A stretch of 64,000 bases of DNA from positions 7,731 through 71,730 of the forward strand of contig ASNI01000003.1 in NCBI GenBank assembly GCA_000404785.1, given 5' to 3'. The notes below the pieces were generated by a model, which was not told where the DNA came from, ran no database searches, and saw only the letters and a list, made by a program, of their open reading frames with translations. The stretch comes from Cloacimonetes bacterium SCGC AAA252-N17 (GTDB lineage Bacteria; Cloacimonadota; Cloacimonadia; JGIOTU-2). Positions 1 to 64,000 of this stretch are shown here, one piece after another; the stretch's first letter is position 1, and each line of letters opens with the position of its first letter. A program made the translations under genes and the position numbers.

Positions 1-652
1 GATAAACCGCTTCGAAATATGTGGAAGAGGTGGAAGCTTTGATATTTTTTGATAATTCGATGTTGCTTCCTGTGAAATTCACTTCAAGTTCGGTCTCAAT
101 ATAAACTTGAATGATACCTGTAACAGGATTATAGTTTACAGGAGCAACAAAGAGACGGGCTAATCTAATTCAACGCATTACTCCCAGAACTTCAACAGTT
201 GCAATTTCAAAATCAGAAAATCTGTTCATAGAATAATAGTTCTCATTATATTCAAATTCAACTGAAGTAAAATCATCAATGCTTTTGGGAAGCGAAGGCT
301 GAACAGGAATAATTGGATTATTGATCCCAAAGTTGCTCAAATTGTATTCAGTTGTGGAATAATTCAATACATTAACCGATACTTCCGCTCCAAATGGAAT
401 CTCGATCAGTTTTTTTACAGCAGGAAGTTTTGGTGTTCCTACTTCCCCAATATTATAAGTTTTTGGAATAGTTATTTCATTAAAAATTCCTTTTTTACTT
501 TCAACTTCAAAACTGCTCATACCCTCGAAAGTGAGATTCATACTCAATTTCTGATAGTCATTTTCTTGTAATCTAATCGTATTTTCTTTTGTTCCGAAAT
601 CAATATCATAAGTTTTCGCAAAAGATAAAGATACGAATAAAATGAATAGCAA
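1..652 (-). CDS. Peptidase C25 (gingipain-like) N-terminal propeptide region; 5' part of a gene running off the window; in-frame TGA at 170-172
   Basis: ORF 170-652 has a signal-like N-terminus (LFILFVSLSFA). The same frame stays open from 169 to 1 (IRLARLFVAPVNYNPVTGIIQVYIETELEVNF), which resembles the conserved YNPVT propeptide motif of C25 peptidases. An ATG with an SD-like AAGGGA at 673-675 is one base out of frame across a T10 run. Confidence 0.65.
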
Positions 653-695
653 AATAAAACTGTTTTTTTTTTCATTATTTATCTTCCCTTATTTC

Positions 696-725
696 TTTAT
701 ATTTTTTTTAACTTACATATTGCAA
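696..725 (-). promoter_or_regulatory. Candidate sigma70-type promoter of the C25-like gene
   Basis: Read on the minus strand: TTGCAA (720-725), 18-nt spacer, TATAAA (696-701), about 20 nt upstream of the ATG at 675. Confidence 0.3.
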
Positions 726-792
726 TTATGGTTGCTAAGCCTTGGCTTAGTACCTTTACACAATCGAAGCTTGACATGACACTAGCATAGTA

Positions 793-834
793 AGAAAAAA
801 AAGAGTCCCACCTATAAATTAAGATGGAACTCTT
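793..834 (-). terminator. Rho-independent terminator downstream of the giant gene
   Basis: On the minus strand, AAGAGTTCCATC (823-834) pairs with GGTGGGACTCTT (801-812), including G-U pairs, and is followed by a T-run (A-run 795-800 on plus). It lies about 45 nt after the stop at 877. Confidence 0.55.
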
Positions 835-876
835 AAACACCTTTGCGCAGGTTAAAAACCTTCGCAAAACTTCAAA

Positions 877-3800
877 CTATCTCTTGCTAACCCTTCTAAA
901 TTCTTTATTTTTCATTATCACAGGTAAAGGTGATGGGCAAGATTTCACTGCTGTTACTATATAGAAGTATTTAGTTCCAGTTGCAGGTTCACTCCAGCTT
1001 GTAGTTGCTCCATCAACAGAGGCATAAGGTGTTCCGTATGCAGGGGTGAAATATGGTTCAGTATCACGGTAGATATAGAAACTATCTACAGATGCTGGAT
1101 ATGTCCAGTTCAACTCTATGTTACCGGCATTGTATTGGATGGTCAAGTCAGTAATAGCAGGTAGAGCATTCCAGGTAATTGCATCAGGTCCCCAAACATT
1201 ATTATTCTCATCAAGTTCTGCGATATTACTATCTGCATCCACCTGAAAATAGGATGACCAAATTATTCCTGTTGTACTTGAAATATTATAGAAATTAACA
1301 ATAAGTGAATCTCCCGCCGGAAGACCACTATCAATATACACAAATTGATCACCTACTTGGAACCATGTAGGAGGTGAAGGTAAATTATAATACAAATCTA
1401 CACAGAACCAATCAGTAACATCTACGTTCCCAATATTTTTAACAGTTACCGCAACATTAATAGTATCGCACACATAAGGATTAGTATCTGACCATACTGC
1501 ATTTGTGATAGTGAGATCAGGTCCAAAACCAGACCAGTCTATTAAAGCATATGCATCATTTTCATAAGAAGGTCCGGCAAAATCACCTGTGGCACCAAAG
1601 AATTCAACATGTCCCTGATTCTGCGTCTTGGAGACATTACTTGCACCACTCCAGGTATTGGTTGGGAAATTGGCATTGGCAACTATTAATGTCTGATTAT
1701 TATTGATGGTAAGAAGTGTTCCACCAGCAATTCCATTTCTGAACTCACAATTGCTCAGATTATTTGCCGGATCAATTACAGCACCATCTTTAACATTAAC
1801 TCCATTTGCGGACATATATTCAAAGATTCCATAGTTTGCAATGATCGTGCTGCCACTTTCAATTTCAACATCATAATATCCAGAATGATGAGTTAGTTTT
1901 GCGAGATTACCAGCTGAGCCAATAAATTCTAATACTCCACCATTATTAACATTGAGAGCAGCTCCACCGCCGACTTCCAACCAAGCATTATCATCGATGG
2001 AAATAGTACCTCCGTCATTTATGGTTACATTACCTGTACAACGATAAAAATGTCCGTTCAAATTCAGAGTTCCTTCATCATTAGTCAGAGATCCACCACC
2101 GAGAGCTATACAATTAGAAATAAGAGTAACTGTCTGGGCTTTAGAACCATCTTTTTCCTTTGTCTTTACCAGTAATTCTTCACCAGTAGGAGCAGAATTT
2201 TTTACTGCTTTAGCTGTTTTATCAACTACCACATTATTGAAGTATCCATTACCACTTGGCTCATAATCAAGTGTTTGGTCAGCAGTGCCTTTGAAAACCA
2301 GTGTATTGCCAGTTGTGCCAGACCAACCTGCTCCCGCTGTAACAGTGAAATCTCCATATACAGAATGCGTCAAATAACTATATAAGTCGTACCAGAATCC
2401 ATCGTTGATATTCAAATCACCGAACATCTCAACATTATTAGAAGGTCTGAAGTTACCAGCAGATTTATCAATAACAACATTATAGAAGGAATCAGCAGAA
2501 CAACTACTCGTAACTATCTGGTCATTGGTTCCATTGAAAGTAACTGTCGAAGTTCCCGGATAAAATCCTCTCCAGGAATCGTAATAAGTGTTATCATTTG
2601 TCCAATTGCCACCAACAGAGATATTAAGTCCGGTATCGCTATAAGCATTCAGTCCGGCATTGAGAGCAATATCCAGATCATTATCAATATTCAAAGTAGA
2701 ACCGGTATTCATTTCAATGTTTCCAACGGTTATATTCAAATCGTTAGTAACATCGATGGTGAAACCATCCATAATTTCCAGATCCTCCCAACCTACAGCA
2801 GTTTTATCAATACTCAGATCATAGAATGTCTCATCTGTGGTAATGTCTGATTCATTAATTCCATTGAAGGTCACTTTTCCTGTTCCTTCAACAAATCCGG
2901 TATCGCCAACATTATTTGTCCAGTTTCCACCGATATACATATCATATCCATTTACATCCAAGGCACCAGATAATATATTCAAATCATTATTAACAATAAC
3001 ATCTGTTCCAAGAAGTTGTGTATGAGTGCCTTTATCAATTATTAAATCGTGAAAATAATTTCCGTTAGAGCAATAGATATAACTTGGTAAATAGGTAGTT
3101 AATTCAACCAGTCCCCCGGAAGGTTCAAAGGTACCCGCATATTGAGCTGAAAATCCAATCCCTGTTCTTATAATACCACCAGATATAGTCGTCATGCACG
3201 TTGAAGAAATCCAAATGCTTTGATCAGATATCCAAAAAAGTCCATCACTTAAGTTAAAAGTACCTCTTAGATATCTCCAGGCTTTTTCTTTTGTATATTC
3301 ATCTGTTTTAAAACTCCCACCATTTATGGTCAATGTGCCGGTTGTCGCAAGTTCAAATGTGCCATGAATAAGAGCATCTCCGGCATCAACATCGAGAAGA
3401 CCATTCAATGTAAAATCAGAATTATTAGTAAGAGTTCCCCCACTTGATATATCCATATCAGCCGCATCTTCTATATCCAAAGTACCATCTACTAATAAAT
3501 CTTTGGTTTGCAAATGGAATTGATTACCAGCGCTTACTGTCATATCTCCGGAAACACGCATAATATCTGTGCTTGAAGCGTGAATATAGGTATCAGCAGA
3601 AGGTCCTGCAGTTTTATCGATAATTAATGTTCCGAATTCAGCATCAGAATCATTGCATAGAACCAATGAAGCGATAGAACCATCGAAATAAACAGCATTT
3701 CCTGTGCCAAGTTGTGCACTGGTGCCATCTGCAAATGTCCAGTTTCCAGAAACAAATATCTTACCATCCGTCACAATATCGGATGAACCGGATTCCCAGA

Positions 3801-6800
3801 TAATATCATTTACTATTAAAGAATCATCCGGAGATGACATTTCAAGCGTCCCAGAAATTGTAATATCTTCTTCCACAACTACTTTATATGTACTGATTTT
3901 CAATTTTCCTGCTACAATATCCATATTTTCACAGTAAATGGTAGGACCGAGGCTTGAAGGACGAACATATGAAGATCCGGAATTAATCACAATATCATTG
4001 AAATAATCATTTTCTCTAACTGATTGAATTGCACCGGGTGTTGTGCCATTGAATGTAACTACAGAATTAGAACCTGCAGAGAATCCTCCGCTGGCATTAT
4101 AGTCAAACCAGTCTTCAACAACAGAGATGTTGATAGTTCCTGTGTCATTAGCATTTAATGAAGCTCCATCAGATATCCTTAAAGTATTACCTATTGCTAA
4201 GTTCGTTGGATTATTAAGCTCCATAGTACCATCATACAATCTTAAATCGTTTGTTACTATTACATCTACACCTGAACCCTGGGTGCCAGTTTCAAGTCCG
4301 TCAAAATCATAATAAGTTTTGTCTAAATTGAGATCATAAAATGTTTCATTAGTGAGAATATCAGCAGCATTTGCACCGTCGAAAACTACAAGTCCAGTAC
4401 CTTCTATAAACCCAGCATCTCCTACATTATTCGTCCAATCTCCAGCCACATACATCGTAGAATCACTTGGATCAAATACACCTGCATCAATGACAAAATC
4501 TCCATTAATATCCAGTTCACTGGTTGCATAAATAGTTTCTGATTTTGCATATCTTGTTCTGGTCCCATCTCTGTTTTCAATCATCACATATTCCTTAGCT
4601 TTGGAACTTCCTGATCTGGCTTTTGTGGACTTATTAATTTCAACATCATAGAAGTTACTGCCTGCTCCCATACTCATATTTGCATCAGTTGTTCCATACA
4701 ATTCTATTGTTCCTCCTGTAGGATTAAAATCAGCGCGATCTCCGGTGAAACCTCCGGAAGTCCTGATAGTCCCACCTGTGATATCTTCTGTTAATGTGTG
4801 AGCACCGGAAACACAAACAAAAATACCATTATTTTTGAAATCCAAAATTCCACCACTCATTGTGATAGAAGCGTCGTCTAAATAGGGCCAATAACTTTTT
4901 AACGAACCTCCGTAAACATTCATAGTTCCACCGCTAATTGTAATATCTCCGCGCAGATCTATCCATGATCCTCCGTCTTGATGAAGGTTTATTGTTCCGC
5001 CAGGATTAAGCCAGTAACCTCCATAAATGCCACTATCTTCTAAATCTAATGCAGTGAATGTTCCAGATAGAACATCTATTCCACCAGAAGTCCAATCATA
5101 AGTACTACAGGTAACAGTATGACTTACATTATTAACCCTTAATGCTGCTCCACAATCAACTTCTAAGATATTAAAGGTTTCATCTGAATAAACATATTGA
5201 TGGCTAGAACCATTAAAAATGACCCTTCCAGTTCCTTCTATAAAGCCAGCAGTACCTACATTATTTGTCCAATTGCCGCCAACTATTATCGTTTCATTAT
5301 TGGCATCCAATGCACCACTCTGAATCAGAAGATTGCCCTGTATCTCCAGTGTATCTGAGTAGCTTGTATTAAATAAAGTTGTCCCAGAGGTGTTTACGGT
5401 AAGGTTATGTAAATAATCACCAGGATTAGGTCTAATAGATGGCGAGATGCCATTAAGAACGAGAGTACCGTCATTGAAATAGTAATGAGCATTCTCACGA
5501 TTATCAAATGAGCTACTGATATTGAGATTATAGGAAGAATAATGATAAAAGGATGTGCTTGCATAATTAAATATGCTTCCTTCAACATTAAGGTCCTCGG
5601 TAGAAACACTCTGAACTGACACCCAGGAGTTCGTTTTGTGACCCCACAAATTATTAAAGTGACAGTTATCTTCATAACTATAAATCCTTGAGCCACTAGA
5701 ACCTGTGAACTCAACGATACCATCATCCAATTGGACATCCGCACCTGAATTAAAATACCAATGCTTATAAATTCTTATTACATTATATGCCTGTATATCA
5801 GAGGTGGAGCCTGACTCCCAAGTAATATTTCCATTAACAATTAATGTACCTTTGTCTATATACTCTTCCATTTGCAGATGTCCATGGATTGTCATATTAC
5901 CAGAAACAGTCAGTATTTCATCATAAATTCGTAAGGATGCACCAGATTCAATAGTTATGTCATTGCATTCTTGGTCAGTACTTGCAATCCAACAGGTGTA
6001 AGGAGTTCCAGCAGGAATGTTTACATTTGTAGTAGAAGTTGGAACAACGTCACAACTCCAGTTACTTGCTGTATTCCAAAAATGATTTACATCCCCTTCC
6101 CAGGTGCCAGGTTGATTGATATCAATGTCATAATTGGCAGAACTGGCGTCATTTGCCCATACACAGAATCCATAATAATCCGATGTGGTTACAGTATATG
6201 AGAATGATTCAGCTACACCACCACCTGAATTTATTGAACGAGCAAGATAGTCCTGTCTATTGCCATAATAAGCTGAACTGGATGAACCAAACAATGCAAT
6301 GTCTAAATCAGCAGAACCAGAATTGAAAGCTAATTCAAAACAATAATCACCAGGAGTAAGATAAACATCCCACATTTCTACTACATCGCCAGCAGGCCAA
6401 CTGGTTGAATAAGTAGTTCCCGGAGTAATTGTCTCATTAGATCCTTCATACTCAACAGATGCATTATTAGAACCACTAGGACGATATGCTTTAATTCCTC
6501 TATACACACTTGGTGAGTGATGTCTATCCATAACTACAAAATCAACTGGATATGTATAAGCAGAAGAGACAAGTTCGGTTGTAAAGGTGTTATCAGTGTA
6601 CATTTTCATACTCCAGTTTTCTCCTGTTGTATTACATCTAACACCAACTGCACACCAGGTAGAGTAAGTTTGATTAAATTGATAATAATCAGGGTCTGTT
6701 GTGGTATTGACTTTGGAATCATTGCCCAGTATTTCAAGAGAACCACCGGAATGGAATTTGAAATTACCCCAACTACCATCAGCAGCAGCTTTTCCTGAAC

Positions 6801-8340
6801 CATCCCATATTTCAACTTTTATTCTTCCCTGAGTAGAGCTAAGTCCTGATGGTATTACCCAATCATATACACCATCATTATCTGTACTGGAAGTAATTGT
6901 GTACCAGGTTCCTTTACCGCCAGTATTACTGTAATACAATTTTGCATAATCATTAGGAAAAGAATCATAATCCCATGTGATTTCATAAACATTACCAGCA
7001 TAGAGGTCTTCGCCATCACCATTATGATTATATCCAGGGTCACCTTCAGGTTTTTCCAGAATTACAGCACAGCCATATTGACCGCCTGGAAAGGCTTCTG
7101 TAATTCTATAATTATTAGTATAATTCCACCAATCATTGGGTGGATGCCAGGTATTATGGACAATCATAAAAGAATCACCAGCAGAGATTTCATAACCAAT
7201 TGCTGTCATAGAATGATCGGGAATTCCACAATGCCAGGGTCTTCCATTATCAATCTCATCTACTTGTTCAGCCCACTTTGTTGGGTTAGAACCAGTACTA
7301 TAAAAGGTTGTTGTTTGAGAGAAACTATACGAACCGCAACCAGTACAATTTGCCGCATCTACCAAACCTGGCCCAATATCATATATACCTGTGCTTCCAG
7401 TAAGTGAATCTGTATCCATATGAATGCAGCACCAGTATTGTGCATTAGTTACATTATAATCCGTTTCTCCTTGACCATGATCCCATCTTTGATAATGGTA
7501 TTGAGTTAGATTTCCATAATCACTTGCAGAATAGTAACTATAATTGTCCCAATAATCTAATAGCATTGCACCAGCAGTAGGACTACAACCAAAACTCCAA
7601 TCAAGAAATGGAACACATTCAGATTCATGAGGAATATACACAGGTGCCCTTGTTCCATCTCGTAAAGGAGTGCCTGATAGATAAGTATCCCAGGAAGAAC
7701 GCGAACCTTTTGGAATTATCTCATCTAAATTATAATTATCTGCAACTTCCTTTTGAAATTCAGATTGAGAGAGAGTTTGCATTGGAGGGAAGATACGGAC
7801 ATATACTACATTTCCATTACCTATATACTTATAATATTTAAGCATAGGTGACAGGTAATAGATTTTATCCAGATTGACAGCATTAGTTTGCAGTTCATCA
7901 ACAGCCATTTGTCTAATCTGAGCACCATAAGCAAATTCATCAGACAGGGCTTTAATATGTCTGATAGTAACAATGCGGTCATAACTGTTAGACATAATCA
8001 GATGAGCGTATTCATCAACACCCCAACGAGCATATTTGTCCTTATCATCCGCTTTACTTTCGCATTCATCGATAAGAGACTGCTTATCAGGGAAGCTCTT
8101 GTCAATTGCATAGTTAAAGGCATAAGCAACAATTTCATCATCAACAGAGTAATACGGAATAGCTTCAGTAGGATGTACATCTCCCCATAAAGATGCAGCA
8201 TTCTTATCTGCAATCTCTCTTAATTTCTCCATTGGCACTATGTTACTTTCAGCATACAAAGCTAATGAAAACAGAGATAGACATAATGCAAGTAGTATTA
8301 ACTTTTTTCCCGATAGATCGGGATTAATAAATTTTAACAT
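877..8340 (-). CDS. Giant secreted protein (about 2487 aa): propeptide-like region, papain-fold cysteine-peptidase-like domain, long beta-helix-like repeat region, CARDB-like and Fn3-like C-terminal domains
   Basis: Uninterrupted 7.5-kb ORF. The likely start is MLKFINPDLSGKKLILLALCLSLFSLALYA at 8340, with AGGAGA 8 nt upstream. Putative catalytic motifs are GCSPTAGAMLLDYW, DHSMTAIGY and HNTW. There are three NWTNNVG[DT]AGF[IV]EGTG...ETF[YN].L..D modules, and a CARDB-like VAVTVKNIGNVDV near the C-terminus. Confidence 0.85.
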   Translation of the reverse strand: MLKFINPDLSGKKLILLALCLSLFSLALYAESNIVPMEKLREIADKNAASLWGDVHPTEAIPYYSVDDEIVAYAFNYAIDKSFPDKQSLIDECESKADDKDKYARWGVDEYAHLIMSNSYDRIVTIRHIKALSDEFAYGAQIRQMAVDELQTNAVNLDKIYYLSPMLKYYKYIGNGNVVYVRIFPPMQTLSQSEFQKEVADNYNLDEIIPKGSRSSWDTYLSGTPLRDGTRAPVYIPHESECVPFLDWSFGCSPTAGAMLLDYWDNYSYYSASDYGNLTQYHYQRWDHGQGETDYNVTNAQYWCCIHMDTDSLTGSTGIYDIGPGLVDAANCTGCGSYSFSQTTTFYSTGSNPTKWAEQVDEIDNGRPWHCGIPDHSMTAIGYEISAGDSFMIVHNTWHPPNDWWNYTNNYRITEAFPGGQYGCAVILEKPEGDPGYNHNGDGEDLYAGNVYEITWDYDSFPNDYAKLYYSNTGGKGTWYTITSSTDNDGVYDWVIPSGLSSTQGRIKVEIWDGSGKAAADGSWGNFKFHSGGSLEILGNDSKVNTTTDPDYYQFNQTYSTWCAVGVRCNTTGENWSMKMYTDNTFTTELVSSAYTYPVDFVVMDRHHSPSVYRGIKAYRPSGSNNASVEYEGSNETITPGTTYSTSWPAGDVVEMWDVYLTPGDYCFELAFNSGSADLDIALFGSSSSAYYGNRQDYLARSINSGGGVAESFSYTVTTSDYYGFCVWANDASSANYDIDINQPGTWEGDVNHFWNTASNWSCDVVPTSTTNVNIPAGTPYTCWIASTDQECNDITIESGASLRIYDEILTVSGNMTIHGHLQMEEYIDKGTLIVNGNITWESGSTSDIQAYNVIRIYKHWYFNSGADVQLDDGIVEFTGSSGSRIYSYEDNCHFNNLWGHKTNSWVSVQSVSTEDLNVEGSIFNYASTSFYHYSSYNLNISSSFDNRENAHYYFNDGTLVLNGISPSIRPNPGDYLHNLTVNTSGTTLFNTSYSDTLEIQGNLLIQSGALDANNETIIVGGNWTNNVGTAGFIEGTGRVIFNGSSHQYVYSDETFNILEVDCGAALRVNNVSHTVTCSTYDWTSGGIDVLSGTFTALDLEDSGIYGGYWLNPGGTINLHQDGGSWIDLRGDITISGGTMNVYGGSLKSYWPYLDDASITMSGGILDFKNNGIFVCVSGAHTLTEDITGGTIRTSGGFTGDRADFNPTGGTIELYGTTDANMSMGAGSNFYDVEINKSTKARSGSSKAKEYVMIENRDGTRTRYAKSETIYATSELDINGDFVIDAGVFDPSDSTMYVAGDWTNNVGDAGFIEGTGLVVFDGANAADILTNETFYDLNLDKTYYDFDGLETGTQGSGVDVIVTNDLRLYDGTMELNNPTNLAIGNTLRISDGASLNANDTGTINISVVEDWFDYNASGGFSAGSNSVVTFNGTTPGAIQSVRENDYFNDIVINSGSSYVRPSSLGPTIYCENMDIVAGKLKISTYKVVVEEDITISGTLEMSSPDDSLIVNDIIWESGSSDIVTDGKIFVSGNWTFADGTSAQLGTGNAVYFDGSIASLVLCNDSDAEFGTLIIDKTAGPSADTYIHASSTDIMRVSGDMTVSAGNQFHLQTKDLLVDGTLDIEDAADMDISSGGTLTNNSDFTLNGLLDVDAGDALIHGTFELATTGTLTINGGSFKTDEYTKEKAWRYLRGTFNLSDGLFWISDQSIWISSTCMTTISGGIIRTGIGFSAQYAGTFEPSGGLVELTTYLPSYIYCSNGNYFHDLIIDKGTHTQLLGTDVIVNNDLNILSGALDVNGYDMYIGGNWTNNVGDTGFVEGTGKVTFNGINESDITTDETFYDLSIDKTAVGWEDLEIMDGFTIDVTNDLNITVGNIEMNTGSTLNIDNDLDIALNAGLNAYSDTGLNISVGGNWTNDNTYYDSWRGFYPGTSTVTFNGTNDQIVTSSCSADSFYNVVIDKSAGNFRPSNNVEMFGDLNINDGFWYDLYSYLTHSVYGDFTVTAGAGWSGTTGNTLVFKGTADQTLDYEPSGNGYFNNVVVDKTAKAVKNSAPTGEELLVKTKEKDGSKAQTVTLISNCIALGGGSLTNDEGTLNLNGHFYRCTGNVTINDGGTISIDDNAWLEVGGGAALNVNNGGVLEFIGSAGNLAKLTHHSGYYDVEIESGSTIIANYGIFEYMSANGVNVKDGAVIDPANNLSNCEFRNGIAGGTLLTINNNQTLIVANANFPTNTWSGASNVSKTQNQGHVEFFGATGDFAGPSYENDAYALIDWSGFGPDLTITNAVWSDTNPYVCDTINVAVTVKNIGNVDVTDWFCVDLYYNLPSPPTWFQVGDQFVYIDSGLPAGDSLIVNFYNISSTTGIIWSSYFQVDADSNIAELDENNNVWGPDAITWNALPAITDLTIQYNAGNIELNWTYPASVDSFYIYRDTEPYFTPAYGTPYASVDGATTSWSEPATGTKYFYIVTAVKSCPSPLPVIMKNKEFRRVSKR

Positions 8341-8794
8341 TTTAATTTCTCCTTTTTTTTCATTTAATCTTAAAAACATGGAATTCAAAAAAAATAACAA
8401 GTGGAAGTTATTAAATTTTCTGATTGCTATGTCATAGTATGACCCTATTTGTGAAATTTACGATTAAATAAGTTTTCATCTAACACCATCTAATATTTAT
8501 TTACTCGCTCTTTGATAATTTTTTAAATAATTTTGTCAAACTTTTTATTTTTTCCATGCATACCTTGAAGAGATGGCATTGAATACTTTTTATACTTGAG
8601 TTTAGGCATAATGGACAAAAGTTGCTTGCTATTTTAAATAGTATTCTGTCAATTTTTTTCTCAATAATTTAGTATCGGCATGAATTCTCAGTTTTGTTTT
8701 CAGGCGTGAGAACATACTTTCTATTGAATTTTTTGTATTAATAATGTGCTATCCGGGATGAGAATGGCTTATGGAATCCTAAATATGTGTGAAA

Positions 8795-9042
8795 TTATTT
8801 CGACTCCTCGTTATTATATTCCTTAGGAGTCGAAGGGGTACGATTAAAGGGGTTGGAATTGTGATCATCATCCTCAAATATATCAACCTCTTCATCCCCT
8901 TTTATGACATCCTTCTCTCCTAAATTAAACTTGTTTATATGTTCTTTGATGAATTTAATTACAACTTTGATAAGCAAAAAAATAAGTATAATAATGGATA
9001 AAGTTTTCCAAAATTTTGTTTTTTCTTCTCTCTATTCTTCAT
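8795..9042 (-). CDS. Possible small membrane protein, split by a frameshift at an A7/T7 run (8976-8982)
   Basis: AGGAG (9049-9053, minus) lies 6 nt upstream of the ATG at 9042 and gives MKNREKKKQNFGKLYPLLYLFF. One extra T would fuse this to ORF 8795-8977 (LLIKVVIKFIKEH...). The C-terminal codons overlap the hairpin at 8800-8833. Confidence 0.25.
8800..8833. repeat. Hairpin element, TCGACTCCT / AGGAGTCGA stem family
   Basis: TCGACTCCT (8800-8808), 16-nt loop, AGGAGTCGA (8825-8833). The same 9-bp stem occurs at 14363-14396 and 14509-14542. Confidence 0.7.
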
Positions 9043-9134
9043 CAGTTCTCCTAAATGCAAAAATTTTATTCTATTTAATATCTATGTAATTTTGTATGAT
9101 TGAATCAGTAAAATTTCTTTGTCCAGAAATATGT

Positions 9135-10913
9135 TCAGGAGTTCAGTTTTTTGAGCATAAGCCGTATATCCGGAGCAAAGGTCCCTTGTGGAAACTCGAG
9201 TAAATAAGCAGTATAATATGCAAAAGCTTGTTCATTCAAACCAAGCTGGTTAAAGCAATTCGCAGTCATGAAGCACACATATTCCCTGTATGGACCATCA
9301 TTGCTTTCTAGTAATTCTCTACAAAGCTCAACAGCGGATGCATACTCTCCCTGATTAAAATAATAATCGGCAACCTGCAACTTTAGATATGATACAGTAG
9401 CAGAATCCTGAAGGACAATAGATAATTGCTCAATATCTTTATTCAACAATGCATTGTTATTAAAATACATATTTCTAAGAAGTGAAAGAGCCGCTCTCTT
9501 TACATCATCATCTGCTTGCTTGAGATGTAACTCATTATTCATTGTACGATACATTCCGGCAATATCGTTTATAAATTTGGATTCATAATCATGAGCAAAA
9601 AAATCTTTAGAAAGTGAATCTGCTGCAGAAAAATCTCCTTTGAGAAGTACTGTTTCAATACGCTTCATCTTTGCTCTTTCCTTCACATCTTTATTGTAAT
9701 GTTTATTATCAATAATTTCAGTTAATATTTTCTCACTCTTTACATAATCTTCTTGATGTAAATAGCATTGTGATAGTAATATGTTAAGCTCAGCCTTATC
9801 CGTTAAAACATTGGCAAAATCAAGCGCTTTTTCCAGGTATATTTGTGACTGCACAGGATTTTGATATTCAAAAAGCTCAAGATATGCAAGATTTTTATAT
9901 GCTCCAAAAATATATGCTGAAGGCAGCGATGCTTTCGTCTTTTGATAAAGTTCAGTAACTTTTTTATAATGCTTATATGCCTTTTCGTGATCATTAAGTA
10001 AATAATATAGCTCCCCTATCTTATTTTCCAGAAAGAGAACTGTCTGCTCATCCTTTGTAGATTTAAGTACTTCAGAAAGACATTGAATACTGAGCTTGTA
10101 CAAATTCTGTTTCTCTGAAAGGGTTGCAAGCTTTATCAAGGCATCATTACCAAGAGTTTTATATATTTCAAATGCTTGTTGATACTGACCTGCCAGAATA
10201 TAGAATTCACCGATCAGCTCCTGCAATCCTACACCCGGCTCTTTCTCATATCGATCTTCTATCGCTGTAATTATCTCTTCATAAGAAAGATTGAGCTTCT
10301 CTAATCGATAACGCACATTTTTATAGGTTTTATTGTCTAAAATATTTAAGTACTCATTCAACGCATCGTAAGATCTTTCCTGTAACTGATAAACATTAGC
10401 TAATTCCTGAGCAAATACTATTGAATTCTTTGATTCCTTTCGTGCTTTTAGATATAATTCAATAGCATCATCGTAAAGGTAATATTTTTGATATACCTTC
10501 GCGACCTGCTTGATAATCGATAAATTAACTTTAGCATTTTTGAGCATAACTTCTGCCATTTTCCTGGCTTCATCAAGCTGATTTTTCTTGATCAGTAATT
10601 CAATTCGTGTAATTTCATAGTAATTATTAGTGAGGAAATTCTTCTCATCTTCAAGAAATCTTTCAAGAGAATCGAGTTTATTTGTTCTCATATAGAGATT
10701 TATTAAGCTGCTAACTACCTGTCTGTTATGCGCAAAATTCTCAAGTAATTGTTTATATAATCTTTCGGCTTTAATAATGTTTCCCTGCTGTTCATAATGC
10801 AATGCTTCCCGAATTTTTACCTGAAGTACCGCTTGATCATCAACTGCATAGATTGTCTGTGTGAAAAGTATGACAAAACAGGTTATTGCAATGAGATATC
10901 TAATTATTTTCAT
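9135..10913 (-). CDS. TPR repeat-containing secreted protein
   Basis: 592-aa ORF with signal peptide MKIIRYLIAITCFVILFTQTIYA and repeated TPR-like helical pairs (A..Y....L........A). It overlaps the stop of the upstream gene by 14 nt. Confidence 0.8.
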   Translation of the reverse strand: MKIIRYLIAITCFVILFTQTIYAVDDQAVLQVKIREALHYEQQGNIIKAERLYKQLLENFAHNRQVVSSLINLYMRTNKLDSLERFLEDEKNFLTNNYYEITRIELLIKKNQLDEARKMAEVMLKNAKVNLSIIKQVAKVYQKYYLYDDAIELYLKARKESKNSIVFAQELANVYQLQERSYDALNEYLNILDNKTYKNVRYRLEKLNLSYEEIITAIEDRYEKEPGVGLQELIGEFYILAGQYQQAFEIYKTLGNDALIKLATLSEKQNLYKLSIQCLSEVLKSTKDEQTVLFLENKIGELYYLLNDHEKAYKHYKKVTELYQKTKASLPSAYIFGAYKNLAYLELFEYQNPVQSQIYLEKALDFANVLTDKAELNILLSQCYLHQEDYVKSEKILTEIIDNKHYNKDVKERAKMKRIETVLLKGDFSAADSLSKDFFAHDYESKFINDIAGMYRTMNNELHLKQADDDVKRAALSLLRNMYFNNNALLNKDIEQLSIVLQDSATVSYLKLQVADYYFNQGEYASAVELCRELLESNDGPYREYVCFMTANCFNQLGLNEQAFAYYTAYLLEFPQGTFAPDIRLMLKKLNS

Positions 10914-13900
10914 GCTGTATCTTTTCCAAATATTCTTTTATCAAACGATGGTACTCTTCCGGATAATTTTCATTAATATACTTTAGAATATCCCGAACTT
11001 CCATGTTTGTAGTGTCAATAATGAGATTGTCCGGCACATCCCACTGCTGTTCATCGGGTGTTTCGGATTCTCTTTTCTTGCTGTAATCCCGCTCATGGAT
11101 AGAGCGCTGAGCATCAAGCAGTCGGGAGAGGATTTTGTTCTGCTGGCGGATCACCTGCTCATCAATTATGCCCCGCTGAAGCTTCTCCACTACTTCTTTT
11201 AACTCATTCTTCAATCCCTCCATATTTCCAAGTAATTTTTCAGCTTCAGGATAATCCCGCAGCATTCGTTCAAAATTCTCCTTTATCTGCTGCTCGTTGC
11301 CTGCAATTCTGTCTATCATCCCTTGCTGCTGTGGTGTCAAGCCCTTGCCCTGTTGCAATTGGCCCATCATTTGCTCAAGCATTGCCTGGGTAAGCATATT
11401 TATCGATTGCTGCCCCTGTGACATCTGCTGAAGCTGTTGTAAAAGCTGCTGCATACTTCCACCGGAGCCCTGCGGCTGCTTGCTCTTCGAGAGCAAAAGA
11501 TCAATGATCATTAGATTCATTGCCTTAAATATTTCTTCTTTGTCTTTCTGAATATTGTAATGGCTGTTTTCAGAAATTTTTTCGAACATTCTTTCAAAGC
11601 TATTGAGTGCAATTGCAGAATGAGGAAAAAATTTTGGATCCATCATTAGAATGATCATGGGATTCTGAAAAAGCGTGTTGACCGAATTCTTGATGCCTTC
11701 GTACATGCTTATCTCTTCATCGAGAATATCATAGGTATTATAGGATTTATCAAGGAAACGCTCCTGTTTTTTGGAGAAGAAAAGCATCTCATTAAGGGTT
11801 TTCTTGAGCAATTTTTGAAACTCGGTCATGAGCGATGCCTGCATTTTCATCTGCGCCATGCATATTGAATTCCTGAGTTCAGAAAAACCAACAAGTATAT
11901 CACATTGCTTCTTTTTAACCTGCTTGTCATTAGATTTAAGCTGCTGTGTCGCCATTTGAAGCGCATTAGTCAGTTTATGCTGCGCTGCTTGTTTGAGACC
12001 TTTCTCGATCTCATTTGCGGCATTCTTTTCACTATTTTCTGCAAGCTCTTTTGCAAGTTCCTCTAACTCTTTTTTGAGCGATTCATATTTTTCATGAATA
12101 TCTGACTGCGAAGGAGCAAGTTCACTCAATTGCTGATCTTGATCAATACGTTCAGAGGTTTGCTGGTTTAACTGTTTTTGCAGTTTTTCCAGCTCTTCTG
12201 CCTGCTGCAACGCTTTTTGCAATTTCTGTTCAAGTTGAATACTCTTTAACAATTTTAAAGTTTGCTCGAGTTTTTTATTAAACTCCTCTTGTGAAAACTG
12301 GAAGTTATTCAGCGCATTTTTCATCTGATCGGGCGTGATCTTCTCTATCTGCTTTTGCAGTTCTTTCATTGCTTTTTCAAGCTCGGGAGATGAGATTTCC
12401 TTCATGATCTCATGGATCTGCTTCAATTTTTCTAAAGTTTCCTTTGCAACTGCTTTGTTTTTCTCGAGCTCATCAACAAACTTTTCATATTCTTTAGCTG
12501 CTTTTTCTGCCTTCTTAGCAAGCTCTTTTTGCTTCTTTATCACTTCCTTCAGATCTTCCTTCTGTTGCCAGTCCATCTCCTCATTTTTGAGAAATTTCCT
12601 TCTCAGTTCATCAAATTTTTCTTTGTTTTTTCGAGATTCTTCCAGCGATTCCCTCATATCATCCATATTCCCGGACTGCTGTTTTTGAATTTCTTCATAG
12701 AGCTCTTCGATCGAGGGAAATTTTAACAGGAAAATCTTTGTGTTAGAAGTATATGCTTCAGGAACAGTACAGTTATCATAAACTTTCAAATAATAGAATA
12801 TTACATCTCCAGGAAAGAGTTCCTGATCAGAAACATCGAAATTGTAACTTGCCGTGAGCGTGGTAATTCCGGTTGTGTCAATAACTGTTTTTGAGATGTA
12901 TTCACCATCATTTTTCTTGTAGAGAATTTCAATTTTTTGGATACCAAAATCATCTGAAGCGGTAAAATCAATACGTTCCTGCATGTTTTGAGCAAGGATC
13001 TTGTCCCGTGCAGGCAGGATGATCTCAATTTTTGGTGGAAGATCCTCTTCAGCAAATATAGTCCGTTCAAAAATGTTATTAGTATTTCCAAGAATATCTT
13101 TCAAATAAAAATGGTAACTTCCACTTTTCTCAACCGTAAATCCTGTCCTGTAAGTGAAATCCCCTATCTTCTCAAGTTCGTTTGTGGTGCCGTCAAAAAA
13201 GATGATCCTGTATTCAGTGAGCTCATTATTTACCGTGAGTTCTTCAATAATGTAAGTCCCCTTGATCGCAATGATCTTACCCGAGATGTCATTTTCAGTC
13301 CGATTTTTTAGTTGAGTATACGCAGGATAGAAGTAGCTTATCTGCAAATTCTTTATGATGGGTTTTTCCAGCACCAGCACCGTAAAAGTGTCCGACTGCG
13401 CAAATTTATTTGAGACCGCATAATGAAGACTGTCGGTGATATTATAGAGAACATGAGTGTTAGAGTTCATCTTCACAGTTTTCCGGCGTCTCTGCTGCTC
13501 TACGTGAATGTCATAGGATAATTCCTGATAGAAATTTCTTACTTCAATTTGCAGATTGCTTCCTTTAAGGATTGTTGTATTTCCCGTAGAAATTTTTATG
13601 AATGTGTCGTAATGCGGTGCAAATGCTGTGGGATGCAGGATCGTTTTTGCGGAGTTAGTAAGTAATACAGGATTTATGAGGAGTACAAGTATAAAAGCAA
13701 CAGAAGAAAAAAGAATGGAATGAAAGCTTTTCTTCAGTTTTATTGCAGGAAAGATAACTGAAAACTTTACCTCTGATGCTTGATTATTTGCATCATCAAT
13801 TGCTTTTTCAAGAATTTCTTGTGAATAGTGAGCTATATCAGATTGTGTTTCAAATTCAAGAGCAGAAAGAATTATCTCATTATTTTTTGTATCATATTCT

Positions 13901-14175
13901 GAGATTTTATAAGCTATTTGCTTTACAGATGGGATTGTGAAGAGAAATCTTATGATGAAAAATAGGATGACAATTCCTGCAACGAGTTTCGCGATCAGAG
14001 ACCATGTTGTGAGGGTATCATATTTCTCATAGGATAAAGTAAGAGGTTGAATGATAAATGAAAAAACCAGGAAAAGAAGTATAAGAATTGTAATCAGGTA
14101 AAGTGCATTCTCAAGCAGTGAATTGAGAACATATTTATTTCTGAAAGAGATTAAAACTTTTTTATATAAATTCAT
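10900..14175 (-). CDS. Large membrane-anchored coiled-coil protein (DUF4175-like)
   Basis: 1091-aa ORF with N-terminal hydrophobic helices, a central region and a long K/E/Q-rich coiled coil plus a Q-rich tract. The family assignment is tentative. Confidence 0.75.
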   Translation of the reverse strand: MNLYKKVLISFRNKYVLNSLLENALYLITILILLFLVFSFIIQPLTLSYEKYDTLTTWSLIAKLVAGIVILFFIIRFLFTIPSVKQIAYKISEYDTKNNEIILSALEFETQSDIAHYSQEILEKAIDDANNQASEVKFSVIFPAIKLKKSFHSILFSSVAFILVLLINPVLLTNSAKTILHPTAFAPHYDTFIKISTGNTTILKGSNLQIEVRNFYQELSYDIHVEQQRRRKTVKMNSNTHVLYNITDSLHYAVSNKFAQSDTFTVLVLEKPIIKNLQISYFYPAYTQLKNRTENDISGKIIAIKGTYIIEELTVNNELTEYRIIFFDGTTNELEKIGDFTYRTGFTVEKSGSYHFYLKDILGNTNNIFERTIFAEEDLPPKIEIILPARDKILAQNMQERIDFTASDDFGIQKIEILYKKNDGEYISKTVIDTTGITTLTASYNFDVSDQELFPGDVIFYYLKVYDNCTVPEAYTSNTKIFLLKFPSIEELYEEIQKQQSGNMDDMRESLEESRKNKEKFDELRRKFLKNEEMDWQQKEDLKEVIKKQKELAKKAEKAAKEYEKFVDELEKNKAVAKETLEKLKQIHEIMKEISSPELEKAMKELQKQIEKITPDQMKNALNNFQFSQEEFNKKLEQTLKLLKSIQLEQKLQKALQQAEELEKLQKQLNQQTSERIDQDQQLSELAPSQSDIHEKYESLKKELEELAKELAENSEKNAANEIEKGLKQAAQHKLTNALQMATQQLKSNDKQVKKKQCDILVGFSELRNSICMAQMKMQASLMTEFQKLLKKTLNEMLFFSKKQERFLDKSYNTYDILDEEISMYEGIKNSVNTLFQNPMIILMMDPKFFPHSAIALNSFERMFEKISENSHYNIQKDKEEIFKAMNLMIIDLLLSKSKQPQGSGGSMQQLLQQLQQMSQGQQSINMLTQAMLEQMMGQLQQGKGLTPQQQGMIDRIAGNEQQIKENFERMLRDYPEAEKLLGNMEGLKNELKEVVEKLQRGIIDEQVIRQQNKILSRLLDAQRSIHERDYSKKRESETPDEQQWDVPDNLIIDTTNMEVRDILKYINENYPEEYHRLIKEYLEKIQHENN

Positions 14176-14189
14176 TTATAATTCAAATA

Positions 14190-14265
14190 TGGAGCCACCA
14201 GCGGGATTTGAACCCACGACCTACTGATTACGAATCAGTTGCTCTGCCAACTGAGCTATGGTGGC
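14190..14265 (-). tRNA. tRNA-Thr (anticodon CGU), CCA encoded
   Basis: The reverse complement reads GCCACCATAGCTCAGTTGGCAGAGCAACTGATTCGTAATCAGTAGGTCGTGGGTTCAAATCCCGCTGGTGGCTCCA. The cloverleaf is canonical, with anticodon loop TTCGTAA and a GGTTCAAATCC T-loop. Confidence 0.93.
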
Positions 14266-14362
14266 TTATTAGCACGTAATTAACATTCTATACGTAAAGT
14301 AAGAGAAAAGCAAAGTGAGAGGTCGGATTGTCAAGTTTTGGGGAAATAAGAAACTCTCAATT

Positions 14363-14542
14363 TCGACTCCTAAGGAACGAAGCGACAAGGAGTCGAGGTT
14401 TGAAGTGAAACAATACCTCGAATCCTCGCTGCGCTTAGGATTCGAAGTAGATTTATTGAGGTGATAAAATATTGACACAATTTATATTAAAATTAATCAA
14501 TCAATTTCGACTCCTAAGAAGCGAAGCGACGAGGAGTCGAGG
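14363..14542. repeat. Cluster of three related hairpin elements between tRNA-Thr and the next gene
   Basis: TCGACTCCT-16nt-AGGAGTCGA occurs at 14363-14396 and 14509-14542, both preceded by CAATT and followed by GGTTT. The variant TCGAATCCT-10nt-AGGATTCGA at 14418-14445 carries a compensatory C>A / G>T change. Confidence 0.75.
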
Positions 14543-14567
14543 TTTAAATAAAAAGCCACTTCTAATC

Positions 14568-15146
14568 CTACTTTGTTATAAAGTGCGTTCTCCTATATTC
14601 TTTATATCTTTTCCCAAACCAGGGACCTTCATCAAGAATTTGAAGGAAATATTCCCGATCTCCTTTTTCTTCAATAAGCTCACCGGCACCTTTTGCAAGG
14701 TCGTAATATTCTTTCCACCGATCATCATCATTCAATGCCAGAGCCCGTGCATACTCCTCATAAGCAAAGGCAAGATCAAAATCATCAAAGCCGAATTTCT
14801 CGGTAATTTTAAGACAGTTCTGGGCATGATGAAGAGCGGATTCCTTTCTTCCAAGAATTGTGTACACGTGGGCTACCATCCACTCTCCCCGCTGCATATT
14901 TATGGGCTGCCCAACGATCGACCAATGAAGAAGCGACGCATGAGCAAGATTGAGCATTGTTTCGTCTTCTTCATAGTTTCTTTCAGGCATATCAAGAAAA
15001 TTCCAGGTTCTGTTAAAGAAATCCACTGCAAATATCTGATGCGACTGCTCAAGTGTAAATTCTTTGGGCTGTACCTCTTCAGCGTCATCTGCAAAAAGAG
15101 TATATGTGCTGAGTAGAATCAAGGAAAAAACTATTATTTTTTTCAT
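14568..15146 (-). CDS. Secreted hypothetical protein
   Basis: The likely start is MKKIIVFSLILLSTYTLFA at 15146, preceded by GGAGAT. The ORF is continuous and I recognise no family. Confidence 0.7.
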   Translation of the reverse strand: MKKIIVFSLILLSTYTLFADDAEEVQPKEFTLEQSHQIFAVDFFNRTWNFLDMPERNYEEDETMLNLAHASLLHWSIVGQPINMQRGEWMVAHVYTILGRKESALHHAQNCLKITEKFGFDDFDLAFAYEEYARALALNDDDRWKEYYDLAKGAGELIEEKGDREYFLQILDEGPWFGKRYKEYRRTHFITK

Positions 15147-15298
15147 TATATCTCCAAGTTTAATTGCTGTATATTTTCCTGAAATGAACTGCATACTGTC
15201 AATTTATCGGGCTTAAAGAAAAAATCTCACTTTTAATTTGACAATTCAATTTATTCCATACCTTGTATGTATAAAATGATAAAAATCAGGAGACAGAA

Positions 15299-16120
15299 AT
15301 GACAGATATTCAGCAGGATCAGCAGGAGAAGAAAAAGGAACTCTATGAAAAAAATTTGAATAACATAAAACGAACGATCGTGGTGATGAGCGGTAAAGGT
15401 GGCGTGGGTAAAAGCACTGTTAGTGTGAATCTTGCATATTCCTTAGCAGAAAAGGGAAACAAAGTTGGCATTCTCGATGTTGATATTCACGGACCCTCTA
15501 TAGTAAAAATGACCGGTATCGAAAATAAAAGATTGGTTCATCAGGAAGGGCACTCCCCAACTCCTGTGCCAGTCTCAGAAAACCTTTTAGTGCTTTCCAT
15601 CGCATCATTACTTCAGGATCCGGACAGTCCGGTTATCTGGCGCGGACCTATGAAGATGAACCTCATAAAACAGTTCATGGAAGATATTGAATGGCCCGAG
15701 CTGGATTATCTTATTGTTGACTGCCCTCCGGGAACTGGAGACGAACCTCTCAGCGTTATCCAAATCCTTAAGAAAATTTTCGGTGTGATCATTGTTTCCA
15801 CACCACAAGAACTTGCCTATCTCGATGTACGGAAAGCTATTAATTTCGCAAAAAAATTGGAGATCCCCATTCTCGGTATTGTTGAGAATATGACCGAGAT
15901 CGTATGCCCTTACTGCGGACAGAGGATCGAGCTTTTCAAGGCAGGCAGCGGAGAAAAGGCATTAAAGGATTTCAATATTGACCTCCTTGGAAGAATTCCC
16001 TTTGATGTGCAGGTCGTGCAATCCGGCGATACAGGCAAACCCTTTATTGGTGAAAATGCAGACACAGAAGCAGGAAAAATATTCAACGAGATCACTGATA
16101 AAATTTTAGAAAAATTATAA
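15299..16120 (+). CDS. Mrp/NBP35 (ApbC-type) P-loop ATPase, Fe-S cluster carrier
   Basis: Deviant Walker A MSGKGGVGKSTVSVNLA, DVDIHGPS, LIVDCPPGTGDE and a C-terminal CPYCG motif. Confidence 0.9.
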   Translation: MTDIQQDQQEKKKELYEKNLNNIKRTIVVMSGKGGVGKSTVSVNLAYSLAEKGNKVGILDVDIHGPSIVKMTGIENKRLVHQEGHSPTPVPVSENLLVLSIASLLQDPDSPVIWRGPMKMNLIKQFMEDIEWPELDYLIVDCPPGTGDEPLSVIQILKKIFGVIIVSTPQELAYLDVRKAINFAKKLEIPILGIVENMTEIVCPYCGQRIELFKAGSGEKALKDFNIDLLGRIPFDVQVVQSGDTGKPFIGENADTEAGKIFNEITDKILEKL

Positions 16121-16146
16121 ATCCTAAAAAACAAATACATAACTAA

Positions 16147-16181
16147 GACTCCTAAGCAACGCGAGGAGTCGTATTTTTTTT
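16147..16181 (+). terminator. Rho-independent terminator after the mrp-like gene
   Basis: GACTCCT (16147-16153), 10-nt loop, AGGAGTC (16164-16170), then GTA and a T8 run. Confidence 0.75.
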
Positions 16182-16186
16182 GTAAT

Positions 16187-16253
16187 CACGAATTTATCCT
16201 GTTAAATAAAATCTCCGATTTTCCCGGAGGGATTTAACAGGGTTAACACGAAT
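16187..16253. repeat. Nested hairpin flanked by a 7-bp direct repeat (MITE-like or regulatory)
   Basis: CACGAAT (16187-16193) and CACGAAT (16247-16253) flank CCTGTTAAAT (16198-16207) / ATTTAACAGG (16232-16241). An inner CTCCG (16213-16217) / CGGAG (16225-16229) stem lies inside. Confidence 0.6.
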
Positions 16254-16340
16254 GAACACTCATAAAAAAATTCACTCTTTACTTGACAATCCTATTTGCC
16301 GTCTTAAGTTTTGAACATAAGTTCATAACAAGGAAATAAA

Positions 16341-16793
16341 ATGCCACGACCAAGAAAGATCAGACGCGTAAGCAAGCCACCAATTTGCAGTAGGTTCAAA
16401 CCCGTTGGAATACCCGCACGCCTGCTGGAAAGGGTCGATCTTTCTGTTGACGAATACGAGGCGCTCCGTCTCGCTGATTATGAAGGATTCGAGCACAAAG
16501 AAGCTGCTGAAAAAATGGGAATATCACGTCCTACCTTCACCCGCCTTATTGATCAAGCACGAAAAAAGATCGCATCAGGCATCATAGAAGGAAAAGAAAT
16601 TTCTATCGAGGGCGGCGACTTCCAATTCATACAACATATAGTACGCTGCAGAAGCTGTGGTTCGCTTTCCAACTATTCACAACAAGCACCGGTAAAATGT
16701 CCCGAATGCAATGAAGCTGACCTGGAAAATCTTAATCAATATTATCAAAGAGGACGTGGTCGCGGTCGAGGACGATGGGGGCAGGGCAGATGA
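16341..16793 (+). CDS. DUF134/UPF0251 family DNA-binding protein with extra C-terminal Zn ribbon and RG-rich tail
   Basis: MPRPRKIRRV...FKPVGIP...DEYEALRLADYEG..HKEAAEKMGISRPTFTRL is the DUF134 signature. It is followed by CRSCG...CPECN and RGRGRGRGRWGQGR. Confidence 0.85.
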   Translation: MPRPRKIRRVSKPPICSRFKPVGIPARLLERVDLSVDEYEALRLADYEGFEHKEAAEKMGISRPTFTRLIDQARKKIASGIIEGKEISIEGGDFQFIQHIVRCRSCGSLSNYSQQAPVKCPECNEADLENLNQYYQRGRGRGRGRWGQGR

Positions 16794-16832
16794 ATAAAAT
16801 TTTAAATAAATCACAATACAAGGAGGCATACT

Positions 16833-17198
16833 ATGCCACGTGGAGACAGAACTGGTCCTAACGGAATGGGACCTATGACCGGGCGAGCAGCTGGCTTTTG
16901 TTCCGGATACGACAGACCTGGCTACATGAATGCAGCAGGTGGAAGAGGTAACTTTGGACGCGGATTCGGACGAGGATCCGGCTATGGACAAGGATTTGGT
17001 TATGGTCGCGGCTTCGGACGCGGAAGAGGATTTGGTGTAGATTTTGCACCCGCTTATCCTGTTGCATATGCACCATATCCCGCGTCTGCTCAAGCAGAGA
17101 ATGAAAAAGATTATCTTGAGAACGAACTGAATATGATGAAAGAAAATATGAAGCATCTTGAAACTCGACTCAAAGAAATCAAAGCTGCAGAGAAATAG
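16833..17198 (+). CDS. DUF5320 family protein (Gly/Arg-rich, C-terminal coiled coil)
   Basis: MPRGDRTGPNGMGPMTGRAAGFC N-terminus, GRGFGRGSGYGQGFGYGRGFGRGRGFG tract and a C-terminal heptad-like LENELNMMKENMKHLETRLKEIK. A strong AAGGAGG SD is present. Confidence 0.85.
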   Translation: MPRGDRTGPNGMGPMTGRAAGFCSGYDRPGYMNAAGGRGNFGRGFGRGSGYGQGFGYGRGFGRGRGFGVDFAPAYPVAYAPYPASAQAENEKDYLENELNMMKENMKHLETRLKEIKAAEK

Positions 17199-17219
17199 TA
17201 ACCTTATCAGCTATTCATT

Positions 17220-17284
17220 CCACAAAGGACTCAGAGTTCATGGAGAAAGTTTATATGACTCTGTGCTCTCTGACTCCTCTGTGG
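17220..17284. repeat. Long imperfect hairpin between the two DUF5320-type genes
   Basis: CCACAAAGGACTCAGAG (17220-17236) pairs with CTCTGACTCCTCTGTGG (17268-17284) at 15 of 17 positions, with a 31-nt loop and no T-run. Confidence 0.5.
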
Positions 17285-17303
17285 TAATAACTTAGGAGTT
17301 TTT

Positions 17304-17600
17304 ATGCCAAGAAGAGACGGTACAGGTCCGGAAGGTCGTGGTCCCGGAACAGGTCGAAGAAACGGTAGTTGCTTTGGTGCTTTCACAAAGAAAGATGGAA
17401 GCATCTCTGTATGGCGCACACTTGTCATACCTGCTATCGGTGCGATCATAAATGACCTTCGTAAACCAGACAGCATTTCACGAAAAACCGTGAATGCAAT
17501 TGTAAATAAAGTGAAAACAAAACAGATCACAGATAAGAGAAAACCATCTGCGGAAGTAGAAGGCACTTATTCAGTGATCGATACTGAAAAAGGAGAATAA
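17304..17600 (+). CDS. DUF5320-like protein with divergent C-terminal half
   Basis: MPRRDGTGPEGRGPGTGRRNGSC N-terminus matching the DUF5320 motif. AGGAG SD is present, and a hydrophobic segment WRTLVIPAIGAII follows. Confidence 0.7.
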   Translation: MPRRDGTGPEGRGPGTGRRNGSCFGAFTKKDGSISVWRTLVIPAIGAIINDLRKPDSISRKTVNAIVNKVKTKQITDKRKPSAEVEGTYSVIDTEKGE

Positions 17601-17601
17601 C

Positions 17602-17796
17602 ATGCCAAGAGGAAACGGTCAAGGCAGAGGTGTGGGTGGAGGACAAGGACAGGGTCGCGGACAAGGTGGCAATTTCCCGGGTCCCGGCGGTTACTGCGTA
17701 TGTCCTTCTTGCGGGTACAAAGAAACCCATGTGCAAGGTGTTCCCTGCATGAACAAAACCTGCCCCAAATGCGGCGCAAAAATGGCACGAGAATAA
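17602..17796 (+). CDS. Gly/Arg-rich protein with C-terminal CxCPxCG...CPKCG zinc ribbon
   Basis: MPRGNGQGRGVGGGQGQGRGQGG then GGYCVCPSCGYKETHVQGVPCMNKTCPKCG. The ATG is 1 nt after the preceding TAA, with AGGAGA SD. The same module ends ORF 25750-26235. Confidence 0.75.
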   Translation: MPRGNGQGRGVGGGQGQGRGQGGNFPGPGGYCVCPSCGYKETHVQGVPCMNKTCPKCGAKMARE

Positions 17797-17821
17797 AAAA
17801 TAAAATACATTAGGAGATCTG

Positions 17822-18187
17822 ATGCGGATAGTAATTTCTACAGAAAATGGAAACGTAGCTCAACATTTCGGACGATGTCCTGAATTTACACTTGTAGATA
17901 TCGAAAACGGAGTTTTAGAAAAAAAAGAAATCGTCCAGAATCCCGGACATGCGCCAGGTGTACTTCCAAAATATTTCAATCAATTAGGGTGTAAGATCAT
18001 CATAGCAGGTGGTATGGGTAACAGAGCACAGGAGCTATTCAGGACCTATGACATGGACTGGATAATCGGTGTGCAGGGTGATGTTGACTCTATCATAGAT
18101 GACTATATTGAAGGCACAATCACAGCAGGCGACAGCATGTGCGAACACGGCGAAGGAAAGGGACCCGGAACCAAAAAGTGGGATTAA
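17822..18187 (+). CDS. NifX/NifB-C-terminal family (dinitrogenase FeMo-cofactor-binding fold) protein
   Basis: MRIVISTENGNVAQHFGRCPEFTLVDIENG...IIIAGGMGNRAQELF, a typical NifX-like pattern. Confidence 0.85.
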   Translation: MRIVISTENGNVAQHFGRCPEFTLVDIENGVLEKKEIVQNPGHAPGVLPKYFNQLGCKIIIAGGMGNRAQELFRTYDMDWIIGVQGDVDSIIDDYIEGTITAGDSMCEHGEGKGPGTKKWD

Positions 18188-18204
18188 CATTATTTTTAAT
18201 ACTT

Positions 18205-18846
18205 ATGAAAATTACTATTATTTTTGATAATACTGCCTACGATCCTGACCTTCAACCTTCATGGGGATTCTCGGCACTCATTGAGATCAATGAGAAAAAA
18301 ATCCTCTTTGATACCGGCGACAATGGCGATATCCTGATGTCAAATATGAAAAAACTTGGTATCGATCCTATTGACATTGATGCTGTTTTCATCTCTCATA
18401 ATCACTACGATCACATCGGTGGATTGTCCTCATTCCTCTCTGAAAATAATGATGTAACACTTTATATCCCACCCTCTCTTCGAGGAATTCATAACGTGAA
18501 AGAACGTATCTATGTTGATAAACCGGCAGAGCTGTATGAAAATATATATTCCACTGGTGAGCTTGCCAATGTCGAACAATCCTTGGTCGTAAAGACTGAA
18601 AAAGGATTGGTCATCATTGTTGGGTGCAGTCATTCGGGAGTGGAACAAATCTTGGAAACAGCGCGACAATTCGGCGAACCCTATGCACTCATCGGTGGGC
18701 TTCATGGTTTCAAAAAATATTCTGTACTCGAACCGCTTACATTTGTGTGCCCTACCCATTGCACCGAGTACATCAAAGAGATAAAAAAGCGTTATCCTGA
18801 AAAATATATCGAAGGCGGAGTAGGAAAAGTAATCGAAATTGAATAA
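18205..18846 (+). CDS. MBL-fold metallo-hydrolase
   Basis: FISHNHYDHIGGL (HxHxDH motif). The start is MKITIIFDN at 18205. Proteins of this type are commonly found next to NifX-like genes. Confidence 0.8.
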   Translation: MKITIIFDNTAYDPDLQPSWGFSALIEINEKKILFDTGDNGDILMSNMKKLGIDPIDIDAVFISHNHYDHIGGLSSFLSENNDVTLYIPPSLRGIHNVKERIYVDKPAELYENIYSTGELANVEQSLVVKTEKGLVIIVGCSHSGVEQILETARQFGEPYALIGGLHGFKKYSVLEPLTFVCPTHCTEYIKEIKKRYPEKYIEGGVGKVIEIE

Positions 18847-18875
18847 TAGAAAAATCTTTCAGAAAAGGAATACCT

Positions 18876-20060
18876 GTGAATAGAAAAAGTTTAACCTCAA
18901 AACGTGTGAGTTCAATCAGCAAATCAGCTATTCATGAAATGACACGACTCTCAAAAGAGATCGAGGATGTCGCATTTCTTTCGTGGGCAAAACCAACTTC
19001 GGGAACACCCAAGCATATAAATAAAGCTGCAATCGAAGCAATAGAAAAAGGTCTTGTTGGAGGATATTCACCAAGTGACGGACTGCTGGAACTGAGAAAA
19101 GAAATTGTGAAAAAGTTAGCTCGGGATAACAATATTATTGCAAATCCGAACCAGATATTAGTGACTGTCGGCGCGATCGAAGGCATCGCTTCTGCAGTAA
19201 TGGCAACCGTCGATCCGGGAGATGAAGTTATCGTGCCCTCCCCCACATATTCCACTCATGTACGGCAGGTGCTTCTCGCATCTGCAAAACCGGTTTTCGT
19301 ACCTCTACATGAAGATGATGAATTTGCTTTTCATATTGAAGATATCAAAAAAGCGATAACTCCGAAAACAAAAGCAATACTCTTCTGCAGTCCAAACAAT
19401 CCGACAGGATCAATATTCCCTGAAGAAACTCTTAGAGAAATTGCTCAAATCGCTATCGAAAACAATCTTGTGATCATTACGGATGAAGCATACGAGTATT
19501 TTGTGTATGATGGAAATAAGCATTTCAGTATTGCTTCAATTCCGGAAGTTCAAAACAATGTGATATCCTGCTACACTTTTACAAAAACCTATGCAATGAC
19601 GGGCTGGCGGATAGGTTATCTTCATGCGCAGGAAGCGGTGATCCCTCAAATAAAAAAAGCACATATTCCTTTTGCGATCTGTGCGCCTGTAATCTCTCAA
19701 TATGCAGCTTTGGAAGCATTGAGAGGTTCACAAAATTGTGTAGATGATTTCCGTTCTCATTACAAATCCGCACGTGATCTTATGTGCAACCGACTCGACC
19801 GGCTCGAGAATATTTTTTCTTATGTAAAACCAACCGGTTCGTACCTGATGTTCCCAAAAATTCTTCTCGATGAAGGCAAGGATTCAATAGATTTCTGTGT
19901 AAATCTACTGCAAAAAGCAAAGGTTTCAACAACGCCTGGTATTGCTTTCGGACCTACAGGGGAAAGTCATCTGCGCTTATCTTTCTGCGTTGATGAAGAC
20001 ATGATCAATACTGCATTTGACCGCATGGAAAAATATTTTTATCATGGAGGTAAGAAATGA
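18876..20060 (+). CDS. PLP-dependent aminotransferase, class I/II (aspartate aminotransferase-like)
   Basis: NPNNPTGS-type motif (SPNNPTGSIF), the TFTKTYAMTGWRIGY lysine motif region and a LRLSF C-terminal motif. GTG start. Confidence 0.85.
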   Translation: MNRKSLTSKRVSSISKSAIHEMTRLSKEIEDVAFLSWAKPTSGTPKHINKAAIEAIEKGLVGGYSPSDGLLELRKEIVKKLARDNNIIANPNQILVTVGAIEGIASAVMATVDPGDEVIVPSPTYSTHVRQVLLASAKPVFVPLHEDDEFAFHIEDIKKAITPKTKAILFCSPNNPTGSIFPEETLREIAQIAIENNLVIITDEAYEYFVYDGNKHFSIASIPEVQNNVISCYTFTKTYAMTGWRIGYLHAQEAVIPQIKKAHIPFAICAPVISQYAALEALRGSQNCVDDFRSHYKSARDLMCNRLDRLENIFSYVKPTGSYLMFPKILLDEGKDSIDFCVNLLQKAKVSTTPGIAFGPTGESHLRLSFCVDEDMINTAFDRMEKYFYHGGKK

Positions 20061-20449
20061 TCCATCATGCTGGACTCACCATCACCGATCCTACTGATAT
20101 AATTAATTTTTATCAGGACATACTCGGTCTGAAGATTAAAAAAGAATTCACTCTTAAAAAAGAGCTCAATCAACAATTATTTGGTTTCTATGAAGATGTC
20201 CCAGTGACCATGCTCTCAAATGGTAAAGCAGATATCGAGATTTTTGTTACAGACCTTCCTGCCAGAAATAATTATTCTCACCTGTGTATCGAAGTAGAAG
20301 ATAGAAACGAAATCATTAAAAAGGTTAAAGAAAAAAACTATAGCCATACGGTTATCGAAAGAGATCTTTACCCGCTTGTATTTATTCAAGATCGATTTGG
20401 CAACTGTTTCGAGATAAAACAAAAAATCAAAGTAGAGAATGTATCATGA
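20057..20449 (+). CDS. VOC/glyoxalase-family protein
   Basis: MIHHAGLTITDP...HLCIEV...FIQDRFGNCFEI pattern. Its start overlaps the upstream stop (ATGA) and its end overlaps the next gene. Confidence 0.7.
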   Translation: MIHHAGLTITDPTDIINFYQDILGLKIKKEFTLKKELNQQLFGFYEDVPVTMLSNGKADIEIFVTDLPARNNYSHLCIEVEDRNEIIKKVKEKNYSHTVIERDLYPLVFIQDRFGNCFEIKQKIKVENVS

Positions 20450-21306
20450 AAATAGCAATTGCAAGTGGAAAAGGCGGTACAGGTAAGACCACTCTTGCGA
20501 CGAATCTTGCCCATCTCCTTTCTCAGAAATTCCCTGTTATTCTCGCAGATCTCGATGTAGAAGAACCCAACTCCGGATTTTTCATTAAAGGGAATAAGAT
20601 ACGGGAAAAAAAAGCTTTTAGAATGATCCCTGAATGGGATAAAGATAAGTGTGTACTTTGCGGTAATTGCCAGCGAGTATGTAAGTTCAATGCAGTTATA
20701 AAATTGGGAGAAGAGGTGTTGGTTTTCAATCAACTGTGCCATGGTTGTTATGCATGCTCGGAGCTGTGTCCGCAAAATGCCCTACTCATGAAATCTTTTG
20801 AAGTGGGAAAGATCACAGAATTCAGAAAGAATGATTTGCATTTTTTAGAAGGAAAGCTCAATGTCGGCGAAGAACAGGCAGTGCCTGTGATCAAGAGAAC
20901 ATTAGAATATGTTGAGCAGAAATTTTCACCTGATATACTACGAATTTTTGATGCACCCCCAGGGACTTCCTGTCCTGTGATCGAAGCGACGAAAGATGCT
21001 GATTATATTATTCTCATCACCGAACCGACCCCCTTTGGATTGCATGATCTCAAGCTGGCTGTAGACGTTATGAGAGAGTTGAAAAAACAATGTGGCGTTG
21101 TCATAAACCGTTATGGTATTGGAAACGATGATGTGATACGTTATTGTAAAAAAGAACGTATCCCTCTCCTCGGTAAAATTCCTAATATGAAAAGAGCGGC
21201 AGAAACCTATGCAAAGGGTGGATTACTTTCTGAAACTATACCTGAGATCAGGAATTCCTTTGAAAAAATTATCGAGAACCTGCGAACTTTGGAGGTGCTG
21301 TCATGA
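20446..21306 (+). CDS. MinD/CooC-superfamily P-loop ATPase with inserted 2x[4Fe-4S] ferredoxin domain
   Basis: IASGKGGTGKTT Walker A, then CVLCGNCQRVC and CHGCYACSELCP cluster motifs. Confidence 0.88.
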   Translation: MKIAIASGKGGTGKTTLATNLAHLLSQKFPVILADLDVEEPNSGFFIKGNKIREKKAFRMIPEWDKDKCVLCGNCQRVCKFNAVIKLGEEVLVFNQLCHGCYACSELCPQNALLMKSFEVGKITEFRKNDLHFLEGKLNVGEEQAVPVIKRTLEYVEQKFSPDILRIFDAPPGTSCPVIEATKDADYIILITEPTPFGLHDLKLAVDVMRELKKQCGVVINRYGIGNDDVIRYCKKERIPLLGKIPNMKRAAETYAKGGLLSETIPEIRNSFEKIIENLRTLEVLS

Positions 21307-22184
21307 AAGAAATAGTGATCATTTCAGGTAAGGGCGGCACAGGTAAAACCTCTATCACTGCTGCGTTTGCAATGCTTGCTGGCAACGATGCCGTTATAGC
21401 AGACTGCGATGTGGACGCTGCTGATATGCACCTTCTTCTTCAACCGGATTTCTCACAATCAGAAGATTTTTATTCCGGCTTCAAAGCAGTGATCGATCAA
21501 TCATTATGTATAAAATGTGGGAAATGCCAGAAGATATGCAGATTTGATGCAATAAAAAATATCAATGACTCTTTCAATATAACACCTCTCGATTGTGAAG
21601 GATGTGGCTACTGCGCCGAAATATGCCCTGTAAAAGCAATACAAATGGTAGAGCAGAATGTCGGCAAATGGTATATTTCAAAAATAAAGAGCGGTACTCA
21701 CATGGTGCATGCGAGACTCGGTATTGGTGCTGATAATTCCGGGAAATTGGTCGCGAAAGTCAAAAAAGAAGCAAAGAATGTTGCCCAAGAAACAAGCAAG
21801 GATATTATTCTTGTCGATGGCTCTCCCGGTATTGGATGTCCTGTAGTATCTTCTTTGTCCGGTGCTGATTATGTAATTCTTGTTACTGAACCTACACTGT
21901 CCGGATTTCATGACATGAAGAGAGTGTTTGAACTTATTCAAAATTTCAAACTTCCATCAGGCTGTATTATAAACAAGTATGATATAAATATTGAAATCGC
22001 AGAGAAAATACGCGATTTTTGTGAGAAAAATTCGATAGATCATATTTCAAATCTTCCTTACGATGAGAGCTTTACTGTCGCAATGACACAAGGAAAAACA
22101 ATTATTGAAAGCAATTCCGAAACCTTGAAAATTATTTTAGAAGATAGTTGGAAAAAGATAATTAAGCTCACGGATTTTCACTGA
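21303..22184 (+). CDS. MinD/CooC-superfamily P-loop ATPase with inserted 2x[4Fe-4S] ferredoxin domain (paralogue)
   Basis: IISGKGGTGKTS Walker A, then CIKCGKCQKIC and CEGCGYCAEICP. There is a 4-nt overlap with the preceding paralogue. The last codons (KLTDFH) are encoded by a repeat arm. Confidence 0.88.
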   Translation: MKEIVIISGKGGTGKTSITAAFAMLAGNDAVIADCDVDAADMHLLLQPDFSQSEDFYSGFKAVIDQSLCIKCGKCQKICRFDAIKNINDSFNITPLDCEGCGYCAEICPVKAIQMVEQNVGKWYISKIKSGTHMVHARLGIGADNSGKLVAKVKKEAKNVAQETSKDIILVDGSPGIGCPVVSSLSGADYVILVTEPTLSGFHDMKRVFELIQNFKLPSGCIINKYDINIEIAEKIRDFCEKNSIDHISNLPYDESFTVAMTQGKTIIESNSETLKIILEDSWKKIIKLTDFH

Positions 22185-22799
22185 TGAACACAGATTTTAT
22201 TCCTTATTTAAAAAAAATATTTTCAGTAAAATGTTCCAATTTTCAGATACATCTTTAAAAAATACATATATATTATTAGAAATGGCAACAATAAAAAAGC
22301 TATATAATTCTAAACCGCGTTTATCTGCGTAAACCAGTGATCTATAACATGAAATATAAAGAACTTAGTTCAAAAATCATTCAAGCTTTTTACAATGTAT
22401 ATAACACTCTTGGATACGGATTCCTTGAAAAAGTGTATGAAAATGCAATTCTGATCGAACTAAGTAAAATGTGTGTGAATTGTTCTAGACAAGTTCCTAT
22501 CAGCGTCATATATGGAAATGAAATTGTTGGAGAATATTACGCAGATATACTTGTTGAAGATAAGATCATTCTTGAATTAAAAGCAATCAAAACTTTAACA
22601 AAACAAGATGAAGCACAACTTCTCGCATATCTAACCGCAACAAATATTGAAGTAGGTCTTCTCCTTAATTTTGGCGAGAAACCAGAGTTTATAAGAAAAA
22701 TATATGATAATGACCGAAAGAAATATACACCAATTAACACTAATACTGATGAAACAACCTAATAATTTTATCAGCGCTCATCCGTGTAAATCCGTGAGC
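22166..22799. repeat. Inverted 12-bp repeat bracketing the GxxExxY gene cassette
   Basis: GCTCACGGATTT (22166-22177) and its exact reverse complement AAATCCGTGAGC (22788-22799). There are also related direct 18-mers, ATCTGCGTAAACCAGTGA (22323-22340) and ATCCGTGTAAATCCGTGA (22780-22797), matching at 14 of 18. Confidence 0.6.
22349..22762 (+). CDS. GxxExxY protein (PD-(D/E)xK-like family)
   Basis: GYGFLEKVYENAL-type motif (GYGFLEKVYENAILIEL), YYADILVEDKIILELKA, and AQLLAYL...GLLLNFG. Confidence 0.85.
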   Translation: MKYKELSSKIIQAFYNVYNTLGYGFLEKVYENAILIELSKMCVNCSRQVPISVIYGNEIVGEYYADILVEDKIILELKAIKTLTKQDEAQLLAYLTATNIEVGLLLNFGEKPEFIRKIYDNDRKKYTPINTNTDETT

Positions 22800-22822
22800 C
22801 AAAAAAACAAAATGGAGAAAAA

Positions 22823-23152
22823 ATGAAAATCGCATTTACAACAAAAGGAAAAGAATGGGACTCCCCTATGGATCCCAGGTTTGGAAGAACAGAATATTTT
22901 CTTATTTATGATGAAAAAAACGACGAACTGACCTCAATTGATAACACTGATATCAATGAAGTTGCGCATGGTGCAGGTCCCCGTACAGCTCAGAAACTTT
23001 TTGAACAAAAACCCGATGTGTTGATCACCGGCAATGGACCTGGTGGTAATGCTGCGATGGCTCTCCAACAAGGAAATATTAAAATTATTACTGGTGCTGG
23101 AACAATGACAGCAAAACAAGCTTATGAGGCTTACAAAAACGGTACATTATAA
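22823..23152 (+). CDS. NifX/NifB-C-terminal family protein
   Basis: MKIAFTTKGKEWDSPMDPRFGRTEYFLIYD...VLITGNGPGGNAAMAL. Confidence 0.85.
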   Translation: MKIAFTTKGKEWDSPMDPRFGRTEYFLIYDEKNDELTSIDNTDINEVAHGAGPRTAQKLFEQKPDVLITGNGPGGNAAMALQQGNIKIITGAGTMTAKQAYEAYKNGTL

Positions 23153-23158
23153 TTGTTT

Positions 23159-23302
23159 ATGAAATTCAACGTCGCCTTTGCCACAGATGATGGGAAAACA
23201 TTTATTGGTCGTCATTTTAGCGATGCACTCTTTTATGATATTTATGAACTTGGGAGCAAAAAAATTGATCAAAATGCGGATGAAATAATATGCCACAAAT
23301 AA
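23159..23302 (+). pseudogene. 47-codon 5' fragment of a NifX-like gene (paralogue of 24063-24455)
   Basis: MKFNVAFATDDGKTFIGRHFSDALFYDIYEL aligns with MEKIRVAFATDDGKTFMGRHFGDARFYDIYEL. The frame then ends inside the start of the TauE gene. Confidence 0.6.
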
Positions 23303-24033
23303 CATTAATCACAATTTATTTTATTATCGGTACTTTTGCTGGTTTTATGAGCGGTATGTTTGGAATTGGAGGAGGGACTGTAAGGATACCTTTGCTTAAT
23401 CTTGCAGGGTTGCCTTTATTAAGCGCCTTTGGAATTAATTTTTTTGTTATCCCTTTTTCATCATTAGTAGGTGCAATAAGTCAGAGAAAAAACATCGCCA
23501 AAGAGATAGTGATTTATGCGATTGTCGGGGGTGTCTTAGGAGAAATAATAGGAGCAATTTCTGTCAGATTTATCCCGACGCTAATCCTGGCAATTATCTT
23601 TGCTATCCTTTGTTTTATAGTAGCATTTGGCATTCATTTAAGTAAGATTGTGCCAAAGCTTGCCCAAAAGGTTAAACCTACTAAGAGAAATATTTTTGGC
23701 TCTTCTTTTTTTGTAAGTATTATAACCGGTTTAAGAGGGGGCAGTGGTGGTCAAATCTTTCCAGCCCTTTTTAAAAGTTTTGGTCTTGATACCCACCAAG
23801 CAATCGCCACTTCATTAACTGTATCAATTTTTACTGCCTTTGGTGCTATACCAATATATTGGCATCGTGGTAATATAGTCTGGATTCCGGCGTTATTTGT
23901 ACTTATAGGCTCAATGATCGGTGCAAGAATTGGAAGTAAAGTTTCATTAAAGACAAAGCCGCTTTGGCTAGAAATTGGACTTACAATGCTTATTATAGTT
24001 CTTGCTTTTAGTGTAATATATAAAGCATTATAA
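23290..24033 (+). CDS. TauE/SafE family sulfite/anion exporter
   Basis: 247 aa of polytopic membrane protein with the GxGGG motifs typical of TauE (FGIGGGTVRIPLL, LRGGSGGQIF). Confidence 0.8.
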   Translation: MPQITLITIYFIIGTFAGFMSGMFGIGGGTVRIPLLNLAGLPLLSAFGINFFVIPFSSLVGAISQRKNIAKEIVIYAIVGGVLGEIIGAISVRFIPTLILAIIFAILCFIVAFGIHLSKIVPKLAQKVKPTKRNIFGSSFFVSIITGLRGGSGGQIFPALFKSFGLDTHQAIATSLTVSIFTAFGAIPIYWHRGNIVWIPALFVLIGSMIGARIGSKVSLKTKPLWLEIGLTMLIIVLAFSVIYKAL

Positions 24034-24062
24034 ATAACATAAACAAAAGAATATGGTAAAAA

Positions 24063-24455
24063 ATGGAAAAAATAAGAGTAGCATTTGCCACTGATGATGG
24101 CAAAACCTTTATGGGAAGGCATTTTGGAGATGCGCGTTTTTATGACATTTATGAACTTTATGAGAATCAAGCTTCTTTTTTAAAAAGGATCGAAAACACA
24201 GTTGATGAAGAAGAGGATGTACATGCAGATCCTAAAAAAGCAAAGGGAATCAGCACCCTACTTCTCGAAGAAAAGGTAAATGTTGTTGTATCAAAAATTT
24301 TTGGACCAAATATTAAGCGCATAAAAAAGAAATTTGTCTGCATCGTAGTGAGAGATGATGAAATTGATATTGGACTGAAAAAAATCTGTGAAAATATTGA
24401 GAAAATACATGTCGAATGGGAAAAAGGCCAAGAGAGAACACATCTCTTAATGTAA
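24063..24455 (+). CDS. NifX/NifB-C-terminal family protein
   Basis: RVAFATDDGKTFMGRHFGDARFYDIYEL...VVVSKIFGPNIKRI. Confidence 0.8.
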   Translation: MEKIRVAFATDDGKTFMGRHFGDARFYDIYELYENQASFLKRIENTVDEEEDVHADPKKAKGISTLLLEEKVNVVVSKIFGPNIKRIKKKFVCIVVRDDEIDIGLKKICENIEKIHVEWEKGQERTHLLM

Positions 24456-24473
24456 ATCCCAGAAAGAGTTGAT

Positions 24474-25116
24474 TTGGCAAAAACAAGGGCATTCAATAAT
24501 AATTTGCACAAATATGAAGAGTGGTTTGTAATCAATAAATTCGTATATTTATCCGAATTAAAAGCAGTTGAAAAAGCAATTCCAAAAAAATGAAAAGGGT
24601 TTTGAGATAGGAATCGGCAGTGGTCTTTTTGCACAACCTTTTGATATAAAAGAAGGAATAGATCCTTCTAATAAGATGAGGGGAAAAGCAAAGGAAAGAG
24701 GGATTAAGACCATTGATGCAGTTGCTGAAAATCTCCCCTACCCTGATGAGAGTTGGAATTATGCTTTGATGGTTACCACGATTTGTTTCGTAGATGATAT
24801 ACAAAAGTCATTTCAGGAAGCTCATCGCGTTCTCAAACAAGATGGCCATCTCATCATCGGGTTTGTTGATAAAAACAGTACTGTTGGGAAAACATATTTA
24901 GAATTTCAAGATAAAAGTGTTTTTTATAAAGAAGCAACATTTTTTGGAACTGAAGAAGTCTATGAATTGCTCCAACAAACGGGATTTAAAATTGAAGAAA
25001 CCTTTCAGACAGTGTTTGGAAAACTTGATGAAATAACTGAAGTTCAAAAAGTGTTAGATGGGTACGGAGATGGTAGTTTTATCGTTATTAATGCAAAAAA
25101 AACAAAATCGTTTTAA
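24474..25116 (+). CDS. Class I SAM-dependent methyltransferase, reading frame broken at an A7 run (24584-24590)
   Basis: The upstream frame (TTG 24474) gives AKTRAFNNNLHKYEEWFVINKFVYLSELKAVEKAIPKK-stop. The downstream ORF 24568-25116 carries GFEIGIGSG (motif I) and ENLPYPDESWNY. Deleting one A yields a continuous ...AIPKNEKGFEIGIGSG. Confidence 0.75.
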
Positions 25117-25137
25117 TAAAATATTTATTTAGCTATT

Positions 25138-25680
25138 ATGAATTTGGATAATTATAAAAATCAAATTAAAAATAACAGAAAAGGAAAAGATATATTTTTC
25201 AAACAAAATTTTCAATCACCTATTTTGCCGAAAGAAAGAGCAAATTTCACAAAATTAAACTATTTTGAACCTTATCTCAAATATAGATTCGAATTGGAAT
25301 TAGAAGAATTTTCCCACAAAGAAAAAGTGATAATCAAAGATACAGGTGGAAATTTAAGGAATTTTCTGAAATGGGGAAAATTTTCTTTCGAGGTGGAAAA
25401 TAGCATCTGTGTTTTAAATGTATACAAATCTGAAGAATCAGAAACTCGACTTTTTATCCCTTTCAAAGATGCTACCAACGGAAAAAAAACTTACGGAGCA
25501 GGTAGATATTTAGACCTTTATGAGGAAAGAGACAAAATGGGAAATAAGTGGATATTGGATTTTAATTTAGCAACTAACCCTTGGTGTGCCTATAGTCCTA
25601 ATTATGTCTGTCCCTTAATTCCATCTGAAAATATTCTAAAAGTAGAGATAAAAGCAGGAGAAAAGACTTATAAGCAATAA
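25138..25680 (+). CDS. DUF1684 domain protein
   Basis: LNYFEP...GAGRYLDL...NLATNPWCAYSPNYVCPLIPSEN, a typical DUF1684 C-terminal signature. Confidence 0.8.
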   Translation: MNLDNYKNQIKNNRKGKDIFFKQNFQSPILPKERANFTKLNYFEPYLKYRFELELEEFSHKEKVIIKDTGGNLRNFLKWGKFSFEVENSICVLNVYKSEESETRLFIPFKDATNGKKTYGAGRYLDLYEERDKMGNKWILDFNLATNPWCAYSPNYVCPLIPSENILKVEIKAGEKTYKQ

Positions 25681-25749
25681 GGTGAAGAAATTAAGGATTT
25701 TTTAAATGTTAAAGCATTCCGAAAATATTGAATTAACGGAGAAAATAAA

Positions 25750-26235
25750 ATGACAAAAATAGACAAAGAAAAATGCATTGGCTGTAGCGTTTGTGTTAAT
25801 ATTTGTCCTGAAGGTTTTTTAATTAAAAACTCAATAGCTGAAATTATAGACGAACATGCTTCATGTATTGATAAAGCGGCAAATGCTTGTCCGGTTGGAG
25901 CTATTGTCACAACCAAAACAGATAAAAAGAGCACTCAATCAAGAACAAAAAAAGAAGTGTTTTCTGAATCGACTGAAAGAATTGAAAATTCATTTAGTAA
26001 TTATGGTAGAGGTAGTGGGCAAGGATTTGGTTCAGGTAGAAGTGGTGGACAAGGAAAAAACCAAGGACTTGGTTTCGGCAGTGGTGGAGGACGGGGAAGA
26101 AATCAAGGTTTGGGTCGGGGACAAGGTGGTTATTGTGTTTGCCCAAGTTGCGGACATAAAGAACCGCACCAAAGAGGTGTTCCGTGCTATCAAACTCACT
26201 GTCCGAAATGTAATTCGATTATGAGACGAGTTTAA
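25750..26235 (+). CDS. 4Fe-4S ferredoxin fused through a Gly-rich linker to a CxCPxCG...CPKC zinc ribbon
   Basis: [12 protein letters not shown] and a partial second cluster motif (ANACPVGAI), then [42 protein letters not shown], then [29 protein letters not shown]. Confidence 0.8.
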   Translation: [161 protein letters not shown]

Positions 26236-26317
26236 ATATTTGCATAAATTTTCGCATTTTTGGAAAGATGTTCATATTATAATAATGTGGAATATTTTAA
26301 AAAAATTAGTAAAAAAA

Positions 26318-26344
26318 TGAAATATAAAAGAAATATAAAAGAAA
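26318..26344. repeat. 11-bp tandem repeat (about 2.5 copies) upstream of pepC
   Basis: GAAATATAAAA at 26318-26328 and 26329-26339, then GAAAT. Confidence 0.6.
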
Positions 26345-26373
26345 TTTTTTAGGAAATTTTGAAGGAGCTAAAA

Positions 26374-27717
26374 ATGTTAAACAAAAGAATGATCATAGAT
26401 AATGATCTTTACAATGAAATGGAAGAAAAAGCCATAAAAAGAAAGAACGATAACGTTATCAGGAACAGTATTCTGAATGTGGGACTTGATGAAGTTGCCT
26501 TGAATCATCAATCTAAGTCAGATATGCAGCACACATTTTCTTTGGAATTAAAAACCGGCAAGATCACAGCTCAGAATAAGAGCGGTAGATGTTGGCTTTT
26601 TGCCGGATTGAATACAATGAGATTCAAAATTATGAAAGAACTAAACCTTAAGAATTTTGAACTTTCCCAAACTTATCAAATGTTCTTCGATAAAATAGAA
26701 AAAGCAAATTACTTTCTGGAAAATATTCTCGAAACCTTAGACGAAAAAACAGATTCCAGAATTATAATGTGGCTTCTTAATGCACCGCTGAATGATGGCG
26801 GACAGTGGGATATGTTCACCAGTATTGTCGAAAAATACGGCGTGGTTCCCAAAGCTGTTATGCCAGAATCCTTTCATAGCAGTAATTCTGCCAGAATGAA
26901 CCAAATTCTAACATTAAAACTGAGGGGATATGCTTCTACATTACGAAAGGATCATCAAACCGGCAAAACATTAGAAAAATTGAAAAATGATAAGAAGAAA
27001 ATGATCCTTGAGTTTTACCGGTTATTAACGATGTTTCTGGGTATCCCACCCAAAAAAATTACCTTTGAATTTACCGACAAAGATAAAAAATTCCATCGTG
27101 ATTTAGAAATTACACCAAAAGAATTTTATGCCAAATATGTTAATCTGAATATGAAAGATTATATTAGCATTATTAACGCTCCTACTCAAGATAAACCATT
27201 TAATAAAACTTTCACAGTTCAATACTTGGGTAATGTGGAAGGTGGGAATAATGTGAAATATCTCAATGTCGATATAGAAACTTTCAAAAAGCTTGCATTA
27301 AAACAACTAAAAGAAGGAGTTCCTGTCTGGTTTGGCAGCGATGTCGGAAAGAAAATGCAGAGGAAAAAAGGAATTTTGGCTGAAAATATCTATGATTATG
27401 AAAACGTACTTCAATCAAAATTCGAACTTGATAAAGCCGGCAGATTGGATTATGGAGAAAGTTTGATGACTCACGCAATGGTATTTACCGGTGTCAATCT
27501 GATCAACAATGTTCCGAATAGATGGAAAGTGGAAAACAGTTGGGGCGAAAAAAACGGAGAAAAAGGCTATTTTGTGATGAGTGATAAATGGTTTGAAGAA
27601 TACACGTATCAGGTTGTGATAAATAAAAAATATCTTTCTGAAGAATTAAAAAACGCCTGGAAATTAGAACCGATTATTTTAAAACCATGGGACCCAATGG
27701 GTTCTTTAGCCTTATAA
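26374..27717 (+). CDS. pepC: Aminopeptidase C / bleomycin hydrolase (peptidase C1B)
   Basis: QNKSGRCWLFAGLN catalytic Cys motif, HAMVFTGV His motif and WKVENSWG. The ATG at 26374 is preceded by GAAGGAG. Confidence 0.88.
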   Translation: MLNKRMIIDNDLYNEMEEKAIKRKNDNVIRNSILNVGLDEVALNHQSKSDMQHTFSLELKTGKITAQNKSGRCWLFAGLNTMRFKIMKELNLKNFELSQTYQMFFDKIEKANYFLENILETLDEKTDSRIIMWLLNAPLNDGGQWDMFTSIVEKYGVVPKAVMPESFHSSNSARMNQILTLKLRGYASTLRKDHQTGKTLEKLKNDKKKMILEFYRLLTMFLGIPPKKITFEFTDKDKKFHRDLEITPKEFYAKYVNLNMKDYISIINAPTQDKPFNKTFTVQYLGNVEGGNNVKYLNVDIETFKKLALKQLKEGVPVWFGSDVGKKMQRKKGILAENIYDYENVLQSKFELDKAGRLDYGESLMTHAMVFTGVNLINNVPNRWKVENSWGEKNGEKGYFVMSDKWFEEYTYQVVINKKYLSEELKNAWKLEPIILKPWDPMGSLAL

Positions 27718-27733
27718 AAAGGAGTAATAAAAT

Positions 27734-28027
27734 ATGGATTTTGAAAAAAAAGTAAAAGAAACTATTGAAAGCGTACAACATCCCGCTATTAATCACAGTT
27801 TATATGATCTTGGCATTATCAAATCTTATGAGATCAATAAGGATAATGTGAAAATTGTGATGGCTTTGCCCGCTTTGAATATTCCGATTTTTGATATGCT
27901 TATCCAAAGTGTGAAACAGCCGTTGGAAGCCATAAACTCTCAAGTGAATTTTGAAAAAGTGATGATGACACAGGAAGAAATGCAGAAATTTTTAGCAATG
28001 GAAAAAAGTGCTTGGAAAGGAATGTAG
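27734..28027 (+). CDS. DUF59 / MIP18-family Fe-S assembly protein (SufT-like)
   Basis: 97 aa. VQHPAINHSLYDLGIIKSYEI...VKIVMALP is the DUF59 pattern. Confidence 0.75.
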   Translation: MDFEKKVKETIESVQHPAINHSLYDLGIIKSYEINKDNVKIVMALPALNIPIFDMLIQSVKQPLEAINSQVNFEKVMMTQEEMQKFLAMEKSAWKGM

Positions 28028-28058
28028 CAAATATCTTTAAAAGTAAATTCAATAATAG

Positions 28059-29291
28059 GTGGAAATGACTAGTATCTTAACAAAAAAAATATCGAAAATT
28101 AATTTTAGAGCCTTAATCTGGCATGGAATTTTTCTTTCGCTTGCTTCCAATTTTATGGATGTCCATACTATCATTCCATCAATGCTGATAAAAGCCGGGG
28201 GAAACGCCGTTATGTTGGGCTTTCTCACTGCAATTATGGTGGGAGGGTCCGGTTTAATGCAAATTATTTTTGCCGGATTTTTATCAAACAAGACACATAA
28301 GAAAAAATATCTTCTGTTGGGAATTAATTTCAGAATTATTACTTTATTGTTATTAGCTTTTATTCTTTTCAGATCTGACTTCATTAGTAATCAAATGCTT
28401 ATTTTTTCTATTTTTATATTAATTTCAGTCTTTTCTTTCAGCGGTTCTTTTGCAAATATCTCTTATGTCGATATTATGGGGAAATCCATTGTACATCAAA
28501 AACGCAAAAGATTTTTCTCAATAAAACAGGTAATAAGCAGTATTGGGATTTTTGTTTCTGCCATAATTGTACGTGCTATCCTCAAGCATCTTTCCTATCC
28601 GAACAATTACGGTACATTGCTTTTGCTTGCTGGAATATTGTTATTCTTAGCTTCTTTCGGTTTCTGGAAAATAAAAGAAATCAGTGTTGAATTCATAAAT
28701 AAGCAGAGTTTTTGGAAATTTTTTAAAATGATCCCACAGGAAATTTCACAAAATTCTAATCTGAAAAATTACCTATTTATCATTAACTTTCTGGGGCTTG
28801 CTTTCAGCTTCATCCCCTTTATGATCTTATTTGCTAAAAGAAATTTCGAGCTGAGTTATAGCTTTATTGGAAATATTCTTCTTTTAAAGATAATCGGGAT
28901 GTTGATAACCAGTTTAATTCTTTATAAGCGATCAGAAAAATTTGAATATAAAAAGTTATTGTATTTCAGTTTTGTTTTAGGATCAATTATTCCACTTCTC
29001 AGCTTGTCCTTTGGTAATAACCAGCTAATCTATCAGTTGCTTTTTGTTCTTACCGGAATTTTTATCACTACTTTCAATATTTCCAGAAATGGTATTTTAG
29101 TGGAGATTTCCAGCAATGAAAACCGAGCAACATATACCGGAATTTCCGGCGCAGGAAATATCCTGTCCACCTTTTTCCCGCTTGTTGCCGGAATATTAAT
29201 ATCTCTTCTGGGATATTATATCACATTCAGTATAGTTTCATTAATCGTTGCTTCAAGTTTTGTCTTCATAAAAAAAATAAATTGCAGATGA
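28059..29291 (+). CDS. MFS transporter
   Basis: 410 aa with about 12 predicted hydrophobic helices and MFS-like loop motifs. Confidence 0.75.
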   Translation: MEMTSILTKKISKINFRALIWHGIFLSLASNFMDVHTIIPSMLIKAGGNAVMLGFLTAIMVGGSGLMQIIFAGFLSNKTHKKKYLLLGINFRIITLLLLAFILFRSDFISNQMLIFSIFILISVFSFSGSFANISYVDIMGKSIVHQKRKRFFSIKQVISSIGIFVSAIIVRAILKHLSYPNNYGTLLLLAGILLFLASFGFWKIKEISVEFINKQSFWKFFKMIPQEISQNSNLKNYLFIINFLGLAFSFIPFMILFAKRNFELSYSFIGNILLLKIIGMLITSLILYKRSEKFEYKKLLYFSFVLGSIIPLLSLSFGNNQLIYQLLFVLTGIFITTFNISRNGILVEISSNENRATYTGISGAGNILSTFFPLVAGILISLLGYYITFSIVSLIVASSFVFIKKINCR

Positions 29292-29962
29292 GCTGGAAAA
29301 ACATGGAAAAATTATATCCTAAATCCAAAGTGGAAATCCAAGGTTTTACTGCAAAATTTTATGATAATATGTTGAATATAGTTACATTGGGCGGTTATAA
29401 TTTTTTTATTAAAAAAGCCATTCATACAATGAATATAAACCAAGACGATAAAATCCTCGACTTCGGTGCCGGAACAGGAAGAAATGCGCTTTTGATGAAT
29501 AAATACCTTTCCAAAAAAGGTGAAATTCTGGGGCTGGAAATCTCCGACTTGATGATCTCCCAATTCAAAAAAAAAACCAAGAAATTTGAAAACATCAATG
29601 TGATAAATCGGCGAATTGATCAACTTTTTGACTTGGAAAAGAAATATGACAAAGTCTTTATTTCTTTCGTTTTCCATGGTTTTCCCTTTGAAATTCAAAA
29701 AAATATCATCCAAAATGCCTTCAATGCCTTGAAAGAAGGTGGCGAATTTATTATTCTTGATTTTAATGAATTTGTTACTGATGAAACACCACTCTATTTT
29801 AGAATTCCTTTCAAAATAATTGAATGCAAATATGCATTTGAATATGTAGAAAGAGATTGGAAACAGATCCTAACGGAATTTGGATTCAGCGATTTCCAAG
29901 AAAAATTATTCCTTAAAAAACATCTTCGATTATTAAATGCCAAAAGGGGGAGCAATCAATGA
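29288..29962 (+). CDS. Class I SAM-dependent methyltransferase
   Basis: ILDFGAGTGRN motif I and FISFVFHG. The ATG overlaps the stop of the MFS gene (ATGA). Confidence 0.8.
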   Translation: MSWKNMEKLYPKSKVEIQGFTAKFYDNMLNIVTLGGYNFFIKKAIHTMNINQDDKILDFGAGTGRNALLMNKYLSKKGEILGLEISDLMISQFKKKTKKFENINVINRRIDQLFDLEKKYDKVFISFVFHGFPFEIQKNIIQNAFNALKEGGEFIILDFNEFVTDETPLYFRIPFKIIECKYAFEYVERDWKQILTEFGFSDFQEKLFLKKHLRLLNAKRGSNQ

Positions 29963-30369
29963 AACTATTGATGATTTATACTGATAAATTTGCATATAAA
30001 ACCAATATTAAAAATTTGGAATCTGTGGAGAAATACGAAGAAAATAAGCAGATAAAAAATGCACTAGTCGGCTTTATTCAGGTAGAGCAAAAAGACGAAG
30101 AAGATATTGCCAAAGCGGAAACCAAAATGATTAAAAACCTGAAATGGGCTGCAAAGAAAAACGAAACAAACCATATTGTCTTACACTCTTTTGCGCATTT
30201 ATCTATGAGCAAAGCAGATGAAGTGACAACCAAAGAGATGTTTAATCGGGCAGAAAACAGATTGAAAGATTCAGGATATGAAGTTTCGCAAACTCCGTTC
30301 GGTTATTTTCTTGATTTGGATATTCAGGCTCCAGGAAGATCGTTAGCAAGAATTTTTAAGGAATTCTAA
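29959..30369 (+). CDS. Free-standing archaeal-type threonyl-tRNA synthetase editing domain (tRNA-Thr-ED, DTD-like fold)
   Basis: MKLLMIYTDKFAYKT..., ALVGFIQVEQKDE, IVLHSFAHLS and TPFGYFLDLDIQAPGRSLARI are collinear with the N-terminal editing domain of archaeal ThrRS as I recall it (LLIHSDYIEYE / VAFISVEK / VYPFAHLS / APFGYYKAF). Confidence 0.75.
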   Translation: MKLLMIYTDKFAYKTNIKNLESVEKYEENKQIKNALVGFIQVEQKDEEDIAKAETKMIKNLKWAAKKNETNHIVLHSFAHLSMSKADEVTTKEMFNRAENRLKDSGYEVSQTPFGYFLDLDIQAPGRSLARIFKEF

Positions 30370-31104
30370 ATGATAGAAGAAGCTGCCAAACTAATCAAGA
30401 ATGCAAAACACGTTACCGCTTTTACGGGAGCAGGCATTTCGGTAGAAAGCGGAATCCCTCCTTTTCGGGGTGAAAATGGCTTGTGGAGTAAATTCGATCC
30501 CTTATTTTTGGATATTAATTATTTTCGGCAAAATCCTCTCAAATCATGGAAACTGATCAAAGAAATCTTTTATGATTTCTTTGGAAAAGCAGAACCTAAC
30601 TCAGCCCACACTGCTCTCGCCGAAATGGAGAAATCTGGTTATTTGAATTCTGTTATTACACAAAACATTGATAATCTTCATCAAACAGCAGGAAGTAAAA
30701 ACGTATTTGAATTTCACGGGACTTCTAAAAATTTAATCTGCACAAATTGCGACAAAATCTATGCTGCAAAAAACATTGACCTATCTCATTTACCACCAAA
30801 ATGTATAGATTGCGGAACTATTCTCAAACCGGATTTTGTCTTTTTCGGAGAACCGATTTCCGAGCCGGCAAGAATTAATTCTTTTGCGGAAGCAGAAAGA
30901 GCGGACGTTTTCATACTCGTCGGTACAACAGGTGAAATTATGCCTGCATCCATAATCCCGATTGAGGCAAAACGGAATGGTGTGAAAATCATCGAGGTGA
31001 ACATTAAACCATCAAATTATACAAATACGATTACAGATGTTTTCTTGAAAGGGAAAGCAACAAAAATAATGCAAAAATTACTCAATTTTATAAAAGAAAA
31101 ATAA
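30370..31104 (+). CDS. cobB: NAD-dependent protein deacylase, Sir2 family
   Basis: GAGISVESGIPPFRG, TQNIDNLH, FHG and the Zn-binding pairs CTNC...CIDCG. Confidence 0.88.
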   Translation: MIEEAAKLIKNAKHVTAFTGAGISVESGIPPFRGENGLWSKFDPLFLDINYFRQNPLKSWKLIKEIFYDFFGKAEPNSAHTALAEMEKSGYLNSVITQNIDNLHQTAGSKNVFEFHGTSKNLICTNCDKIYAAKNIDLSHLPPKCIDCGTILKPDFVFFGEPISEPARINSFAEAERADVFILVGTTGEIMPASIIPIEAKRNGVKIIEVNIKPSNYTNTITDVFLKGKATKIMQKLLNFIKEK

Positions 31105-31116
31105 TTATACACGAAT

Positions 31117-31671
31117 ATGTTTACACGAGAAGAACTTCAAGTATGCACCCGATGTTCACTTTATAAGACCCGAACTCATGCACTTGTAGGGGAAGGAAAC
31201 ATACATGCTGATGTGATGCTGATCGCTCAAGCTCCAGGAGAATTGGAAGATAAAGAAAACAGGATGTTCATTGGACCTTCCGGTACTATTCTTCATACAC
31301 TCCTGAAGAATGCGAATATTTGTGAAGATGAACTATATATGACCAATCTTATTAAATGCACACTCCCCAAAAACAGACGACCAAAGCAAAAGGAGATCGA
31401 AGCATGCTCTTTTTATCTGGATATGGAAATTGATGAGGTGCAACCATGGCTTCTTGCTCCCCTTGGTTACTACGCAACTAAATATCTGTTCTCCCGATTC
31501 GCTCTCAAAACTATATCGAGAAAGGAATTTCCTCAACTGATCGGCAACAGTGTAAGGACGAATGGTTACCATATACTTCCTCTTTCGCATCCTGTATCTT
31601 TACTGTATAATAAAGAATATTTTTCTCAATCTCTTGCCAATTTTCATAAGCTGAAAGAATTTATGAGTTAA
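31117..31671 (+). CDS. Uracil-DNA glycosylase, family 4
   Basis: C..C.LY..R...V.GEG, VMLIAQAPGELED and the HPS-type motif (LSHPVSLLY). Confidence 0.85.
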   Translation: MFTREELQVCTRCSLYKTRTHALVGEGNIHADVMLIAQAPGELEDKENRMFIGPSGTILHTLLKNANICEDELYMTNLIKCTLPKNRRPKQKEIEACSFYLDMEIDEVQPWLLAPLGYYATKYLFSRFALKTISRKEFPQLIGNSVRTNGYHILPLSHPVSLLYNKEYFSQSLANFHKLKEFMS

Positions 31672-31883
31672 TGAATAAACATCCCAAAAATCATGAATGC
31701 AAATGGTACCCTGTGTGTCCTATGAAATACTACTATGAAGCCGGCAAACTGGCTGAGAAATGGATTTTGAATTACTGCAAAGGTGATTGGTCAAAATGTG
31801 TGCGCTATGAAATGGAAGAAACCGAACAATATCATCCCGACAACATGCTCCCCGATGGATCGATTGTAAGTGATTTGTTATAG
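31671..31883 (+). CDS. Small Cys-rich protein translationally coupled to UDG
   Basis: 70 aa, HECKWYPVCPMKYYYEAGKL...NYCKGDWSKCVRYEMEE...HPDNMLPDG. The ATG shares one base with the UDG stop (TAATG). Confidence 0.65.
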   Translation: MNKHPKNHECKWYPVCPMKYYYEAGKLAEKWILNYCKGDWSKCVRYEMEETEQYHPDNMLPDGSIVSDLL

Positions 31884-31977
31884 CTGGGATAAATAAATAT
31901 GTTTAACCACCAGTCTACGTTTCACTACGCCTTGGCAGGCAGAGGACACAGAGAATATCTTAAGAATATTTTTGAGT

Positions 31978-31999
31978 TGTCATGGACCATTCCATGACA
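31978..31999. promoter_or_regulatory. Perfect 9-bp-stem palindrome upstream of the DUF89 gene
   Basis: TGTCATGGA-ccat-TCCATGACA, 25 nt upstream of the ATG at 32024. It has no T-run and could be an operator or an RNA hairpin. Confidence 0.4.
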
Positions 32000-32023
32000 G
32001 AAATACACTGCGAAAGGAACTGA

Positions 32024-32869
32024 ATGAAAACCTATTTTGAATGCTTTCCCTGTTTCGTCAAACAAGCGCTTCGTGCTGCGAGATTATTCACAGATGACCC
32101 GAAAGTAATAAAATCCATCATAGATGAAGTCGGAATGCTCTTTCAAGAAATTTCTTTGGATAAAACTCCTCCAGAAATTGGAGAGTTCATTTACGGTAAA
32201 ATCAGGGAAATTTCCGGCGTAGAAGACCCTTACGAAAACCTTAAAAACCAAAACACGGATGAAGCATTGCAGCTTGTTCCTTTTTGTGAAAATCTTATCT
32301 CAGAAAGTACTGATCCCCTTTTTACAGCTATCAAAATGGCAATTGCCGGAAATGTCATTGATCTTGCGATCCATCAAAATATTGATATCCCCTCGGAAAT
32401 TAAAACGATCATTCATAAAGAATTTGCTATAAACGATTATGAACTATTCAAAAGTCGGTTGGAGCAATCTAAAACAATTCTCTATATAGGAGATAATGCA
32501 GGCGAATCAGTGTTTGACAGATTGTTGATCGAGCAGTTTGCTCATAAAAAAGTGATTTATGCAGTTCGTGGAACTCCTGTTATTAATGATGTGGTTGAAA
32601 AGGATGCAAAACGGGCAGGTATCGATAAAGTAGCTGAAATCGTGTCCTCCGGTTCAGCAGTTCCTGGCACAATACTCTCAAAATGCAGCGGAGAATTCAA
32701 AAGGCTTTTCATGAATGCTGATATGATCATAAGCAAAGGGCAGGGAAATTATGAAGGTATATCTGAAGAAAGTAGAGAGATCTTTTTCCTCCTCAAAGTA
32801 AAATGTGAAGTACTGGCGAGGGATATTGGTTTTCCTATTAATTCGCTTGTTTTGATGAGATTAAGCTAA
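32024..32869 (+). CDS. DUF89 / ARMT1-like damage-control phosphatase
   Basis: MKTYFECFPCFVKQALRAARL N-terminus, DNAGE (YIGDNAGESVFD) and KGQGNYE motifs. Confidence 0.85.
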   Translation: MKTYFECFPCFVKQALRAARLFTDDPKVIKSIIDEVGMLFQEISLDKTPPEIGEFIYGKIREISGVEDPYENLKNQNTDEALQLVPFCENLISESTDPLFTAIKMAIAGNVIDLAIHQNIDIPSEIKTIIHKEFAINDYELFKSRLEQSKTILYIGDNAGESVFDRLLIEQFAHKKVIYAVRGTPVINDVVEKDAKRAGIDKVAEIVSSGSAVPGTILSKCSGEFKRLFMNADMIISKGQGNYEGISEESREIFFLLKVKCEVLARDIGFPINSLVLMRLS

Positions 32870-33054
32870 AGTATTTTCATCCATGTTGCAAAAGTATACT
32901 TAACAGATTATCAACCACGAAATACACGAAAAAACACGAAACAATATTAATGTAGAACCAAAACAAATAAAGATTGTCATCCTGAGCTTGTCTAAGAGTC
33001 TATTTATTATGCTCATACACCGTCGGGATAAACCCGTCTCTACCCTATCTCTCG

Positions 33055-33157
33055 TTGCGAAAGCTTTAGGACGTTAAATGCTTGCCCTGTGTAATCCACG
33101 AAGTGGTGCAAAGCAATTACACAGGGCGGGCAAATTTAACTGTTCCCTTTTTCGCAA
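33055..33157. repeat. About 100-nt extended imperfect hairpin (candidate structured RNA or MITE-like element)
   Basis: Perfect 12-bp core GCCCTGTGTAAT (33084-33095) / ATTACACAGGGC (33116-33127) with a 20-nt loop holding a CCAC-gaa-GTGG mini-stem. The outer arms TTGCGAAAG (33055-33063) / CTTTTTCGCAA (33147-33157) and TTAAAT flanks also pair. Confidence 0.55.
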
Positions 33158-33258
33158 TGCTTTGGATGTTCAAACATTCAATAAAAAAAATGACGTCATC
33201 CCCGATCGTGCCTGGGTATCCGCATGCAAAAAAGGCGGACGTTTTCGCTCCACTCAAA

Positions 33259-33501
33259 TTATAAGTGTTTGATTGTAAATGCTCTCCCTGAATGGCTTTT
33301 CAAGTATCTCTCAAATGAGTGGGCTTTTTCTTTATTATCAAACGCTATATATGTCTTGATTTTCCAAGGTTTGTATTTCGTTGTGTGTTTTACTTCCCCA
33401 TTGTTATGCTTTTCTAATCGAAATTTCAAATCTGAAGTATAACCAGTATAGTAATTATCTGGGAAATTGATACTTTTCAGAATATATACATAGTACATCA
33501 T
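33259..33501 (-). CDS. GIY-YIG nuclease family protein (small, URI domain only)
   Basis: MMYYVYILKS...YYTGYTSDLKFRLEKHN. AGGAG lies 6 nt upstream of the ATG at 33501. Confidence 0.85.
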   Translation of the reverse strand: MMYYVYILKSINFPDNYYTGYTSDLKFRLEKHNNGEVKHTTKYKPWKIKTYIAFDNKEKAHSFERYLKSHSGRAFTIKHL

Positions 33502-33629
33502 AATACTCCTGTTGGCTTGCCGATGCGAAGTTTTGAGCAAAATAAAAATCGTCGATCAGCACGGCTTCATTCGCCGCTGGCGATTACGCCGCTGCAGTCT
33601 TCATTTTTCGCTTCGCTCAAAACGAAGAC

Positions 33630-33981
<352 letters not shown>

Positions 33982-34016
33982 TATGTATTTTTCAAAAAGC
34001 GATTTAAACAACTTAT

Positions 34017-34044
34017 AATTTAGCACCACAAAATCGGCTGTCAA
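34017..34044 (-). promoter_or_regulatory. Candidate promoter of ssrA
   Basis: On the minus strand: TTGACA (34039-34044), 16-nt spacer, TAAATT (34017-34022), about 36 nt upstream of the mature 5' end. Confidence 0.35.
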
Positions 34045-34053
34045 GTTTGGATG

Positions 34054-34090
34054 TAAAGAAAAACGGCTTCATGGATATCCACAAAGCCGT
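34054..34090 (-). terminator. Rho-independent terminator after the PorV-like gene
   Basis: On the minus strand: ACGGCTT-14nt-AAGCCGT (34063-34090), followed by TTTTCTTT. Confidence 0.65.
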
Positions 34091-34110
34091 AAGTATAGTT
34101 TTTTCTATGA

Positions 34111-35067
34111 TTAGAAGCCTAGATCAATGGCAAGTTTATGAGTTGCACCTTCATCAAGAAAATCAGGTATATAGGCATAGTCAAAGCGGAAATCGCTTAA
34201 TACGATCGAAGCGCCCATTGTGAAATCTTCTCCATCAAGACCGGCACGTACAGCAAATAAGTTTGCAAGCCAGCCCTCTACGCCGAGGTGTAATTTGAAA
34301 TCATTTTTCTGATCGCCTTCACGTCCAAGAGACTGAGAAATTTCCGCAGTACCGATCAAATCAAATGAGGTGAGCTGAAGGTCTGTTGATGCGCCAAGAC
34401 GAAGCATGGGAAGTATTGTATCTTCATGGTCAGAATCAGTGTCCCATTTCATCTTTCCACCAAAGTTTAGCAAGCTTGCGCCTGCGCGGATCTGTTTTAT
34501 CAGTCCGCTGGAAACAGGTGAGATGATCATTGCGCCAAGATCGAATGCGAAACTTGATGCCTTGTTGTCATCGATGGATTGCATAATATACTTGGCTCCT
34601 GCACCAAAGCTGAGCAAAGGTATGATCTTGCCACCTGCAGAAATACCCAGAACCATATCATTGGAGCTAAATGTAACTCCGCTTGGACCCTGACCGGGCA
34701 GGCATTCAATAATATCGCTCACTCCAATACTATTGAAGGTGACCGCCATAGCTGCATCACGCTTGCTGCCTACAATGATCGATGCCTGATAGTTCATTCT
34801 ATCTAAGCTCATAATATTGTACATAGCACCCAAGCGTGTGCCTTTTATTTGGCAGAGACCAGCGGGATTGAAGAAGGGAGCTGAGCCGTCATCTGCAATA
34901 GCAGTAAATGCATTTCCCAGACCGGCAGGACGAGCACCAACAGGAATTCTCAGGAAAGCACCTCCCTGTCCGCCTGCAATATCTTCTTCTGCAAACGCAA
35001 AGGAGGTGAATAATCCAAGTATTGCCACGAAAGAAAGTACTGTCTTGATAATTTTATATGTTTTCAT
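34111..35067 (-). CDS. porV: PorV/PorQ-family outer-membrane beta-barrel (T9SS-associated)
   Basis: Signal peptide, then GGAFLRIPVGARPAGLGNAFTAIADDGSAPFFNPAGL, the characteristic PorV N-terminal motif. The protein ends with an aromatic residue (F). Confidence 0.75.
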   Translation of the reverse strand: MKTYKIIKTVLSFVAILGLFTSFAFAEEDIAGGQGGAFLRIPVGARPAGLGNAFTAIADDGSAPFFNPAGLCQIKGTRLGAMYNIMSLDRMNYQASIIVGSKRDAAMAVTFNSIGVSDIIECLPGQGPSGVTFSSNDMVLGISAGGKIIPLLSFGAGAKYIMQSIDDNKASSFAFDLGAMIISPVSSGLIKQIRAGASLLNFGGKMKWDTDSDHEDTILPMLRLGASTDLQLTSFDLIGTAEISQSLGREGDQKNDFKLHLGVEGWLANLFAVRAGLDGEDFTMGASIVLSDFRFDYAYIPDFLDEGATHKLAIDLGF

Positions 35068-35081
35068 TGTTATCTCCTTTC

Positions 35082-37826
35082 CTAGCGTAATATCGCTACT
35101 TTGATGATTTTTTTCTCACCAGCTTGATTTTCAACGATGATAAAATAAACACCATTTGCGACAAAGTCGCCATATTCATTTTTACCATCCCACCGCATAC
35201 TGATATTACCTACATCATCGCTTTCTTTCACCAGTTCACCGGCTATGTCGTATATTCTAAGCTTGGTTTTAGGAGAAATGGGATCATCAAAGTTTGGAAA
35301 TATTTCACCCTCATTAGGATATCCCTCATGTCCAATCTTAAATGGATTTGGACAGAAGCATGGTTCATCAGTAGGTGGTTCAGCAGTTCCAAGCTCGACT
35401 ATCACTTGGTTATTATCTTCATTATACTCTTCTATATCGTAATCGGCATCCGCATGAATATAAATATCATGAGGAAGTGTATCTGGCATAGTCCAATTCA
35501 GAGAAACTGTTTCAGTATTTCCATTTCCCATTGGTCCAATAGTAAATGATCCAATTGGATTGACTATTATTGTTGGATCACCATCATAAAAACGAACAAC
35601 AAACTCACCAACAGTAGCACCACCCTCAGTATGGCATTCAATGGCAGCTTCAAAAGATACTACCTCTCCTTCGGCAGGATGAAGATTTGATACTGTTACA
35701 TTGTTTTCTGTTAATTCAAGATCAACATTTGATGTCCATAATGTAACATATTTTGGAGCAGTTGAATCAGAACAAGCATTTGCTGTATGGACTCTTAGAC
35801 CAATAAGACCTGAGTACAAATTATCAAATACCACATCAGTTGTTTCACCAGTTGCATCATCATATTGTCCATCGCCATTTGTATCCCATTCGTAGAGTAT
35901 GATTTCACCACCATCTGGATCATACGAACCAGAGCCATTCAATGTTATAGTTTCACCAATTTGACCAAAGTAAGGACCACCTGGATCTGCAATTGGAGCA
36001 TGAATTACACCATCATCTACTATTGTAAAATGGACATCTGTATCTGTTAAACTGTCACTACCAGTAACACGCAAAGTTACTTCAAAAGTATCTTCCACAG
36101 AATATTCCCATGTTACAAATTCACCAATAGCATCAGGATTATCCCAGTCAAGACCATCACTTGCATCAAAGTCCCATTCCCATTGAGTAATAAATTCCTC
36201 AGGATTTTGATGATATGAATTTGCACCTGAATAAGCAATCGGAGTATCAGTTGGTTGAGGTAGATTAGAAGAGCTAATAACTGCTATGGGTTGTAATTGA
36301 ACTACACCACGAGTTAATACTAATATTGCAGTAGGAGTTGTTCCTGCTGTCCATGTAATAGCATAAGTTCCACCGGGCCAGGAACCATCAGCATTTTGAC
36401 CATAATAGCTATTGTCAAGAAGGTAATCTGAAATCTCTTCATACCAGTCTATTGGTCCAGTACCAAATGTTGTAATATCGTAGAATTCCATTGCTTTTTT
36501 AAAACCATAAAGTGCATAGTAATTCCCACCTAACATTTCACCAGCCGATCCATCATAGGTATCATAGAAGTGAACATCTAAAAAATTTAGACCATTTACA
36601 ATTGTAGAATCAGTAATTGGTGTTCCAATATAATAATGACTTGCCAGACCTGCTCCTGTTTTAACATTATTATCCCAATAACCGGGGGATGTATATCCAA
36701 AACCACCATCAATATACTGACTATATTCAAGCCAATATGCCAGTTCAGTTTTTACCCATTCTGGTGTTTGTATTGGTGGCATATTTTGTTCAATTGCTTT
36801 CAGAGCAAGCACAGGCCATTGGACAGCTGAGTTATCACTTGAGCCATAATTACTAGTAGCAGCACCATATCGCCAACCACCACGTTGATTTCCAGAGGAT
36901 GCGTCAGTTTGTGACCATGCAATACAATTCATAGCATCTTCCATTATTTCGTAATATGTCATTCCAGCAAGGTTACCACTTGCAACAACACTATCCGGTT
37001 GATTGCTTGCTGCAACAGACAAGCACCCAATACCATTTGCATATACATTAGTAGAAAAATAAACTCCAATACCATCTCCATCAGTATCTGGATCACCAGC
37101 AGTTTGTACATTAATAGAAATGTTTCTGCCATGATGATTTATTATCCAATCTAAGCCTAATTGAACAGTTTCAGCATAAATATCCTCATCAGGATCATTA
37201 TTTCCGTGATGTGCATTCTCTTCAAATGCCAATACAGCCAAGCCAGTCGTACCCATTCCGTAATAATCACTTGAATCGTACCACCAGCCGCTTGCGTTTT
37301 GATTTAAATACAACCAGCGCAAACCATCTTCAATTGCAGCATTAATCCGCTGTTGTTTAGCAACAATCGGGATTACATCAATTGTTGCTTGATCAACATC
37401 TATTAGTCCATCGTCATCAGTCACTGTTAATGTGGCAGTTTTTATACCACCTGTAGTATAGGTATGTGTTACAGCAATATATCGAGCATCTGCAACAGCA
37501 CCTGTCAGAATATTTCCATCACCCAGATCCCATTCATAGTTTCCAGCTGAGATATCACCCCAATGTACGTTACCCCAAATTGTAATTTCTCTACCAACCC
37601 AACTATAATAATGAGGCATACAATTTACCATTGGTCCAGCTTGTTTTGATTGCATTATTTCATTCCAGTCATCAGGATCATTCAATTCAGGGGGAGGAGG
37701 TGCTGTTGAATATTTCTCAAGCAACTCCTGGGCTCGGTCTATCAAATCATCTGCCAACACAGATGATAACATAAAACCTAATGAAATAATAATTCCAATA
37801 AGTATTAATAATATCTGTTTTTTCAT
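35082..37826 (-). CDS. Secreted multidomain protein: PKD, prenyltransferase/terpenoid-cyclase-like alpha-toroid, PKD repeats, CARDB-like, T9SS/FlgD-Ig C-terminal domain
   Basis: Signal peptide; PKD-like WDLGDGN...TATLTVTDDDG and WDFDASDG / WDTNGDG; toroid-like repeats (AIEDGLRWLYLNQNASGWW). The C-terminus is IYDIAGELV...WDGKNEYGDFVANGVYFIIVENQAGEKKIIKVAILR. Confidence 0.8.
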   Translation of the reverse strand: MKKQILLILIGIIISLGFMLSSVLADDLIDRAQELLEKYSTAPPPPELNDPDDWNEIMQSKQAGPMVNCMPHYYSWVGREITIWGNVHWGDISAGNYEWDLGDGNILTGAVADARYIAVTHTYTTGGIKTATLTVTDDDGLIDVDQATIDVIPIVAKQQRINAAIEDGLRWLYLNQNASGWWYDSSDYYGMGTTGLAVLAFEENAHHGNNDPDEDIYAETVQLGLDWIINHHGRNISINVQTAGDPDTDGDGIGVYFSTNVYANGIGCLSVAASNQPDSVVASGNLAGMTYYEIMEDAMNCIAWSQTDASSGNQRGGWRYGAATSNYGSSDNSAVQWPVLALKAIEQNMPPIQTPEWVKTELAYWLEYSQYIDGGFGYTSPGYWDNNVKTGAGLASHYYIGTPITDSTIVNGLNFLDVHFYDTYDGSAGEMLGGNYYALYGFKKAMEFYDITTFGTGPIDWYEEISDYLLDNSYYGQNADGSWPGGTYAITWTAGTTPTAILVLTRGVVQLQPIAVISSSNLPQPTDTPIAYSGANSYHQNPEEFITQWEWDFDASDGLDWDNPDAIGEFVTWEYSVEDTFEVTLRVTGSDSLTDTDVHFTIVDDGVIHAPIADPGGPYFGQIGETITLNGSGSYDPDGGEIILYEWDTNGDGQYDDATGETTDVVFDNLYSGLIGLRVHTANACSDSTAPKYVTLWTSNVDLELTENNVTVSNLHPAEGEVVSFEAAIECHTEGGATVGEFVVRFYDGDPTIIVNPIGSFTIGPMGNGNTETVSLNWTMPDTLPHDIYIHADADYDIEEYNEDNNQVIVELGTAEPPTDEPCFCPNPFKIGHEGYPNEGEIFPNFDDPISPKTKLRIYDIAGELVKESDDVGNISMRWDGKNEYGDFVANGVYFIIVENQAGEKKIIKVAILR

Positions 37827-37941
37827 CCTGTTCTCCTTTTAATTTTATTTTTTTTTAGGAAACCTATTTAAGAAAGTAGTATCCAAAAATATGCCTATTG
37901 GAGACATTAATTGATCTGTGTGCATTTTAAATTTTTCCATA

Positions 37942-38272
37942 TTATTTCGAAAAGGGACACGCTGCAATACAGCTTGAACATCCGCCGCCATTTTCAACCC
38001 AAAACATGTAACATTTATCAACATCAACAGCCCAGCGTTTAACTCCGGGATTATTTGAAACACTCTATATTATATGAAGGTTCTACATCGCACGAAATCG
38101 CAGACACTTCACATGCATCAATGCATACTTTACATTTTTTGCAAAAATCTTGTAAAGAAAAATCTACGGGCTTGTCAACTATTTGTGAAAAATAAGTAGA
38201 AAATGTGCAATTTTCTGTTCGGATAGAATAGGTTTGCTTGTTTTTGAGTGTTGCATAGAATGAAACCAACAT
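37942..38272 (-). pseudogene. C-terminal remnant of a reductive-dehalogenase/QueG-like 2x[4Fe-4S] protein, frameshifted
   Basis: Frame A reads ...DKPVDFSLQDFCKKCKVCIDACEVSAISCDVEPSYNIE. After a 1-nt shift near 38060, frame B reads SVSNNPGVKRWAVDVDKCYMFWVENGGGCSSCIAACPFSK-stop. Only about 110 codons remain and there is no N-terminal domain. Confidence 0.55.
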
Positions 38273-38275
38273 CGT

Positions 38276-39379
38276 TTATCCTTTTAAAATCTCTTCGAGA
38301 CTAATGATGCAATAGGTTGTCACAAGTACTTTATTATTTTCCCACCATCTGCCGTTCTCATTCTGCCACCAGCCCTCTTCATTTTGTATTTTGATAAGTT
38401 GGTTTGAGAGTTCAGCTCTCCAGTCATGTTGGATACCATCATCGCCGACAATAATATCAGTATCATAGGCAGTGAGCGCTTTTGCCATCATGAGATAATA
38501 ATAAAAAAGTCCCTGATTGCCAAGTAACGGATTTGTTTCTACCACAAAATAATTGCTTATCCAGTTATACGCTGCCTGTACGCGCGGGTCTTCTTTATCA
38601 AGCTTTGCATAGATCATACTTTTCAAACCAGCATAGGTCATATTTCCGTAGGATGTTGAACCGCCGGCTTTACTTATACCGGGTTCGTACATAAATCCTC
38701 CATCGTTTTCAGAATATGATTCCGGATTATACTCTTCAAGATTCTGGCAACGCTGCAGAAAAATTATCGCTTTATCAAAAAAGAGCTTCTTTTCTTCAAT
38801 ATTGATAATTTCTTTCTTATTGATTTCAAGCTCATCTGTATAGACCGGTTCGCGCTCAAGCATCGCTTCCAAAGCCCAATGCAGGTTGGAAAGGTCAGGG
38901 CGCTCATCCCCACCATAGCCAACTCCGCCATAATATAAACTGTCAACGGTGTAACCCTCTTGCTCGTCGATTTGCAGACCCAGCAGGTATTTCTCACCCC
39001 TATCGATGATCTCGTTATACTGGGAATCATTTGCTTCTTTGAGAGCCATCAAACAGATCGAAGTGTTATAATTGGGCATATCATCGCCATAAATAGCTCC
39101 GTTTGGTTTTGCGCAGCTTGCAATGAAACCAAGCCCTTTTGCAACGGGCTCGAACTGGTAGCTTATATTTGGATTGCTGTTGACAATTGCAATAACAGCG
39201 AGTGCAGTGATCGCAGGATAGTATTGCCAGCTTCCGTTATCTTCCTGCTGCTCAACAAGCCACTGCAAACCTAACTTAATAGAATGTTCCATCTCATGAG
39301 CTAATGAGAGATCAATTTCTGCATGGCTGAAAGAAACAACAATAAGTGTCATAATTATAATTAAAAAAAATCGTTTCAT
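38276..39379 (-). CDS. Secreted prenyltransferase/squalene-oxidase-repeat (terpenoid cyclase-like toroid) protein
   Basis: Signal peptide and repeated motifs LQWLVEQQEDNGSW, CAKPNGA, QNEEGWWQNENGRW. Confidence 0.8.
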   Translation of the reverse strand: MKRFFLIIIMTLIVVSFSHAEIDLSLAHEMEHSIKLGLQWLVEQQEDNGSWQYYPAITALAVIAIVNSNPNISYQFEPVAKGLGFIASCAKPNGAIYGDDMPNYNTSICLMALKEANDSQYNEIIDRGEKYLLGLQIDEQEGYTVDSLYYGGVGYGGDERPDLSNLHWALEAMLEREPVYTDELEINKKEIINIEEKKLFFDKAIIFLQRCQNLEEYNPESYSENDGGFMYEPGISKAGGSTSYGNMTYAGLKSMIYAKLDKEDPRVQAAYNWISNYFVVETNPLLGNQGLFYYYLMMAKALTAYDTDIIVGDDGIQHDWRAELSNQLIKIQNEEGWWQNENGRWWENNKVLVTTYCIISLEEILKG

Positions 39380-39395
39380 GCATATCCTCCAATAA

Positions 39396-40058
39396 TTAAT
39401 CTAATGCTTTTATCTTGATCGTTGCTTTTGTTCCTTTTTCAGGAACTATGTTTTTGTTTGCTTCATAAAATGTATCATCAGTAATGGTAGGAAGCGGACT
39501 GTGGATTATCGTAAAAGGATCATGATATGTTCTCATAATATTTTGATCGAGACCTGCCATAAATTGTCCATTAACGATCTTTGAACCGAGGAATATCCAG
39601 TGAGTTTTCAGCATTTCACGTTTCTGGGGAATATTCCACACTAAACGCTCGACCCGCTCTTCATGTGTTACCCCAAGAGTATCTGCCCAGATCGCATATA
39701 CAAGCAAAGAATCTCCTTCAGGCATTGTGTCATAATTGCCAAGTTCCATATTTTGTCCGCATTCCAGTCCGAGAAGCAATAGCGAAGTCTGGATATATGC
39801 AGGGAGAGCATCTGTTTTCAATATAGTTTCATGCAATCTCCCTTGGGGACCAACGAGAATGGTTTCGATGAGTCCCCTATTCATATTGAATTCTGCTGGG
39901 AAAGTGATCTCTCTGTTGGCAATATCAATTTTGATGTTATCTATTTTGTAGGTGTTTTCATCAATTTTCATAATTAGTGAATCAGGGGTTTGTGCACATA
40001 AAAATGAGGAGAAGAATATCAGTAACACGCCAACCATAAATACTTTATAAAATTTCAT
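39396..40058 (-). CDS. Secreted hypothetical protein (possibly YdjY-like domain)
   Basis: Signal peptide MKFYKVFMVGVLLIFFSSFLCAQ, then REITFPAEFNMNRGLIETILVGPQGRLHETIL...LLLLGLE. The family call is tentative. Confidence 0.6.
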   Translation of the reverse strand: MKFYKVFMVGVLLIFFSSFLCAQTPDSLIMKIDENTYKIDNIKIDIANREITFPAEFNMNRGLIETILVGPQGRLHETILKTDALPAYIQTSLLLLGLECGQNMELGNYDTMPEGDSLLVYAIWADTLGVTHEERVERLVWNIPQKREMLKTHWIFLGSKIVNGQFMAGLDQNIMRTYHDPFTIIHSPLPTITDDTFYEANKNIVPEKGTKATIKIKALD

Positions 40059-40123
40059 ATAAACCTCTTATAATATTTCATATTATTTGCTGATAATAAT
40101 GTCAAGATAACTGCACATTTATT

Positions 40124-41695
40124 TTACCGAAGTACTGCAATTTTAATGACAGCTTTTTCGCCGGCTTTATTTTCCACGATTATAAAATATACACCGTTTG
40201 CAACAAAATCGTCGGATCCGTTCTTTCCGTTCCATGTTACTTCTTCGGAACTTATATTTTTATTCTCTAAAACCAGTTCACCTGATGTGTCGTAAATCTT
40301 CACTTGTGTTATTGGTGAATCATCATGTGCAAAGTCCAAATGCGCAATGCCCAATCCCCCATTTATTTCCGGATTATATGGATTCGGATCAAAATAGGAT
40401 TGTGTGATAGGAGTAGCGCTTTTTACAAGAGTTTGAATATATTTTGTTGTTGTGACAATATCATTTCCAATTGTGCAATAATTGATGAGCGTGTCTGGAG
40501 TTTGAATGCCGGAAAGCACTCTCACTTCTACCCAGACTTCCTCTTTTTCTCCACCTGCAGGCAGATTTCCGATATTCCACGTAATAGTATGCTCCTGCTG
40601 ATTATAAACACCGTCAGAGCTCATATTATGCATTGATATATGCTGATCTGAAGGAAGCCAATCTGTTATAAGTACATTGTCTAATGGATAGTTAAGTAAA
40701 TTTTTAAATGAGATAGTATAGCGCATCACACTGTTTGGAGCTATCCATGTGAAAACGCCATCATCTTTCTGCACATCAAAGGGATTGTAGCCAATATCTT
40801 GATCCGGTATGCACATTCCGGAAGGATAGACTATCTCTTCATCTTCAAGTACATAGAGCACCTCAAGAAGGTCATCGAGCACAAGAATTTTATTTATACC
40901 TGATGTTGTACTCAAAGAAGCAAATACATTTCCTGTGAACTTATCAACAGCTAATTTCATGACATAACTGTCTGCAGTGAGTGCATAAGATCGTAATGTT
41001 GAGGATTGGAGATCATATTGAAGTATCTTGGAACCATAGTTACGGTTCGCAACATAGAGATATCTCCCGTCATCGATGGCAATCGATGTAGGTTTTTGAG
41101 ATACTTCCACGCTTCCTGAATGAGACAGGTCATACGCAGAAAAATAATGAACATACTTTTGAGAACTGTCAGCCACATATAGCAGATCATTCTTCTCATC
41201 AATTGCAAGATCCTGACCGCTCACGATATTTTCGAGTTCAGTATAATAAGGAGCAAAAGCATTTGCATAAGCAAAGGTCGTATCCTGATAATGCCAGATA
41301 TAGTTATAAAGTTTGTTGGTATTCCTTTCTAACGCATAAAGAGTATTCGTTTCATTATAATATTTGATACTTGCAGGATTAGATATTTCTCCTAATTGAG
41401 CACCCCCCCAGCTTGTAAGCATGGATGCATTTACCATTTCGATTATATTACTATTTTTGAAAGATATAAATAGAAGCTCGTTTTCCGGCTCTACGCAAAT
41501 ATCATACGCACCGGTTCCATGACTGGGAATGTTCAGTATCTCCTGTTTTTGTATGCCCTCATGCTGAAGATCATAAGAGAGAATGACCGTTGTCGGCGCT
41601 CCGTACATATTACCGATGGCAAACATCGATTTTGCTGAGACATTACAAGTGAGACTAAAAAAACTAATGATAAAAATCAGAAATATTCTTTTCAT
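40124..41695 (-). CDS. Secreted beta-propeller-like protein with DUF11/CARDB-like domain and T9SS/FlgD-Ig C-terminal domain
   Basis: Signal peptide. The C-terminus IYDTSGELV...WNGKNGSDDFVANGVYFIIVENKAGEKAVIKIAVLR is nearly identical in its core to that of 35082-37826. Confidence 0.75.
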   Translation of the reverse strand: MKRIFLIFIISFFSLTCNVSAKSMFAIGNMYGAPTTVILSYDLQHEGIQKQEILNIPSHGTGAYDICVEPENELLFISFKNSNIIEMVNASMLTSWGGAQLGEISNPASIKYYNETNTLYALERNTNKLYNYIWHYQDTTFAYANAFAPYYTELENIVSGQDLAIDEKNDLLYVADSSQKYVHYFSAYDLSHSGSVEVSQKPTSIAIDDGRYLYVANRNYGSKILQYDLQSSTLRSYALTADSYVMKLAVDKFTGNVFASLSTTSGINKILVLDDLLEVLYVLEDEEIVYPSGMCIPDQDIGYNPFDVQKDDGVFTWIAPNSVMRYTISFKNLLNYPLDNVLITDWLPSDQHISMHNMSSDGVYNQQEHTITWNIGNLPAGGEKEEVWVEVRVLSGIQTPDTLINYCTIGNDIVTTTKYIQTLVKSATPITQSYFDPNPYNPEINGGLGIAHLDFAHDDSPITQVKIYDTSGELVLENKNISSEEVTWNGKNGSDDFVANGVYFIIVENKAGEKAVIKIAVLR

Positions 41696-41715
41696 GTTTT
41701 TCTCCTGACAAAAAT

Positions 41716-42837
41716 TTAATTCATCTTATCGTATTTATTTTTGAACTGCTTAATGCTTGTATATATCGCTTTTGCAGCTCTTTCCTGAAAATTCTTGGAA
41801 AGCAGTTTTTTTTCTTCATATTTATTTGACAGATAGGCAACTTCAACCAGTACAGCAGGCATGAACGCACCGCGAAGTACATAGAAATTTGCCTGCCGCA
41901 CGCCATTATTTTTTGTGGAGAGTGTATTGACAAGCTGCTTCTGGCACATTTCTGAAAGTTCGCTGCTCTCATTCAGATATTCAGTTTGGCGCATATCATA
42001 GAGAATAAAATCAAGATCAGTGTAACGGGATATACTCTCCTGATCCTCAAACTTGATAACTTCATTTTCCATTGCCTCAACAGCTCGCGCTTCATGTGTT
42101 TGTGCAGTGGAAAGATAATATACTTCGGAGCCGTTTGCCTTAGTGTTATACGCTGCGTTGCAGTGAATGCTCACAAAAATATCTGCCTGATTTTTATTGG
42201 CAAAATCTGTTCTGTCGCCCAAAGATACAAACCTGTCATCATGCCGTGTAAGAAGTACTTTCACATCGAGATTTTTCTCGAGGTGAGCTTTCACTTTTTT
42301 CGCTATATTAAGCACAATATCCTTTTCTTTCAATCCGATGATCCGTCCCACCGCACCAGGATCCTTTCCCCCATGACCGGGATCGAGCACAATTGTCTTT
42401 ATAAGATATTTCTGCATAGAGGAAAAATTTATGATGATCGAACCGTCATCCAGTGTGACTTCATCAGGGAAAAATTTATCAGCACAGAGGTTAAGAAAAT
42501 AGTCCGGAACATAAAAGAATCCGTTGATGACCTGAATATCATCGTGAAGATTGTAGCTATGTTTGCCAAAACGTACCCAATTATTGAAAAAAGAGAAATC
42601 GCACTTTTTCTCAAATGTAATAAGACCAATGGTTTGTGATTTCTGATCTGTTTTAATAGAACCATCAAAGATACGTTCAAGATCATAAAGGTTCAGAAAA
42701 TTCCTACCCTCGATCTCCATAACTGGCAGATGGTCATTGCGCGTGGAATTCAGGTAAGACACAGTATATTCTTTCGCCCAAAGCTGAGAGCCAAAGAACA
42801 GCATCAAAATTATTATTAAATATCTCTTAATTATCAT
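41716..42837 (-). CDS. N-acetylmuramoyl-L-alanine amidase (Amidase_3, AmiC-like)
   Basis: IVLDPGHGGKDPGAVG, FVSIHCNA and ANFYVLRG..MPAVLVEVAYLSN. Confidence 0.88.
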   Translation of the reverse strand: MIIKRYLIIILMLFFGSQLWAKEYTVSYLNSTRNDHLPVMEIEGRNFLNLYDLERIFDGSIKTDQKSQTIGLITFEKKCDFSFFNNWVRFGKHSYNLHDDIQVINGFFYVPDYFLNLCADKFFPDEVTLDDGSIIINFSSMQKYLIKTIVLDPGHGGKDPGAVGRIIGLKEKDIVLNIAKKVKAHLEKNLDVKVLLTRHDDRFVSLGDRTDFANKNQADIFVSIHCNAAYNTKANGSEVYYLSTAQTHEARAVEAMENEVIKFEDQESISRYTDLDFILYDMRQTEYLNESSELSEMCQKQLVNTLSTKNNGVRQANFYVLRGAFMPAVLVEVAYLSNKYEEKKLLSKNFQERAAKAIYTSIKQFKNKYDKMN

Positions 42838-42923
42838 AATTATATTGATTGATATATTTTCAGTTGAGTAATTTTTGTCAATTTATTATTGACACTTCGG
42901 AGAAGCACTCAGGAAATGTTCGT

Positions 42924-45614
42924 ATGAAAAAACCAATTTATGTCATCGATGGAACAGCCATAATATATCGTTCTTATTTTGCTTTCAAGAATCGTCCACT
43001 TATCAATTCAAAGGGCGAGAACACCAGTGCGATCTTCGGTTTTTTGCGAACGATCATATCCTTACTTGAGCGTTTTGAACCTGAATATTTTGTGATAACT
43101 TTTGATGAACGAGAGCCAACATTCCGCCATAAAACCTACAAAGAATACAAAGCAACGCGGGATAAAATGCCTGAAGACCTGGTCGAACAGCTTGAGCCGA
43201 TCCTTGAGATAGTTAAGCTATCGAACATTGCAAAACTATCCAAAGCTGGCTACGAGGCAGATGATATAATTGCCACACTGGCAGAGCGTTATGAAAATGA
43301 GCACGATATTGTAATTGTGTCTACAGATAAAGATCTGTATCAGCTTGTTGACAACCATGTTAAATTATATGATCATTCAAAAGACAGATTCATCGGCATT
43401 GAAGAGGTTGAGGAAAAATTTGATGTTCCACCCGGAAAAATTGTCGATCTTTTAGCTCTTGCCGGGGATTCATCCGACAATGTACCAGGCATTCCAAAGA
43501 TAGGACCAATAACAGCAGCAAAGCTCATTAAGGAATATGGTGATCTGGAAGAAATTATCAGCCATGCTGATGAGATAACTTCTGAGAAAATAAAGAACAA
43601 TATTACTGAGTATGCAGATCAAGGACGGCTTTCTAAGAAGCTGGTAACGCTTGATATGAACGTTCCTATCAATCTCGAAATAGATTCAATGAAAGTGCCG
43701 GATATTTTTACTGACGCATTAAAAGAATTTTGCATCCGCTACGAAATGTTTGCCTTCATGAAGCATTTTGATAGTGAGATCGAGCAGACCAAAAAGAAAA
43801 AATTTTCCGCCAGCTGGCGGATAGTTGATAATGAGAGATCATTCTCAGCACTTTTGTCTTTGCTGAAAAAGAACGAATATATTGCAGTTGATCTCGAAAC
43901 GGATTCCTGCAGCCCGATCGATGGTCGTATTGTAGGCATTTCCTTTTGCGTAAATGATGAAAAATCCTACTACATACCAGTCGGACATATCTTTGGAAAA
44001 CAACTCGATAAAAGCAGAGTGCTAACTGACCTTAAAGCGATTTTAGCGGATCACTCAAAAAAATTTATCGGGCATAATATCAAGTTTGATTATATGGTTT
44101 TTCAAAATGAAGGCATTGAAATTCATAATCTTTATTTTGATACTATGATCGCATCTTATGTGCTTGCTCCTGAAGAACACCGTCACAACCTGAATGAAGT
44201 CAGCATGAAATATCTTCAACACAAAATGGTACCCATCACAGACATAATCGGCAAAGGGAAAAATCAAATCCAGTTTGGAGAGGCTGAGATCGAAACTGCG
44301 GCAGAGTACGCTGCAGAAGATGCATGCATTACCTTTCTTCTTTGGGAAAAACTCAAAACCCAGATAGATAAAGTCGAGCTTTCAAAACTTTTTTATGATA
44401 TTGAAATGCCTTTAGTGAAAGCACTTGCACAAATGGAAAGAAACGGCATTTATATCGATATAGATATCTTCAAGAGGATCTCAAAAGAGCTGTATCAGAA
44501 GCTCGAAGAGTTGCAGGATACAATCTATTATAAAACCGGTGAAAACTTCAATATTGATTCACCATCACAGCTTTCAGAAATACTCTTTGATAAGATGGGA
44601 ATGCCTATCATCAAAAGGACTAAAACCGGCTATTCGACTGATATTGAGGTGCTTACAAAATTGAGCAGAACCTTTGAGCTTGCTCGGGATATCATTGATT
44701 ACAGGCAGTTAAAAAAATTGCAATCAACCTATATTAATGCCTTCCCAAAACTAATCAATCGCAGAACTAATCGCATACATTCTTCTTTTAATCAGACTGT
44801 TACAGCAACAGGGCGGCTTTCAAGTTCCAATCCAAACCTGCAGAATATACCGATCAGAACTGAGATTGGCAGAGAGATGAGAAAGGGTTTCATTCCGGGG
44901 AAAAGCAACCATCTTATCCTCTCTGCCGACTACTCACAGATCGAACTCCGCATTGTTGCATTGCTCTCAAAGGACCAAAAAATGATCGAGAACTTCAATA
45001 AAGGTGAAGATATACATTCACAAACTGCTGCTACGATTTTTGGAATCGATGAAAAAGAAATTAATCCCGATCAGAGGAGACAAGCAAAAGTCATAAACTT
45101 CGGTATTATTTACGGAATGGGTGCATTCTCATTATCAGAAGATCTTGGCATTTCCCGGGCAGAAGCACAGAAATTTATCGATAACTATTTTTCCTTTTAC
45201 AAAGATGTTTACAACTATCTTGGATCAACAAAAAAATTCGCTCATGATAAAGGATATGTTAAGACCATTTTTAATAGACGGAGATACCTTCCGGGCATCA
45301 ATAGCAGGAACAGAAATGTGCAGGCAAATGAAGAACGTATGGCAATAAACATGCCAATTCAAGGTACTGCAGCAGATATGATAAAAATCGCAATGAATGC
45401 ACTTTACGGTAAGATATTTAATAAAATAGATGAGATAATGATGATTATCCAGGTTCATGATGAACTGGTCTTTGAGATTAGAAAGGATAAAATAGATTTT
45501 TATCAAAAATTAATAAAACAAGAAATGGAAAATGTGCTACCGAAAGAGTATGCCGGCATCGTTCCTATAAAGGTTGATATCGGTTATGGTAAAAGCTGGT
45601 ATGACGCACATTGA
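42924..45614 (+). CDS. polA: DNA polymerase I
   Basis: 5' nuclease domain (YVIDGTAIIYRSYFA), 3'-5' exonuclease domain (AVDLETDS) and polymerase motifs (LLSADYSQIELRI, RRQAKVINFGIIYG, IQVHDELVFE). Confidence 0.95.
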   Translation: MKKPIYVIDGTAIIYRSYFAFKNRPLINSKGENTSAIFGFLRTIISLLERFEPEYFVITFDEREPTFRHKTYKEYKATRDKMPEDLVEQLEPILEIVKLSNIAKLSKAGYEADDIIATLAERYENEHDIVIVSTDKDLYQLVDNHVKLYDHSKDRFIGIEEVEEKFDVPPGKIVDLLALAGDSSDNVPGIPKIGPITAAKLIKEYGDLEEIISHADEITSEKIKNNITEYADQGRLSKKLVTLDMNVPINLEIDSMKVPDIFTDALKEFCIRYEMFAFMKHFDSEIEQTKKKKFSASWRIVDNERSFSALLSLLKKNEYIAVDLETDSCSPIDGRIVGISFCVNDEKSYYIPVGHIFGKQLDKSRVLTDLKAILADHSKKFIGHNIKFDYMVFQNEGIEIHNLYFDTMIASYVLAPEEHRHNLNEVSMKYLQHKMVPITDIIGKGKNQIQFGEAEIETAAEYAAEDACITFLLWEKLKTQIDKVELSKLFYDIEMPLVKALAQMERNGIYIDIDIFKRISKELYQKLEELQDTIYYKTGENFNIDSPSQLSEILFDKMGMPIIKRTKTGYSTDIEVLTKLSRTFELARDIIDYRQLKKLQSTYINAFPKLINRRTNRIHSSFNQTVTATGRLSSSNPNLQNIPIRTEIGREMRKGFIPGKSNHLILSADYSQIELRIVALLSKDQKMIENFNKGEDIHSQTAATIFGIDEKEINPDQRRQAKVINFGIIYGMGAFSLSEDLGISRAEAQKFIDNYFSFYKDVYNYLGSTKKFAHDKGYVKTIFNRRRYLPGINSRNRNVQANEERMAINMPIQGTAADMIKIAMNALYGKIFNKIDEIMMIIQVHDELVFEIRKDKIDFYQKLIKQEMENVLPKEYAGIVPIKVDIGYGKSWYDAH

Positions 45615-45624
45615 TAAGGATAAA

Positions 45625-46893
45625 ATGAATATAAAATTAAAATATGGAAAAGAATACAAAAAGTGTGTAATTCCTGAAAATAATATGTTAGGAATTCTTG
45701 GAATGGAACATATCGATGCACATACAGAGCCCAAAAAGCTCATTCGGGGAAAACTGGAATCCCCTATTGGAAGTCCTTCTTTACAGAAGATGCTTAAAAA
45801 GAAAAATCCTAAAAATATCGTCATTATTGTAAGCGATATTACTCGTCCCGGTCCATTCGCACTTATGCTGGAAACACTTCTCAAGGAACTGCTTTCTTAT
45901 GATTTTCCACATGAAAGAATTAATTGTGTAATTGCAAACGGCACACACAGAAAAATGACTGAATCCGAGATGAGATATCATTACGGAGATTGGGCTGTTG
46001 ATAATTTCCCTATAGAAAATCATGACTGCAGAGCTGGTGATCTAGTAAATCTTGGTATGATGGTTTCCGGCAATGAGCTACTCGTAAATAAGAAGGTTGC
46101 TGATGCTGATTTTCTCATCACTCTCGGTGTGATCAATCCGCATTATTTTGCCGGATTTAGCGGTGGAAGAAAATCAATTCTTCCGGGTATTTGCGGGTAC
46201 GAGACCATTCGTCATAATCACTCAAATATCGTTCATGATTATACAAAGCTCGGTAACATTGAAGACAGCAATAAGATTCATCTTGAAATGGCTGAAGCCG
46301 CTGCAATAGTCGGTGTGGACTTCACTTTGCAAGCTGTTCTCAATCATAAGAAGGAGCTCGTTCAATGCTTCGCCGGAGCGCTCGATGATGCATTTCTTGA
46401 GGGAGTGAACTTCTTTATAGAACATAATTCTGTAAAATATTCACAAAAAGCAGATGCGCTTATTGTATCTGTTGGCGGCTATCCGAAGGATATAAATTTT
46501 TATCAATCCCAGAAAGCATTGAACAATACATTTGAACTGGTAAAAGAAGGAGGTACTGTCATTCTTCTAACTGAATGTCAGGAGAATATTGGGCAGAATG
46601 AAATGGAAAAACAGCTACGCAATGCACATTCTATCGATGAACTCCTTCGGATGGATAAAAAAAATATTCAGATCGGCGGACATCGTGCATTCGCTACAGG
46701 CAGATTGCTGAAGGAAGCTGATATTCTTGTTGTGAGTTCTATGGACCCCAAACTTGTCAAAGCAGTGCATTTTACTCCCATAAATTCTGTCGAAGATGGA
46801 CTCGAATTCATAAAAGAAAAAGAAGGCGAAGATTTCTCTTGCTACATTATTCCAAATGGTGCAATGTTCTTTCCGCACAGCTCACAAACTTAA
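45625..46893 (+). CDS. LarA-like nickel-dependent racemase family protein (DUF2088)
   Basis: VSDITRP, NGTHR, INPHYFAGFSGGRKSILPG and IRHNHS. The start is MNIKLKYG, with an AAGGA SD. Confidence 0.8.
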   Translation: MNIKLKYGKEYKKCVIPENNMLGILGMEHIDAHTEPKKLIRGKLESPIGSPSLQKMLKKKNPKNIVIIVSDITRPGPFALMLETLLKELLSYDFPHERINCVIANGTHRKMTESEMRYHYGDWAVDNFPIENHDCRAGDLVNLGMMVSGNELLVNKKVADADFLITLGVINPHYFAGFSGGRKSILPGICGYETIRHNHSNIVHDYTKLGNIEDSNKIHLEMAEAAAIVGVDFTLQAVLNHKKELVQCFAGALDDAFLEGVNFFIEHNSVKYSQKADALIVSVGGYPKDINFYQSQKALNNTFELVKEGGTVILLTECQENIGQNEMEKQLRNAHSIDELLRMDKKNIQIGGHRAFATGRLLKEADILVVSSMDPKLVKAVHFTPINSVEDGLEFIKEKEGEDFSCYIIPNGAMFFPHSSQT

Positions 46894-46901
46894 AGGAACC
46901 T

Positions 46902-48054
46902 ATGTACAAAGTTATTGCTAAGAAATGTTTAACTTATGACATTCCAAGGATCAAATATGTTATAGATTCGATTTTCACTGAAACCGATTTCTATCCCACG
47001 CTAAACTCCCTCTCATCAGTGCTTCTGAAGCCCAATCTTCTGGGCGCATACCCTCCCGATAGAGCGATCACGACGCACCCTAATCTTGTGGCTGCAGTTA
47101 TTGAAATACTCAAAGATCACAAAATTGCGATCTCACTTATGGATAACCCGGGCGGAACTGTGAGCGCTATGAAAGCATATCAACTAACCGGAATGGAAAG
47201 TCTTGCAAAGCTCTATGGAGTTACCCTTATAAATCCGATCATGAACGGAATTTACACATATAATAAGAATGCAAAATACACTGTGAACAAAGCATTCATT
47301 GATGCAGAAGCAATCATTAATCTGGCAAAATTGAAAACCCACATGTACACCTTATACACAGGTGCGATTAAGAATTTTTATGGTATCATTCCGGGGCTTG
47401 CAAAATCAAATCTGCACCGACTTGCACCGAATCCAAAAAAAATTTGCAGAATTCGTGGTTGATATTTATGAGATCATAAAAGACAAAGTTGCATTCAACC
47501 TGATCGATGGCATTATTGGAATGGACGGAGACGGTCCTTCAACCGGTAATGTTAAGAAATTCGAGCTTATACTGGGCAGCAAAAATGCCATTGCACTCGA
47601 TTACTTTGCGAGCAAATTCATGGGCTTTGAGCCGGAAAAAATACCCATTACACGCATTGCTGCCGAACGTGAAGGATTGGATTTCAATAATTTTCAATTA
47701 TCTGGAGATGTGGATGAGAATTTTGTACTTCCAAATTGCAACATTCAAGCCAGTAAAAGAAAAAACAGAATTATTAGCTTGCTTTCAGTACCCTTGAAAG
47801 GTTTCATTAAACGCTTCTTCTGGACTATCCCCTATTTTGATCCAAAAAAGTGTGTACAATGCAAAGCATGTGTAAAATTCTGCCCCGGAAAAGCCCTTAC
47901 TCTCGAAGATAATGAGCTCGTACCGCAATTGGATACACAAAAATGTATACTCTGCATGTGCTGCATTGAGATATGCCCTGAAAATGCAGTCTCATTGAAA
48001 AAAAGTTTTCTTGGCAAAATGCTCATTCACGAACATGATGCATCAATATCATAA
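46902..48054 (+). CDS. DUF362 domain protein with C-terminal 2x[4Fe-4S] domain, frame broken at an A8 run (47435-47442)
   Basis: ORF 46902-47462 (...LAKLKTHMYTLYTGAIKNFYGIIPGLAKSNLHRLAPNPKK) and ORF 47362-48054 (...KFAEFVVDIYEII...IDGIIGMDGDGPSTG...CVQCKACVKFCP...CILCMCCIEICP) join into one DUF362 protein if one A is removed. Confidence 0.75.
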
Positions 48055-48390
48055 ACTAAATTATAAACTAACAAACATTTTATTCATAGTATATAAGCTG
48101 GCTTACTAAGATTCGGAATGTTGTATCGTTTAAGTTGTACCCTATTAAACCATCTGTTCTACTACATTCTATGATTACAATGTATAGAAAATTTGTGAAT
48201 AACAATCAAATGTGTAAGTTTAAATAGAGCTTAATTATGTAACATACTATTGGTGTCATATAACCATTCTTTATCTAACTTATTGTTACAAAAATAGTAA
48301 ATGAAGATAAGTTTGAAAAAATATTGGAACCATATCTTACATCTATAATGTTTGATACGTTGTTTTTCTAATTCAATTTACATTTTTTTA

Positions 48391-48438
48391 TTGACACAAT
48401 ATTCTTATAAGAATTTTGTTGACACCTATTAAGTGTCA
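48391..48438. promoter_or_regulatory. Operator-like palindromes upstream of the TrmB-like gene
   Basis: TGACAC at 48392-48397 and 48420-48425, inverted GTGTCA at 48433-48438, and the perfect 14-bp palindrome ATTCTTATAAGAAT at 48401-48414. They sit in a 460-bp AT-rich intergenic region. Confidence 0.35.
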
Positions 48439-48515
48439 CAGTTTTTTAGTAATTGAATTTAGTATGAAAAAATATGCTATAGAATTTTGTCCAAAGATCA
48501 AGGAAAAAGAGTAAA

Positions 48516-49358
48516 ATGAAAGATAATTGTTATATTGAGAATTTGCAAACAATTGGATTATCAGAAGTTGAGTCTAAAGTATATCTAAATCTTCTGAAGA
48601 AAAAAAATTTTACCGCAACTGAGATTTCAAGATTATCCGGAGTTCACCGGACAAAAATCTATGAGGTTTTACATCAGTTAGTAAAAAAGGGCTTGTGCTT
48701 TGAAATATTAGGCAATGTAAACAAATATTCCCCAACAGATCCCAGTAATGCATTGAAAAGACTTATTCAAAAAGCCGAGGATGAGTACAAAAAGGAATTG
48801 GAATATAAGAATATCATAGCATCCAATATTTCAGATAGTCTTGCACATATATATAATTCTGAAAAAGGGAATACAGATCCATTGGATTATATTCAAATAA
48901 TCAGAAACAAGAGCGCAGTAGCAGAACAATTTGAGTATTTACATAAGACAGCAAAGGAGGAAATTCTATGTTTTGCCAAAAGCCCTTTCATGATACCTAC
49001 AGCAAAATATTTCCCGGTGCATTATGCTCTAAAGAATAAACTTATTGTGAAATCTATTTATGAAATAAAAGATTTGGAAAACATAGATTATAAAAATGAA
49101 GTTGTCTCTTTTATTTAAGAAGGTGAAGAGGTAAAATTTTATGAGGACCTTCCAATAAAAATGATGGTTTTTGATAGAAAAATTGTTTTATTGGGATTAG
49201 TTGATAATATATATCCTAATGAAAATTGTACTACATTAGTGATTGAACATAAAGATATAGCAAACACATTTATACACTTATTTGATAATTGTTGGAAGAA
49301 AGCAATAGATAGTAATGATTTTAATATTGAAAATAATAAAATATTAAAGGAGCAATAA
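48516..49358 (+). CDS. TrmB-family transcriptional regulator interrupted by in-frame TAA (49116-49118)
   Basis: N-terminal wHTH LSEVESKVYLNLLKKKNFTATEISRLSGVHRTKIYEVLHQLVKKGL. ORFs 48516-49118 and 49161-49358 are in the same frame, and the codons between them (EGEEVKFYEDLPIK) are open. Confidence 0.75.
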
Positions 49359-51106
49359 TGAAAAAGTATAAATTATCATTCTTATACTTAACGATTCTTT
49401 TCTTGCTATTCACCACTAAATCATACGGTCAATGGCTCGAGACGACAATTCCAGTAGGAAGTAATCCTAATCACTTAGTTTATAATTCAACCGATAACAA
49501 AATATACACTGCTAACTGGGGTTACGGTGCCAACACTGTTACCGTGATTGATGGTGCAACCAATAGTGTCATCACAACAATTCCAATAGGAAATGCTCCT
49601 CATACCTTATGTTATAATCCGACCAATAATAAAGTATACACTGCTAATCCTTTTAGCGACCCTTCCACTGTTACCGTGATTGATGGTGCAACCAATAGTG
49701 TCATCACAACAATTCCAGTAGGAACTTATCCTTATGGTCCAATGTATAATCCGACTGACAACAAAGTATATACTGCTAACTGGACAAGCAACGATGTTAC
49801 GGTGATTGATGGTGCAACCAATGGTGTAATTACAACAATTACACTTGGAGCGCCCGCTCCCTGGGGACCCTTTGACTTAGGTTATAATCCGACCGACAAC
49901 AAAGTATATTGTGCTAATTGGTCTAATAGCACTGTTACCGTGATTGATGGTGCAACCAATAGTATAATTACTACAATTCCAGCCGGAACTTACCCCTGCG
50001 CAGTCGTTCATAATCCGACCAATAACAAGGTCTATTGGGCTAATTCAAGCGCCTCGAGCAGCAGTGTTACCGTGATTAATGGTGCAACCGATAGTGTAAT
50101 TACTACAATTCCAGTAAAACGTGTTCCTTATGCCTTAACTTATAATCTAACCAATAACAAAGTTTACTGTGCAAATCAGTGGCGCGACACGGTTACTGTG
50201 ATTGATGGTGCAACCGATAGTGTCATCACAACAATTCCAGTAGGAGATGAACCTTCTGCTTTATTTTATAATCCGACTAATAACAAAGTCTATTGTGCTA
50301 ATTCAGGGACTTACTCCAGTATGGGTAGGACTATCACAATTATTGATGGTGCAACCAATAGTGTACTTACTACAATTGAAGTCGGCAACGGTCCTAAAGC
50401 CTTTACTTATAACCCGCAATATAACCGAGTCTATGTTGCGAATTATTATGGTAACAGCGTATCAGTAATTCGGGATTCGATGCTAACAGCACCAGCATTC
50501 TCCGTCACGCCTGAGAGTATCGATTTTGGCGAGGTATATATCGATTCGAGCAAGACCGAAAGTGTTACTGTGACTAATACGGGCAACGCAACACTGGATA
50601 TCACCTCAGTGATGTCAGATAATGCTGAGTTTACTGTTACACCAAACAGTGGTAGCCTTGCTCCAGCAGAAAGCATGGAATTCCACATCACTTTTGCTCC
50701 GACCGATCCCGGTGCCGAAACAGGTAACATCATCTTTATGCATAATGCTACGACCTCGCCAGACACGGTAACCGTAGTTGGAAACGTGATTGTTGGTATC
50801 GACGAAATAGAGTATGATGGCATTCCTGCATTCTACGCTTTATCACATAACTATCCCAATCCATTCAAGACCGAGACCTACATTCACTTTCAATTGCCCC
50901 GACCTGGTGTTGCTGCAATTGCGATCTATAACGTCACTGGTCAACGCATAAAAACTCTGGTTAACGAGCACATGGATGCCGGTTATCATACTGTTCGTTG
51001 GGATGGCAAAAGTGAAGATAATCAAAGAGTAAGTAGCGCTGTTTATTTCTGTCTGATGAAAGCTGGTGAATATACTTCGGTGAAAAAGATTTTCTTAATG
51101 CGTTAA
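49358..51106 (+). CDS. Secreted YVTN-family beta-propeller repeat protein with Ig-like domain and T9SS/FlgD-Ig C-terminal domain
   Basis: About 8 repeats of NNKVY.AN....TVTVIDGATNSVITTIPVG, with a 50-nt exact DNA repeat at 49536-49585 and 49668-49717. The C-terminus reads NYPNPF...IYNVTGQRI...WDGKSEDNQRVSSAVYFCLMKAG. Confidence 0.85.
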   Translation: MKKYKLSFLYLTILFLLFTTKSYGQWLETTIPVGSNPNHLVYNSTDNKIYTANWGYGANTVTVIDGATNSVITTIPIGNAPHTLCYNPTNNKVYTANPFSDPSTVTVIDGATNSVITTIPVGTYPYGPMYNPTDNKVYTANWTSNDVTVIDGATNGVITTITLGAPAPWGPFDLGYNPTDNKVYCANWSNSTVTVIDGATNSIITTIPAGTYPCAVVHNPTNNKVYWANSSASSSSVTVINGATDSVITTIPVKRVPYALTYNLTNNKVYCANQWRDTVTVIDGATDSVITTIPVGDEPSALFYNPTNNKVYCANSGTYSSMGRTITIIDGATNSVLTTIEVGNGPKAFTYNPQYNRVYVANYYGNSVSVIRDSMLTAPAFSVTPESIDFGEVYIDSSKTESVTVTNTGNATLDITSVMSDNAEFTVTPNSGSLAPAESMEFHITFAPTDPGAETGNIIFMHNATTSPDTVTVVGNVIVGIDEIEYDGIPAFYALSHNYPNPFKTETYIHFQLPRPGVAAIAIYNVTGQRIKTLVNEHMDAGYHTVRWDGKSEDNQRVSSAVYFCLMKAGEYTSVKKIFLMR

Positions 51107-51266
51107 GAAGCGGATTAATTGAAGCGAGTTGATAATATAAACAGAGATATAAGATCCTCGTACCTACCTCTTGTGGGGCAAGATATGCATGTTGATCGAG
51201 ATTAAAGCAATTTGTGCGGAAAAGATGACCAATAAAGATCAAAACATCATAAGAGGAGGTGATATA

Positions 51267-51809
51267 ATGCTTAAGCAAAGCTTACAAGCAATTGGTTTCC
51301 TTGTTGCTATAGTGTGCTTGCTTAATAGCTCACCTTTGTTTGCCCAGAGTCCTCCAGATACTCTCTGGACAAAGGCATTCGGAGGCACTGACAAAGATTG
51401 GGGTGAGTCAGTTTGCCAGACTTCTGATGGAGGATATATAATAGCTGGCTATACAAGCTCCTACGGTGCGGGTGGATTTGATGTTTATCTTATTAAAATA
51501 AATGCGGAACCGATAGAGATAGACAACCAAGAATCCTTACCGTCATGTTCCCCATTCCTCCAGAATTATCCTAATCCATTTAACTCCAAAACATCTATAA
51601 AATACTCATTATCACATCCGGGTAATGTACAAGTTGAAATTTACAATATAAAAGGACAATTAGTAGAAACCCTTTTGGATAAAGATACATCCATCGGCTT
51701 TCATACTATTGAATGGGATGCACAGGATATGACTCTGGGTATCTACTTCTGCAAACTCGTTGCTGACAAGAAGGAAACCGTGAAAAAAATGGTGCTAATA
51801 ATGTTATAA
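51267..51809 (+). CDS. Short secreted SBBP-like single-repeat protein with T9SS/FlgD-Ig C-terminal domain
   Basis: AGGAGG SD; MLKQSLQAIGFLVAIVCLLNSSPLFAQ; one PDTLWTKAFGGTDKDWGESVCQTSDGGYIIAGYTSSYGAGGFDVYLIK unit; C-terminus NYPNPF...IYNIKGQLV...WDAQDM. Confidence 0.8.
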   Translation: MLKQSLQAIGFLVAIVCLLNSSPLFAQSPPDTLWTKAFGGTDKDWGESVCQTSDGGYIIAGYTSSYGAGGFDVYLIKINAEPIEIDNQESLPSCSPFLQNYPNPFNSKTSIKYSLSHPGNVQVEIYNIKGQLVETLLDKDTSIGFHTIEWDAQDMTLGIYFCKLVADKKETVKKMVLIML

Positions 51810-51931
51810 TTTCAAAGTTTAATTCCATACATTAGGAGACATGAAACTGTTCAAAAAAATAAAAATTCAAAGCATAAACCTGTTCCTTATCAAAATAAGC
51901 AGAAACACAAAATTAAAGAACGGAGGTAAAG

Positions 51932-53446
51932 ATGTTAAAGCAACCATATATAACTTTAACAGAAAAGTTACAAAACCTAATAATGCATAAAAAATTACTA
52001 ATCAGCATATTCATAGGATTGGTGATATGGATTTTAAGTGCAAATCTATGGGCGCAACCAGATACTCTCTGGACAAAGACTTACGGTGGTACAGGTAGTG
52101 ATCGTGGTGAGTCTGTTTGCCAAACAACAGACGGTGATTATATAATAGCTGGATCGACACGATCTTTCGGTGCAGGTGGATCTGATGTATGGCTTATAAA
52201 GACAGATGCAAATGGTGATACACTCTGGACAAGAACATTTGGAGGTACTGATACTGATCGTGGATTTTCAGTCTGTAAGTCAACGAATGACGGCTATGCA
52301 ATAGCTGGTTATACAAGCTCTTATGGTGCAGGTGGAAATGATGTATATCTTATAAAGACAGATGCAAACGGTGATACACTCTGGACAAAAACTTTCGGCG
52401 GTACAGGTAGTGACCGCAGCCTTTCGGTTTGCAAGACAACAGATGATGGTTATATAATCGCAGGTTATACAAATTCATATGGTGCAGGCGGAAATGATGT
52501 CTATCTTGTAAGGACAGATGCAAACGGTGATACACTCTGGACAAAAACTTACGGTGGTACAGACAATGATTGGGGTAGATCGGTTTGCCAAACAACAGAT
52601 GGAGGGTATGTAATAACTGGTGAGACATTATCCTACGGAATAGGTTTATATGATGTATATCTCATCAAAACAGATTGTAACGGGGATACACTTTGGACTA
52701 AAACATATGGAGGAACCGGTAATGATTATGGATTTTCAGTTTGTCAGACAATTGATGAAGATTATCTCATAGTAGGTTATACTAGTTCATTTGGTAAATC
52801 CTTAGGAGATGTATATCTCATAAAGACAGACTCAAATGGAAATACCTATTGGCAGGAAACATACGGCGGTTATTATACGGATTGCGGATATTCAATTTTT
52901 GAAATAGTAGGTGGAGGGTATGTCATAGCTGGTGAGACATGGTCCTTCGGAGCAGGACAAGGTGACGTATATCTCATAAAGACTGACATTGCGGGTTGTA
53001 TTATATGGACTAAGACAATCGGAGGAATAACCAGTGATCATGGTTATTCAATTCGTCAAACAACGGATGAAGGGTTTATTATAGCCGGTTATACGGACTC
53101 ATTCGGGGCAGGTGGAAATGATGTGTATCTTATAAAAACTGACATGGATCCGGTTGGAATTGATAATCATGAAGATACATTATCCAACCTACAATATATA
53201 CAGAATTACCCTAATCCATTTAAAAATCATACTGCAATAAGTTACACATTAAAAAAACCACGTAATATAATTATGAGAATTTACAATGTGAAAGGAAAAT
53301 TGGTACAAGAAATTTTTAAAGGAAACAAAGATACTGGAACACACACAATTGAATGGGATGCAAAAGATATGACTCCTGGTATCTATTTCTACAAACTCAC
53401 TGCCGACAAGAAAGAAATCGTGAAGAAAATGGTGCTGATGAGATAA
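51932..53446 (+). CDS. Secreted SBBP-like beta-propeller repeat protein (about 8 repeats) with T9SS/FlgD-Ig C-terminal domain
   Basis: Repeats of about 50 aa, (D.NGDT)LWTKT(Y/F)GG.G.D.G.SVCQT.D.GY.I.G.T.S.GAG..DV.LIKTD. GGAGG SD is present. The C-terminal domain is paralogous to that of 51267-51809. Confidence 0.85.
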   Translation: MLKQPYITLTEKLQNLIMHKKLLISIFIGLVIWILSANLWAQPDTLWTKTYGGTGSDRGESVCQTTDGDYIIAGSTRSFGAGGSDVWLIKTDANGDTLWTRTFGGTDTDRGFSVCKSTNDGYAIAGYTSSYGAGGNDVYLIKTDANGDTLWTKTFGGTGSDRSLSVCKTTDDGYIIAGYTNSYGAGGNDVYLVRTDANGDTLWTKTYGGTDNDWGRSVCQTTDGGYVITGETLSYGIGLYDVYLIKTDCNGDTLWTKTYGGTGNDYGFSVCQTIDEDYLIVGYTSSFGKSLGDVYLIKTDSNGNTYWQETYGGYYTDCGYSIFEIVGGGYVIAGETWSFGAGQGDVYLIKTDIAGCIIWTKTIGGITSDHGYSIRQTTDEGFIIAGYTDSFGAGGNDVYLIKTDMDPVGIDNHEDTLSNLQYIQNYPNPFKNHTAISYTLKKPRNIIMRIYNVKGKLVQEIFKGNKDTGTHTIEWDAKDMTPGIYFYKLTADKKEIVKKMVLMR

Positions 53447-53465
53447 TCTTACACCTCTTTACTTA

Positions 53466-53499
53466 AAAAGAGAGACGTACTTTTGTGCGTCTCTTTTTT
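53466..53499 (+). terminator. Rho-independent terminator after the SBBP-repeat gene
   Basis: AGAGACG (53471-53477), 10-nt loop, CGTCTCT (53488-53494), then a T-run. Confidence 0.75.
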
Positions 53500-53704
53500 G
53501 TAAATTGTTGAAATATAACAAATCATTAGTTTATCAACTTTCAAAACCTTAAAAATTTGACAATAATTTACCTGAGCTGGCATTGTTACTCCTACGTTTA
53601 TGGATAAATATATTATATGTGCAGCGGGAGAAAAACATGTGAGCCCAACAAAGATGGGCTTTACAAAATTGTGTGAAATAATAGCACCACAAATCATATA
53701 TTAC

Positions 53705-53740
53705 AAGGCATTTATGGAATTCATAAGTGCCTTTTTTGTT
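53705..53740 (+). terminator. Orphan terminator-like hairpin with T-run, 35 nt upstream of the next gene
   Basis: AAGGCA-T-TTATG gaattc CATAA-G-TGCCTT (53705-53733), followed by TTTTTG. No plus-strand CDS ends just upstream. Confidence 0.5.
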
Positions 53741-53774
53741 ATCATATATTTTTACTATCCTTTAGGAGTTAGGC

Positions 53775-54479
53775 ATGCTTAACGAGATCAAGGTTTTACG
53801 AAATCTACAGGAACTCGATGATAAGATCCTGCTAAATACAAAAGAAATCGAGCGTTTACCAAAAGTTGTGCAGGAACTGGAAGAAAAATACAGTTCTGAG
53901 CAAGAGTCCGTCAAGAACATCACTCAGCGGCTTGAGCAGAATCTTTTGCAGCAGAAAAAACTGGAGCTTGACATCACATCCAATAATCAGGATATTAATA
54001 AGTACGAAAACCAGTTGCTCTCAGTCAAGACGAACAAAGAATACAAAGCGCTCAACGCAGAGATCACTCATCAAAAAGAGAAAAATGCTGATATAGAAGA
54101 ACAGCTTATCGAATTCATGGAAGAAGAATCTGTTCTCAGAGAAGAAAAAAAGAAATTTGAAGAACTCTTTCAAAAAGATCAGAATATCTTTGAAGAGGAA
54201 AAGGCAAAAATAGACAAGCAGGTTGCTGAGCTTCAAAAGAAGGTAGATGAGCTGGAAGCTGAAAAGCTCAAACTATCAAAGGAAATCCCTGATCTTTTAT
54301 ACCGCAGGTATCAGCGCCTTATTCAACATGGTAACGGAAAAGCTGTTGTCACATTAAGCAAAGGTACTTGTACCGGCTGCCATTTTCGTGTTCGTCCGCA
54401 GATCATGGTTGAAGTTTCCAAGAATGACAGGATCATTACTTGCGAAAATTGCTCTAGAATATTAATTGCACCTAAATAG
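53775..54479 (+). CDS. Coiled-coil zinc-ribbon protein (COG1579/DUF164 type)
   Basis: Long coiled coil, then C-terminal CTGCHFRV...CENCSRIL. Confidence 0.8.
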   Translation: MLNEIKVLRNLQELDDKILLNTKEIERLPKVVQELEEKYSSEQESVKNITQRLEQNLLQQKKLELDITSNNQDINKYENQLLSVKTNKEYKALNAEITHQKEKNADIEEQLIEFMEEESVLREEKKKFEELFQKDQNIFEEEKAKIDKQVAELQKKVDELEAEKLKLSKEIPDLLYRRYQRLIQHGNGKAVVTLSKGTCTGCHFRVRPQIMVEVSKNDRIITCENCSRILIAPK

Positions 54480-54486
54480 TGTGCAT

Positions 54487-54901
54487 AAGATAATAAGACG
54501 ATCGCCCTCCGATAAATCGGGGGAAGGAAAGTCCGAACACCAGGAGCACGATACTACGTAACACGTAGTTCCAGCGATGGAAAGAAAGTGCCACAGAAAA
54601 TAAACCGCTCTCGATTAGTCGGGAAGCAAGGGTGAAAAGGTGGTGTAAGAGACCACCAGTGCCGGTGGTGACATCGGCAGCTCGGTAAACCTTATTGGTG
54701 CAAGGTCAAATAGAAGAGGAATCCGCCAACCGGCGGATACGAACTGCTCCATTCGTCATACTCTCGGGTAGACCGCCAAACTCAATCACAGAACGGACTG
54801 TGAGTTCTTCTTCGGAAGAGTGCTGTGAAGCTTGAGATAGATAAATGATCGTCGTCCCGAACTTGTACTTCGGGAAACAGAATTCGGCTTATTATTATCT
54901 T
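54487..54901 (+). ncRNA. rnpB: RNase P RNA, bacterial type A
   Basis: GGAAGGAAAGTCCGAACAC, GTGCCACAGAAAA, GGTGAAAAGGTGGTGTAAGAGACCACC, GGTAAACC and ACAGAATTCGGCTTA. P1 is formed by AAGATAATAAG with CTTATTATTATCTT. Confidence 0.92.
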
Positions 54902-54928
54902 CTGCATATTATAAGGTTTGGAGAATAG

Positions 54929-56641
54929 ATGAGAAAAAAATGGATTAGAGAAGCACTTGATGTTGATCAGGAGGTGCTGGATGAGCTTGTTGAAAAGCTG
55001 AGCTGCCCTCCTGTTATTGCGAAATTACTTGCCCTTCATTGTATTGACACTCCCGAAAAAGCTGAGACCTTTTTTAATCCATCCATCGAAGACATGCATG
55101 ATCCTTTTCTCTTTAAAGATATGGACAAAGCAGTCGAGCGAATTATCCGTGCTATCGAACAAAAAGAAAAGATAATCATTTATGGTGATTATGATGTGGA
55201 CGGCACAACAGCTACTTCGATTCTCCTTATGGGTTTGCATGAGCTGGATGCGAATGTAGGTTTTTACATTCCCAACAGAATGATCGAGGGTTACGGACTT
55301 TCTTTTACAGGCAATAAGGCAATTGAATCCATGCAGGCACAGCTCGTTATTACTGTGGACTGTGGCATCAATGCGGTTGATGAAATTGCAGATCTGAACA
55401 CCTGCGGCATCGATGTGATCGTGACAGACCATCATACCCCAAAAAAGATATTGCCGGACGCACATGCAATCATTGATTCCAAATTGAAATATTCTACATA
55501 TCCATATATCGAACTTTCAGGCGCCGGCATCGCACTCAAGGTACTCACTGCACTCTTTATGAAAATTGGTAAAGATGGTCATGAAGCTGTTGAAAGATAC
55601 TGCGATCTTGCAGGGCTTGGTACTATTGCAGATATTGTTCCTCTCACAGGCGAGAACCGCATCATTGCACGTCTCGGGATCGAGCGGCTACAGCAGCGAA
55701 AAAATATGGGCATCAACTATCTACTCAATCTGTCGGGCTTAAAACAAGTAGTGCTCAAATCCAGCGATATTGTGTTCAAACTTGCACCACGCATTAATGC
55801 GGCAGGACGAATGGGTAGTGCTGATAGAGCTGTAGAACTTATGACTGCAACAACTCCGGAAATTGCAAAACAGCTTGCGCTTTCCATTGATTCTGAAAAT
55901 TTTAAACGCCAGAAAATCGATCAGGATACCTTCAAAACTGCCTGTGACATGATCGAAGCGAAATATCCTGATATGAATAACACCTATTTTATTGTCCTTG
56001 CTGCTGAAGAATGGCATCCGGGCGTGATCGGGATCGTAGCTTCCAAAGTTGTGGAAAAATATAACCGACCAACTATTCTGATAACCCTCTCAGAAGGTGA
56101 AGGAAGCGGCTCAGGACGCAGCATACAGAATTTTAATATCTTTGATTGCCTTACTCATTTTGAGGATTATCTCATCAGTTTTGGAGGTCACAAATATGCT
56201 GCCGGACTTACGATCCTGCCTGAATACATTGATATCCTTGATGAAAAACTCAATGAATATGCTCGCGAAATTTTATCCGAAGAGGAAATCCAGCCACAGA
56301 TAAGCGTTGTTGATGAACTCAATTTCCAGCAGATAGATGATGAACTCATAAAATGGCTGAAAATGTTCGCACCTTTCGGTCCGAATAATATGAATCCTAT
56401 CTTCATGAGTTCGAATGTTATGGTTGTGGGCTATCCCTATACAGTTGGCATGAATCATCTCAAGATCAAAGCTCTGCAGAATGAAAAAATCCTTGATCTG
56501 ATAGGTTTCAACATGGGTGACCTTGTACCCTTTTTGAAAAAGGGCTCTCATATTGATATTGCTTATTCCCTCGAGGAAAATAACTGGCAGAATATTTCGA
56601 AAATTCAGGGAAAATTAAAGGATATTCGTCCTTCTCAGTGA
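54929..56641 (+). CDS. recJ: Single-stranded-DNA-specific exonuclease RecJ
   Basis: DHH motifs (IYGDYDVDGTT, VDCG, VTDHH) and the DHHA1 motif GGHKYAAG. Confidence 0.93.
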   Translation: MRKKWIREALDVDQEVLDELVEKLSCPPVIAKLLALHCIDTPEKAETFFNPSIEDMHDPFLFKDMDKAVERIIRAIEQKEKIIIYGDYDVDGTTATSILLMGLHELDANVGFYIPNRMIEGYGLSFTGNKAIESMQAQLVITVDCGINAVDEIADLNTCGIDVIVTDHHTPKKILPDAHAIIDSKLKYSTYPYIELSGAGIALKVLTALFMKIGKDGHEAVERYCDLAGLGTIADIVPLTGENRIIARLGIERLQQRKNMGINYLLNLSGLKQVVLKSSDIVFKLAPRINAAGRMGSADRAVELMTATTPEIAKQLALSIDSENFKRQKIDQDTFKTACDMIEAKYPDMNNTYFIVLAAEEWHPGVIGIVASKVVEKYNRPTILITLSEGEGSGSGRSIQNFNIFDCLTHFEDYLISFGGHKYAAGLTILPEYIDILDEKLNEYAREILSEEEIQPQISVVDELNFQQIDDELIKWLKMFAPFGPNNMNPIFMSSNVMVVGYPYTVGMNHLKIKALQNEKILDLIGFNMGDLVPFLKKGSHIDIAYSLEENNWQNISKIQGKLKDIRPSQ

Positions 56642-56642
56642 C

Positions 56643-57512
56643 ATGAAACTGCATATACTTCGAAATATACTTTTTATTGTTCTTATCTTGTGTATGGCTT
56701 CCTGTTCGAGTTTGACAATTTCCGACACAAAACCCCTCCCAAAAGGACTTGTATATAGATCCCAGATCCATCTTCCGGTCCAACCAAGAAAAATCCGTTA
56801 TTGTAGCTTCACGAATTCCTTCATTGTACTGGATAACTTAAAAAATGTGCTCTATCGTATTGACGAAAATGGAAAAATTCTACAGCGCATCGGCGAGTTT
56901 GGATTTGACGAAGGACAATTCGTGCACATCTCGGATTTTGCAGTTGACAGTTTCGGAAATATTTTTGTGGTCGATGATGTGACGAATGTGATTGTTCAGT
57001 TTGATGATTTCGGACAATATGTGAACTCCTTCACACCAATGGAAGTGACCGAACCGGAACTTATTGCAGTTCAGGATACGGGCGAACTCCTTATTTATGA
57101 TAGTTTTTCAAATCAAGTTTTCTGCTTTACAAAAGAGAATACTATTCGGTTCAAATTCGGAAAATTTTATCTTAATGATCCGCAAAAGATCTGCACAACC
57201 CTTGAAGTGAATTACATTGCAGATACCGGCGAGAACAGTATTTTTCTTATTGATAATTTTGGTGGTCTACTTCACGAGATCACACCTTCCAATGCACTGC
57301 TGGATATCACTTCTACGAAAAATTTTTACTTCTATCTTAATAATAAAACAAATGTCTATGTAGCACGACGAATGTCGTTAGAACCTTTACTACTGGGAAC
57401 TATATCTGACTTTATAAAAACCATCAAACCAACATCAATTATTGCGTTTGACTCGGCTATTGGCATACTCGAATCCAATAAACTTCATGTGTTCCAACTG
57501 CTTGCTAATTAG
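56643..57512 (+). CDS. NHL-repeat beta-propeller lipoprotein
   Basis: Lipobox-like LILCMASC, and NHL-like repeats (GEFGFDEGQFVHISDFAVDSFGNIFVVD). Confidence 0.7.
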   Translation: MKLHILRNILFIVLILCMASCSSLTISDTKPLPKGLVYRSQIHLPVQPRKIRYCSFTNSFIVLDNLKNVLYRIDENGKILQRIGEFGFDEGQFVHISDFAVDSFGNIFVVDDVTNVIVQFDDFGQYVNSFTPMEVTEPELIAVQDTGELLIYDSFSNQVFCFTKENTIRFKFGKFYLNDPQKICTTLEVNYIADTGENSIFLIDNFGGLLHEITPSNALLDITSTKNFYFYLNNKTNVYVARRMSLEPLLLGTISDFIKTIKPTSIIAFDSAIGILESNKLHVFQLLAN

Positions 57513-57602
57513 CTAAATAATCTCATTTTCTTAAGAATTACTTTACAAATATTATAATGATAAATACGAGTTGTAAAAAAATTTATTTCATAAAAAAAGC
57601 TT

Positions 57603-59096
57603 ATGAAAAACTTAATTCTTGTTCTCGTATCAGCCCTCTTATTCGGGCTTTCATTTATTGATGTTGGAGTGGGATTTCTCTGTTTTTTTGCATTCATACC
57701 ATATCTTTATTTCATAACAAAAGCAACACCGAAACATGCATTTCTTTTTGGATTTTTATTCGGATTATTCATCACACTGATCACCTTATACGGTGTGATA
57801 AATGTTAAGCTTATCGCCTTCATCGGACTCCTCATCGTGCTGCCGCTTTATTTTGCGATACTCTCTGTTCTTCTGCGAAAGGTGCATGAAAGTTTTCAGA
57901 AAGCATTTTTATGGATATTTCCTGTTATATGGATCGGCTATGAATATCTGATGACTCTCGGATCATTGAATTTTCCATGGCTGAACGTTGGTTACTCGCT
58001 CTCAAAATATTATCTACTCATACAAGCTGCTGATCTGCTCGGCATTTATGGATTATCTTTTCTTGTTCTTATCATAAATGTACTTCTTTTTAATGTTTTC
58101 ACAGGCAAGCCAAAAAGACTTCTCATTATCCTCATTATTTTTGTGCTCTGGATCGGATACGGCATCTATCGAGATAAGACCATCAAACTAAAAAGTTCTG
58201 ATTTAAAGATTGGAATTATTCAGCTCAATATTATGCAGGAAGACAAGTGGAAACCCGAAAAGCTCGAGCCAACTATTGATGAATATGAAAACCAGGTGCG
58301 CATTCTGGCACATATCAATGATGTGAATGTGATCATTTTACCAGAATCTGCAATCCCTACCTACATTTTGCATGAACCCAAATACAGAAAACGTCTTCAG
58401 AAATTTGCTACTGATAATAGAGTCTATGTGATCACAGGATTCCCTGACTATGCAGTGGAGATCGTGAAGAACAGACCGAAATATAAATTTTATAACAGCG
58501 CTACACTCATTGACACAGCAGGTACAATACACGAAAAATACAATAAGATCCGCCTTGTTCCCTTTGGTGAGAGAATTCCCCTTTTGAGCACTTTTCCCGT
58601 TCTTGAAAAACTGCAGTTCGGACAGGCGAATTTTGAATTTGGAACAGACTATCCGCTATATAAAATCGGCAATTTGAATTTTTCTATTCTGATCTGTTTT
58701 GAAGGTGTGTTCCCGGACCTATCACGGATCTATGCAAAAAATGGAGCGGATGTCCTTGTTGTCATCACTAACGATGCCTGGTTTAAACGGACAGCGCTCC
58801 CCTATGAGCATGCCAATAACACGAAAATACGCGCTATCGAGACACGGCTTCCGCTCATCCGTGCTGCGAATACAGGCATCTCATACATTGTGAACGCAAA
58901 AGGTAAGACGATCATTTCAACAGATGTATATGAAAGAATAAATATTACCAGCAAACTGACAGTGAAAGCATCAGATATAAAAACCATTTTTGTAAAGTTT
59001 GGCTACCTGTTCGCTCCGCTATGCTTTTGGTTCAGTGTTGTGATCATTTTAATATCAATAATTTTACCATTATTTATAATGAAAAGAGTCAAATGA
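57603..59096 (+). CDS. lnt: Apolipoprotein N-acyltransferase
   Basis: Multiple N-terminal TM helices and a C-terminal CN-hydrolase domain (ILPESAIP, VPFGERIP, ILICFE). Confidence 0.9.
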   Translation: MKNLILVLVSALLFGLSFIDVGVGFLCFFAFIPYLYFITKATPKHAFLFGFLFGLFITLITLYGVINVKLIAFIGLLIVLPLYFAILSVLLRKVHESFQKAFLWIFPVIWIGYEYLMTLGSLNFPWLNVGYSLSKYYLLIQAADLLGIYGLSFLVLIINVLLFNVFTGKPKRLLIILIIFVLWIGYGIYRDKTIKLKSSDLKIGIIQLNIMQEDKWKPEKLEPTIDEYENQVRILAHINDVNVIILPESAIPTYILHEPKYRKRLQKFATDNRVYVITGFPDYAVEIVKNRPKYKFYNSATLIDTAGTIHEKYNKIRLVPFGERIPLLSTFPVLEKLQFGQANFEFGTDYPLYKIGNLNFSILICFEGVFPDLSRIYAKNGADVLVVITNDAWFKRTALPYEHANNTKIRAIETRLPLIRAANTGISYIVNAKGKTIISTDVYERINITSKLTVKASDIKTIFVKFGYLFAPLCFWFSVVIILISIILPLFIMKRVK

Positions 59097-59497
59097 GCAT
59101 TAAAAGCATCAAACTACAAAAAACAAAATATTACTACACCATGCGGGAAGTGTGCAACATTCTGGATCTCAAGCCACATGTGCTTCGATTCTGGGAAACC
59201 CAGTTCCCGCAGCTCAATCCGCAGCGCAAACAAGGTTCGAACAGACGTTATACACAAAAGGACATTCAACTTCTAAAGAAAATCCAATATCTCCTTTACG
59301 AAAAGAAATTCAAGATAAAAGGAGCAAAAAAAGCGCTTCGTAATGTTGAGGATATTTCCACAAAAGAAAATGTACAGATCGATATGGAAAGTTATGAGAG
59401 CAAAAGAGCGTTGAAACGGCTCAGAAATAAACTTGCTGAATTGAAAAATATTACATTAAATTTTTTAAAAGATACACAAAAAAATTCCGATGAATAA
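59093..59497 (+). CDS. MerR-family transcriptional regulator
   Basis: YYTMREVCNILDLKPHVLRFWETQFPQL...RRYTQKDIQLL. The ATG overlaps the lnt stop (ATGA). Confidence 0.8.
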   Translation: MSIKSIKLQKTKYYYTMREVCNILDLKPHVLRFWETQFPQLNPQRKQGSNRRYTQKDIQLLKKIQYLLYEKKFKIKGAKKALRNVEDISTKENVQIDMESYESKRALKRLRNKLAELKNITLNFLKDTQKNSDE

Positions 59498-60392
59498 TAT
59501 AAAAAAAGCTTCTGCCTGGGCTCCCAATCACATCACTGGATTCTTCTATTCAAAGATGGACAAAGACCCGATACAGAGCAGTTCGCTTGGTGCAGGTGTC
59601 AATCTATCACAAGGAACAACAACTCAGATCGAAATCCAACCTGCCTATGAAAATGACGTCTCCATTTTAATAAATGAAAATATATCGAAGGCAGAACTCT
59701 CTCACTGGCTCGTGAAAGAATTTTTAAAAAAATACATTAATGATAACTACAAAATTGACATTCATCACAAAATGGAAATGCCAATCAGCGCAGGATTTGG
59801 CACAAGCGGAAGCGGAGCTCTGAGTTTGGTGCTTGCTTTGAAAAAAGTTTTTAATATTGAGATTTCTGATGAAGAGTGCTACAAACTCGCCCACATTGCT
59901 GATGTTGAGAACAAAGGCGGTTTGGGGACTGTCATGGCAGAGATAGCCGGCGGTCTGGAAATCCGGGTTGCCTTTGGCGGTCCGGGTATCGGAAAAGTGG
60001 AAACCATCCGCCAGCTGGCGGATTATAAAGTTGTCATTCTCTATTTCTGTCCCTATCAAACTAAGGAAGCGCTTTTAGATAAAAATTTAATGGAAAAGGT
60101 TAATAAATTCGGTAAAACATGCGTGAACGATCTGCTTAAAGATCCATCTATAGAACGCTTTCTCGAGCTTTCACAATGGTTTGTAAAAAAGATCGAAGTA
60201 GTGACCGAGCGAGTCTCAGACATCATAAAAAAATTGGAACGAAACGGATTTCTCTGCAGTATGCCGCTCTTTGGTGAAAGTGTGTTCAGCATCCAGAAAA
60301 ACGAAAAAGCTGAAGAACTGCAGAATATTTTTCATGAATACGGTACAACCTATATTTCAAAAATCAGCACAGAAGGTCCCCATGTTAATTGA
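59490..60392 (+). CDS. Pantoate kinase, archaeal type (GHMP kinase family)
   Basis: N-terminal AWAPNHITGFF and GHMP motif PISAGFGTSGSGALSLVLAL. The context is panE, panB and the phosphopantothenate synthetase gene. Confidence 0.7.
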   Translation: MNNIKKASAWAPNHITGFFYSKMDKDPIQSSSLGAGVNLSQGTTTQIEIQPAYENDVSILINENISKAELSHWLVKEFLKKYINDNYKIDIHHKMEMPISAGFGTSGSGALSLVLALKKVFNIEISDEECYKLAHIADVENKGGLGTVMAEIAGGLEIRVAFGGPGIGKVETIRQLADYKVVILYFCPYQTKEALLDKNLMEKVNKFGKTCVNDLLKDPSIERFLELSQWFVKKIEVVTERVSDIIKKLERNGFLCSMPLFGESVFSIQKNEKAEELQNIFHEYGTTYISKISTEGPHVN

Positions 60393-61140
60393 AGTTCCCA
60401 ATTCCCATCCACGCGCACTATCCCTGCACATCCGCGAAAAGCTCATTGCCGGTTTTGACAAAGGACTTGTTGCAAAAGCGGGACTTATCGCACATGGCAG
60501 AGGTGAGTGCTTTGATTATCTCATTGGAGAAAAAACACAACCCTTTACTGAACGTTCGATCGAAGCCGCCTGTGCAATGCTTCTCCTTGCTGAACATCCG
60601 GTGCTTTCTATCAACGGCAATGTTGCAGCACTCTGTCCTGAAGGCATCATCAAAATGAGTAAAGTTGCTGATGCACCTCTTGAGATAAATCTTTTTTATC
60701 GAACAAAAGAACGTGAAGATGCACTTCTGAAGCATATGAAAGAACATGGCGCTCATGAGATTCTCGGCGTGGGAGATGATGAAACAGTGCAGATCGAAGA
60801 ATTGCAAAGCAATCGCAGGATCGTGTCCAAAAAGGGCATTTTCATCGCTGATGTGGTATTCGTACCGCTTGAAGATGGAGACCGTACTGAAGCGCTGGTT
60901 GCATTTGGCAAGAAAGTCATAACTGTTGACCTCAATCCCCTATCCCGAACTGCGCAGAAAGCCCAGATCACTATCGTAGATAATATAGTGCGAAGTGTTC
61001 CGCTCATGACAAAAAAGATCATAGAGATGAAGAAATATTCTACTCAAAAATTGCAGAAAATATGCGATAATTTTGATAATCAACACACACTAAAAATGGC
61101 GTTGCAGTTCATTCTACAGCGTTTGAGGGAGCTTTCATGA
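60382..61140 (+). CDS. 4-phosphopantoate--beta-alanine ligase (phosphopantothenate synthetase), archaeal type
   Basis: HPRALSLHIREKL...GLIAHGRGECFDYLIGE...SINGNVAAL, collinear with the archaeal DUF137-type enzyme as I recall it. It overlaps the previous gene by 11 nt. Confidence 0.75.
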   Translation: MLIEVPNSHPRALSLHIREKLIAGFDKGLVAKAGLIAHGRGECFDYLIGEKTQPFTERSIEAACAMLLLAEHPVLSINGNVAALCPEGIIKMSKVADAPLEINLFYRTKEREDALLKHMKEHGAHEILGVGDDETVQIEELQSNRRIVSKKGIFIADVVFVPLEDGDRTEALVAFGKKVITVDLNPLSRTAQKAQITIVDNIVRSVPLMTKKIIEMKKYSTQKLQKICDNFDNQHTLKMALQFILQRLRELS

Positions 61141-62030
61141 ATATCATAATAATCGGAGCTGGGGCAATTGGTACCTACCTGGCAGCTGCGATCTCACGCG
61201 AGTATGATGTTATACTCGTTGGGAAAAAGGAACATCATCACAAAGATCATTTCAAGGTCATACAAAAGCAGGGAATTCTTCTTTCCGGCTTTCAGACATT
61301 TATGAGCGAAGTGCTCACCACAAGGGAGTTAAAAGAGATTCCAGAGAACTCTCTTATACTTGTTGCAACCAAAGCTTACGATGTGAAAACTGTATTTGAA
61401 GACCTGAAAAACATCGTTAAAGAAGATACTGTGTTCATGCTTATCCAGAACGGTATTGGCGTCAAAGAGGAAGTCAGGGACATTCTTCCAAATGAAATCA
61501 TCCGTTCAGTAACTGGTATCGGTGCAGAAATTATTCGTCATGGTGAAGTCAGAACATCCTGGGGAAAGGTCGTTTTGGAAAATACTCAATCTGCACAAAA
61601 AGTCTATGAAATCTTCTCAAACAGCCAGTTCGCCACGCGCATATCTGATAACATAATATCAGAAGAATGGCTCAAACTTTCTATCAATGCTTTTGTGAAT
61701 CCTCTTACCACACTGCTGCAGGTACGCACGAACATGCTCTCCACACCTGAACTGCGAATCCTGGTGGGAAAAGTCATCGATGAAGTGATCGCAGTTGCAG
61801 AAAAAGAAGGCATCGCAGTTGAAAGAGAAAAAGTCATCCGTACAATAGACCGGCTAAGTAAATATCACAATTTCTCATCCATGTATCAGGACGTGAAAAA
61901 GGGCAAAAAGACAGAGCTGGACTACATCACAGGAGCGATCATACAAAGAGCTAAGAAACACAGCATACCTGTGCCGATGAACGAATTTCTTTACGACTCA
62001 ATACATTTTTTAGAAAAATATGGATACTGA
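61137..62030 (+). CDS. panE: 2-dehydropantoate 2-reductase
   Basis: IIIIGAGAIGTYLA Rossmann motif, SSMYQDVKKGKKTELDYITG. The ATGA overlaps the upstream stop. Confidence 0.85.
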   Translation: MNIIIIGAGAIGTYLAAAISREYDVILVGKKEHHHKDHFKVIQKQGILLSGFQTFMSEVLTTRELKEIPENSLILVATKAYDVKTVFEDLKNIVKEDTVFMLIQNGIGVKEEVRDILPNEIIRSVTGIGAEIIRHGEVRTSWGKVVLENTQSAQKVYEIFSNSQFATRISDNIISEEWLKLSINAFVNPLTTLLQVRTNMLSTPELRILVGKVIDEVIAVAEKEGIAVEREKVIRTIDRLSKYHNFSSMYQDVKKGKKTELDYITGAIIQRAKKHSIPVPMNEFLYDSIHFLEKYGY

Positions 62031-62055
62031 GAAAATGTCTAATGACTCCCGACCT

Positions 62056-62498
62056 GTCGGGACTAATTTCTAATGGAAATCCAAATTACAAATGACTGAT
62101 AACAAGAGATTCGATTTAGAAGAGAGAACTGCAAAATTTGGTGAAAATATCATTAAATTTGCTAAAAAGATTCCCCAAAATCCAATAACCCTCCCTCTTA
62201 TAACACAATTAGTTAAGGCAGTTACGAGCGTTGGGGCAAATTACTCGGAAGCGGATTGTGCTGAATCCAAAAAGGACTTTGAGCATAAAATTGGCATCTG
62301 TAATAAAGAATCCAAGGAATCAAAGCACTGGTTAAGAATGATATCAGTAGCTGTTCCAGAACTCAAAGATGAAGCAAAAATTCTATGGAAAGAAGCTCAC
62401 GAATTGAATCTGATCTTCTCCTCCATAATAATTAAATCAAGAAAAAGATGAAACTTTGGTATTTGAACTTTGAAATTTTATTAGACATTAGTCCCGAC
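62056..62498. repeat. 19-bp inverted repeat (18/19) bracketing the four-helix-bundle gene cassette
   Basis: GTCGGGACTAATTTCTAAT (62056-62074) and ATTAGACATTAGTCCCGAC (62480-62498). Each arm is part of a local TCCCGAC-NN-GTCGGGA palindrome (62047-62062 and 62492-62507). Confidence 0.7.
62092..62451 (+). CDS. Four-helix-bundle protein (23S rRNA intervening-sequence protein family)
   Basis: 119 aa, ...QLVKAVTSVGANYSEA...SKKDFEHKIGICNKESKESKHWLRM, the family signature. Confidence 0.85.
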   Translation: MTDNKRFDLEERTAKFGENIIKFAKKIPQNPITLPLITQLVKAVTSVGANYSEADCAESKKDFEHKIGICNKESKESKHWLRMISVAVPELKDEAKILWKEAHELNLIFSSIIIKSRKR

Positions 62499-62524
62499 TT
62501 GTCGGGAAGAAATTAAAGGATAAA

Positions 62525-63325
62525 ATGATTATTTCTAATATTTCTACTATGCGAGAGCATAAAGTTAAGGATATCCAAAAACTTAAAAATAAAGAAAAGA
62601 TCGTAATGCTCACCTGTTACGACTTTCAGATGGCAAAGATCTTTTCCTCTGTCGGTATTGACATCATCCTTGTGGGAGATAGTCTCGGCATGGTTTTTCA
62701 GGGTGATTCCACCACAAAAAACGTAATCATGGAGCAGATGCTTTACCACGTCCAGGCAGTCTCAAAAGGCGCTGGAGATCTTCCTATTGTTGGAGATATG
62801 CCGATCCATTCCTATAAAAATAAAGAGATCGCTCTTGATAATGCACAGCGATTCATAGATGCTGGTGCTGATGCGGTCAAACTGGAAGGATACTTTCCTG
62901 AGACTATCTCCTATCTCGTGAAACATACTATTCCAGTGCAGGGACATATCGGACTGCTTCCTCAAACCTATGAATCCTTCAAGGTGGTCGGCAGAAAGCA
63001 GGAAGATCATGACCGGCTTCTGAAAGAAGCAAAGGAAATCGAAGAGGCAGGTGCTTTCACACTTGTACTGGAATCAATTCCCGAACAATTGGGTAAAGAA
63101 ATAACAGAAAGTGTAGGTATCCCGACGATCGGTATCGGTGCAGGCAAATTTTGTGATGGACAGGTGCTCGTTATAAATGATCTGCTTGGTATGGATCCCG
63201 CCTTTCATCCCAAATTTGTGAAGCATTATGCAAACCTTTTTGAAATCATTTCACAGAGTGTATCTGCATTCAAACGAGATGTGAAAAACAAGACCTATCC
63301 TGATAAGGAACATGTTTATGAATAG
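62525..63325 (+). CDS. panB: 3-methyl-2-oxobutanoate hydroxymethyltransferase
   Basis: MLTCYD, LVGDSLGMV, VGDMP, VKLEG and IPTIGIGAG motifs. Confidence 0.92.
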   Translation: MIISNISTMREHKVKDIQKLKNKEKIVMLTCYDFQMAKIFSSVGIDIILVGDSLGMVFQGDSTTKNVIMEQMLYHVQAVSKGAGDLPIVGDMPIHSYKNKEIALDNAQRFIDAGADAVKLEGYFPETISYLVKHTIPVQGHIGLLPQTYESFKVVGRKQEDHDRLLKEAKEIEEAGAFTLVLESIPEQLGKEITESVGIPTIGIGAGKFCDGQVLVINDLLGMDPAFHPKFVKHYANLFEIISQSVSAFKRDVKNKTYPDKEHVYE

Positions 63326-64000
63326 ATCGTCACTTCCCAAAAACGAGGTGCTGGAACTCATCCGAGCTGCGCTCAAACATGATAAATCCTATAAAAACGG
63401 CAATGTCATCAGCACGATGTGTACCTATCCCGACAAATTCGCTCAAGAGCTTTTTTCCACTTTTATTGATAGGAACATCGGCGATGCAAACCTTTTCCCA
63501 GGTGTGATCGAACTGGAAAAGGAAACCATTCAGATGCTGGGAGATATGCTGCACAATCCCTATGCTTACGGCAATATAGTCACCGGCGGCACAGAAGCGA
63601 ATTTCCTTGCGCTCTGGGCATACCGCGAGCTTTCAGGAAAGCATACAATAATTGTGCCCGAAACCGCTCATTTCTCGCTCTATAAAAGTGCGAACATTCT
63701 CAATCTAAATATAAAAACTGTTAAAGTAACCAGGCAAAGGCAGATGGATATTGCTGAAGCGGAAAAAGCCATTGATGACAACACATTCTGCATTGTAGGC
63801 ATCGCAGGTACGACCGAACTCGGCGTGATCGACCCAATTTACAAACTTTCAGCTCTTTGTGAGAAATATAAACTCTATCTGCATATCGATGCAGCATTTG
63901 GTGGATTTGTTATTCCCTTTTTAAAGGACATGGGCTATGATGCTGACGATTTTGATTTTTCCCTTCCAGGCGTAAGCTCCATCACGATCGATCCGCATAA
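63318..64000 (+). CDS. mfnA: PLP-dependent decarboxylase of the MfnA type (probable L-aspartate/tyrosine decarboxylase), 3'-truncated by the window edge
   Basis: The frame is open from the ATG at 63318 to the window end, with TGGTEANFLAL, GIAGTTELGVIDP, HIDAAFGGFVIPFL and SSITIDPH. It overlaps the panB stop. Confidence 0.75.
   Translation, partial: MNRSSLPKNEVLELIRAALKHDKSYKNGNVISTMCTYPDKFAQELFSTFIDRNIGDANLFPGVIELEKETIQMLGDMLHNPYAYGNIVTGGTEANFLALWAYRELSGKHTIIVPETAHFSLYKSANILNLNIKTVKVTRQRQMDIAEAEKAIDDNTFCIVGIAGTTELGVIDPIYKLSALCEKYKLYLHIDAAFGGFVIPFLKDMGYDADDFDFSLPGVSSITIDPH

Follow-up and report, generated by a model that had tools for sequence, protein, structure and literature searches.

Four consecutive plus-strand ORFs (ORF1 to ORF4) that start with Met-Pro-Arg (MPR) lie in the 64-kb window, by which we mean the whole stretch of DNA that was analysed. 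The next gene upstream of them encodes an Mrp/NBP35-type ATPase, and genes for NifX-like carriers and MinD-like ATPases follow downstream. The genes and other features of the region are listed below.

15299-16120, plus strand: Mrp/NBP35-type P-loop ATPase of the Fe-S carrier type (Pfam ParA/NUBPL, 8e-96)
16283-16310, plus strand: putative sigma-70-type promoter of the ORF1 operon (TTGACA at 16283-16288, 16-nt spacer, TAAGTT at 16305-16310)
16312-16325, no strand assigned: 14-bp palindrome TGAACATAAGTTCA, probable DUF134 operator, directly 3' of the -10 element
16341-16793, plus strand: ORF1, DUF134/UPF0251 protein, 150 aa (Pfam PF02001, 7e-28)
16833-17198, plus strand: ORF2, canonical DUF5320 protein, 121 aa (Pfam PF17253, 4e-26, full length)
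17196-17306, plus strand: stem-loop in the spacer from ORF2 to ORF3 (RNA folding energy -31.7 kcal/mol, z = -3.45)
17304-17600, plus strand: ORF3, DUF5320 N-terminal motif with a lineage-restricted C-terminal part, 98 aa (Pfam PF17253, 1e-6, residues 1-28 only)
17602-17796, plus strand: ORF4, degenerate DUF5320-type N-terminus with a Cys6His ribbon, 64 aa (family alignments)
17822-18187, plus strand: tail-less NifX-like (Nitro_FeMo-Co) carrier (Pfam PF02579, 2e-17)
18178-18846, plus strand: metallo-beta-lactamase-fold protein (Pfam Lactamase_B, 1e-13)
20446-21306 and 21303-22184, plus strand: two overlapping genes for MinD/CbiA-type ATPases, Orp3/Orp4-like (Pfam CbiA and Fer4)
22823-23152, plus strand: NifX-like homologue of the orange protein, ORP (Pfam PF02579, 3e-14)
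24063-24455, plus strand: third NifX-like gene (Pfam PF02579, 2.5e-6)

An earlier note, made from the sequence of this region, had drawn attention to the four MPR starts, to good Shine-Dalgarno (SD) sequences and to a single nucleotide separating the ORF3 stop from the ORF4 start, all of which were borne out. SD-like sequences are located 6-7 nt before the starts of ORF1 (AAGGAA), ORF2 (AAGGAGG), ORF3 (TAGGAG) and ORF4 (AAGGAG), and the ORF4 ATG at 17602 follows the ORF3 TAA (17598-17600) after a 1-nt gap. MPR opens only 4 of the 232 six-frame ORFs of at least 50 aa in the window, and these four are ORF1 to ORF4, a run that is beyond chance. The ORFs are real genes: comparison with two relatives revealed purifying selection on every ORF compared (dN/dS 0.05-0.24), and related Cloacimonadota contigs keep the gene order of the region. 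The RNA fold between ORF2 and ORF3, which none of 200 shuffled sequences equalled, pairs in part with the SD region of ORF3 and is conserved in part, with indels, in relatives.

The Mrp/NBP35 gene is equivalent to the N-terminal domain of MrpORP; it matched positions 1-251 of the NCBIfam MrpORP model NF041136 at 361.7 bits, under the 450-bit cut-off, and the NifX-like protein at 17822-18187 matched positions 265-364, the C-terminal domain of MrpORP (PDB matches PH0822 and TM1290). Both MinD/CbiA-type ATPases carry an inserted 2x[4Fe-4S] ferredoxin domain, and the NifX-like protein at 22823-23152 matched the PDB entries 2WFB (ORP, 2.4e-11) and 1RDU (3.5e-12). None of the window's three NifX-like proteins (121, 109 and 130 aa) bears a cationic Gly-rich tail. 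The start of the metallo-beta-lactamase gene at 18178 was inferred from a 222-aa orthologue in locus L001.

ORF2 to ORF4 and the DUF5320 family

ORF2, which begins with MPRGDRTGPNGMGPMTGR and contains GRGFGRGSGYGQGFGYGRGFGRGRGFG, scored 92.5 bits over the full PF17253 model (gathering score 27 bits). It carries three distinct parts: an N-terminal motif (MPRGDRTGPNGMGPMTGRAAGFC) with the sole Cys of the protein, C23; a cationic, aromatic and glycine-rich tract of the GRGxG kind at residues 24-88, which includes a Pro/aromatic stretch; and, at the C-terminus, a coiled coil with a heptad pattern (L95, L99, M102, M106, L109, L113, I116). The motif position, the single Cys, the tract and the coiled coil are features of the DUF5320 family, and all are found in ORF2. 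ORF3 (N-terminus MPRRDGTGPEGRGPGTGR) scored 30.3 bits over model positions 1-28 only. Its motif spans residues 1-25 and includes C23, an RG repeat is absent, and the C-terminal part contains a conserved hydrophobic segment, SVWRTLVIPAxGAIINDLRKPDS, with hydropathy under the transmembrane threshold. ORF3 has 19 homologues, and its family aligned with DUF5320 at 96% probability over 25 columns (hhalign).

ORF4 (N-terminus MPRGNGQGRGVGGGQGQGRG) has lost most of the motif. Its Gly/Gln/Arg-rich N-terminus, disordered at residues 6-27, precedes a Cys6His ribbon with two CPxCG knuckles (C32, C34, C37, H43, C49, C54 and C57), which AlphaFold2 (AF2) modelled with a pLDDT of about 75-85. ORF4 itself matched no Pfam family at its cut-off, gave no PF17253 match at E<=0.1 and had no significant match in the PDB; however, 11 of 18 ORF4-type members do match PF17253, and the ORF4-type family aligned with DUF5320 at 96.6% probability over 21 columns. 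ORF4 is best described as a relative of DUF5320 through the N-motif and not as a full member.

These comparisons support ORF2, ORF3 and ORF4 as one related set by way of the N-terminal motif MPxGDxTGPxGxGPxTGR..C. The motif, degenerate in ORF4, is all that they have in common: ORF2 ends in a coiled coil, ORF3 has a hydrophobic segment in its C-terminal part and ORF4 a Cys6His ribbon, the DUF5320 coiled coil and Gly/Arg/aromatic tract are absent from ORF3 and ORF4, and the Pfam model leaves the C-terminal modules of these two uncovered. The earlier note had counted all four ORFs as a single set, which held for these three (96-97%, 21-25 columns) but not for ORF1, as comparison of the DUF134 and DUF5320 profiles returned a probability of 3%. 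MPR, the motif that was said to be shared, does not define either family. In DUF5320, M1 and P2 are invariant and R3 occurs in only 72 of 150 representatives (the others begin MPG, MPA, MPF, MPW or MPL); in DUF134 it is R3-P4 that is conserved, and only 41 of 120 have P2 (MPRP, with MRGP, MSRP and MTRP among the others). Judged by these profiles, the MPR of ORF1 and that of ORF2 to ORF4 are a coincidence of two unrelated N-termini.

DUF5320 comprises 4,098 representative clusters at 50% identity from anaerobic Bacteria and Archaea, and no function was found for it in the literature searched. Conservation of the motif is precise (M1, P2, G8, G13, G17, R18, G21 and C23), and 117 of 150 representatives have exactly one Cys. 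The Gly/Arg-rich tracts are conserved among orthologues, as had been suggested, as a compositional feature. They had also been called RGG/FG-like and rare in bacteria. GRGxG-type repeats are indeed present in ORF2, ORF1 and ORF4 (GRG occurs 6, 3 and 2 times, and once in ORF3), but there is not one RGG tripeptide in the four proteins, and rarity does not hold inside DUF5320 itself, a family of about 4,100 clusters at 50% identity.

The earlier note had proposed testing whether the motif is conserved beside NifX-like genes in other genomes; it is, in both Bacteria and Archaea. The survey covered 80 DUF5320 loci that represent several lineages of Archaea and more than 15 phyla of Bacteria. NifX-like genes were neighbours in 62 of them, MinD-like/ferredoxin (Orp3/4-like) genes in 55, ORF4-type genes in 38, Mrp/NBP35 genes in 35, DUF134 genes in 24 and metallo-beta-lactamase genes in 16-17, almost always on the same strand. 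Sigma-54 activators (17 loci) were also recurrent, and an unbiased neighbour census added Fur and radical SAM proteins to the sigma-54 activators; one related locus, L004, has FeoA and FeoB as well as Fur. P-loop ATPases of any type were present in 62 of the 80 loci. In the 40 loci of at least 12 kb, NifX-like genes were found in 35 and P-loop ATPases in 36, while 10 of the 80 loci had neither kind of neighbour. The NifX-like gene was the nearest (median gap from DUF5320, 204 bp), followed by Orp3/4-like (1,004 bp) and Mrp (2,356 bp) genes.

The same modules were found joined in natural fusions. NifX-like domains are fused to (GMGRG)n and the DUF5320 coiled coil, to a G/R tail or to the ORF4 ribbon; DUF134 is fused to the ORF4 ribbon, to NifX or to the N-motif; and the ORF4 ribbon is fused to ferredoxin. 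In the fusions with tracts, the NifX-like domain takes the place of the N-motif.

ORF1 and the palindrome upstream of it

ORF1 (N-terminus MPRPRKIRRV, C-terminal end RGRGRGRGRWGQGR) matched PF02001 over residues 3-95 with 97.5 bits (cut-off 27). It is composed of an ordered N-terminal segment, a helix-turn-helix (HTH) like that of sigma-70 region 4, a Cys4 ribbon (C103, C106, C120, C123) and, at residues 138-150, an RG tail that is disordered. In the AF2 model (pLDDT 84.8, pTM 0.75) the HTH helices span residues 36-47, 52-59 and 63-83, the last being the recognition helix, which begins at R63. The modelled HTH superposed on region 4 of SigR and SigD and on the DNA-binding domain of DeoR at 0.7-1.3 A over 40-50 residues, and the family profile matched DeoR (7BHY, 5.6e-6). 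From residue 4 onwards the N-terminus is predicted to be folded, not disordered, and packed against the rest of the fold. ORF1 shares with DUF134/UPF0251 (PF02001; COG1342, "predicted DNA-binding protein") the same HTH and an N-terminal xRPxKxRxV...FKPxGxP segment, and with its own subfamily the Cys4 ribbon and basic tail; an R/G-rich tail is present in 72 of the top 120 of its 759 homologues. Literature and structure searches returned no reported function, operator or structure for DUF134. We consider ORF1 a probable DNA-binding regulator. In other lineages a NifX-like domain or an ORF4-type ribbon takes the place of the Cys4 ribbon of DUF134 or is attached to it.

The palindrome TGAACATAAGTTCA is situated approximately 16 nt ahead of the ORF1 start codon. 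We infer the adjoining promoter, since it was read by eye and was unlisted in the consensus scan; the promoter block is kept in the related loci L001-L003 and L008, and the sequence farther upstream is wholly divergent. Within the window no other site fits TGAAC-N4-GTTCA perfectly, and relatives show the palindrome unchanged. Across the 80 loci, TGAAY-N4-RTTCA was approximately 30-fold enriched upstream of cluster genes, with 26 of 36 strict sites located at most 160 bp upstream of such genes (expected 0.23). Sites were found in 11 of 24 loci having DUF134 versus 6 of 56 without it (p=0.0009). The fifth base of the half-site covaries with an Arg/Gln switch at the position that opens the recognition helix of DUF134, such that Arg accompanies TGAAC and Gln accompanies TGAAT (R-C 6, Q-T 16, Q-C 1, R-T 3), and one locus has both DUF134 paralogue types together with both site types. 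GC content does not explain this pairing. DUF134, Fur and sigma-54 activators are almost mutually exclusive across the loci. An operator of the form TGAAY-N4-RTTCA, read through this Arg/Gln-C/T covariation, would be a new inference for the DUF134 family.

A possible role in metal-sulfide handling

The component types of the window match those of the ORP cluster of Desulfovibrio vulgaris Hildenborough (Orp3, Orp4, Orp5, Orp8, Orp9/MrpORP). Both have two MinD-like ATPases, each with two [4Fe-4S] motifs, as reported for the paralogous Orp3 and Orp4 (PMC6345978). Both also have an orange-protein-type NifX-like subunit (Orp8 type, seen in the 2WFB match), an Mrp/NBP35 ATPase and a small first gene before the carriers. 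In the ORP cluster this first gene is orp7 of orp7-8-9, and we take Orp7 (DVU2107) to be a DUF134 protein. Several differences were apparent. MrpORP is a two-domain protein, whereas the window has separate Mrp (15299-16120) and NifX-like (17822-18187) genes; the ORP genes form two divergent operons and those of the window a single same-strand array; and the ORP cluster has a sigma-54 promoter and OrpR, while the window has no adjoining sigma-54 activator and instead has a sigma-70-like promoter with the palindrome. Moreover, the three DUF5320-type genes are absent among the orp genes in the ORP literature searched.

A precedent for the tracts is IssA, an iron-sulfur storage protein of Pyrococcus furiosus composed of a NifX-like IPR003731 domain and a disordered tail that was proposed to bind thioferrate (Vaccaro et al. 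2017, PMC5524996). The 70-aa tail (15 Gly, 14 aromatic and 7 cationic residues; pI 10.7) includes a Pro-rich stretch, with 11 Pro in all, and the only Cys of the protein. Thioferrate binding and the formation of Fe-S nanoparticles count among the features of the type; IssA-type proteins were defined in the supplement by IPR003731, pI >= 9, few Cys and >= 20% Gly in the C-terminal 40 residues, and uncharacterised "IssX" relatives were noted (PMC5524996). Residues 24-88 of ORF2 are nearly equal to it in composition and pI (19 Gly, 7 Arg/Lys, 13 aromatic, 5 Pro; pI 10.1; Cys at residue 23), a likeness that is compositional only and not demonstrated homology. In IssA domain and tail form one polypeptide, whereas in the window tract and NifX-like domains are on separate polypeptides; fused, IssA-like forms do occur in related loci as NifX-like domains with a (GMGRG)n tail, with or without the DUF5320 coiled coil. 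The N-terminal motif and coiled coil of DUF5320 have not been described for IssA.

We propose that this is a DUF134-controlled, ORP/IssA-like operon in which the DUF5320 proteins act as polycationic adaptors for anionic Fe-S species, a reading to which we give about an even chance. It draws on the reality of the genes, their family membership, the modular homology, the synteny, the fusions, the operator enrichment and the protein-DNA covariation. The four ORFs would stand at the head of an operon that is conserved, specific to anaerobes and devoted to the handling of iron-sulfur or metal-sulfide clusters; besides the Mrp/NBP35 ATPase it includes three tail-less NifX-like carriers and the two MinD-like ATPases that carry ferredoxin inserts. 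ORF1 would be its transcription factor, binding as a dimer to the palindrome, which would overlap the -10/start region of ORF1's own promoter, and acting most likely as a repressor; Arg63 may read the C:G pair in each half-site, the basic RG tail probably strengthens DNA binding, and the Cys4 ribbon is a likely metal or cluster sensor. ORF2, ORF3 and ORF4 would be three paralogous DUF5320-type proteins, each combining the portable Gly/Pro motif, which in ORF2 and ORF3 includes the invariant Cys, and a polycationic, flexible tract with a different C-terminal module: a coiled coil that dimerises or trimerises in ORF2, a hydrophobic segment in ORF3 and a Cys6His metal ribbon in ORF4. They would most likely serve the neighbouring NifX-like carriers as adaptors in trans. 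Electrostatic binding of anionic Fe-S species (a thioferrate-like polymer or other anionic metal-sulfide clusters) would fall to their GRGxG tracts, as proposed for the IssA tail, and the coiled coil would make the assembly multivalent.

More tentatively, and with considerable doubt on our part, the DUF5320 proteins may be trans-acting IssA-like "tails" that, together with the NifX-like carriers and MinD/Mrp ATPases, nucleate, store or hand over an anionic iron-sulfide polymer (thioferrate) or other metal-sulfide clusters as a protein-mineral condensate, via the Cys-bearing motif and a coiled-coil hub and under a cluster-sensing DUF134. If so, the system would be spread very widely among anaerobes of both Bacteria and Archaea, Asgard lineages among them, and DUF134 would be an uncharacterised cluster-sensing transcription factor with an operator, TGAAY-N4-RTTCA, conserved in both domains.

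A purely electrostatic model leaves the precise conservation of the N-motif unexplained, and this conservation points to a particular partner or ligand. N-terminal peptides of ParB/Spo0J, MinE and McdB act on ParA/MinD-type ATPases, and the motif might similarly dock on the deviant-Walker-A ATPase dimers (Mrp/NBP35 and the two MinD-like/ferredoxin proteins), regulating or recruiting them, with the C-termini as cargo or localisation modules. We regard this as unlikely, although several points are in its favour: the motif is always at the extreme N-terminus, is portable among three kinds of C-terminus and keeps an invariant Arg (R18) amid flexible, Gly-rich sequence, and ATPase genes are frequent in the loci (62/80 overall, 36/40 of the longer ones). 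A short N-terminal motif or disordered N-terminus with an oligomerising coiled coil, encoded beside ParA/MinD-family genes, recalls McdB and the ParB N-terminus in architecture only, and it also recalls the ATPase inhibitor IF1, which was the best PDB match of the DUF5320 profile (E = 0.0026), a weak and probably compositional one. MrpORP and Orp3/4 have been reported as polar or MinD-like (PMC6345978). However, the nearest and commonest neighbour is NifX-like and not an ATPase, the fusions exchange the N-motif for a NifX-like domain with no motif-ATPase fusion seen among them, and the known ParA-partner peptides have no counterpart of the invariant Cys.

The earlier note had considered that the proteins may bind nucleic acid, or else organise the neighbouring ATPase and NifX-like proteins. 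On the first view the RG/GRGFG tracts would be RGG/FG-like domains that bind nucleic acid or drive protein-RNA condensates, with ORF2 to ORF4 as scaffolds. For ORF1 the predicted HTH, beside its RG tail, agrees with DNA binding; for ORF2 to ORF4 only composition speaks for such a role, which we think quite unlikely. Their tracts are cationic, aromatic and Gly-rich (pI 9.3-10.1 in the ORF proteins that carry them) and, in general terms, share predicted disorder and Arg/aromatic "stickers" with eukaryotic RGG/FG domains; a coiled coil joined to such a sticker-spacer tract is also a typical condensate architecture. In addition, a proteome scan scored DUF134 and DUF5320 proteins of Methanosarcina mazei for an RG-rich, G-quadruplex-binding-like motif (PMC7565180). 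Against this, the likeness to RGG/FG domains, as to ParA partners, is architectural: the tracts have neither RGG tripeptides, nor a nucleic-acid gene context, nor a sequence relationship. No RNA-binding, helicase, RNase or ribosome-related genes recur near DUF5320 in the 80 loci, where the recurrent neighbours are Fe-S and metal-handling genes, with Fur, FeoA and FeoB in L004. Since the family adjoins genes for iron-sulfur cluster carriers, and since fusions attach the same tracts to NifX-like cluster-binding domains, for which the IssA tail offers a precedent with a published non-nucleic-acid ligand, thioferrate (PMC5524996), we favour the handling of negatively charged metal-sulfide material over nucleic acid for ORF2 to ORF4.

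As for the palindrome, its core matches GAAC-N4-GTTC, which is the Gram-positive LexA (SOS, Cheo) box, and another factor such as a LexA-type repressor could therefore bind it in bacteria, with DUF134 acting elsewhere or not being a sequence-specific regulator at all. DUF134 was missing from 6 of the 17 operator-bearing loci, as judged within the stretch fetched for each. We nevertheless consider binding by another factor very unlikely. The context here is not SOS, and in Archaea, which to our knowledge lack LexA, sites of this motif class precede the same gene families. Furthermore, the presence of the site is tied to DUF134, its half-site base covaries with the DUF134 helix, including at the locus with both paralogue and site types, and no site was found in the Fur-headed loci L004-L007. 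Finally, that MPR is a common processing, targeting or degradation signal uniting all four proteins is extremely improbable: the four genes in a row all start this way, as does no other ORF of the window, and Met-Pro N-termini are substrates for methionine removal, but R3 varies in DUF5320, P2 varies in DUF134, the two profiles are unrelated and the DUF134 N-terminus is predicted to be ordered on its fold from residue 4.

Four small genes and their protein families

The four plus-strand ORFs described in the earlier note were found at 16341-17796 with the N-termini and repeat strings quoted there, and the finer details held as well: a purine-rich Shine-Dalgarno-like element lies 6-7 nt before each start, and a single nucleotide separates the ORF3 stop from the ORF4 ATG. 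Among the 232 six-frame ORFs of at least 50 aa in the window, precisely these four begin with MPR. In comparisons with two related loci (L001 and L008), dN/dS was 0.05-0.24 in each ORF compared; the gene order recurs in Cloacimonadota contigs, and ORF1-4 are real genes. Their top matches carry the names Candidatus Cloacimonas, Cloacimonetes or Celaenobacter.

Genes of the array in the window (coordinates, strand, description)
15299-16120, +, Mrp/NBP35 ATPase
16341-16793, +, ORF1, 150 aa
16833-17198, +, ORF2, 121 aa
17304-17600, +, ORF3, 98 aa
17602-17796, +, ORF4, 64 aa
17822-18187, +, NifX-like gene
between this gene and 20446, +, metallo-beta-lactamase-fold gene, aminotransferase, glyoxalase-fold gene
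20446-22184, +, two MinD-like ATPases with 2x[4Fe-4S] inserts
22337-22762, +, PD-(D/E)XK_3 family gene
22823-23152, +, NifX-like gene matching orange protein 2WFB at 2e-11
23290-24033, +, TauE/SafE-family (sulfite exporter type) membrane protein
end of the array, +, third NifX-like gene, methyltransferase, DUF1684, ferredoxin

MPR had been read as one motif shared by all four proteins. We found instead two different conserved N-termini and regard MPR as an accident of the two, because the conserved positions differ: in DUF5320, the type of ORF2-4, M1-P2 are invariant and R3 is variable (MPR in 72 of 150, others beginning MPG, MPA, MPF, MPW or MPL), whereas in DUF134, the family of ORF1, R3-P4 are conserved and P2 is variable (MPRP 41, MRGP 22, MSRP 10, MTRP 8). 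A common origin was rejected, as hhalign gave 3% for the two unrelated profiles. What remains of the supposed related set is three proteins, ORF2-4, with a functionally linked probable regulator, ORF1, that is not their homologue. The tracts of the four proteins contain no RGG tripeptide, the repeats being GRGxG. At 46.4%, the GC content of the four-gene stretch exceeds that of the window as a whole (37.5%); the load of Gly (GGN) and Arg (CGN) codons accounts for this, and foreign origin is not indicated.

ORF2 covers DUF5320 (PF17253) over the entire length (E 4e-26). An exhaustive search (E <= 1e-3) gave 4,098 representative DUF5320 clusters at 50% identity. The N-terminal motif (N-motif), MPxGDxTGPxGxGPMTGRxxGxCxG, starts at residue 1 in all cases, with M1, P2, G8, G13, G17, R18, G21 and C23 invariant. 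There is a tract of about 60 residues (medians 28% Gly, 12% Arg/Lys, 18% aromatic, 10% Pro, pI 10.4), and the C-terminal end is a heptad coiled coil (L95, L99, M102, M106, L109, L113 and I116 in ORF2); 117 of 150 representatives have a single Cys. A profile search of the PDB found no solved relative, and the best match, mitochondrial ATPase inhibitor IF1 (E 0.0026), was judged to be coiled-coil or compositional. ORF3 aligns only with PF17253 positions 1-28 (30.3 bits; 96% over 25 columns by hhalign), and the motif recurs, together with a conserved hydrophobic segment, in all 19 of its homologues; ORF3 was not taken to be a membrane protein, hydropathy being under the usual transmembrane threshold.

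ORF4 matched no Pfam family. Its 22 homologues, with 37 further members among the loci studied, define a family with an invariant Cys6His ribbon (C32, C34, C37, H43, C49, C54, C57) and two CPxCG knuckles, for which a PDB fold search with the ORF4 model returned only generic zinc-ribbon/rubredoxin-like matches (E > 0.1). The N-terminus in most lineages is MPRGDGTGPxGQGPGTGRG, the window's copy being degenerate, and 11 of 18 members match PF17253. By hhalign, a broad ORF4-type alignment matched DUF5320 over the N-terminal 21 columns (96.6%, E 7e-10); the narrow alignment A1 gave a weak 26%, so the relation is seen only with the broader alignment.

Several variants were also observed. Four DUF5320 proteins (P0044, P0073, P0089, P0156) carry tandem N-motifs, with a short MPGFNGTGPxGxGPxTGxGxGxC[VI][VI] first and, some 20 residues on, a second copy starting again with Met-Pro; this could be a true duplication or an upstream small ORF joined by gene calling. 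A third, Trp/Pro-rich head (MxxRHRWMYxxTGLPGWMRFGFSPGW...) is found on a DUF5320-type coiled coil in two loci (L004, 2292-2654; L006, 4603-4965), directly adjoining a NifX-coiled-coil fusion and a canonical DUF5320 gene. Such adjacency of three coiled-coil proteins suggests a hetero-oligomeric hub. In the window, the 105-nt ORF2-ORF3 gap holds a stem-loop (17196-17306, plus strand; -31.7 kcal/mol, z -3.45) that pairs in part with the ORF3 Shine-Dalgarno region, and has no T-run behind it; relatives retain it in part, with indels. This element may govern the ratio of ORF2 to ORF3/4 expression or act in mRNA processing or stability.

Gene neighbourhood and natural fusions

More than 573 DUF5320 loci turned up when one genome per species was scanned, and the best 80 were analysed; these span more than 15 bacterial phyla and Asgard, Woesearchaeota, Bathyarchaeia, Thermoplasmata and other archaea. 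Profiles for which the proteins of the window served as seeds were searched against the six-frame ORFs of these loci and identified neighbours, almost all on the same strand, of the following families: NifX-like (62/80), Orp3/4-like ATPase (55/80), ORF4-type ribbon (38/80), Mrp (35/80), DUF134 (24/80) and MBL (17/80). Of the 40 loci of at least 12 kb, a NifX-like gene is present in 35 and a P-loop ATPase in 36. The closest neighbour of DUF5320 is the NifX-like gene (median gap 204 bp), which lies within 200 bp of 38 of 99 DUF5320 genes. Unbiased all-against-all clustering of the 80 loci added radical SAM (20 loci), sigma-54 activators (17), methyltransferase (13), FmdB ribbons (13), Fur (12), pyridine-nucleotide disulfide oxidoreductase (12), ARMT1-like (11) and TrmO_N (9). 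Fur heads two distant loci found via ORF4 homologues, one of which, L004, also has FeoA, with FeoB last.

The same modules also recombine within single proteins.

Natural fusions (architecture, loci L and proteins P)
NifX-like + (GMGRG)n + DUF5320 coiled coil: L004, L006, L035, L061, L066, L076
NifX-like + G/R tail alone: L068, L075, L081
NifX-like + ORF4 ribbon: L049, L081, L083
DUF134 + G/R linker + ORF4 ribbon: L036, L037, L045, L055, L072; P0269, P0293, P0304, P0307, P0308
DUF134 + NifX-like: L021, L026
DUF134 + N-motif protein: P0250, P0260
ORF4 ribbon + 2x[4Fe-4S] ferredoxin: L042, L069, L084

Through these fusions all four ORFs, the non-homologous ORF1 included, are functionally tied to NifX-like carriers. 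The proposal that the proteins are organised around the neighbouring NifX-like and ATPase proteins was judged right. The window's array is the component set of the D. vulgaris ORP cluster (PMC6345978, PMC8359166). It differs from that cluster in having MrpORP split in two genes and in lacking a sigma-54 activator and the divergent layout. Orp7/DVU2107 of D. vulgaris we take to be a DUF134 protein. ORF1-4 are members of catalogued yet uncharacterised families, and their cluster is a variant of ORP/IssA-type systems. New here are the network of synteny and fusions that DUF5320 forms across both domains, the family of ORF4-type Cys6His ribbons and a putative DUF134 operator with specificity covariation. 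The analysis links two large, experimentally uncharacterised families, DUF134 and DUF5320 (the latter with about 4,100 clusters at 50% identity), to NifX-like/ORP/Mrp gene clusters in both prokaryotic domains.

The PD-(D/E)XK_3 and TauE/SafE genes that stand among the window's NifX-like genes are missing at the matching places of the related Cloacimonadota locus L001, and an extra 129-aa gene between Mrp and DUF134 in L001 (6448-6837), with no Pfam match, is absent from the window, where the corresponding interval (16121-16340) is non-coding. Upstream, on the opposite strand to the cluster, the window has a 2,507-aa ORF (877-8400, -) and a 1,091-aa ORF with a long Glu/Lys/Gln-rich coiled-coil-like centre (10900-14175, -); at the equivalent position L001 encodes a 1,412-aa LTD-domain protein. 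An Rfam scan of the whole window found no riboswitch near the cluster and only three housekeeping RNAs: class A RNase P RNA (54486-54906, +, 231.6 bits), tmRNA (33630-33981, -, tag peptide ADENLALAA) and tRNA-Thr(CGT) (14190-14265, -).

Candidate ligands and partners of the glycine/arginine tracts

In the literature searched we found no functional study of DUF5320, DUF134/UPF0251/COG1342 or the motif strings; DUF134 and DUF5320 proteins of M. mazei were flagged for RG-rich motifs in one proteome scan (PMC7565180). A precedent is offered by IssA of P. furiosus, in which a disordered tail of 70 residues comes after a NifX-like IPR003731 domain; the proposal for this tail is that it wraps anionic thioferrate, (FeS2-)n, and drives nanoparticle formation; an uncharacterised mesophilic 'IssX' clade has glycine-rich tails (PMC5524996). 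The 70-aa IssA tail and ORF2 residues 24-88 (65 aa) contain, respectively, 15 and 19 Gly, 14 and 13 aromatic, 7 and 7 cationic and 11 and 5 Pro residues, with pI values of 10.7 and 10.1. The sole Cys of IssA lies in its tail, and that of ORF2, C23, just ahead of the tract. This is a compositional analogy and does not imply homology. Tract and NifX-like domain share one chain in IssA, whereas the window's three NifX-like proteins are tail-less. Since tracts of this kind are joined directly to NifX-like domains in the natural fusions, our best reading is that ORF2-4 would supply tail and adaptor functions in trans to the NifX-like proteins, with the DUF5320 coiled coil conferring multivalency and the ORF4 ribbon and the ORF3 hydrophobic module providing alternative anchoring.

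The N-motif is so strictly conserved that a specific partner or ligand is implied. A serious rival is that N-motif proteins are ParB/MinE/McdB-like partners of MinD/Mrp-type ATPases; adjacency statistics, however, favour the NifX-like proteins over an ATPase as the partner. Nucleic acid, suggested in the earlier note, is probably wrong as the ligand of ORF2-4, given the precedent of the IssA tail and the tracts fused to NifX-like domains. A testable hypothesis is that the eukaryote-like GRGxG tracts bind anionic metal-sulfide species, as proposed for IssA, and not nucleic acid. If true, thioferrate-type Fe-S storage or transfer would no longer be limited to a single order of archaea but would reach most anaerobic phyla, and DUF5320 would be a bacterial low-complexity sticker-spacer protein with an inorganic client.

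ORF1 and a candidate DUF134 operator

ORF1 is a DUF134/UPF0251 protein (PF02001, 97.5 bits). In its confident AF2 model (pLDDT 84.8, pTM 0.75), residues 4-34 are ordered with two short strands, an HTH is built from helices 36-47, 52-59 and 63-83, and the RG tail (138-150) is disordered. Superposition of the HTH on region 4 of sigma factors and on the operator-bound DeoR DNA-binding domain gave about 1 A, and the family profile matches DeoR at 5.6e-6. Residues 94-130 are a Cys4 ribbon whose C103, C106, C120 and C123 are invariant in alignment A6. The last 22 residues are at least 40% R+G in 72 of the best 120 of 759 homologues.

Conservation upstream of ORF1 begins abruptly among relatives at TTGACA (16283-16288), takes in TAAGTT (16305-16310) and TGAACATAAGTTCA, a perfect palindrome at 16312-16325 that is the sole such site in the window, and reaches the Shine-Dalgarno sequence. 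A consensus promoter/terminator scan of 15100-23300, with counts no higher than shuffles, did not list this block. The 922 kb of the 80 loci hold 36 copies of the strict palindrome TGAAY-N4-RTTCA, with 26 sites in the 71 kb within 160 bp upstream of cluster genes (expected 0.23 +/- 0.5), a density of 0.364 per kb against 0.012 per kb elsewhere. The genes behind the sites are mainly DUF5320 (12), DUF134 (4) and NifX-like (4), in Bacteria and Archaea alike. Sites were present in 11 of 24 DUF134-bearing loci compared with 6 of 56 without DUF134 (Fisher p = 0.0009), and in none of the Fur-headed loci L004-L007. DUF134, Fur and sigma-54 activators (24, 12 and 17 loci) are nearly mutually exclusive, with overlaps of 2, 1 and 0.

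Covariation links the fifth half-site base to the residue that opens the DUF134 recognition helix. Arg-type helices (..ISRPTF..) accompany TGAAC (6 sites) and Gln-type helices (..ISQPT..) TGAAT (16 sites), in groups of overlapping GC content; the exceptions are one Q-C and three R-T pairs, two of the latter from L038, a locus with both Arg- and Gln-type paralogues and both site types. Arginine reading G and glutamine reading A is the expected chemistry. From the enrichment, the association with DUF134 and the Arg/Gln covariation, we conclude that DUF134 is the likely factor binding TGAAY-N4-RTTCA, and since the site sits over the -10/start region of ORF1, its position suggests autorepression. 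A further testable hypothesis is that DUF134 acts as a transcription factor on a defined 14-bp operator, with a specificity residue predicted (R63 for C:G, Gln for T:A), under which an R63Q variant of ORF1 should prefer TGAATATAATTCA. L063 has a 37-bp perfect palindrome, GTCATATGTTCAAAATAGAATATTTTGAACATATGAC, about 64 bp ahead of its DUF134 gene (6821-7273, - strand); it holds two inverted TGAACATATGAC units and may be a double operator.

Follow-up and report, generated by a model that had tools for sequence, protein, structure and literature searches.

A widespread Cys6-His module on Gly-rich tails in ORP-type gene clusters, and its fusion to a ferredoxin in a Cloacimonetes bacterium

What is the Cys-rich segment that closes a ferredoxin gene of Cloacimonetes bacterium SCGC AAA252-N17, and why does it recur on a small Gly-rich protein encoded nearby? 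Both genes lie in the window, the 64,000 bp stretch of contig ASNI01000003.1 that was analysed (Table 1). Their products, P0001 and P0002, both terminate in C-x-C-P-x-C-G-x4-H-x5-C-x4-C-P-x-C-[GN]-x2-[ML]-x-R, and an earlier note on this DNA was right to recognise one module in two settings, behind a ferredoxin and a Gly/Arg linker in the former and on a 64 amino acid MPRG/Gly-rich protein in the latter. The N-terminus of P0001 matches the Pfam models Fer4_13 (E 1.7e-7) and Fer4 (E 3.2e-7), both over cut-off, and its AlphaFold2 (AF2) model has two confident domains with a disordered linker in between, the first of which is a single-cluster ferredoxin (pLDDT 93–96). This domain has the CxxCxxC...CP pattern and (beta-alpha-beta)2 fold of single-cluster 4Fe-4S ferredoxins, and its top Foldseek matches are those of T. 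maritima (1vjw), D. gigas (FdII, 1fxd) and P. furiosus (1siz), with TM scores of 0.72–0.83, rmsd of 1.3–1.6 Å and 30–36% identity; all of the matches of the full P0001 model fall on the ferredoxin domain and none on the module. By analogy we take C9, C12, C15 and C47 to be the cluster ligands, and C19 and C39 presumably occupy the positions of the disulfide pair in the T. maritima and P. furiosus proteins. The three known ferredoxins share fold and cysteine pattern with P0001 but are free-standing proteins of ~60 amino acids that have neither linker nor module. The P0001 linker is rich in Gly, Ser and Arg, its final 43 residues being 49% Gly with five Arg and no acidic residue. P0001 has 47 relatives, the nearest of which, from Ca. 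Celaenobacter, is annotated "ferredoxin", and the 22 relatives of P0002 are all unnamed or "hypothetical".

Table 1. Positions of the two module genes, their domains and the surrounding gene cluster in the window
Feature	Position	Strand	Evidence
Mrp/NBP35 Fe-S carrier ATPase	15299..16120	+	PF10609 E 8.4e-96
DUF134 putative regulator, own CxxC...CxxC ribbon, RG-repeat tail	16341..16793	+	PF02001 E 7.1e-28; sequence
DUF5320 protein: MPRGDRTGP head, Gly/Arg/aromatic tract, C-terminal coiled coil	16833..17198	+	PF17253 E 3.9e-26
Second head protein (MPRRDGTGP), different C-terminal part	17304..17600	+	PF17253 on head only, E 9.9e-7
P0002, 64 aa: MPRG head, Gly/Arg-rich, module	17602..17796	+	Translation
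Module copy 2, residues 28-64 of P0002	17683..17793	+	Sequence, alignment with copy 1
NifX-like gene (Nitro_FeMo-Co, PF02579), 25 bases 3' of module copy 2	17822..18187	+	Pfam E 1.6e-17
MinD/CbiA ATPase, two Fer4 motifs (Orp3/Orp4-like)	20446..21306	+	Pfam
Second MinD/CbiA ATPase, two Fer4 motifs (Orp3/Orp4-like)	21303..22184	+	Pfam
NifX-like gene	22823..23152	+	PF02579 E 2.8e-14
NifX-like gene, nearest to P0001 gene	24063..24455	+	PF02579 28 bits, over cut-off; weak TIGR02663 nifX match
P0001, 161 aa: ferredoxin, Gly/Arg linker, Cys6-His module	25750..26235	+	Translation, Fer4 Pfam matches, AF2
Mono-[4Fe-4S] ferredoxin domain, residues 3-55 of P0001	25756..25914	+	Pfam Fer4_13, Fer4_15 and Fer4 over cut-off; Foldseek
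Disordered linker, residues 56-125 of P0001	25915..26124	+	pLDDT <50; composition
Module copy 1, residues 126-161 of P0001	26125..26232	+	Sequence; AF2 pLDDT 91–96

These are the only two module copies in the whole 2.41 Mb genome. Over 35 aligned codons they share 23 identical residues (66%) and 61% of their bases; 13 of the 23 identical residues are encoded by different codons, and pS is 0.84 (saturated) with a pN of 0.27. Synonymous sites are thus saturated while the ligand residues are kept, and the two copies are therefore old paralogues under purifying selection rather than the product of a recent duplication, as had been proposed. Both genes have good Shine-Dalgarno sequences. That of P0002, AAAGGAG, lies within the 3' end of the preceding gene; P0002 starts one base past the stop of that gene and ends 25 bases ahead of a NifX-like gene that, among NCBIfam models, best matches the C-terminal domain of MrpORP. 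The P0001 gene is 1.3 kb from its nearest NifX-like gene, with two apparently unrelated genes between them. The genome has only three PF02579 genes, all of them between the two module genes.

The motif extends well beyond these two ORFs. A profile search (E<=1e-3, clusters at 50% identity) gave 2,204 matching clusters, and a degenerate DNA pattern scan for genomic loci found at least 119 module loci in ~20 bacterial phyla and ~10 archaeal lineages; Acetobacterium bakii and Solidesulfovibrio alcoholivorans are cultured species among the carriers. The six cysteines C1–C6 and the His are invariant among 41 aligned sequences and likewise among 113; the 150 best representatives contain 185 modules, of which 99% keep C1 and 92% the His, with Lys, Arg or Gln in place of the His in ~8%. 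The module is covered by neither Pfam nor NCBIfam, since all matches, including those to Zn-ribbon models, fall below cut-offs, and no description of it was found in literature searches on DUF5320, on orange protein/DUF134/NifX/Mrp, on DVU2107, on thioferrate/IssA or on magnetosomes and NifX. The module is a distinct, ancient, uncurated and unnamed domain family of ~36 residues that is found in anaerobic bacteria and archaea.

What travels between proteins is larger than the module. In 90 of 110 loci the 30 residues ahead of it are at least 30% Gly, and the medians are 43% Gly, 17% Arg+Lys and 0% Asp+Glu; some Bacteroidales DUF134 fusions have no Gly-rich tract. The portable unit is almost always a cationic, acid-free, Gly-rich disordered tail with the module at its C-terminal end, so the modularity claimed for the 35-residue segment stands, but the unit is tail plus module and not those 35 residues alone. 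The commonest carrier has a DUF5320-type MPRGDGTGP head, as in P0002. Other partners are ferredoxins (with Fer4 N- or C-terminal), NifX-like proteins, DUF134, CDF metal transporters and rhodanese, and there are also PDZ/NifX membrane giants in a magnetosome-like locus, forms with signal peptides, membrane-anchored forms and tandem arrays of 3–5 modules; in large proteins the module is a C- or N-terminal domain. The ferredoxin fusion had been read as a Rosetta-stone link between ferredoxin and the MPR/Gly-rich proteins. This argument holds, as several fusion types exist and ferredoxin-module homologues lie within ORP-type operons, but ferredoxin is just one of at least six partner types.

The neighbours of module genes within 8 kb were counted at 117 loci; module ORFs labelled DUF134 were left out of the counts, because the HMM behind those labels had been built from fusion proteins and the labels are an artefact. 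A separate NifX-like gene is present in 76 of these loci (~65%), a MinD-Fer4 ATPase gene in 63 (54%), Mrp in 30 and another MPR/DUF5320 ORF in 31. For 61 of 96 small module genes a same-strand NifX-like, MinD-Fer4, Mrp or MPR-type neighbour lies within 150 bp, and 14 small module genes are followed within 5 bp by the start of a MinD-Fer4 ATPase gene. In the organism's own phylum PF02579 is found in all 16 module-positive genomes, mostly on the same contig within 3 kb, and in at least 12 of the 16, which have just 1–5 NifX-like genes, one of these genes is no more than 3 kb from the module. Module genes thus belong to co-directional operons of the ORP ("orange protein") type, with NifX-like genes, MinD-ferredoxin ATPases (Orp3/4-like) and Mrp/NBP35, and the module is almost confined to ORP/IssA-type Fe-S handling clusters or fused to parts of them. 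Nor is it a generic ribbon strewn randomly over genomes: its usual company is NifX-like, MinD-ferredoxin, Mrp, DUF5320 and DUF134 genes. Neither of the two outcomes that the earlier note named as refuting its reading, a motif confined to the two ORFs or a generic ribbon with no preferred surroundings, is what we see. Of 101 genomes of the phylum, 86 have NifX-like genes and 16 the module, which is therefore dispensable for the core system.

The AF2 models of the module are confident (pLDDT 90–96), and its predicted fold is zinc-ribbon-like, with a CPxCG-type knuckle on each of two short beta-hairpins: neither C-P-x-C-G nor C-P-x-C-[GN] varies, strands flank both knuckles in the model, and alignment and model together put the two CxxC knuckles at beta-hairpin turns, as in zinc ribbons. 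There is no significant match to a solved structure, the best PDB sequence match having an E of 0.007 and the best Foldseek match an E of 0.49. The top, non-significant, Foldseek matches are knuckle domains that bind Zn or Fe(Cys)4 (MCM, HypA, desulforedoxin, rubrerythrin). The best structural and sequence neighbours are MCM, HypA, desulforedoxin, Rpb12 and small archaeal CPxCG zinc-finger proteins such as HVO_2753, zinc ribbons or rubredoxin-like domains which share the two Cys-Pro-x-Cys-Gly knuckles on beta-hairpins; the module differs from them in its extra near-invariant C1, His and C4, its fixed spacing and its specific genomic context, and the similarity is non-significant. With six Cys and one His it has seven near-invariant ligand-type positions, three above the need of a plain zinc ribbon, and these positions together with the context suggest that it is metal-binding or redox-coupled.

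An unlikely, if still serious, alternative is that the module is a plain structural ribbon that binds only Zn, recruits its carrier, be it tail, ferredoxin, NifX-like domain, regulator or transporter, to the ORP-type complex as a knob for docking or oligomerisation, and does not itself touch Fe-S material. The two knuckles, the zinc-ribbon-like model and the weak sequence similarity to generic Zn ribbons are what it would predict, the frequent translational coupling to MinD-Fer4 ATPase genes fits a binding partner, and particles of IssA, the Fe-S storage protein of Pyrococcus furiosus (PF2025), have about one Zn per monomer (PMC5524996). Four ligands would be enough for such a site, yet C1, C4 and the His are conserved like the four knuckle cysteines, and the arrays of 3–5 modules and the signal-peptide and membrane-anchored forms would be unusual for a simple docking knob. 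Less probable again is a rubredoxin/desulforedoxin-like Fe(Cys)4 or binuclear redox centre for electron transfer, for example to reduce or oxidise the iron of NifX-bound species, which would make the ferredoxin fusion a two-centre carrier. The best fold matches include desulforedoxin, desulfoferrodoxin, rubrerythrin and rubredoxin B, ferredoxin has been fused repeatedly and independently, and in the PDZ/NifX proteins of the magnetosome-like locus the module is placed like the haem "magnetochrome" of D. magneticus FmpB (PMC4287615). However, none of the fold matches is significant, the Pfam and NCBIfam rubredoxin family models match neither P0001 nor P0002, a disordered linker of 70 residues would be a poor electron wire between two centres, and most carriers have no other redox centre.

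The gene cluster between and around the two copies is of the ORP type. The ORP complex of D. vulgaris Hildenborough consists of five proteins, Orp3, Orp4, Orp5, Orp8 and Orp9/MrpORP (PMC6345978), and the window has the same set of components: two MinD/CbiA-type ATPases each with two Fer4 motifs, several NifX-like proteins and Mrp/NBP35; here and in most related loci a module gene is found inside such a set. The window differs in that Mrp and the NifX-like domain are unfused, rather than joined as in MrpORP, and the module has been reported in none of the five complex proteins. A further difference is that the likely regulator is the DUF134 protein, whose gene heads the cluster, and not a sigma-54 activator; no sigma-54 promoter or OrpR-type activator was seen among the ORFs of 14–30 kb. 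A palindrome 5' of the DUF134 gene, TGAACATAAGTTCA, does not recur ahead of the P0001 gene and is no more frequent in the window than expected by chance, and the promoter and terminator scans gave results at the level of shuffled sequence. A further idea is that the Gly/Arg tract and ribbon form a nucleic-acid-binding unit that regulates the operon, like the RGG boxes beside zinc fingers in eukaryotic RNA-binding proteins. The tracts are indeed cationic and RGG-like, the module is fused to the HTH protein DUF134 in other genomes, and the DUF134 protein of the window has a ribbon and RG tail of its own. We nevertheless consider this reading very improbable: no operator common to the two promoters of the window was found, and the NifX-like, ferredoxin, CDF and PDZ fusions and the signal-peptide and membrane-anchored forms do not fit it.

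DUF5320 (PF17253) proteins resemble the module proteins in their MPRGDGTGP head, their Gly/Arg tract and the operons in which they lie; DUF5320 proper ends in a coiled-coil helix, whereas module proteins end Cys-rich. P0002 has the Cys6-His module in place of the coiled-coil segment and gives no PF17253 match at E<=0.1, and module proteins with the canonical MPRGDGTGP (e.g., P0071 and L022) match that model through the head only. Small size and a conserved N-terminal head are also what one would expect of precursors of a ribosomally made, Cys-modified peptide (RiPP) with MPRGDGTGP as its leader; the Gly-rich tract weakly matches the radical-SAM RiPP family TIGR04260 (E 8.6e-4), and some related clusters have radical SAM genes. 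This is scarcely credible, in that the module folds confidently as a domain and is found in large proteins, the TIGR04260 match is driven by composition and falls below the cut-off (19.9 bits against 31), and no maturase or exporter gene is adjacent to the module gene in the window.

The most informative comparison is with IssA. There a NifX-like domain binds anionic iron-sulfide (thioferrate) and a cationic Gly-rich tail wraps it, and IssA reconstitutes ferredoxin in vitro, passing clusters to a P. furiosus-type ferredoxin (PMC5524996). The systems share a NifX-like domain paired with a cationic, Gly-rich, disordered tail, and a context of Fe-S handling in strict anaerobes. They differ in that NifX-like domain and tail are one polypeptide in IssA, which stores Fe and S as thioferrate nanoparticles, and separate genes in the window. 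The IssA tail carries just one Cys and lacks the Cys6-His module, so it is composition and the common NifX-like partner that support the analogy. Fusions of a NifX-like domain, a Gly/Arg tail and the module do exist elsewhere (P0027-P0038, L007, L074 and L083), and these may be what has been described as "IssX", an uncharacterised clade with Gly-rich tails (PMC5524996).

Our preferred reading of the module family, with a probability of about 0.6, is that the module binds metal and caps a cationic tail like that of IssA, the two serving in ORP-type Fe-S handling. By this analogy the tail and cap would probably act like the IssA tail, here as a separate or differently fused polypeptide, and the Cys6-His cap would provide a folded, metal-liganding end, at which Fe-S species could be anchored or terminated, or which could bind to NifX-like proteins or ATPases. 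In P0001 the handle would tether a one-cluster ferredoxin to Fe-S material, as electron donor or acceptor or as a recipient of clusters. Against this cap reading, the seven positions could be an ordinary structural Zn site plus a second, adventitious one. The replaced His of some modules, the Bacteroidales fusions that lack the tract, the two genes that separate P0001 from its nearest NifX-like gene and the many genomes of the phylum with NifX-like genes and no module also count against it. A bolder form of it, possible though distinctly speculative, is that Gly-rich tail and cap are an unrecognised portable "iron-sulfide handle", a split and elaborated IssA tail whose cap would ligate or nucleate linear or mineral Fe-S on NifX-like domains, and which evolution would have added to cytoplasmic ORP-type Fe-S trafficking, to metal transporters, to a transcription factor, there as its sensor, and to magnetosome-like proteins of iron biomineralisation.

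If the handle reading is true, the module would represent a novel type of Fe-S or binuclear metal site on a zinc-ribbon scaffold. Few parts of Fe-S biology in strict anaerobes, here including methanogens, sulfate reducers, Dehalococcoidia, Asgard archaea and tiny-genome lineages, are understood as poorly as the ORP complex and IssA-like proteins, and there is now a defined, small, well-folded and easily expressed domain with a sharp signature that is a faithful marker of such systems. The fusions predict contacts of the tail and cap with NifX-like proteins, ferredoxin, MinD-ferredoxin ATPases, CDF transporters and the DUF134 regulator. The module merits a family model, which would give consistent annotation to thousands of "hypothetical proteins" and "ferredoxins".

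Translation shows that both ORFs of the window's module genes end in the same ~36-residue Cys6-His motif, C-x-C-P-x-C-G-x4-H-x5-C-x4-C-P-x-C-[GN]-x2-[ML]-x-R (its cysteines are C1 to C6 in order), and that in the longer one it is preceded by a ferredoxin domain (Pfam Fer4_13, Fer4_15 and Fer4 each score above cut-off), both as claimed in the earlier note. In an AlphaFold2 model of this 161-residue protein, built with 113 aligned sequences, the ferredoxin part (residues 1–55) has a pLDDT of 93–96, residues ~56–125 are disordered (pLDDT <50) and the C-terminal module is confident (pLDDT 91–96). By Foldseek its N-terminal domain groups with 1vjw of T. maritima, 1fxd of D. gigas and 1siz of P. furiosus, all single-cluster ferredoxins, with TM 0.72–0.83 and rmsd 1.3–1.6 Å, and the final 43 residues of the linker are 49% Gly with five Arg and no acidic residues. 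Over 35 codons the two module copies have 23 identical residues, 13 of them with different codons, and 61% identical bases; with pS at 0.84 (saturated) and pN at 0.27, these are old paralogues retained by selection, and the note's preference for purifying selection over recent duplication is upheld. The whole 2.41-Mb genome contains no third copy.

The motif also occurs well beyond the two ORFs, contrary to the outcome that the note named as refuting its reading. Word-indexed homologue searches with the two window proteins gave 69 relatives, and 69 of these 71 proteins (queries included) have it with identical spacing. Alignment positions C5, C7, C10, H16, C22, C27 and C30 are invariant among 41 aligned modules and also in a 113-sequence alignment, and each of G3, P8, G11, G19, P21, P28 and R36 is kept in at least 90% of the former. 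Of 1.84 billion cluster representatives, 2,204 match a module profile at E ≤ 1e-3 and 329 still do so at E ≤ 1e-10; among 185 modules from the best 150 matches, selected for having C4 as well as all four knuckle cysteines, 99% have C1 and 92% have the His (Lys, Arg or Gln replace it in the remainder), and the hydrophobic position following the last knuckle is Met (75%) or Leu (25%). A degenerate DNA pattern of ~50 bits, for which chance matches are negligible, matched at least 119 genome loci in a 596-Gb collection. The matches listed include Desulfobacterota, Chloroflexota, Planctomycetota, Bacteroidota, Bacillota, Actinomycetota, Armatimonadota, Acidobacteriota, Spirochaetota, Verrucomicrobiota/Lentisphaerae, Omnitrophota, Hydrogenedentota, Thermotogota, Dictyoglomota, Fusobacteriota, Zixibacteria, Marinimicrobia and Patescibacteria and, in the archaea, Thermoplasmata, Methanomassiliicoccales, Methanosarcinales, Halobacteria, Thermococci, Bathyarchaeia, Promethearchaeota and Nano-, Pace- and Aenigmatarchaeota; two are cultured strains, Acetobacterium bakii DSM 8239 and Solidesulfovibrio alcoholivorans DSM 5433. 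In the window's own phylum, Cloacimonadota by the names of its close matches, the module is patchy (16 of 101 genomes, mostly in two families). No curated model in Pfam (2025) or NCBIfam (release 20) reaches its own cut-off on it, the proteins are called "hypothetical protein", "ferredoxin", "DUF5320 family protein" or "PDZ domain-containing protein", and no description was found in the literature searched. The module is a real, widespread protein family that lacks a name.

Modelled alone (mean pLDDT 90), the module is predicted to have its first knuckle, C-P-x-C-G, at the turn of a short hairpin, the His after the second strand, C4 at the start of a short helical turn, and a second knuckle, C-P-x-C-G/N, that runs into the last strand. 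Foldseek gave no significant match to this model (best E = 0.49); the top, non-significant entries are Zn(Cys)4 or Fe(Cys)4 knuckle domains (MCM ribbon, HypA, desulforedoxin/desulfoferrodoxin, rubrerythrin, Rpb12 and rubredoxin B), and a PDB sequence search found generic ribbons only (E ≥ 0.007). Since all these neighbours are knuckle domains or generic ribbons, the predicted fold class is zinc-ribbon-like, although the family is distinct. Among rival readings of the module's role, a purely structural zinc docking knob is the weightiest, if an improbable one, and a rubredoxin-like redox centre is less probable again. Unlike a zinc ribbon, which needs four ligands, the module has three further conserved ligand-type residues, and its seven positions could serve for two metals bridged by a shared thiolate, for a site of four ligands beside an open one of three, or for a cluster.

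The portable unit is the module together with the tail that precedes it. Gly makes up at least 30% of the 30 residues ahead of the module in 90 of 110 loci (medians: Gly 43%, Arg+Lys 17%, Asp+Glu 0%), and the module nearly always lies 6–8 residues from the C-terminus. Nucleic-acid binding by this cationic tract and knuckle module seems very unlikely. Most commonly (55 of 118 module ORFs) the unit follows an MPRGDGTGP head in proteins of 60–90 residues, and 41 further ORFs are small and of uncertain start; that such small proteins are RiPP precursors is scarcely credible. Tail and module follow a single-cluster ferredoxin (the window's type, also in one Thermococci MAG), a two-cluster ferredoxin (locus L050; with an intervening MPR head in protein P0022), a NifX-like domain (P0027–P0038, L007, L074, L083) or DUF134 (with a DUF5320 head in place of the tail in L022), and in P0023, P0049 and L112 an N-terminal module precedes a C-terminal ferredoxin. 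Membrane-anchored proteins of 600–1,500 residues combine PDZ (some with trypsin), one to three NifX-like domains and two to five modules; PF02579, the NifX-like domain, is in 21 and PDZ in 19 of 49 multi-module or long matches. Protein P0076 joins rhodanese, modules and a NifX-like domain. Several of these fusions clearly arose independently of one another, and this gives the Rosetta-stone argument of the earlier note its strength. CDF transporters (Cation_efflux, with ZT_dimer in some) of Leptospirales, Bathyarchaeota, Moranbacteria and Saccharibacteria MAGs have the module as their cytoplasmic C-terminus, behind a common FG(R/K)xFGWQ linker. P0075 (220 aa, JGI metagenome) starts with a clear signal peptide and has three modules in tandem but no Gly-rich tail, so the module is found outside the cytoplasm too.

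Both module genes lie in one co-directional neighbourhood, whose gene set is that of the D. vulgaris ORP ("orange protein") complex, in which Orp3/4 are MinD-Fer4, Orp5/8 NifX-like and Orp9 MrpORP proteins (PMC6345978); the window's three PF02579 genes are all those in the genome. In the DUF134 protein a ribbon of a simpler CxxC...CxxC kind is followed, at the extreme C-terminus, by a RGRGRGRGRWGQGR tail, by which the Gly/Arg theme reaches a putative regulator. The start codon of its gene is preceded, at a distance of 16 nt, by a perfect 5-4-5 palindrome, TGAACATAAGTTCA, and the nested hairpin has CCTGTTAAAT...ATTTAACAGG around CTCCG...CGGAG with CACGAAT repeats on its flanks. The 49-aa ORF duplicates the N-terminus of the third NifX-like gene, and the TauE/SafE-type gene lies between the two, an arrangement that looks like a remnant of duplication or insertion. 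The methyltransferase-like ORF starts inside the SAM-binding region, so this gene may be truncated or frameshifted.

Features of the window and of other loci carrying the module
Feature	Coordinates	Strand	Remark
Mrp/NBP35	15299-16120	+	
Nested hairpin	16187-16253		between mrp gene and DUF134 promoter region
DUF134	16341-16793	+	
DUF5320	16833-17198	+	
MPR-head protein	17304-17600	+	
MPR-tail-module	17602-17796	+	64 residues; motif at C-terminal end
NifX-like	17822-18187	+	
MinD-ferredoxin ATPase, first	20446-21306	+	
MinD-ferredoxin ATPase, second	21303-22184	+	
NifX-like, second	22823-23152	+	
49-aa ORF	23153-23302		
TauE/SafE-type membrane protein	23290-24033		
NifX-like, third	24063-24455	+	
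Methyltransferase-like ORF	24568-25116		region 24474-25116
Ferredoxin-tail-module	25750-26235	+	161 residues; motif at C-terminal end
CDF-module	L050:4207-5271		
CDF-module	L032:6383-7468		
CDF-module	L090:5188-6252		
CDF-module	L107:4258-5307		
Giant PDZ protein gene with the genes upstream of it	L109:3-7969		Pirellulales MAG CAZDVE010000030.1, bases 32001-40000

Neighbours at 117 loci were classed by HMMs seeded from window proteins. A separate NifX-like gene is present at 76 of them, a MinD-Fer4 ATPase at 63, another MPR/DUF5320 ORF at 31, Mrp at 30 and a separate DUF134 at 20, counts that are underestimates because the blocks are fixed, ≤8 kb and often ended by contig ends. The commonest order is DUF134, NifX, module, MinD-Fer4 (twice), NifX, Mrp. 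Such a neighbour lies within 150 bp on the same strand for 61 of 96 small module genes, 14 of which have a MinD-Fer4 ATPase gene starting within 5 bp downstream. PF02579 is found in 86 of the 101 genomes of the phylum sample (1–5 copies each), including all 16 module-positive ones, and in at least 12 of these 16 the module is ≤3 kb from a copy on the same contig; a random gene is equally near in <1% of cases. The preferential association with NifX-like/DUF5320 neighbourhoods, whose absence would have refuted the note's reading, is thus supported. Ferredoxin-module homologues sit inside such operons at loci L127, L128 and L129; the order in L129 is DUF134, DUF5320, ferredoxin-module, MinD-Fer4 (twice), NifX (twice), and in L127 and L128 the gene is flanked by NifX/MinD-Fer4 genes and by MBL, aminotransferase and glyoxalase genes also present in the window.

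We note that locus L109 encodes a protein of at least 996 aa in which two PDZ domains and a NifX-like domain are combined with modules in tandem, and that upstream on the same strand are CDF, rhodanese, 220-aa TPR protein, LemA protein and two further CDF genes, which together make up the MamA/MamQ/MamB/MamM/MamE-P-like set known from magnetosome gene clusters. Giant proteins of a similar kind occur in Desulfamplus sp. MAGs, and FmpB of D. magneticus RS-1 is a magnetochrome+PDZ+NifX protein (PMC4287615). Iron biomineralisation may be one of the processes into which the module was drawn.

In IssA of P. furiosus a NifX-like domain carries a disordered tail of 70 residues, cationic and rich in glycine and aromatic residues, which has been proposed to wind around anionic thioferrate chains; IssA particles contain ~38 Fe and one Zn per monomer and can rebuild the [4Fe-4S] cluster of P. 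furiosus ferredoxin, and mesophiles have an uncharacterised clade, "IssX", whose members likewise end in Gly-rich tails (PMC5524996). The module proteins resemble a portable form of the IssA tail, with a folded Cys-rich end added. This analogy draws on the natural NifX-tail-module fusions, the close linkage to NifX-like genes, the acid-free cationic tracts and the ferredoxin partner of the T. maritima/P. furiosus type. The analysis establishes the family with its conservation, modularity, neighbours and predicted fold, and from there we infer metal binding, the kind of metal and an IssA-like mechanism. Probably (at roughly 60%) the Cys6-His cap is metal-binding and serves either to anchor or terminate Fe-S species or to dock the tail onto partners, and the ferredoxin fusion would tether an electron carrier or cluster acceptor to Fe-S material. 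The fold class, ORP-type clusters and the analogy to IssA were known before; the present work adds a definition of the module as a Cys6-His family of its own, marked by a fixed signature, together with its census, its cationic tail, the catalogue of its fusion partners and its quantified association.

Follow-up and report, generated by a model that had tools for sequence, protein, structure and literature searches.

The 3' end of the window (the whole 64,000-nt stretch of DNA analysed here) carries a string of genes on the plus strand at 59093-64000: merR, genes for a pantoate kinase (PoK) and a phosphopantothenate synthetase (PPS), panE, a gene for a four-helix-bundle protein, panB, and a truncated gene for an MfnA-type PLP decarboxylase. 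On contig L001, which matches the window at 100% identity across 10 kb, the operon runs beyond the window end into a full-length MfnA gene and an overlapping coaBC, giving the co-directional, mostly overlapping order (lnt-)merR-PoK-PPS-panE-(inserted four-helix-bundle gene)-panB-mfnA-coaBC. The stop codon of lnt overlaps the start of merR by 4 nt, and further overlaps measure 8 nt (merR/PoK), 11 nt (PoK/PPS), 4 nt (PPS/panE), 8 nt (panB/mfnA), and, just past the window, 22 nt (mfnA/coaBC). A preliminary description had reported a MerR-like gene followed by overlapping ORFs, and all ORFs and peptide motifs that it quoted were found in place. Its merR start at 59021 more likely lies at 59093, overlapping the lnt stop codon, while its ATG at 60382 was upheld as the start of PPS (the longest ORF begins at TTG 60271). 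The genes it named are present, but it had overlooked the gene between panE and panB, and while MfnA does run off the window, the cluster does not end there. The GC content of the operon (0.40-0.46) is only slightly higher than the window mean (0.375), and composition thus gives no independent sign of transfer.

Table 1. Features of the locus in window coordinates, with the matches or scores that identify them.
Feature	Position	Strand	Evidence
RNase P RNA, bacterial class A	54486..54906	+	Rfam RF00010, 231.6 bits vs gathering score 100
Apolipoprotein N-acyltransferase Lnt	57603..59096	+	TIGR00546, 312.9 bits vs 132.9
MerR-family HTH regulator, 134 aa	59093..59497	+	PF13411, 70.3 bits; gene call in L001
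Pantoate kinase (PoK), GHMP kinase, 300 aa	59490..60392	+	HMMs, 6JBC match, AF2 model
4-phosphopantoate--beta-alanine ligase (PPS), 252 aa	60382..61140	+	PF02006, NF041123, 3WDK
2-dehydropantoate 2-reductase (PanE/KPR), 297 aa	61137..62030	+	TIGR00745, 218.7 vs 141.35
Insertion of ~445 bp with four-helix-bundle gene	62047..62507	+	TIGR02436, 62.5 bits; PF05635, 44.5 bits
Ketopantoate hydroxymethyltransferase (PanB), 266 aa	62525..63325	+	PF02548, 320.5 bits; TIGR00222, 278.6 vs 207.55
MfnA-type PLP decarboxylase, N-terminal 227 codons	63318..64000	+	TIGR03812, 280.8 bits, 229/~375 positions
CoaBC, 410 aa, overlaps mfnA	64460-65692 (window-equivalent, on L001)		TIGR00521, 382 vs 219.7

The four-helix-bundle gene (62092-62451, 119 aa) is outside the pathway. 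The insertion that carries it has one copy of a duplicated 16-nt hairpin at either edge (TCCCGACCTGTCGGGA, 62047-62062; TCCCGACTTGTCGGGA, 62492-62507), and a 98%-identical relative has an empty site with one hairpin only (L007).

The protein at 59490-60392, described earlier as pantoate-kinase-like, was confirmed as such by HMMs, sequence matching, and a confident structural model. Two NCBIfam pantoate-kinase models came top at 175 and 148 bits, with the next GHMP family at 38 bits, and T. kodakarensis PoK (TkPoK, PDB 6JBC) matched over the full length (E=1.7e-41). 6JBC was also the top fold match of the AF2 model (pLDDT 93; TM 0.89/0.91), the next GHMP folds reaching ~0.74. PoK scored under the narrow NCBIfam equivalog cutoffs (175 versus 500), as did the archaeal PoK of contig L031 (183 versus 500). 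The equivalents of S104, H131, R155, and T186 are kept, E134 is replaced by D, and Asp143 of TkPoK is a Thr, as it is in 56 of 60 aligned family members. The phosphopantothenate-synthetase-like reading of 60382-61140 was likewise borne out: PPS matched PF02006 with 247 bits (E=9.5e-74), passed the NCBIfam equivalog NF041123 (305.4 versus a cutoff of 300), and aligned with T. kodakarensis PPS (3WDK) over residues 3-251 (E=3.2e-79).

The identities proposed for panE and panB also held, the TIGR00745 and TIGR00222 cutoffs both being exceeded. The top PDB match of PanE was the T. kodakarensis KPR (5AYV/5HWS, ~110 bits), whose Cys84 is reported to be disulfide-linked to CoA, its feedback inhibitor; this position aligns with an Asp in the window PanE, and regulation by a CoA disulfide can therefore not be assumed. 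MfnA is 387 aa long on L001, where it exceeds the TIGR03812 cutoff (443.5 versus 299.4) and so sustains its assignment as an MfnA-type PLP decarboxylase; its PLP lysine (DPHK) is encoded just beyond the window end. M. jannaschii MfnA (3F9T/6JY1) matched with 247 bits.

In the proposed pathway, PanB and PanE would convert 2-oxoisovalerate to pantoate, PoK would phosphorylate pantoate to 4-phosphopantoate, and PPS would join this with beta-alanine to give 4'-phosphopantothenate. The MfnA-type enzyme is predicted to be the aspartate decarboxylase supplying the beta-alanine. CoaBC would then add cysteine and decarboxylate the product to 4'-phosphopantetheine, and host CoaD and CoaE, which did not turn up in the DNA inspected, would complete CoA. 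Phosphorylation would thereby come before condensation, the order used by most archaea, and the pathway would bypass free pantothenate. The canonical bacterial route (PanB, PanE, PanD, PanC, CoaA/CoaX, CoaBC) shares the start and end metabolites and the protein families of PanB, PanE, and CoaBC, but the Cloacimonadota operon would swap condensation and phosphorylation using unrelated enzymes, its decarboxylase is PLP-dependent rather than pyruvoyl-dependent, and it has no PanK, which is the feedback control point in bacteria (PMC6650551).

It is very unlikely that these enzymes instead work in the bacterial order, the PF02006 protein having pantothenate synthetase activity and the GHMP kinase phosphorylating pantothenate. 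Pantothenate synthetase activity was reportedly once ascribed to a Methanosarcina homologue, and the NCBI product name 'phosphopantothenate/pantothenate synthetase' (NF010324) is ambiguous and allows both activities. However, PPS clears the 4-phosphopantoate--beta-alanine ligase equivalog model and its strong full-length match is to the biochemically characterised T. kodakarensis enzyme, PoK matches TkPoK, and in both T. kodakarensis and M. hungatei PoK is established to act before PPS (PMC6650551). That canonical panC, coaX/coaA, and panD lie elsewhere in the genome, making the operon redundant or conditional, is rather unlikely on the DNA inspected, which comprised the 64-kb window of this genome and ~20-kb flanks of relatives. 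None of the 48 window ORFs that reach 150 aa or more has a Pantoate_ligase, Pan_kinase, CoaA, or Asp_decarbox domain, and tblastn with E. coli PanC and PanD gave no match in the window, in the Cloacimonadota loci, or in the TA06-like loci. The operon with its overlapping genes is also kept across species down to 62% PoK identity, which argues for purifying selection. A different role for the MfnA-type enzyme, for example as a tyrosine or glutamate decarboxylase, can be given a low probability: TIGR03812 is named tyrosine decarboxylase MfnA and scores cannot reveal substrate specificity, but all bacterial copies of mfnA overlap both panB and coaBC, the same slot is filled in the archaeal CoA operons L031 and L039, and PDB entry 6JY1 labels the M. 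jannaschii enzyme an L-tyrosine/L-aspartate decarboxylase. In methanogens, MfnA serves the making of methanofuran, a product that bacteria are not known to make.

The contig is recognisable as bacterial from its class A RNase P RNA, which is encoded 4.6 kb ahead of the cluster, and the window further contains tmRNA, Lnt, and Pol I as bacterial markers as well as T9SS sorting domains. Close homologues carry the names Cloacimonetes or Cloacimonadota. Together these support the bacterial host claimed in the preliminary description, and point to a member of the Cloacimonadota. Identical or syntenic loci were found in four NCBI assemblies, a JGI contig, a Logan contig, and assemblies of nine other Cloacimonadota species (GTDB), the last with the same gene order, and RecJ-DUF5128-Lnt-MerR is conserved in those Cloacimonadota loci that have upstream flank.

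Archaeal contigs L031 and L039 carry PoK-PPS-PanE-PanB-MfnA-CoaBC-PPAT, and L038, which has a protein named Bathyarchaeota, carries the same order without MfnA. Across these three Bathyarchaeia-like contigs, archaeal markers are an archaeal-type methionine adenosyltransferase (667 bits versus 557), archaeal-type PPAT, and CTP-dependent riboflavin kinase. Their operons, on one strand, encode proteins with 32-56% identity to those of the window (40/54/36/56/47/53% for PoK/PPS/PanE/PanB/MfnA/CoaBC of L031). They continue into the PPAT gene, whereas bacterial copies have none and have shorter or overlapping junctions; no archaeal PPAT or archaeal-type DPCK was seen adjoining the Cloacimonadota operon. 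The upstream merR is 77-100% identical across Cloacimonadota loci. It is missing from the TA06-like and archaeal versions, which marks it as host DNA at the junction. Outside Cloacimonadota, the closest relatives (contigs L032-L035) are attributed to TA06, a putative bacterial assignment that rests on the name UniRef gives to a protein of the same 90%-identity cluster. Their operon keeps all six genes and the gene order, again with overlaps at the junctions (50/61/51/64/61/61% identity to the window in gene order), but its flanking genes differ (nadB-nadA-nadC, ROK kinase) and merR is lacking.

CoaBC shares 33% identity with E. coli Dfp but 51-56% with more than 100 matches. All four CoaBC or PoK matches that were checked are archaeal, P0230 being named Thermoproteota and three lying on contigs with archaeal markers (L030 and L031, reached via CoaBC matches, and L038, via a PoK match). 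In a simple NJ tree of CoaBC, rooted on E. coli as the one bacterial outgroup, a clade of Cloacimonadota, TA06, and L029 nests inside archaeal sequences. A small, unrooted PPS tree joined Cloacimonadota and TA06 with 55% bootstrap on a long branch and singled out no donor lineage. Weaker signals of origin come from PanB (39.5% identity to E. coli and 55-56% to the archaeal operons) and PanE (32-36% to the latter). With all six enzyme genes collinear with archaeal operons and CoaBC nested among archaea, the acquisition from archaea is more strongly supported than first proposed, and transfer of the whole block is the best reading.

An archaeal fragment misjoined to or misbinned with bacterial DNA has a negligible chance of explaining the locus. 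Most sources are MAGs, or NCBI assemblies taken to be single-cell genomes, but at least 15 independent assemblies have bacterial genes flanking the operon on one contig, with the upstream synteny described above, and the lnt/merR and merR/PoK junctions are overlapping reading frames; these flanks and junctions effectively refute such an artefact, and the nearby bacterial RNase P RNA also stands against it. Transfer in reverse, or an ancestral state, with an old bacterial (FCB-group) operon passed to Bathyarchaeia-like archaea, is improbable to a high degree. The trees are small, that of PPS being unrooted with a long-branched bacterial clade, yet Nitrososphaeria loci have PoK-PPS-PanB-CoaBC in matching order, a Cren7-encoding Thermoproteota contig has CoaBC-PoK-PPS, and the rooted tree places the bacterial CoaBC clade within archaeal sequences. 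In the preferred reading of transfer from archaea, the six-gene block would have entered bacteria from an archaeon as one unit, leaving behind the PPAT gene that comes next in archaeal operons. In Cloacimonadota it would now sit directly downstream of the host merR, and it would be common to, or have been exchanged with, the lineage named TA06. The named enzyme families, the archaeal-order pathway, and the archaeal six-gene block, taken as one explanation, are likely to be correct.

The PoK/PPS pathway of T. kodakarensis (Yokooji 2009; Shimosaka 2019, PMC6650551) has both enzyme families in common with the window and the same predicted order, in which pantoate is phosphorylated and beta-alanine then ligated. 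It also resembles the window in its probable beta-alanine source, a PLP-dependent decarboxylase instead of pyruvoyl PanD, and in its KPR, the best solved match to the window PanE. The window differs in its bacterial host and in having all genes in one overlapping operon.

Unusual as it is for a bacterium, the configuration proposed in the preliminary description has a precedent: the sponge-associated Entoporibacteria were reported in 2020 to have archaeal pantoate kinase and phosphopantothenate synthetase, which the authors read as horizontal transfer (Thomes and Lescure 2020, PMC7883664). Poribacteria are a different phylum, without a classical KPR (IlvC is proposed for this step) and with KPHMT and CoaBC of the E. 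coli type; the PoK/PPS of Poribacteria are reported as closer to Euryarchaeota (PMC7883664). In Cloacimonadota, compared with Poribacteria as published, PoK/PPS are accompanied by panE, panB, the decarboxylase, and coaBC, all of apparently archaeal derivation. The archaeal CoA route has thus been reported once before in bacteria, and Cloacimonadota is a solid further example and no new kind of system. What is new is that collinearity with operons on archaeal contigs extends past PoK and PPS to all six enzyme genes, which also share their order with the operon of a second putative bacterial lineage, candidate division TA06. The suggestion of a lineage marker holds to a limited extent, as the putative TA06 lineage has the same operon and the Cloacimonadota survey covered close relatives only.

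Archaeal-type ether-lipid genes, of a pathway unrelated to the CoA operon, have been described in Black Sea Cloacimonetes (Villanueva 2020, PMC7852524), with no mention of pantoate or pantothenate in the main text or the available supplements. The NIOZ-UU3 MAG of that study has the CoA operon (locus L008), so that at least two archaeal-type gene sets are present in the lineage.

All ORFs and peptide motifs quoted in the preliminary description were found in the ORF listing and its translations, and the genes it had named turned out to belong to a longer unit. Contigs found from the PanB protein included one (L001) with 100% identity to the window across 10 kb, which runs past the window end into the remainder of a 387-aa decarboxylase gene, a 410-aa CoaBC gene that overlaps it by 22 nt, and then genes on the opposite strand. 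Because identical contigs carry the full mfnA and the overlapping coaBC, the unit extends to coaBC and reads (lnt-)merR-PoK-PPS-panE-[4HB]-panB-mfnA-coaBC, where PoK is pantoate kinase, PPS is phosphopantothenate synthetase (4-phosphopantoate--beta-alanine ligase), MfnA is a PLP decarboxylase and 4HB is a four-helix-bundle gene. The cluster does run off the window with mfnA, as had been described, but mfnA is not its last gene, and the 119-aa 4HB gene between panE and panB had been left out of the list. The proposed ATG start of PPS at 60382 was retained; the longest ORF, which opens at a TTG at 60271, is not the likely gene. Junctions along the unit overlap by 4, 8, 11, 4, 8 and 22 nt. A promoter and terminator scan returned numbers at chance (53 found vs 46 expected, and 12 vs 11), and therefore no transcription-unit boundaries were inferred from it. 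The family scores of the operon genes are far beyond chance; they agree with the earlier calls of a PoK-like GHMP kinase, for which other families score far lower, and of PPS, and TIGR00745, TIGR00222 and TIGR03812 back the panE, panB and MfnA-type decarboxylase assignments.

Coordinates of the operon genes, other window features and comparison loci, with family matches given as bits (score vs cutoff where two values are shown)
Position	Strand	Feature	Matches and remarks
59093	+	merR, start	most likely start; overlaps the lnt stop codon
59490-60392	+	PoK	GHMP kinase
60382-61140	+	PPS	PF02006
61137-62030	+	PanE	TIGR00745 218.7 vs 141.35; both ApbA domains, PF02558 and PF08546
62047-62507	+	insertion, ~445 bp	hairpin copies at 62047-62062 and 62492-62507
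62092-62451	+	four-helix-bundle gene	'23S rRNA intervening sequence protein' family
62525-63325	+	PanB	TIGR00222 278.6 vs 207.55; PF02548 320.5
to 64000	+	MfnA, fragment at window end	TIGR03812 280.8 over 229 aa
L001, across window end		MfnA, full length (387 aa)	TIGR03812 443.5 vs 299.4; PLP-lysine motif SSITIDPHKMG (DPHK)
L001, just past window		CoaBC (410 aa)	TIGR00521 382 vs 219.7; PF02441 and PF04127
L032:5595-11233		TA06-like operon	same six overlapping genes
L029:1779-4176		MfnA-like decarboxylase and CoaBC	GCA_054007035.1
L038:8001-13282		archaeal PoK-PPS-PanE-PanB-CoaBC-PPAT	without MfnA
54486-54906		RNase P RNA	bacterial class A
877-8400, 35082-37826	-	large secreted-looking proteins	with the next row, include a 2507-aa ORF with CARDB as sole Pfam match
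49358-53446	+	large secreted-looking protein	see previous row
16341-16793	+	DUF134 protein	
20446-22184	+	tandem CbiA/MinD-like ATPases	4Fe-4S ferredoxin inserts
32024-32869	+	ARMT1-like damage-control phosphatase	DUF89
48516-49118	+	TrmB-family regulator	
10900-14175	-	ORF, 1091 aa	no Pfam match at E<=1e-5
34111-35067	-	ORF, 318 aa	no Pfam match at E<=1e-5
39396-40058	-	ORF, 220 aa	no Pfam match at E<=1e-5

The insertion between panE and panB is edged by a duplicated 16-nt hairpin, TCCCGAC(CT/TT)GTCGGGA. In a 98% identical relative (L007) the site is empty, leaving a single hairpin in a 53-nt spacer. Among other species, the copy is intact in L014 and truncated in L011, while elsewhere the gap holds different filler with the right-end motif TTTTATTAGACATTAG. 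This has the look of a small mobile cassette, or else of a hot spot for insertions within an essential operon.

The only strong NCBIfam matches of PoK were two pantoate-kinase models (NF041122 and NF040725), at 175 and 148.4 bits, and the next family was mevalonate kinase at 38 bits. Both scores lie under the equivalog cutoffs of 500 and 380. These models are clade-specific; the PoK of an archaeal contig (L031) likewise falls short of them (182.7 vs 500, 179.9 vs 380). Against the T. kodakarensis enzyme TkPoK (6JBC), PoK aligned over residues 9-299 with E=1.7e-41, compared with E=7e-5 for the next GHMP structure. Its AlphaFold2 model (pLDDT 93, 30 homologues as input) had 6JBC as its best fold match (TM 0.89/0.91, rmsd 2.1), with mevalonate diphosphate decarboxylases next at ~0.74. 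In both sequence and predicted fold, characterised PoK is thus its nearest match among the GHMP kinases. When 60 sequences were aligned, the residues corresponding to TkPoK Ser104, His131, Arg155 and Thr186 were found to be kept, Glu134 is replaced by Asp, and Asp143 is replaced by Thr, as in 56 of the 60 family members, archaeal ones included; Ser104, Glu134, Asp143, Arg155 and Thr186 are presumably catalytic or substrate residues of TkPoK. In the window PoK lies next to PPS, which it overlaps by 11 nt, and to other CoA genes; every archaeal locus examined shows this adjacency, as do those bacterial loci in which PoK is retained.

PPS matched PF02006 with 247.2 bits against a cutoff of 26.4 (E=9.5e-74), as well as NF010324 (359.6 vs 227) and the 4-phosphopantoate--beta-alanine ligase equivalog NF041123 (305.4 vs 300), and aligned over residues 3-251 of 252 with both T. 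kodakarensis 3WDK (E=3.2e-79) and T. onnurineus 4MB0 (E=2.1e-78). By curated and equivalog cutoffs and full-length likeness to characterised PPS, the predicted protein is a member of the PPS family. The closest solved structure for MfnA is the M. jannaschii L-tyrosine/L-aspartate decarboxylase MfnA (3F9T/6JY1), and I infer only from its operon slot between panB and coaBC that the enzyme is an aspartate decarboxylase yielding beta-alanine. For PanE, the closest solved structure is the ketopantoate reductase (KPR) of T. kodakarensis, whose Cys84, the residue that differs between 5AYV and 5HWS and which I take to form a disulfide with the inhibitor CoA, aligns with an Asp in PanE. CoA feedback is documented for the T. 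kodakarensis enzyme (PMC6650551); with Asp at this position, feedback on the window PanE via the Cys84 equivalent is unsupported, and the operon may have arrived without the archaeal form of regulation by CoA.

Judged from the gene families and published work, pantoate would be provided by PanB and PanE and is predicted to be phosphorylated by PoK; the PLP decarboxylase would convert aspartate to beta-alanine, PPS would ligate this with 4-phosphopantoate to give 4'-phosphopantothenate, and CoaBC would carry the product on to 4'-phosphopantetheine. The order of PoK followed by PPS is established in T. kodakarensis and M. hungatei (PMC6650551). No gene was found in the cluster for the final two steps, PPAT and DPCK, nor for PanK, at which feedback usually acts in bacteria; the cysteine of the T. 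kodakarensis KPR is missing too. The overlapping merR is the only candidate regulator, and is a host gene outside the putatively transferred block.

The host is bacterial by several lines of evidence. Besides the RNase P RNA, the window contains a tmRNA. Lnt and DNA polymerase I are encoded there, as are an Amidase_3 enzyme and proteins bearing sorting domains for type IX secretion. Near homologues of PPS and PoK, at 58-99% identity, are named Candidatus Cloacimonetes. When each GTDB species was scanned through a single genome, nine Cloacimonadota species proved to carry the PPS at 79-98% identity, among them NIOZ-UU3 (Black Sea), Ca. Cloacimonas sp. 4484_140 and Ca. Celaenobacter antarcticus. 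In tblastn searches the operon gene order was kept across these loci as far as the contigs reach, preceded by RecJ-DUF5128-Lnt-MerR wherever that flank is covered. Identical loci were present in four NCBI assemblies, which I take to be 2013 single-cell genomes, judging by their accession series. An assembly or binning artefact, which would put archaeal genes on a bacterial contig by mistake, is effectively excluded by the bacterial markers in the window and the repetition of operon and upstream synteny across Cloacimonadota loci. Elsewhere in the window, several further large secreted-looking proteins have PKD, CARDB, Ig-like or Por_Secre_tail (type IX secretion) domains, with a very low GC3 (0.20-0.25) in two; the table also lists CbiA/MinD-like ATPase, DUF134, TrmB and ARMT1-like families, which occur commonly among anaerobes and archaea.

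Outside Cloacimonadota, the nearest named relatives of PPS belong to Desulfurococcaceae (58-63% identity), and PoK is followed by an unnamed tier at 47-50% and then by sequences at ~40%, one of them named Bathyarchaeota. For CoaBC, the Cloacimonadota tier is followed by a cluster at 62%, one member of which bears the name candidate division TA06, and by a protein at 58% on the bacterial contig L029; more than 100 matches at 51-56% come next. All four checked among these were archaeal: P0230 is named Thermoproteota, and contigs L030 and L031 (reached via CoaBC) and L038 (via PoK) carry archaeal markers. L030 encodes Cren7 and has the order CoaBC-PoK-PPS; L031 encodes an archaeal-type methionine adenosyltransferase (667 bits vs 557) and an archaeal-type PPAT. 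The exact order PoK-PPS-PanE-PanB-MfnA-CoaBC, followed by PPAT, was found on L031 and on L039, a further contig with archaeal markers, and Nitrososphaeria loci have PoK-PPS-PanB-CoaBC in matching order. Both L038 and L039 have a flanking gene for CTP-dependent riboflavin kinase, an archaeal enzyme. The PoK of L038 (P0169) is named Candidatus Bathyarchaeota archaeon; a 2019 mBio paper lists Bathyarchaeota among the archaea without PoK/PPS homologues (PMC6650551), and on these sequences some members evidently do have them.

Identity (%) to the window proteins, which serve as reference
Source	PoK	PPS	PanE	PanB	MfnA	CoaBC
TA06-like operon L032	50	61	51	64	61	61
Archaeal L031	40	54	36	56	47	53
Archaeal L039	40	56	36	55	50	52
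Nitrososphaeria	31-33	51-56		41-44		41-47
E. coli				39.5		33

The six overlapping genes also occur in the same order, at 50-64% identity to the window proteins, on L032 and on L033, L034 and L035. These are metagenomic contigs, Guaymas Basin being one source, whose bacterial identity rests on a database name, candidate division TA06, borne by a member of their CoaBC cluster; an Rfam scan of the comparison loci gave no RNA markers of domain of origin. Here the block is flanked by nadB-nadA-nadC and a ROK kinase gene, without merR, and these differing flanks show that it occupies different chromosomal sites in Cloacimonadota and the TA06-like lineage. L029 is clearly bacterial, encoding ApbE, PgpA, SecDF, PdxJ, CinA and PPDK, and on it an MfnA-like decarboxylase gene (50%) overlaps a CoaBC gene (58%) of the archaeal-derived clade, with apbE and a radical SAM gene upstream in place of PoK-PPS-PanE-PanB. 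It may represent a third bacterial lineage that keeps part of the block.

The archaeal acquisition put forward in the preliminary description is backed by the collinear archaeal operons and by CoaBC, for which a tree rooted on E. coli placed Cloacimonadota, TA06 and L029 in one clade nested inside archaeal sequences. In the PPS tree Cloacimonadota and TA06 each have 100% bootstrap support, against only 55% for their union, and the donor lineage does not resolve; both are simple neighbour-joining trees with thin bacterial sampling, the PPS bootstrap having been run with a numpy implementation. The origin signal that can be read from the PanE and PanB sequences is weaker. GC composition was discarded as evidence of transfer, the operon GC being just mildly raised. 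The most economical explanation is that the six genes, minus PPAT, passed as a complete block from archaea to bacteria. A more specific reading is that FCB-group bacteria (Cloacimonadota, the TA06-named lineage and, partly, L029) received PoK-PPS-PanE-PanB-MfnA-CoaBC in one piece from a Bathyarchaeia-like archaeon, displacing PanC, PanK and PanD as well as their own PanB, PanE and CoaBC; this I hold tentatively, with doubt slightly outweighing belief. None of the 48 window ORFs of at least 150 aa matched the PanC, PanK (CoaA/CoaX) or PanD families, and E. coli PanC and PanD gave no tblastn match to the window, nor to the Cloacimonadota and TA06-like loci; together these searches cover a small part of a genome.

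Archaea are the group in which the PoK/PPS pathway is well characterised, and the earlier view of it as an unusual set-up for a bacterium holds as regards the archaeal-type operon, although its uniqueness is limited by the sponge-associated Entoporibacteria, bacteria with PoK/PPS reported in 2020 (PMC7883664). These differ in having a bacterial-type DPCK, no classical KPR, and E. coli-like KPHMT and CoaBC (PMC7883664). In the literature searched, no paper tied Cloacimonadota to pantoate, or meaningfully to pantothenate/CoA biosynthesis, and neither the Cloacimonadota genomics papers nor the report of functional archaeal-type GGGP/DGGGP synthase genes in NIOZ-UU3 (PMC7852524) mentions the pathway; public annotation pipelines already name some of the genes pantoate kinase or phosphopantothenate/pantothenate synthetase. 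What appears to be new is a whole operon that is collinear with archaeal operons and common to a second putative bacterial lineage. The NIOZ-UU3 locus (L008, JACNJG010000093.1, from a Black Sea Cloacimonetes MAG) carries the archaeal-type CoA operon, so that one lineage has two archaeal-type gene sets, and judged from its genes the operon, which serves an essential cofactor, is a clean, well-conserved cross-domain case; archaeal-type lipid genes had already drawn notice to this lineage.

The split between PS/PanK and PoK/PPS is treated as a marker of Bacteria and Archaea, with Entoporibacteria as the sole bacterial exception in the searched literature, to which free-living anaerobic Cloacimonadota and probably TA06 are now added. 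The operon is a candidate source of mesophilic PoK, PPS and PLP-dependent aspartate decarboxylases, and pipelines seeking only panC and coaX would miscall these bacteria as pantothenate/CoA auxotrophs. The findings suggest that the complete operon for an essential cofactor, with steps that both domains share among its functions, can be passed intact from one domain to the other; if the block did displace the bacteria's own genes, CoA synthesis in these bacteria would be archaeal up to 4'-phosphopantetheine.
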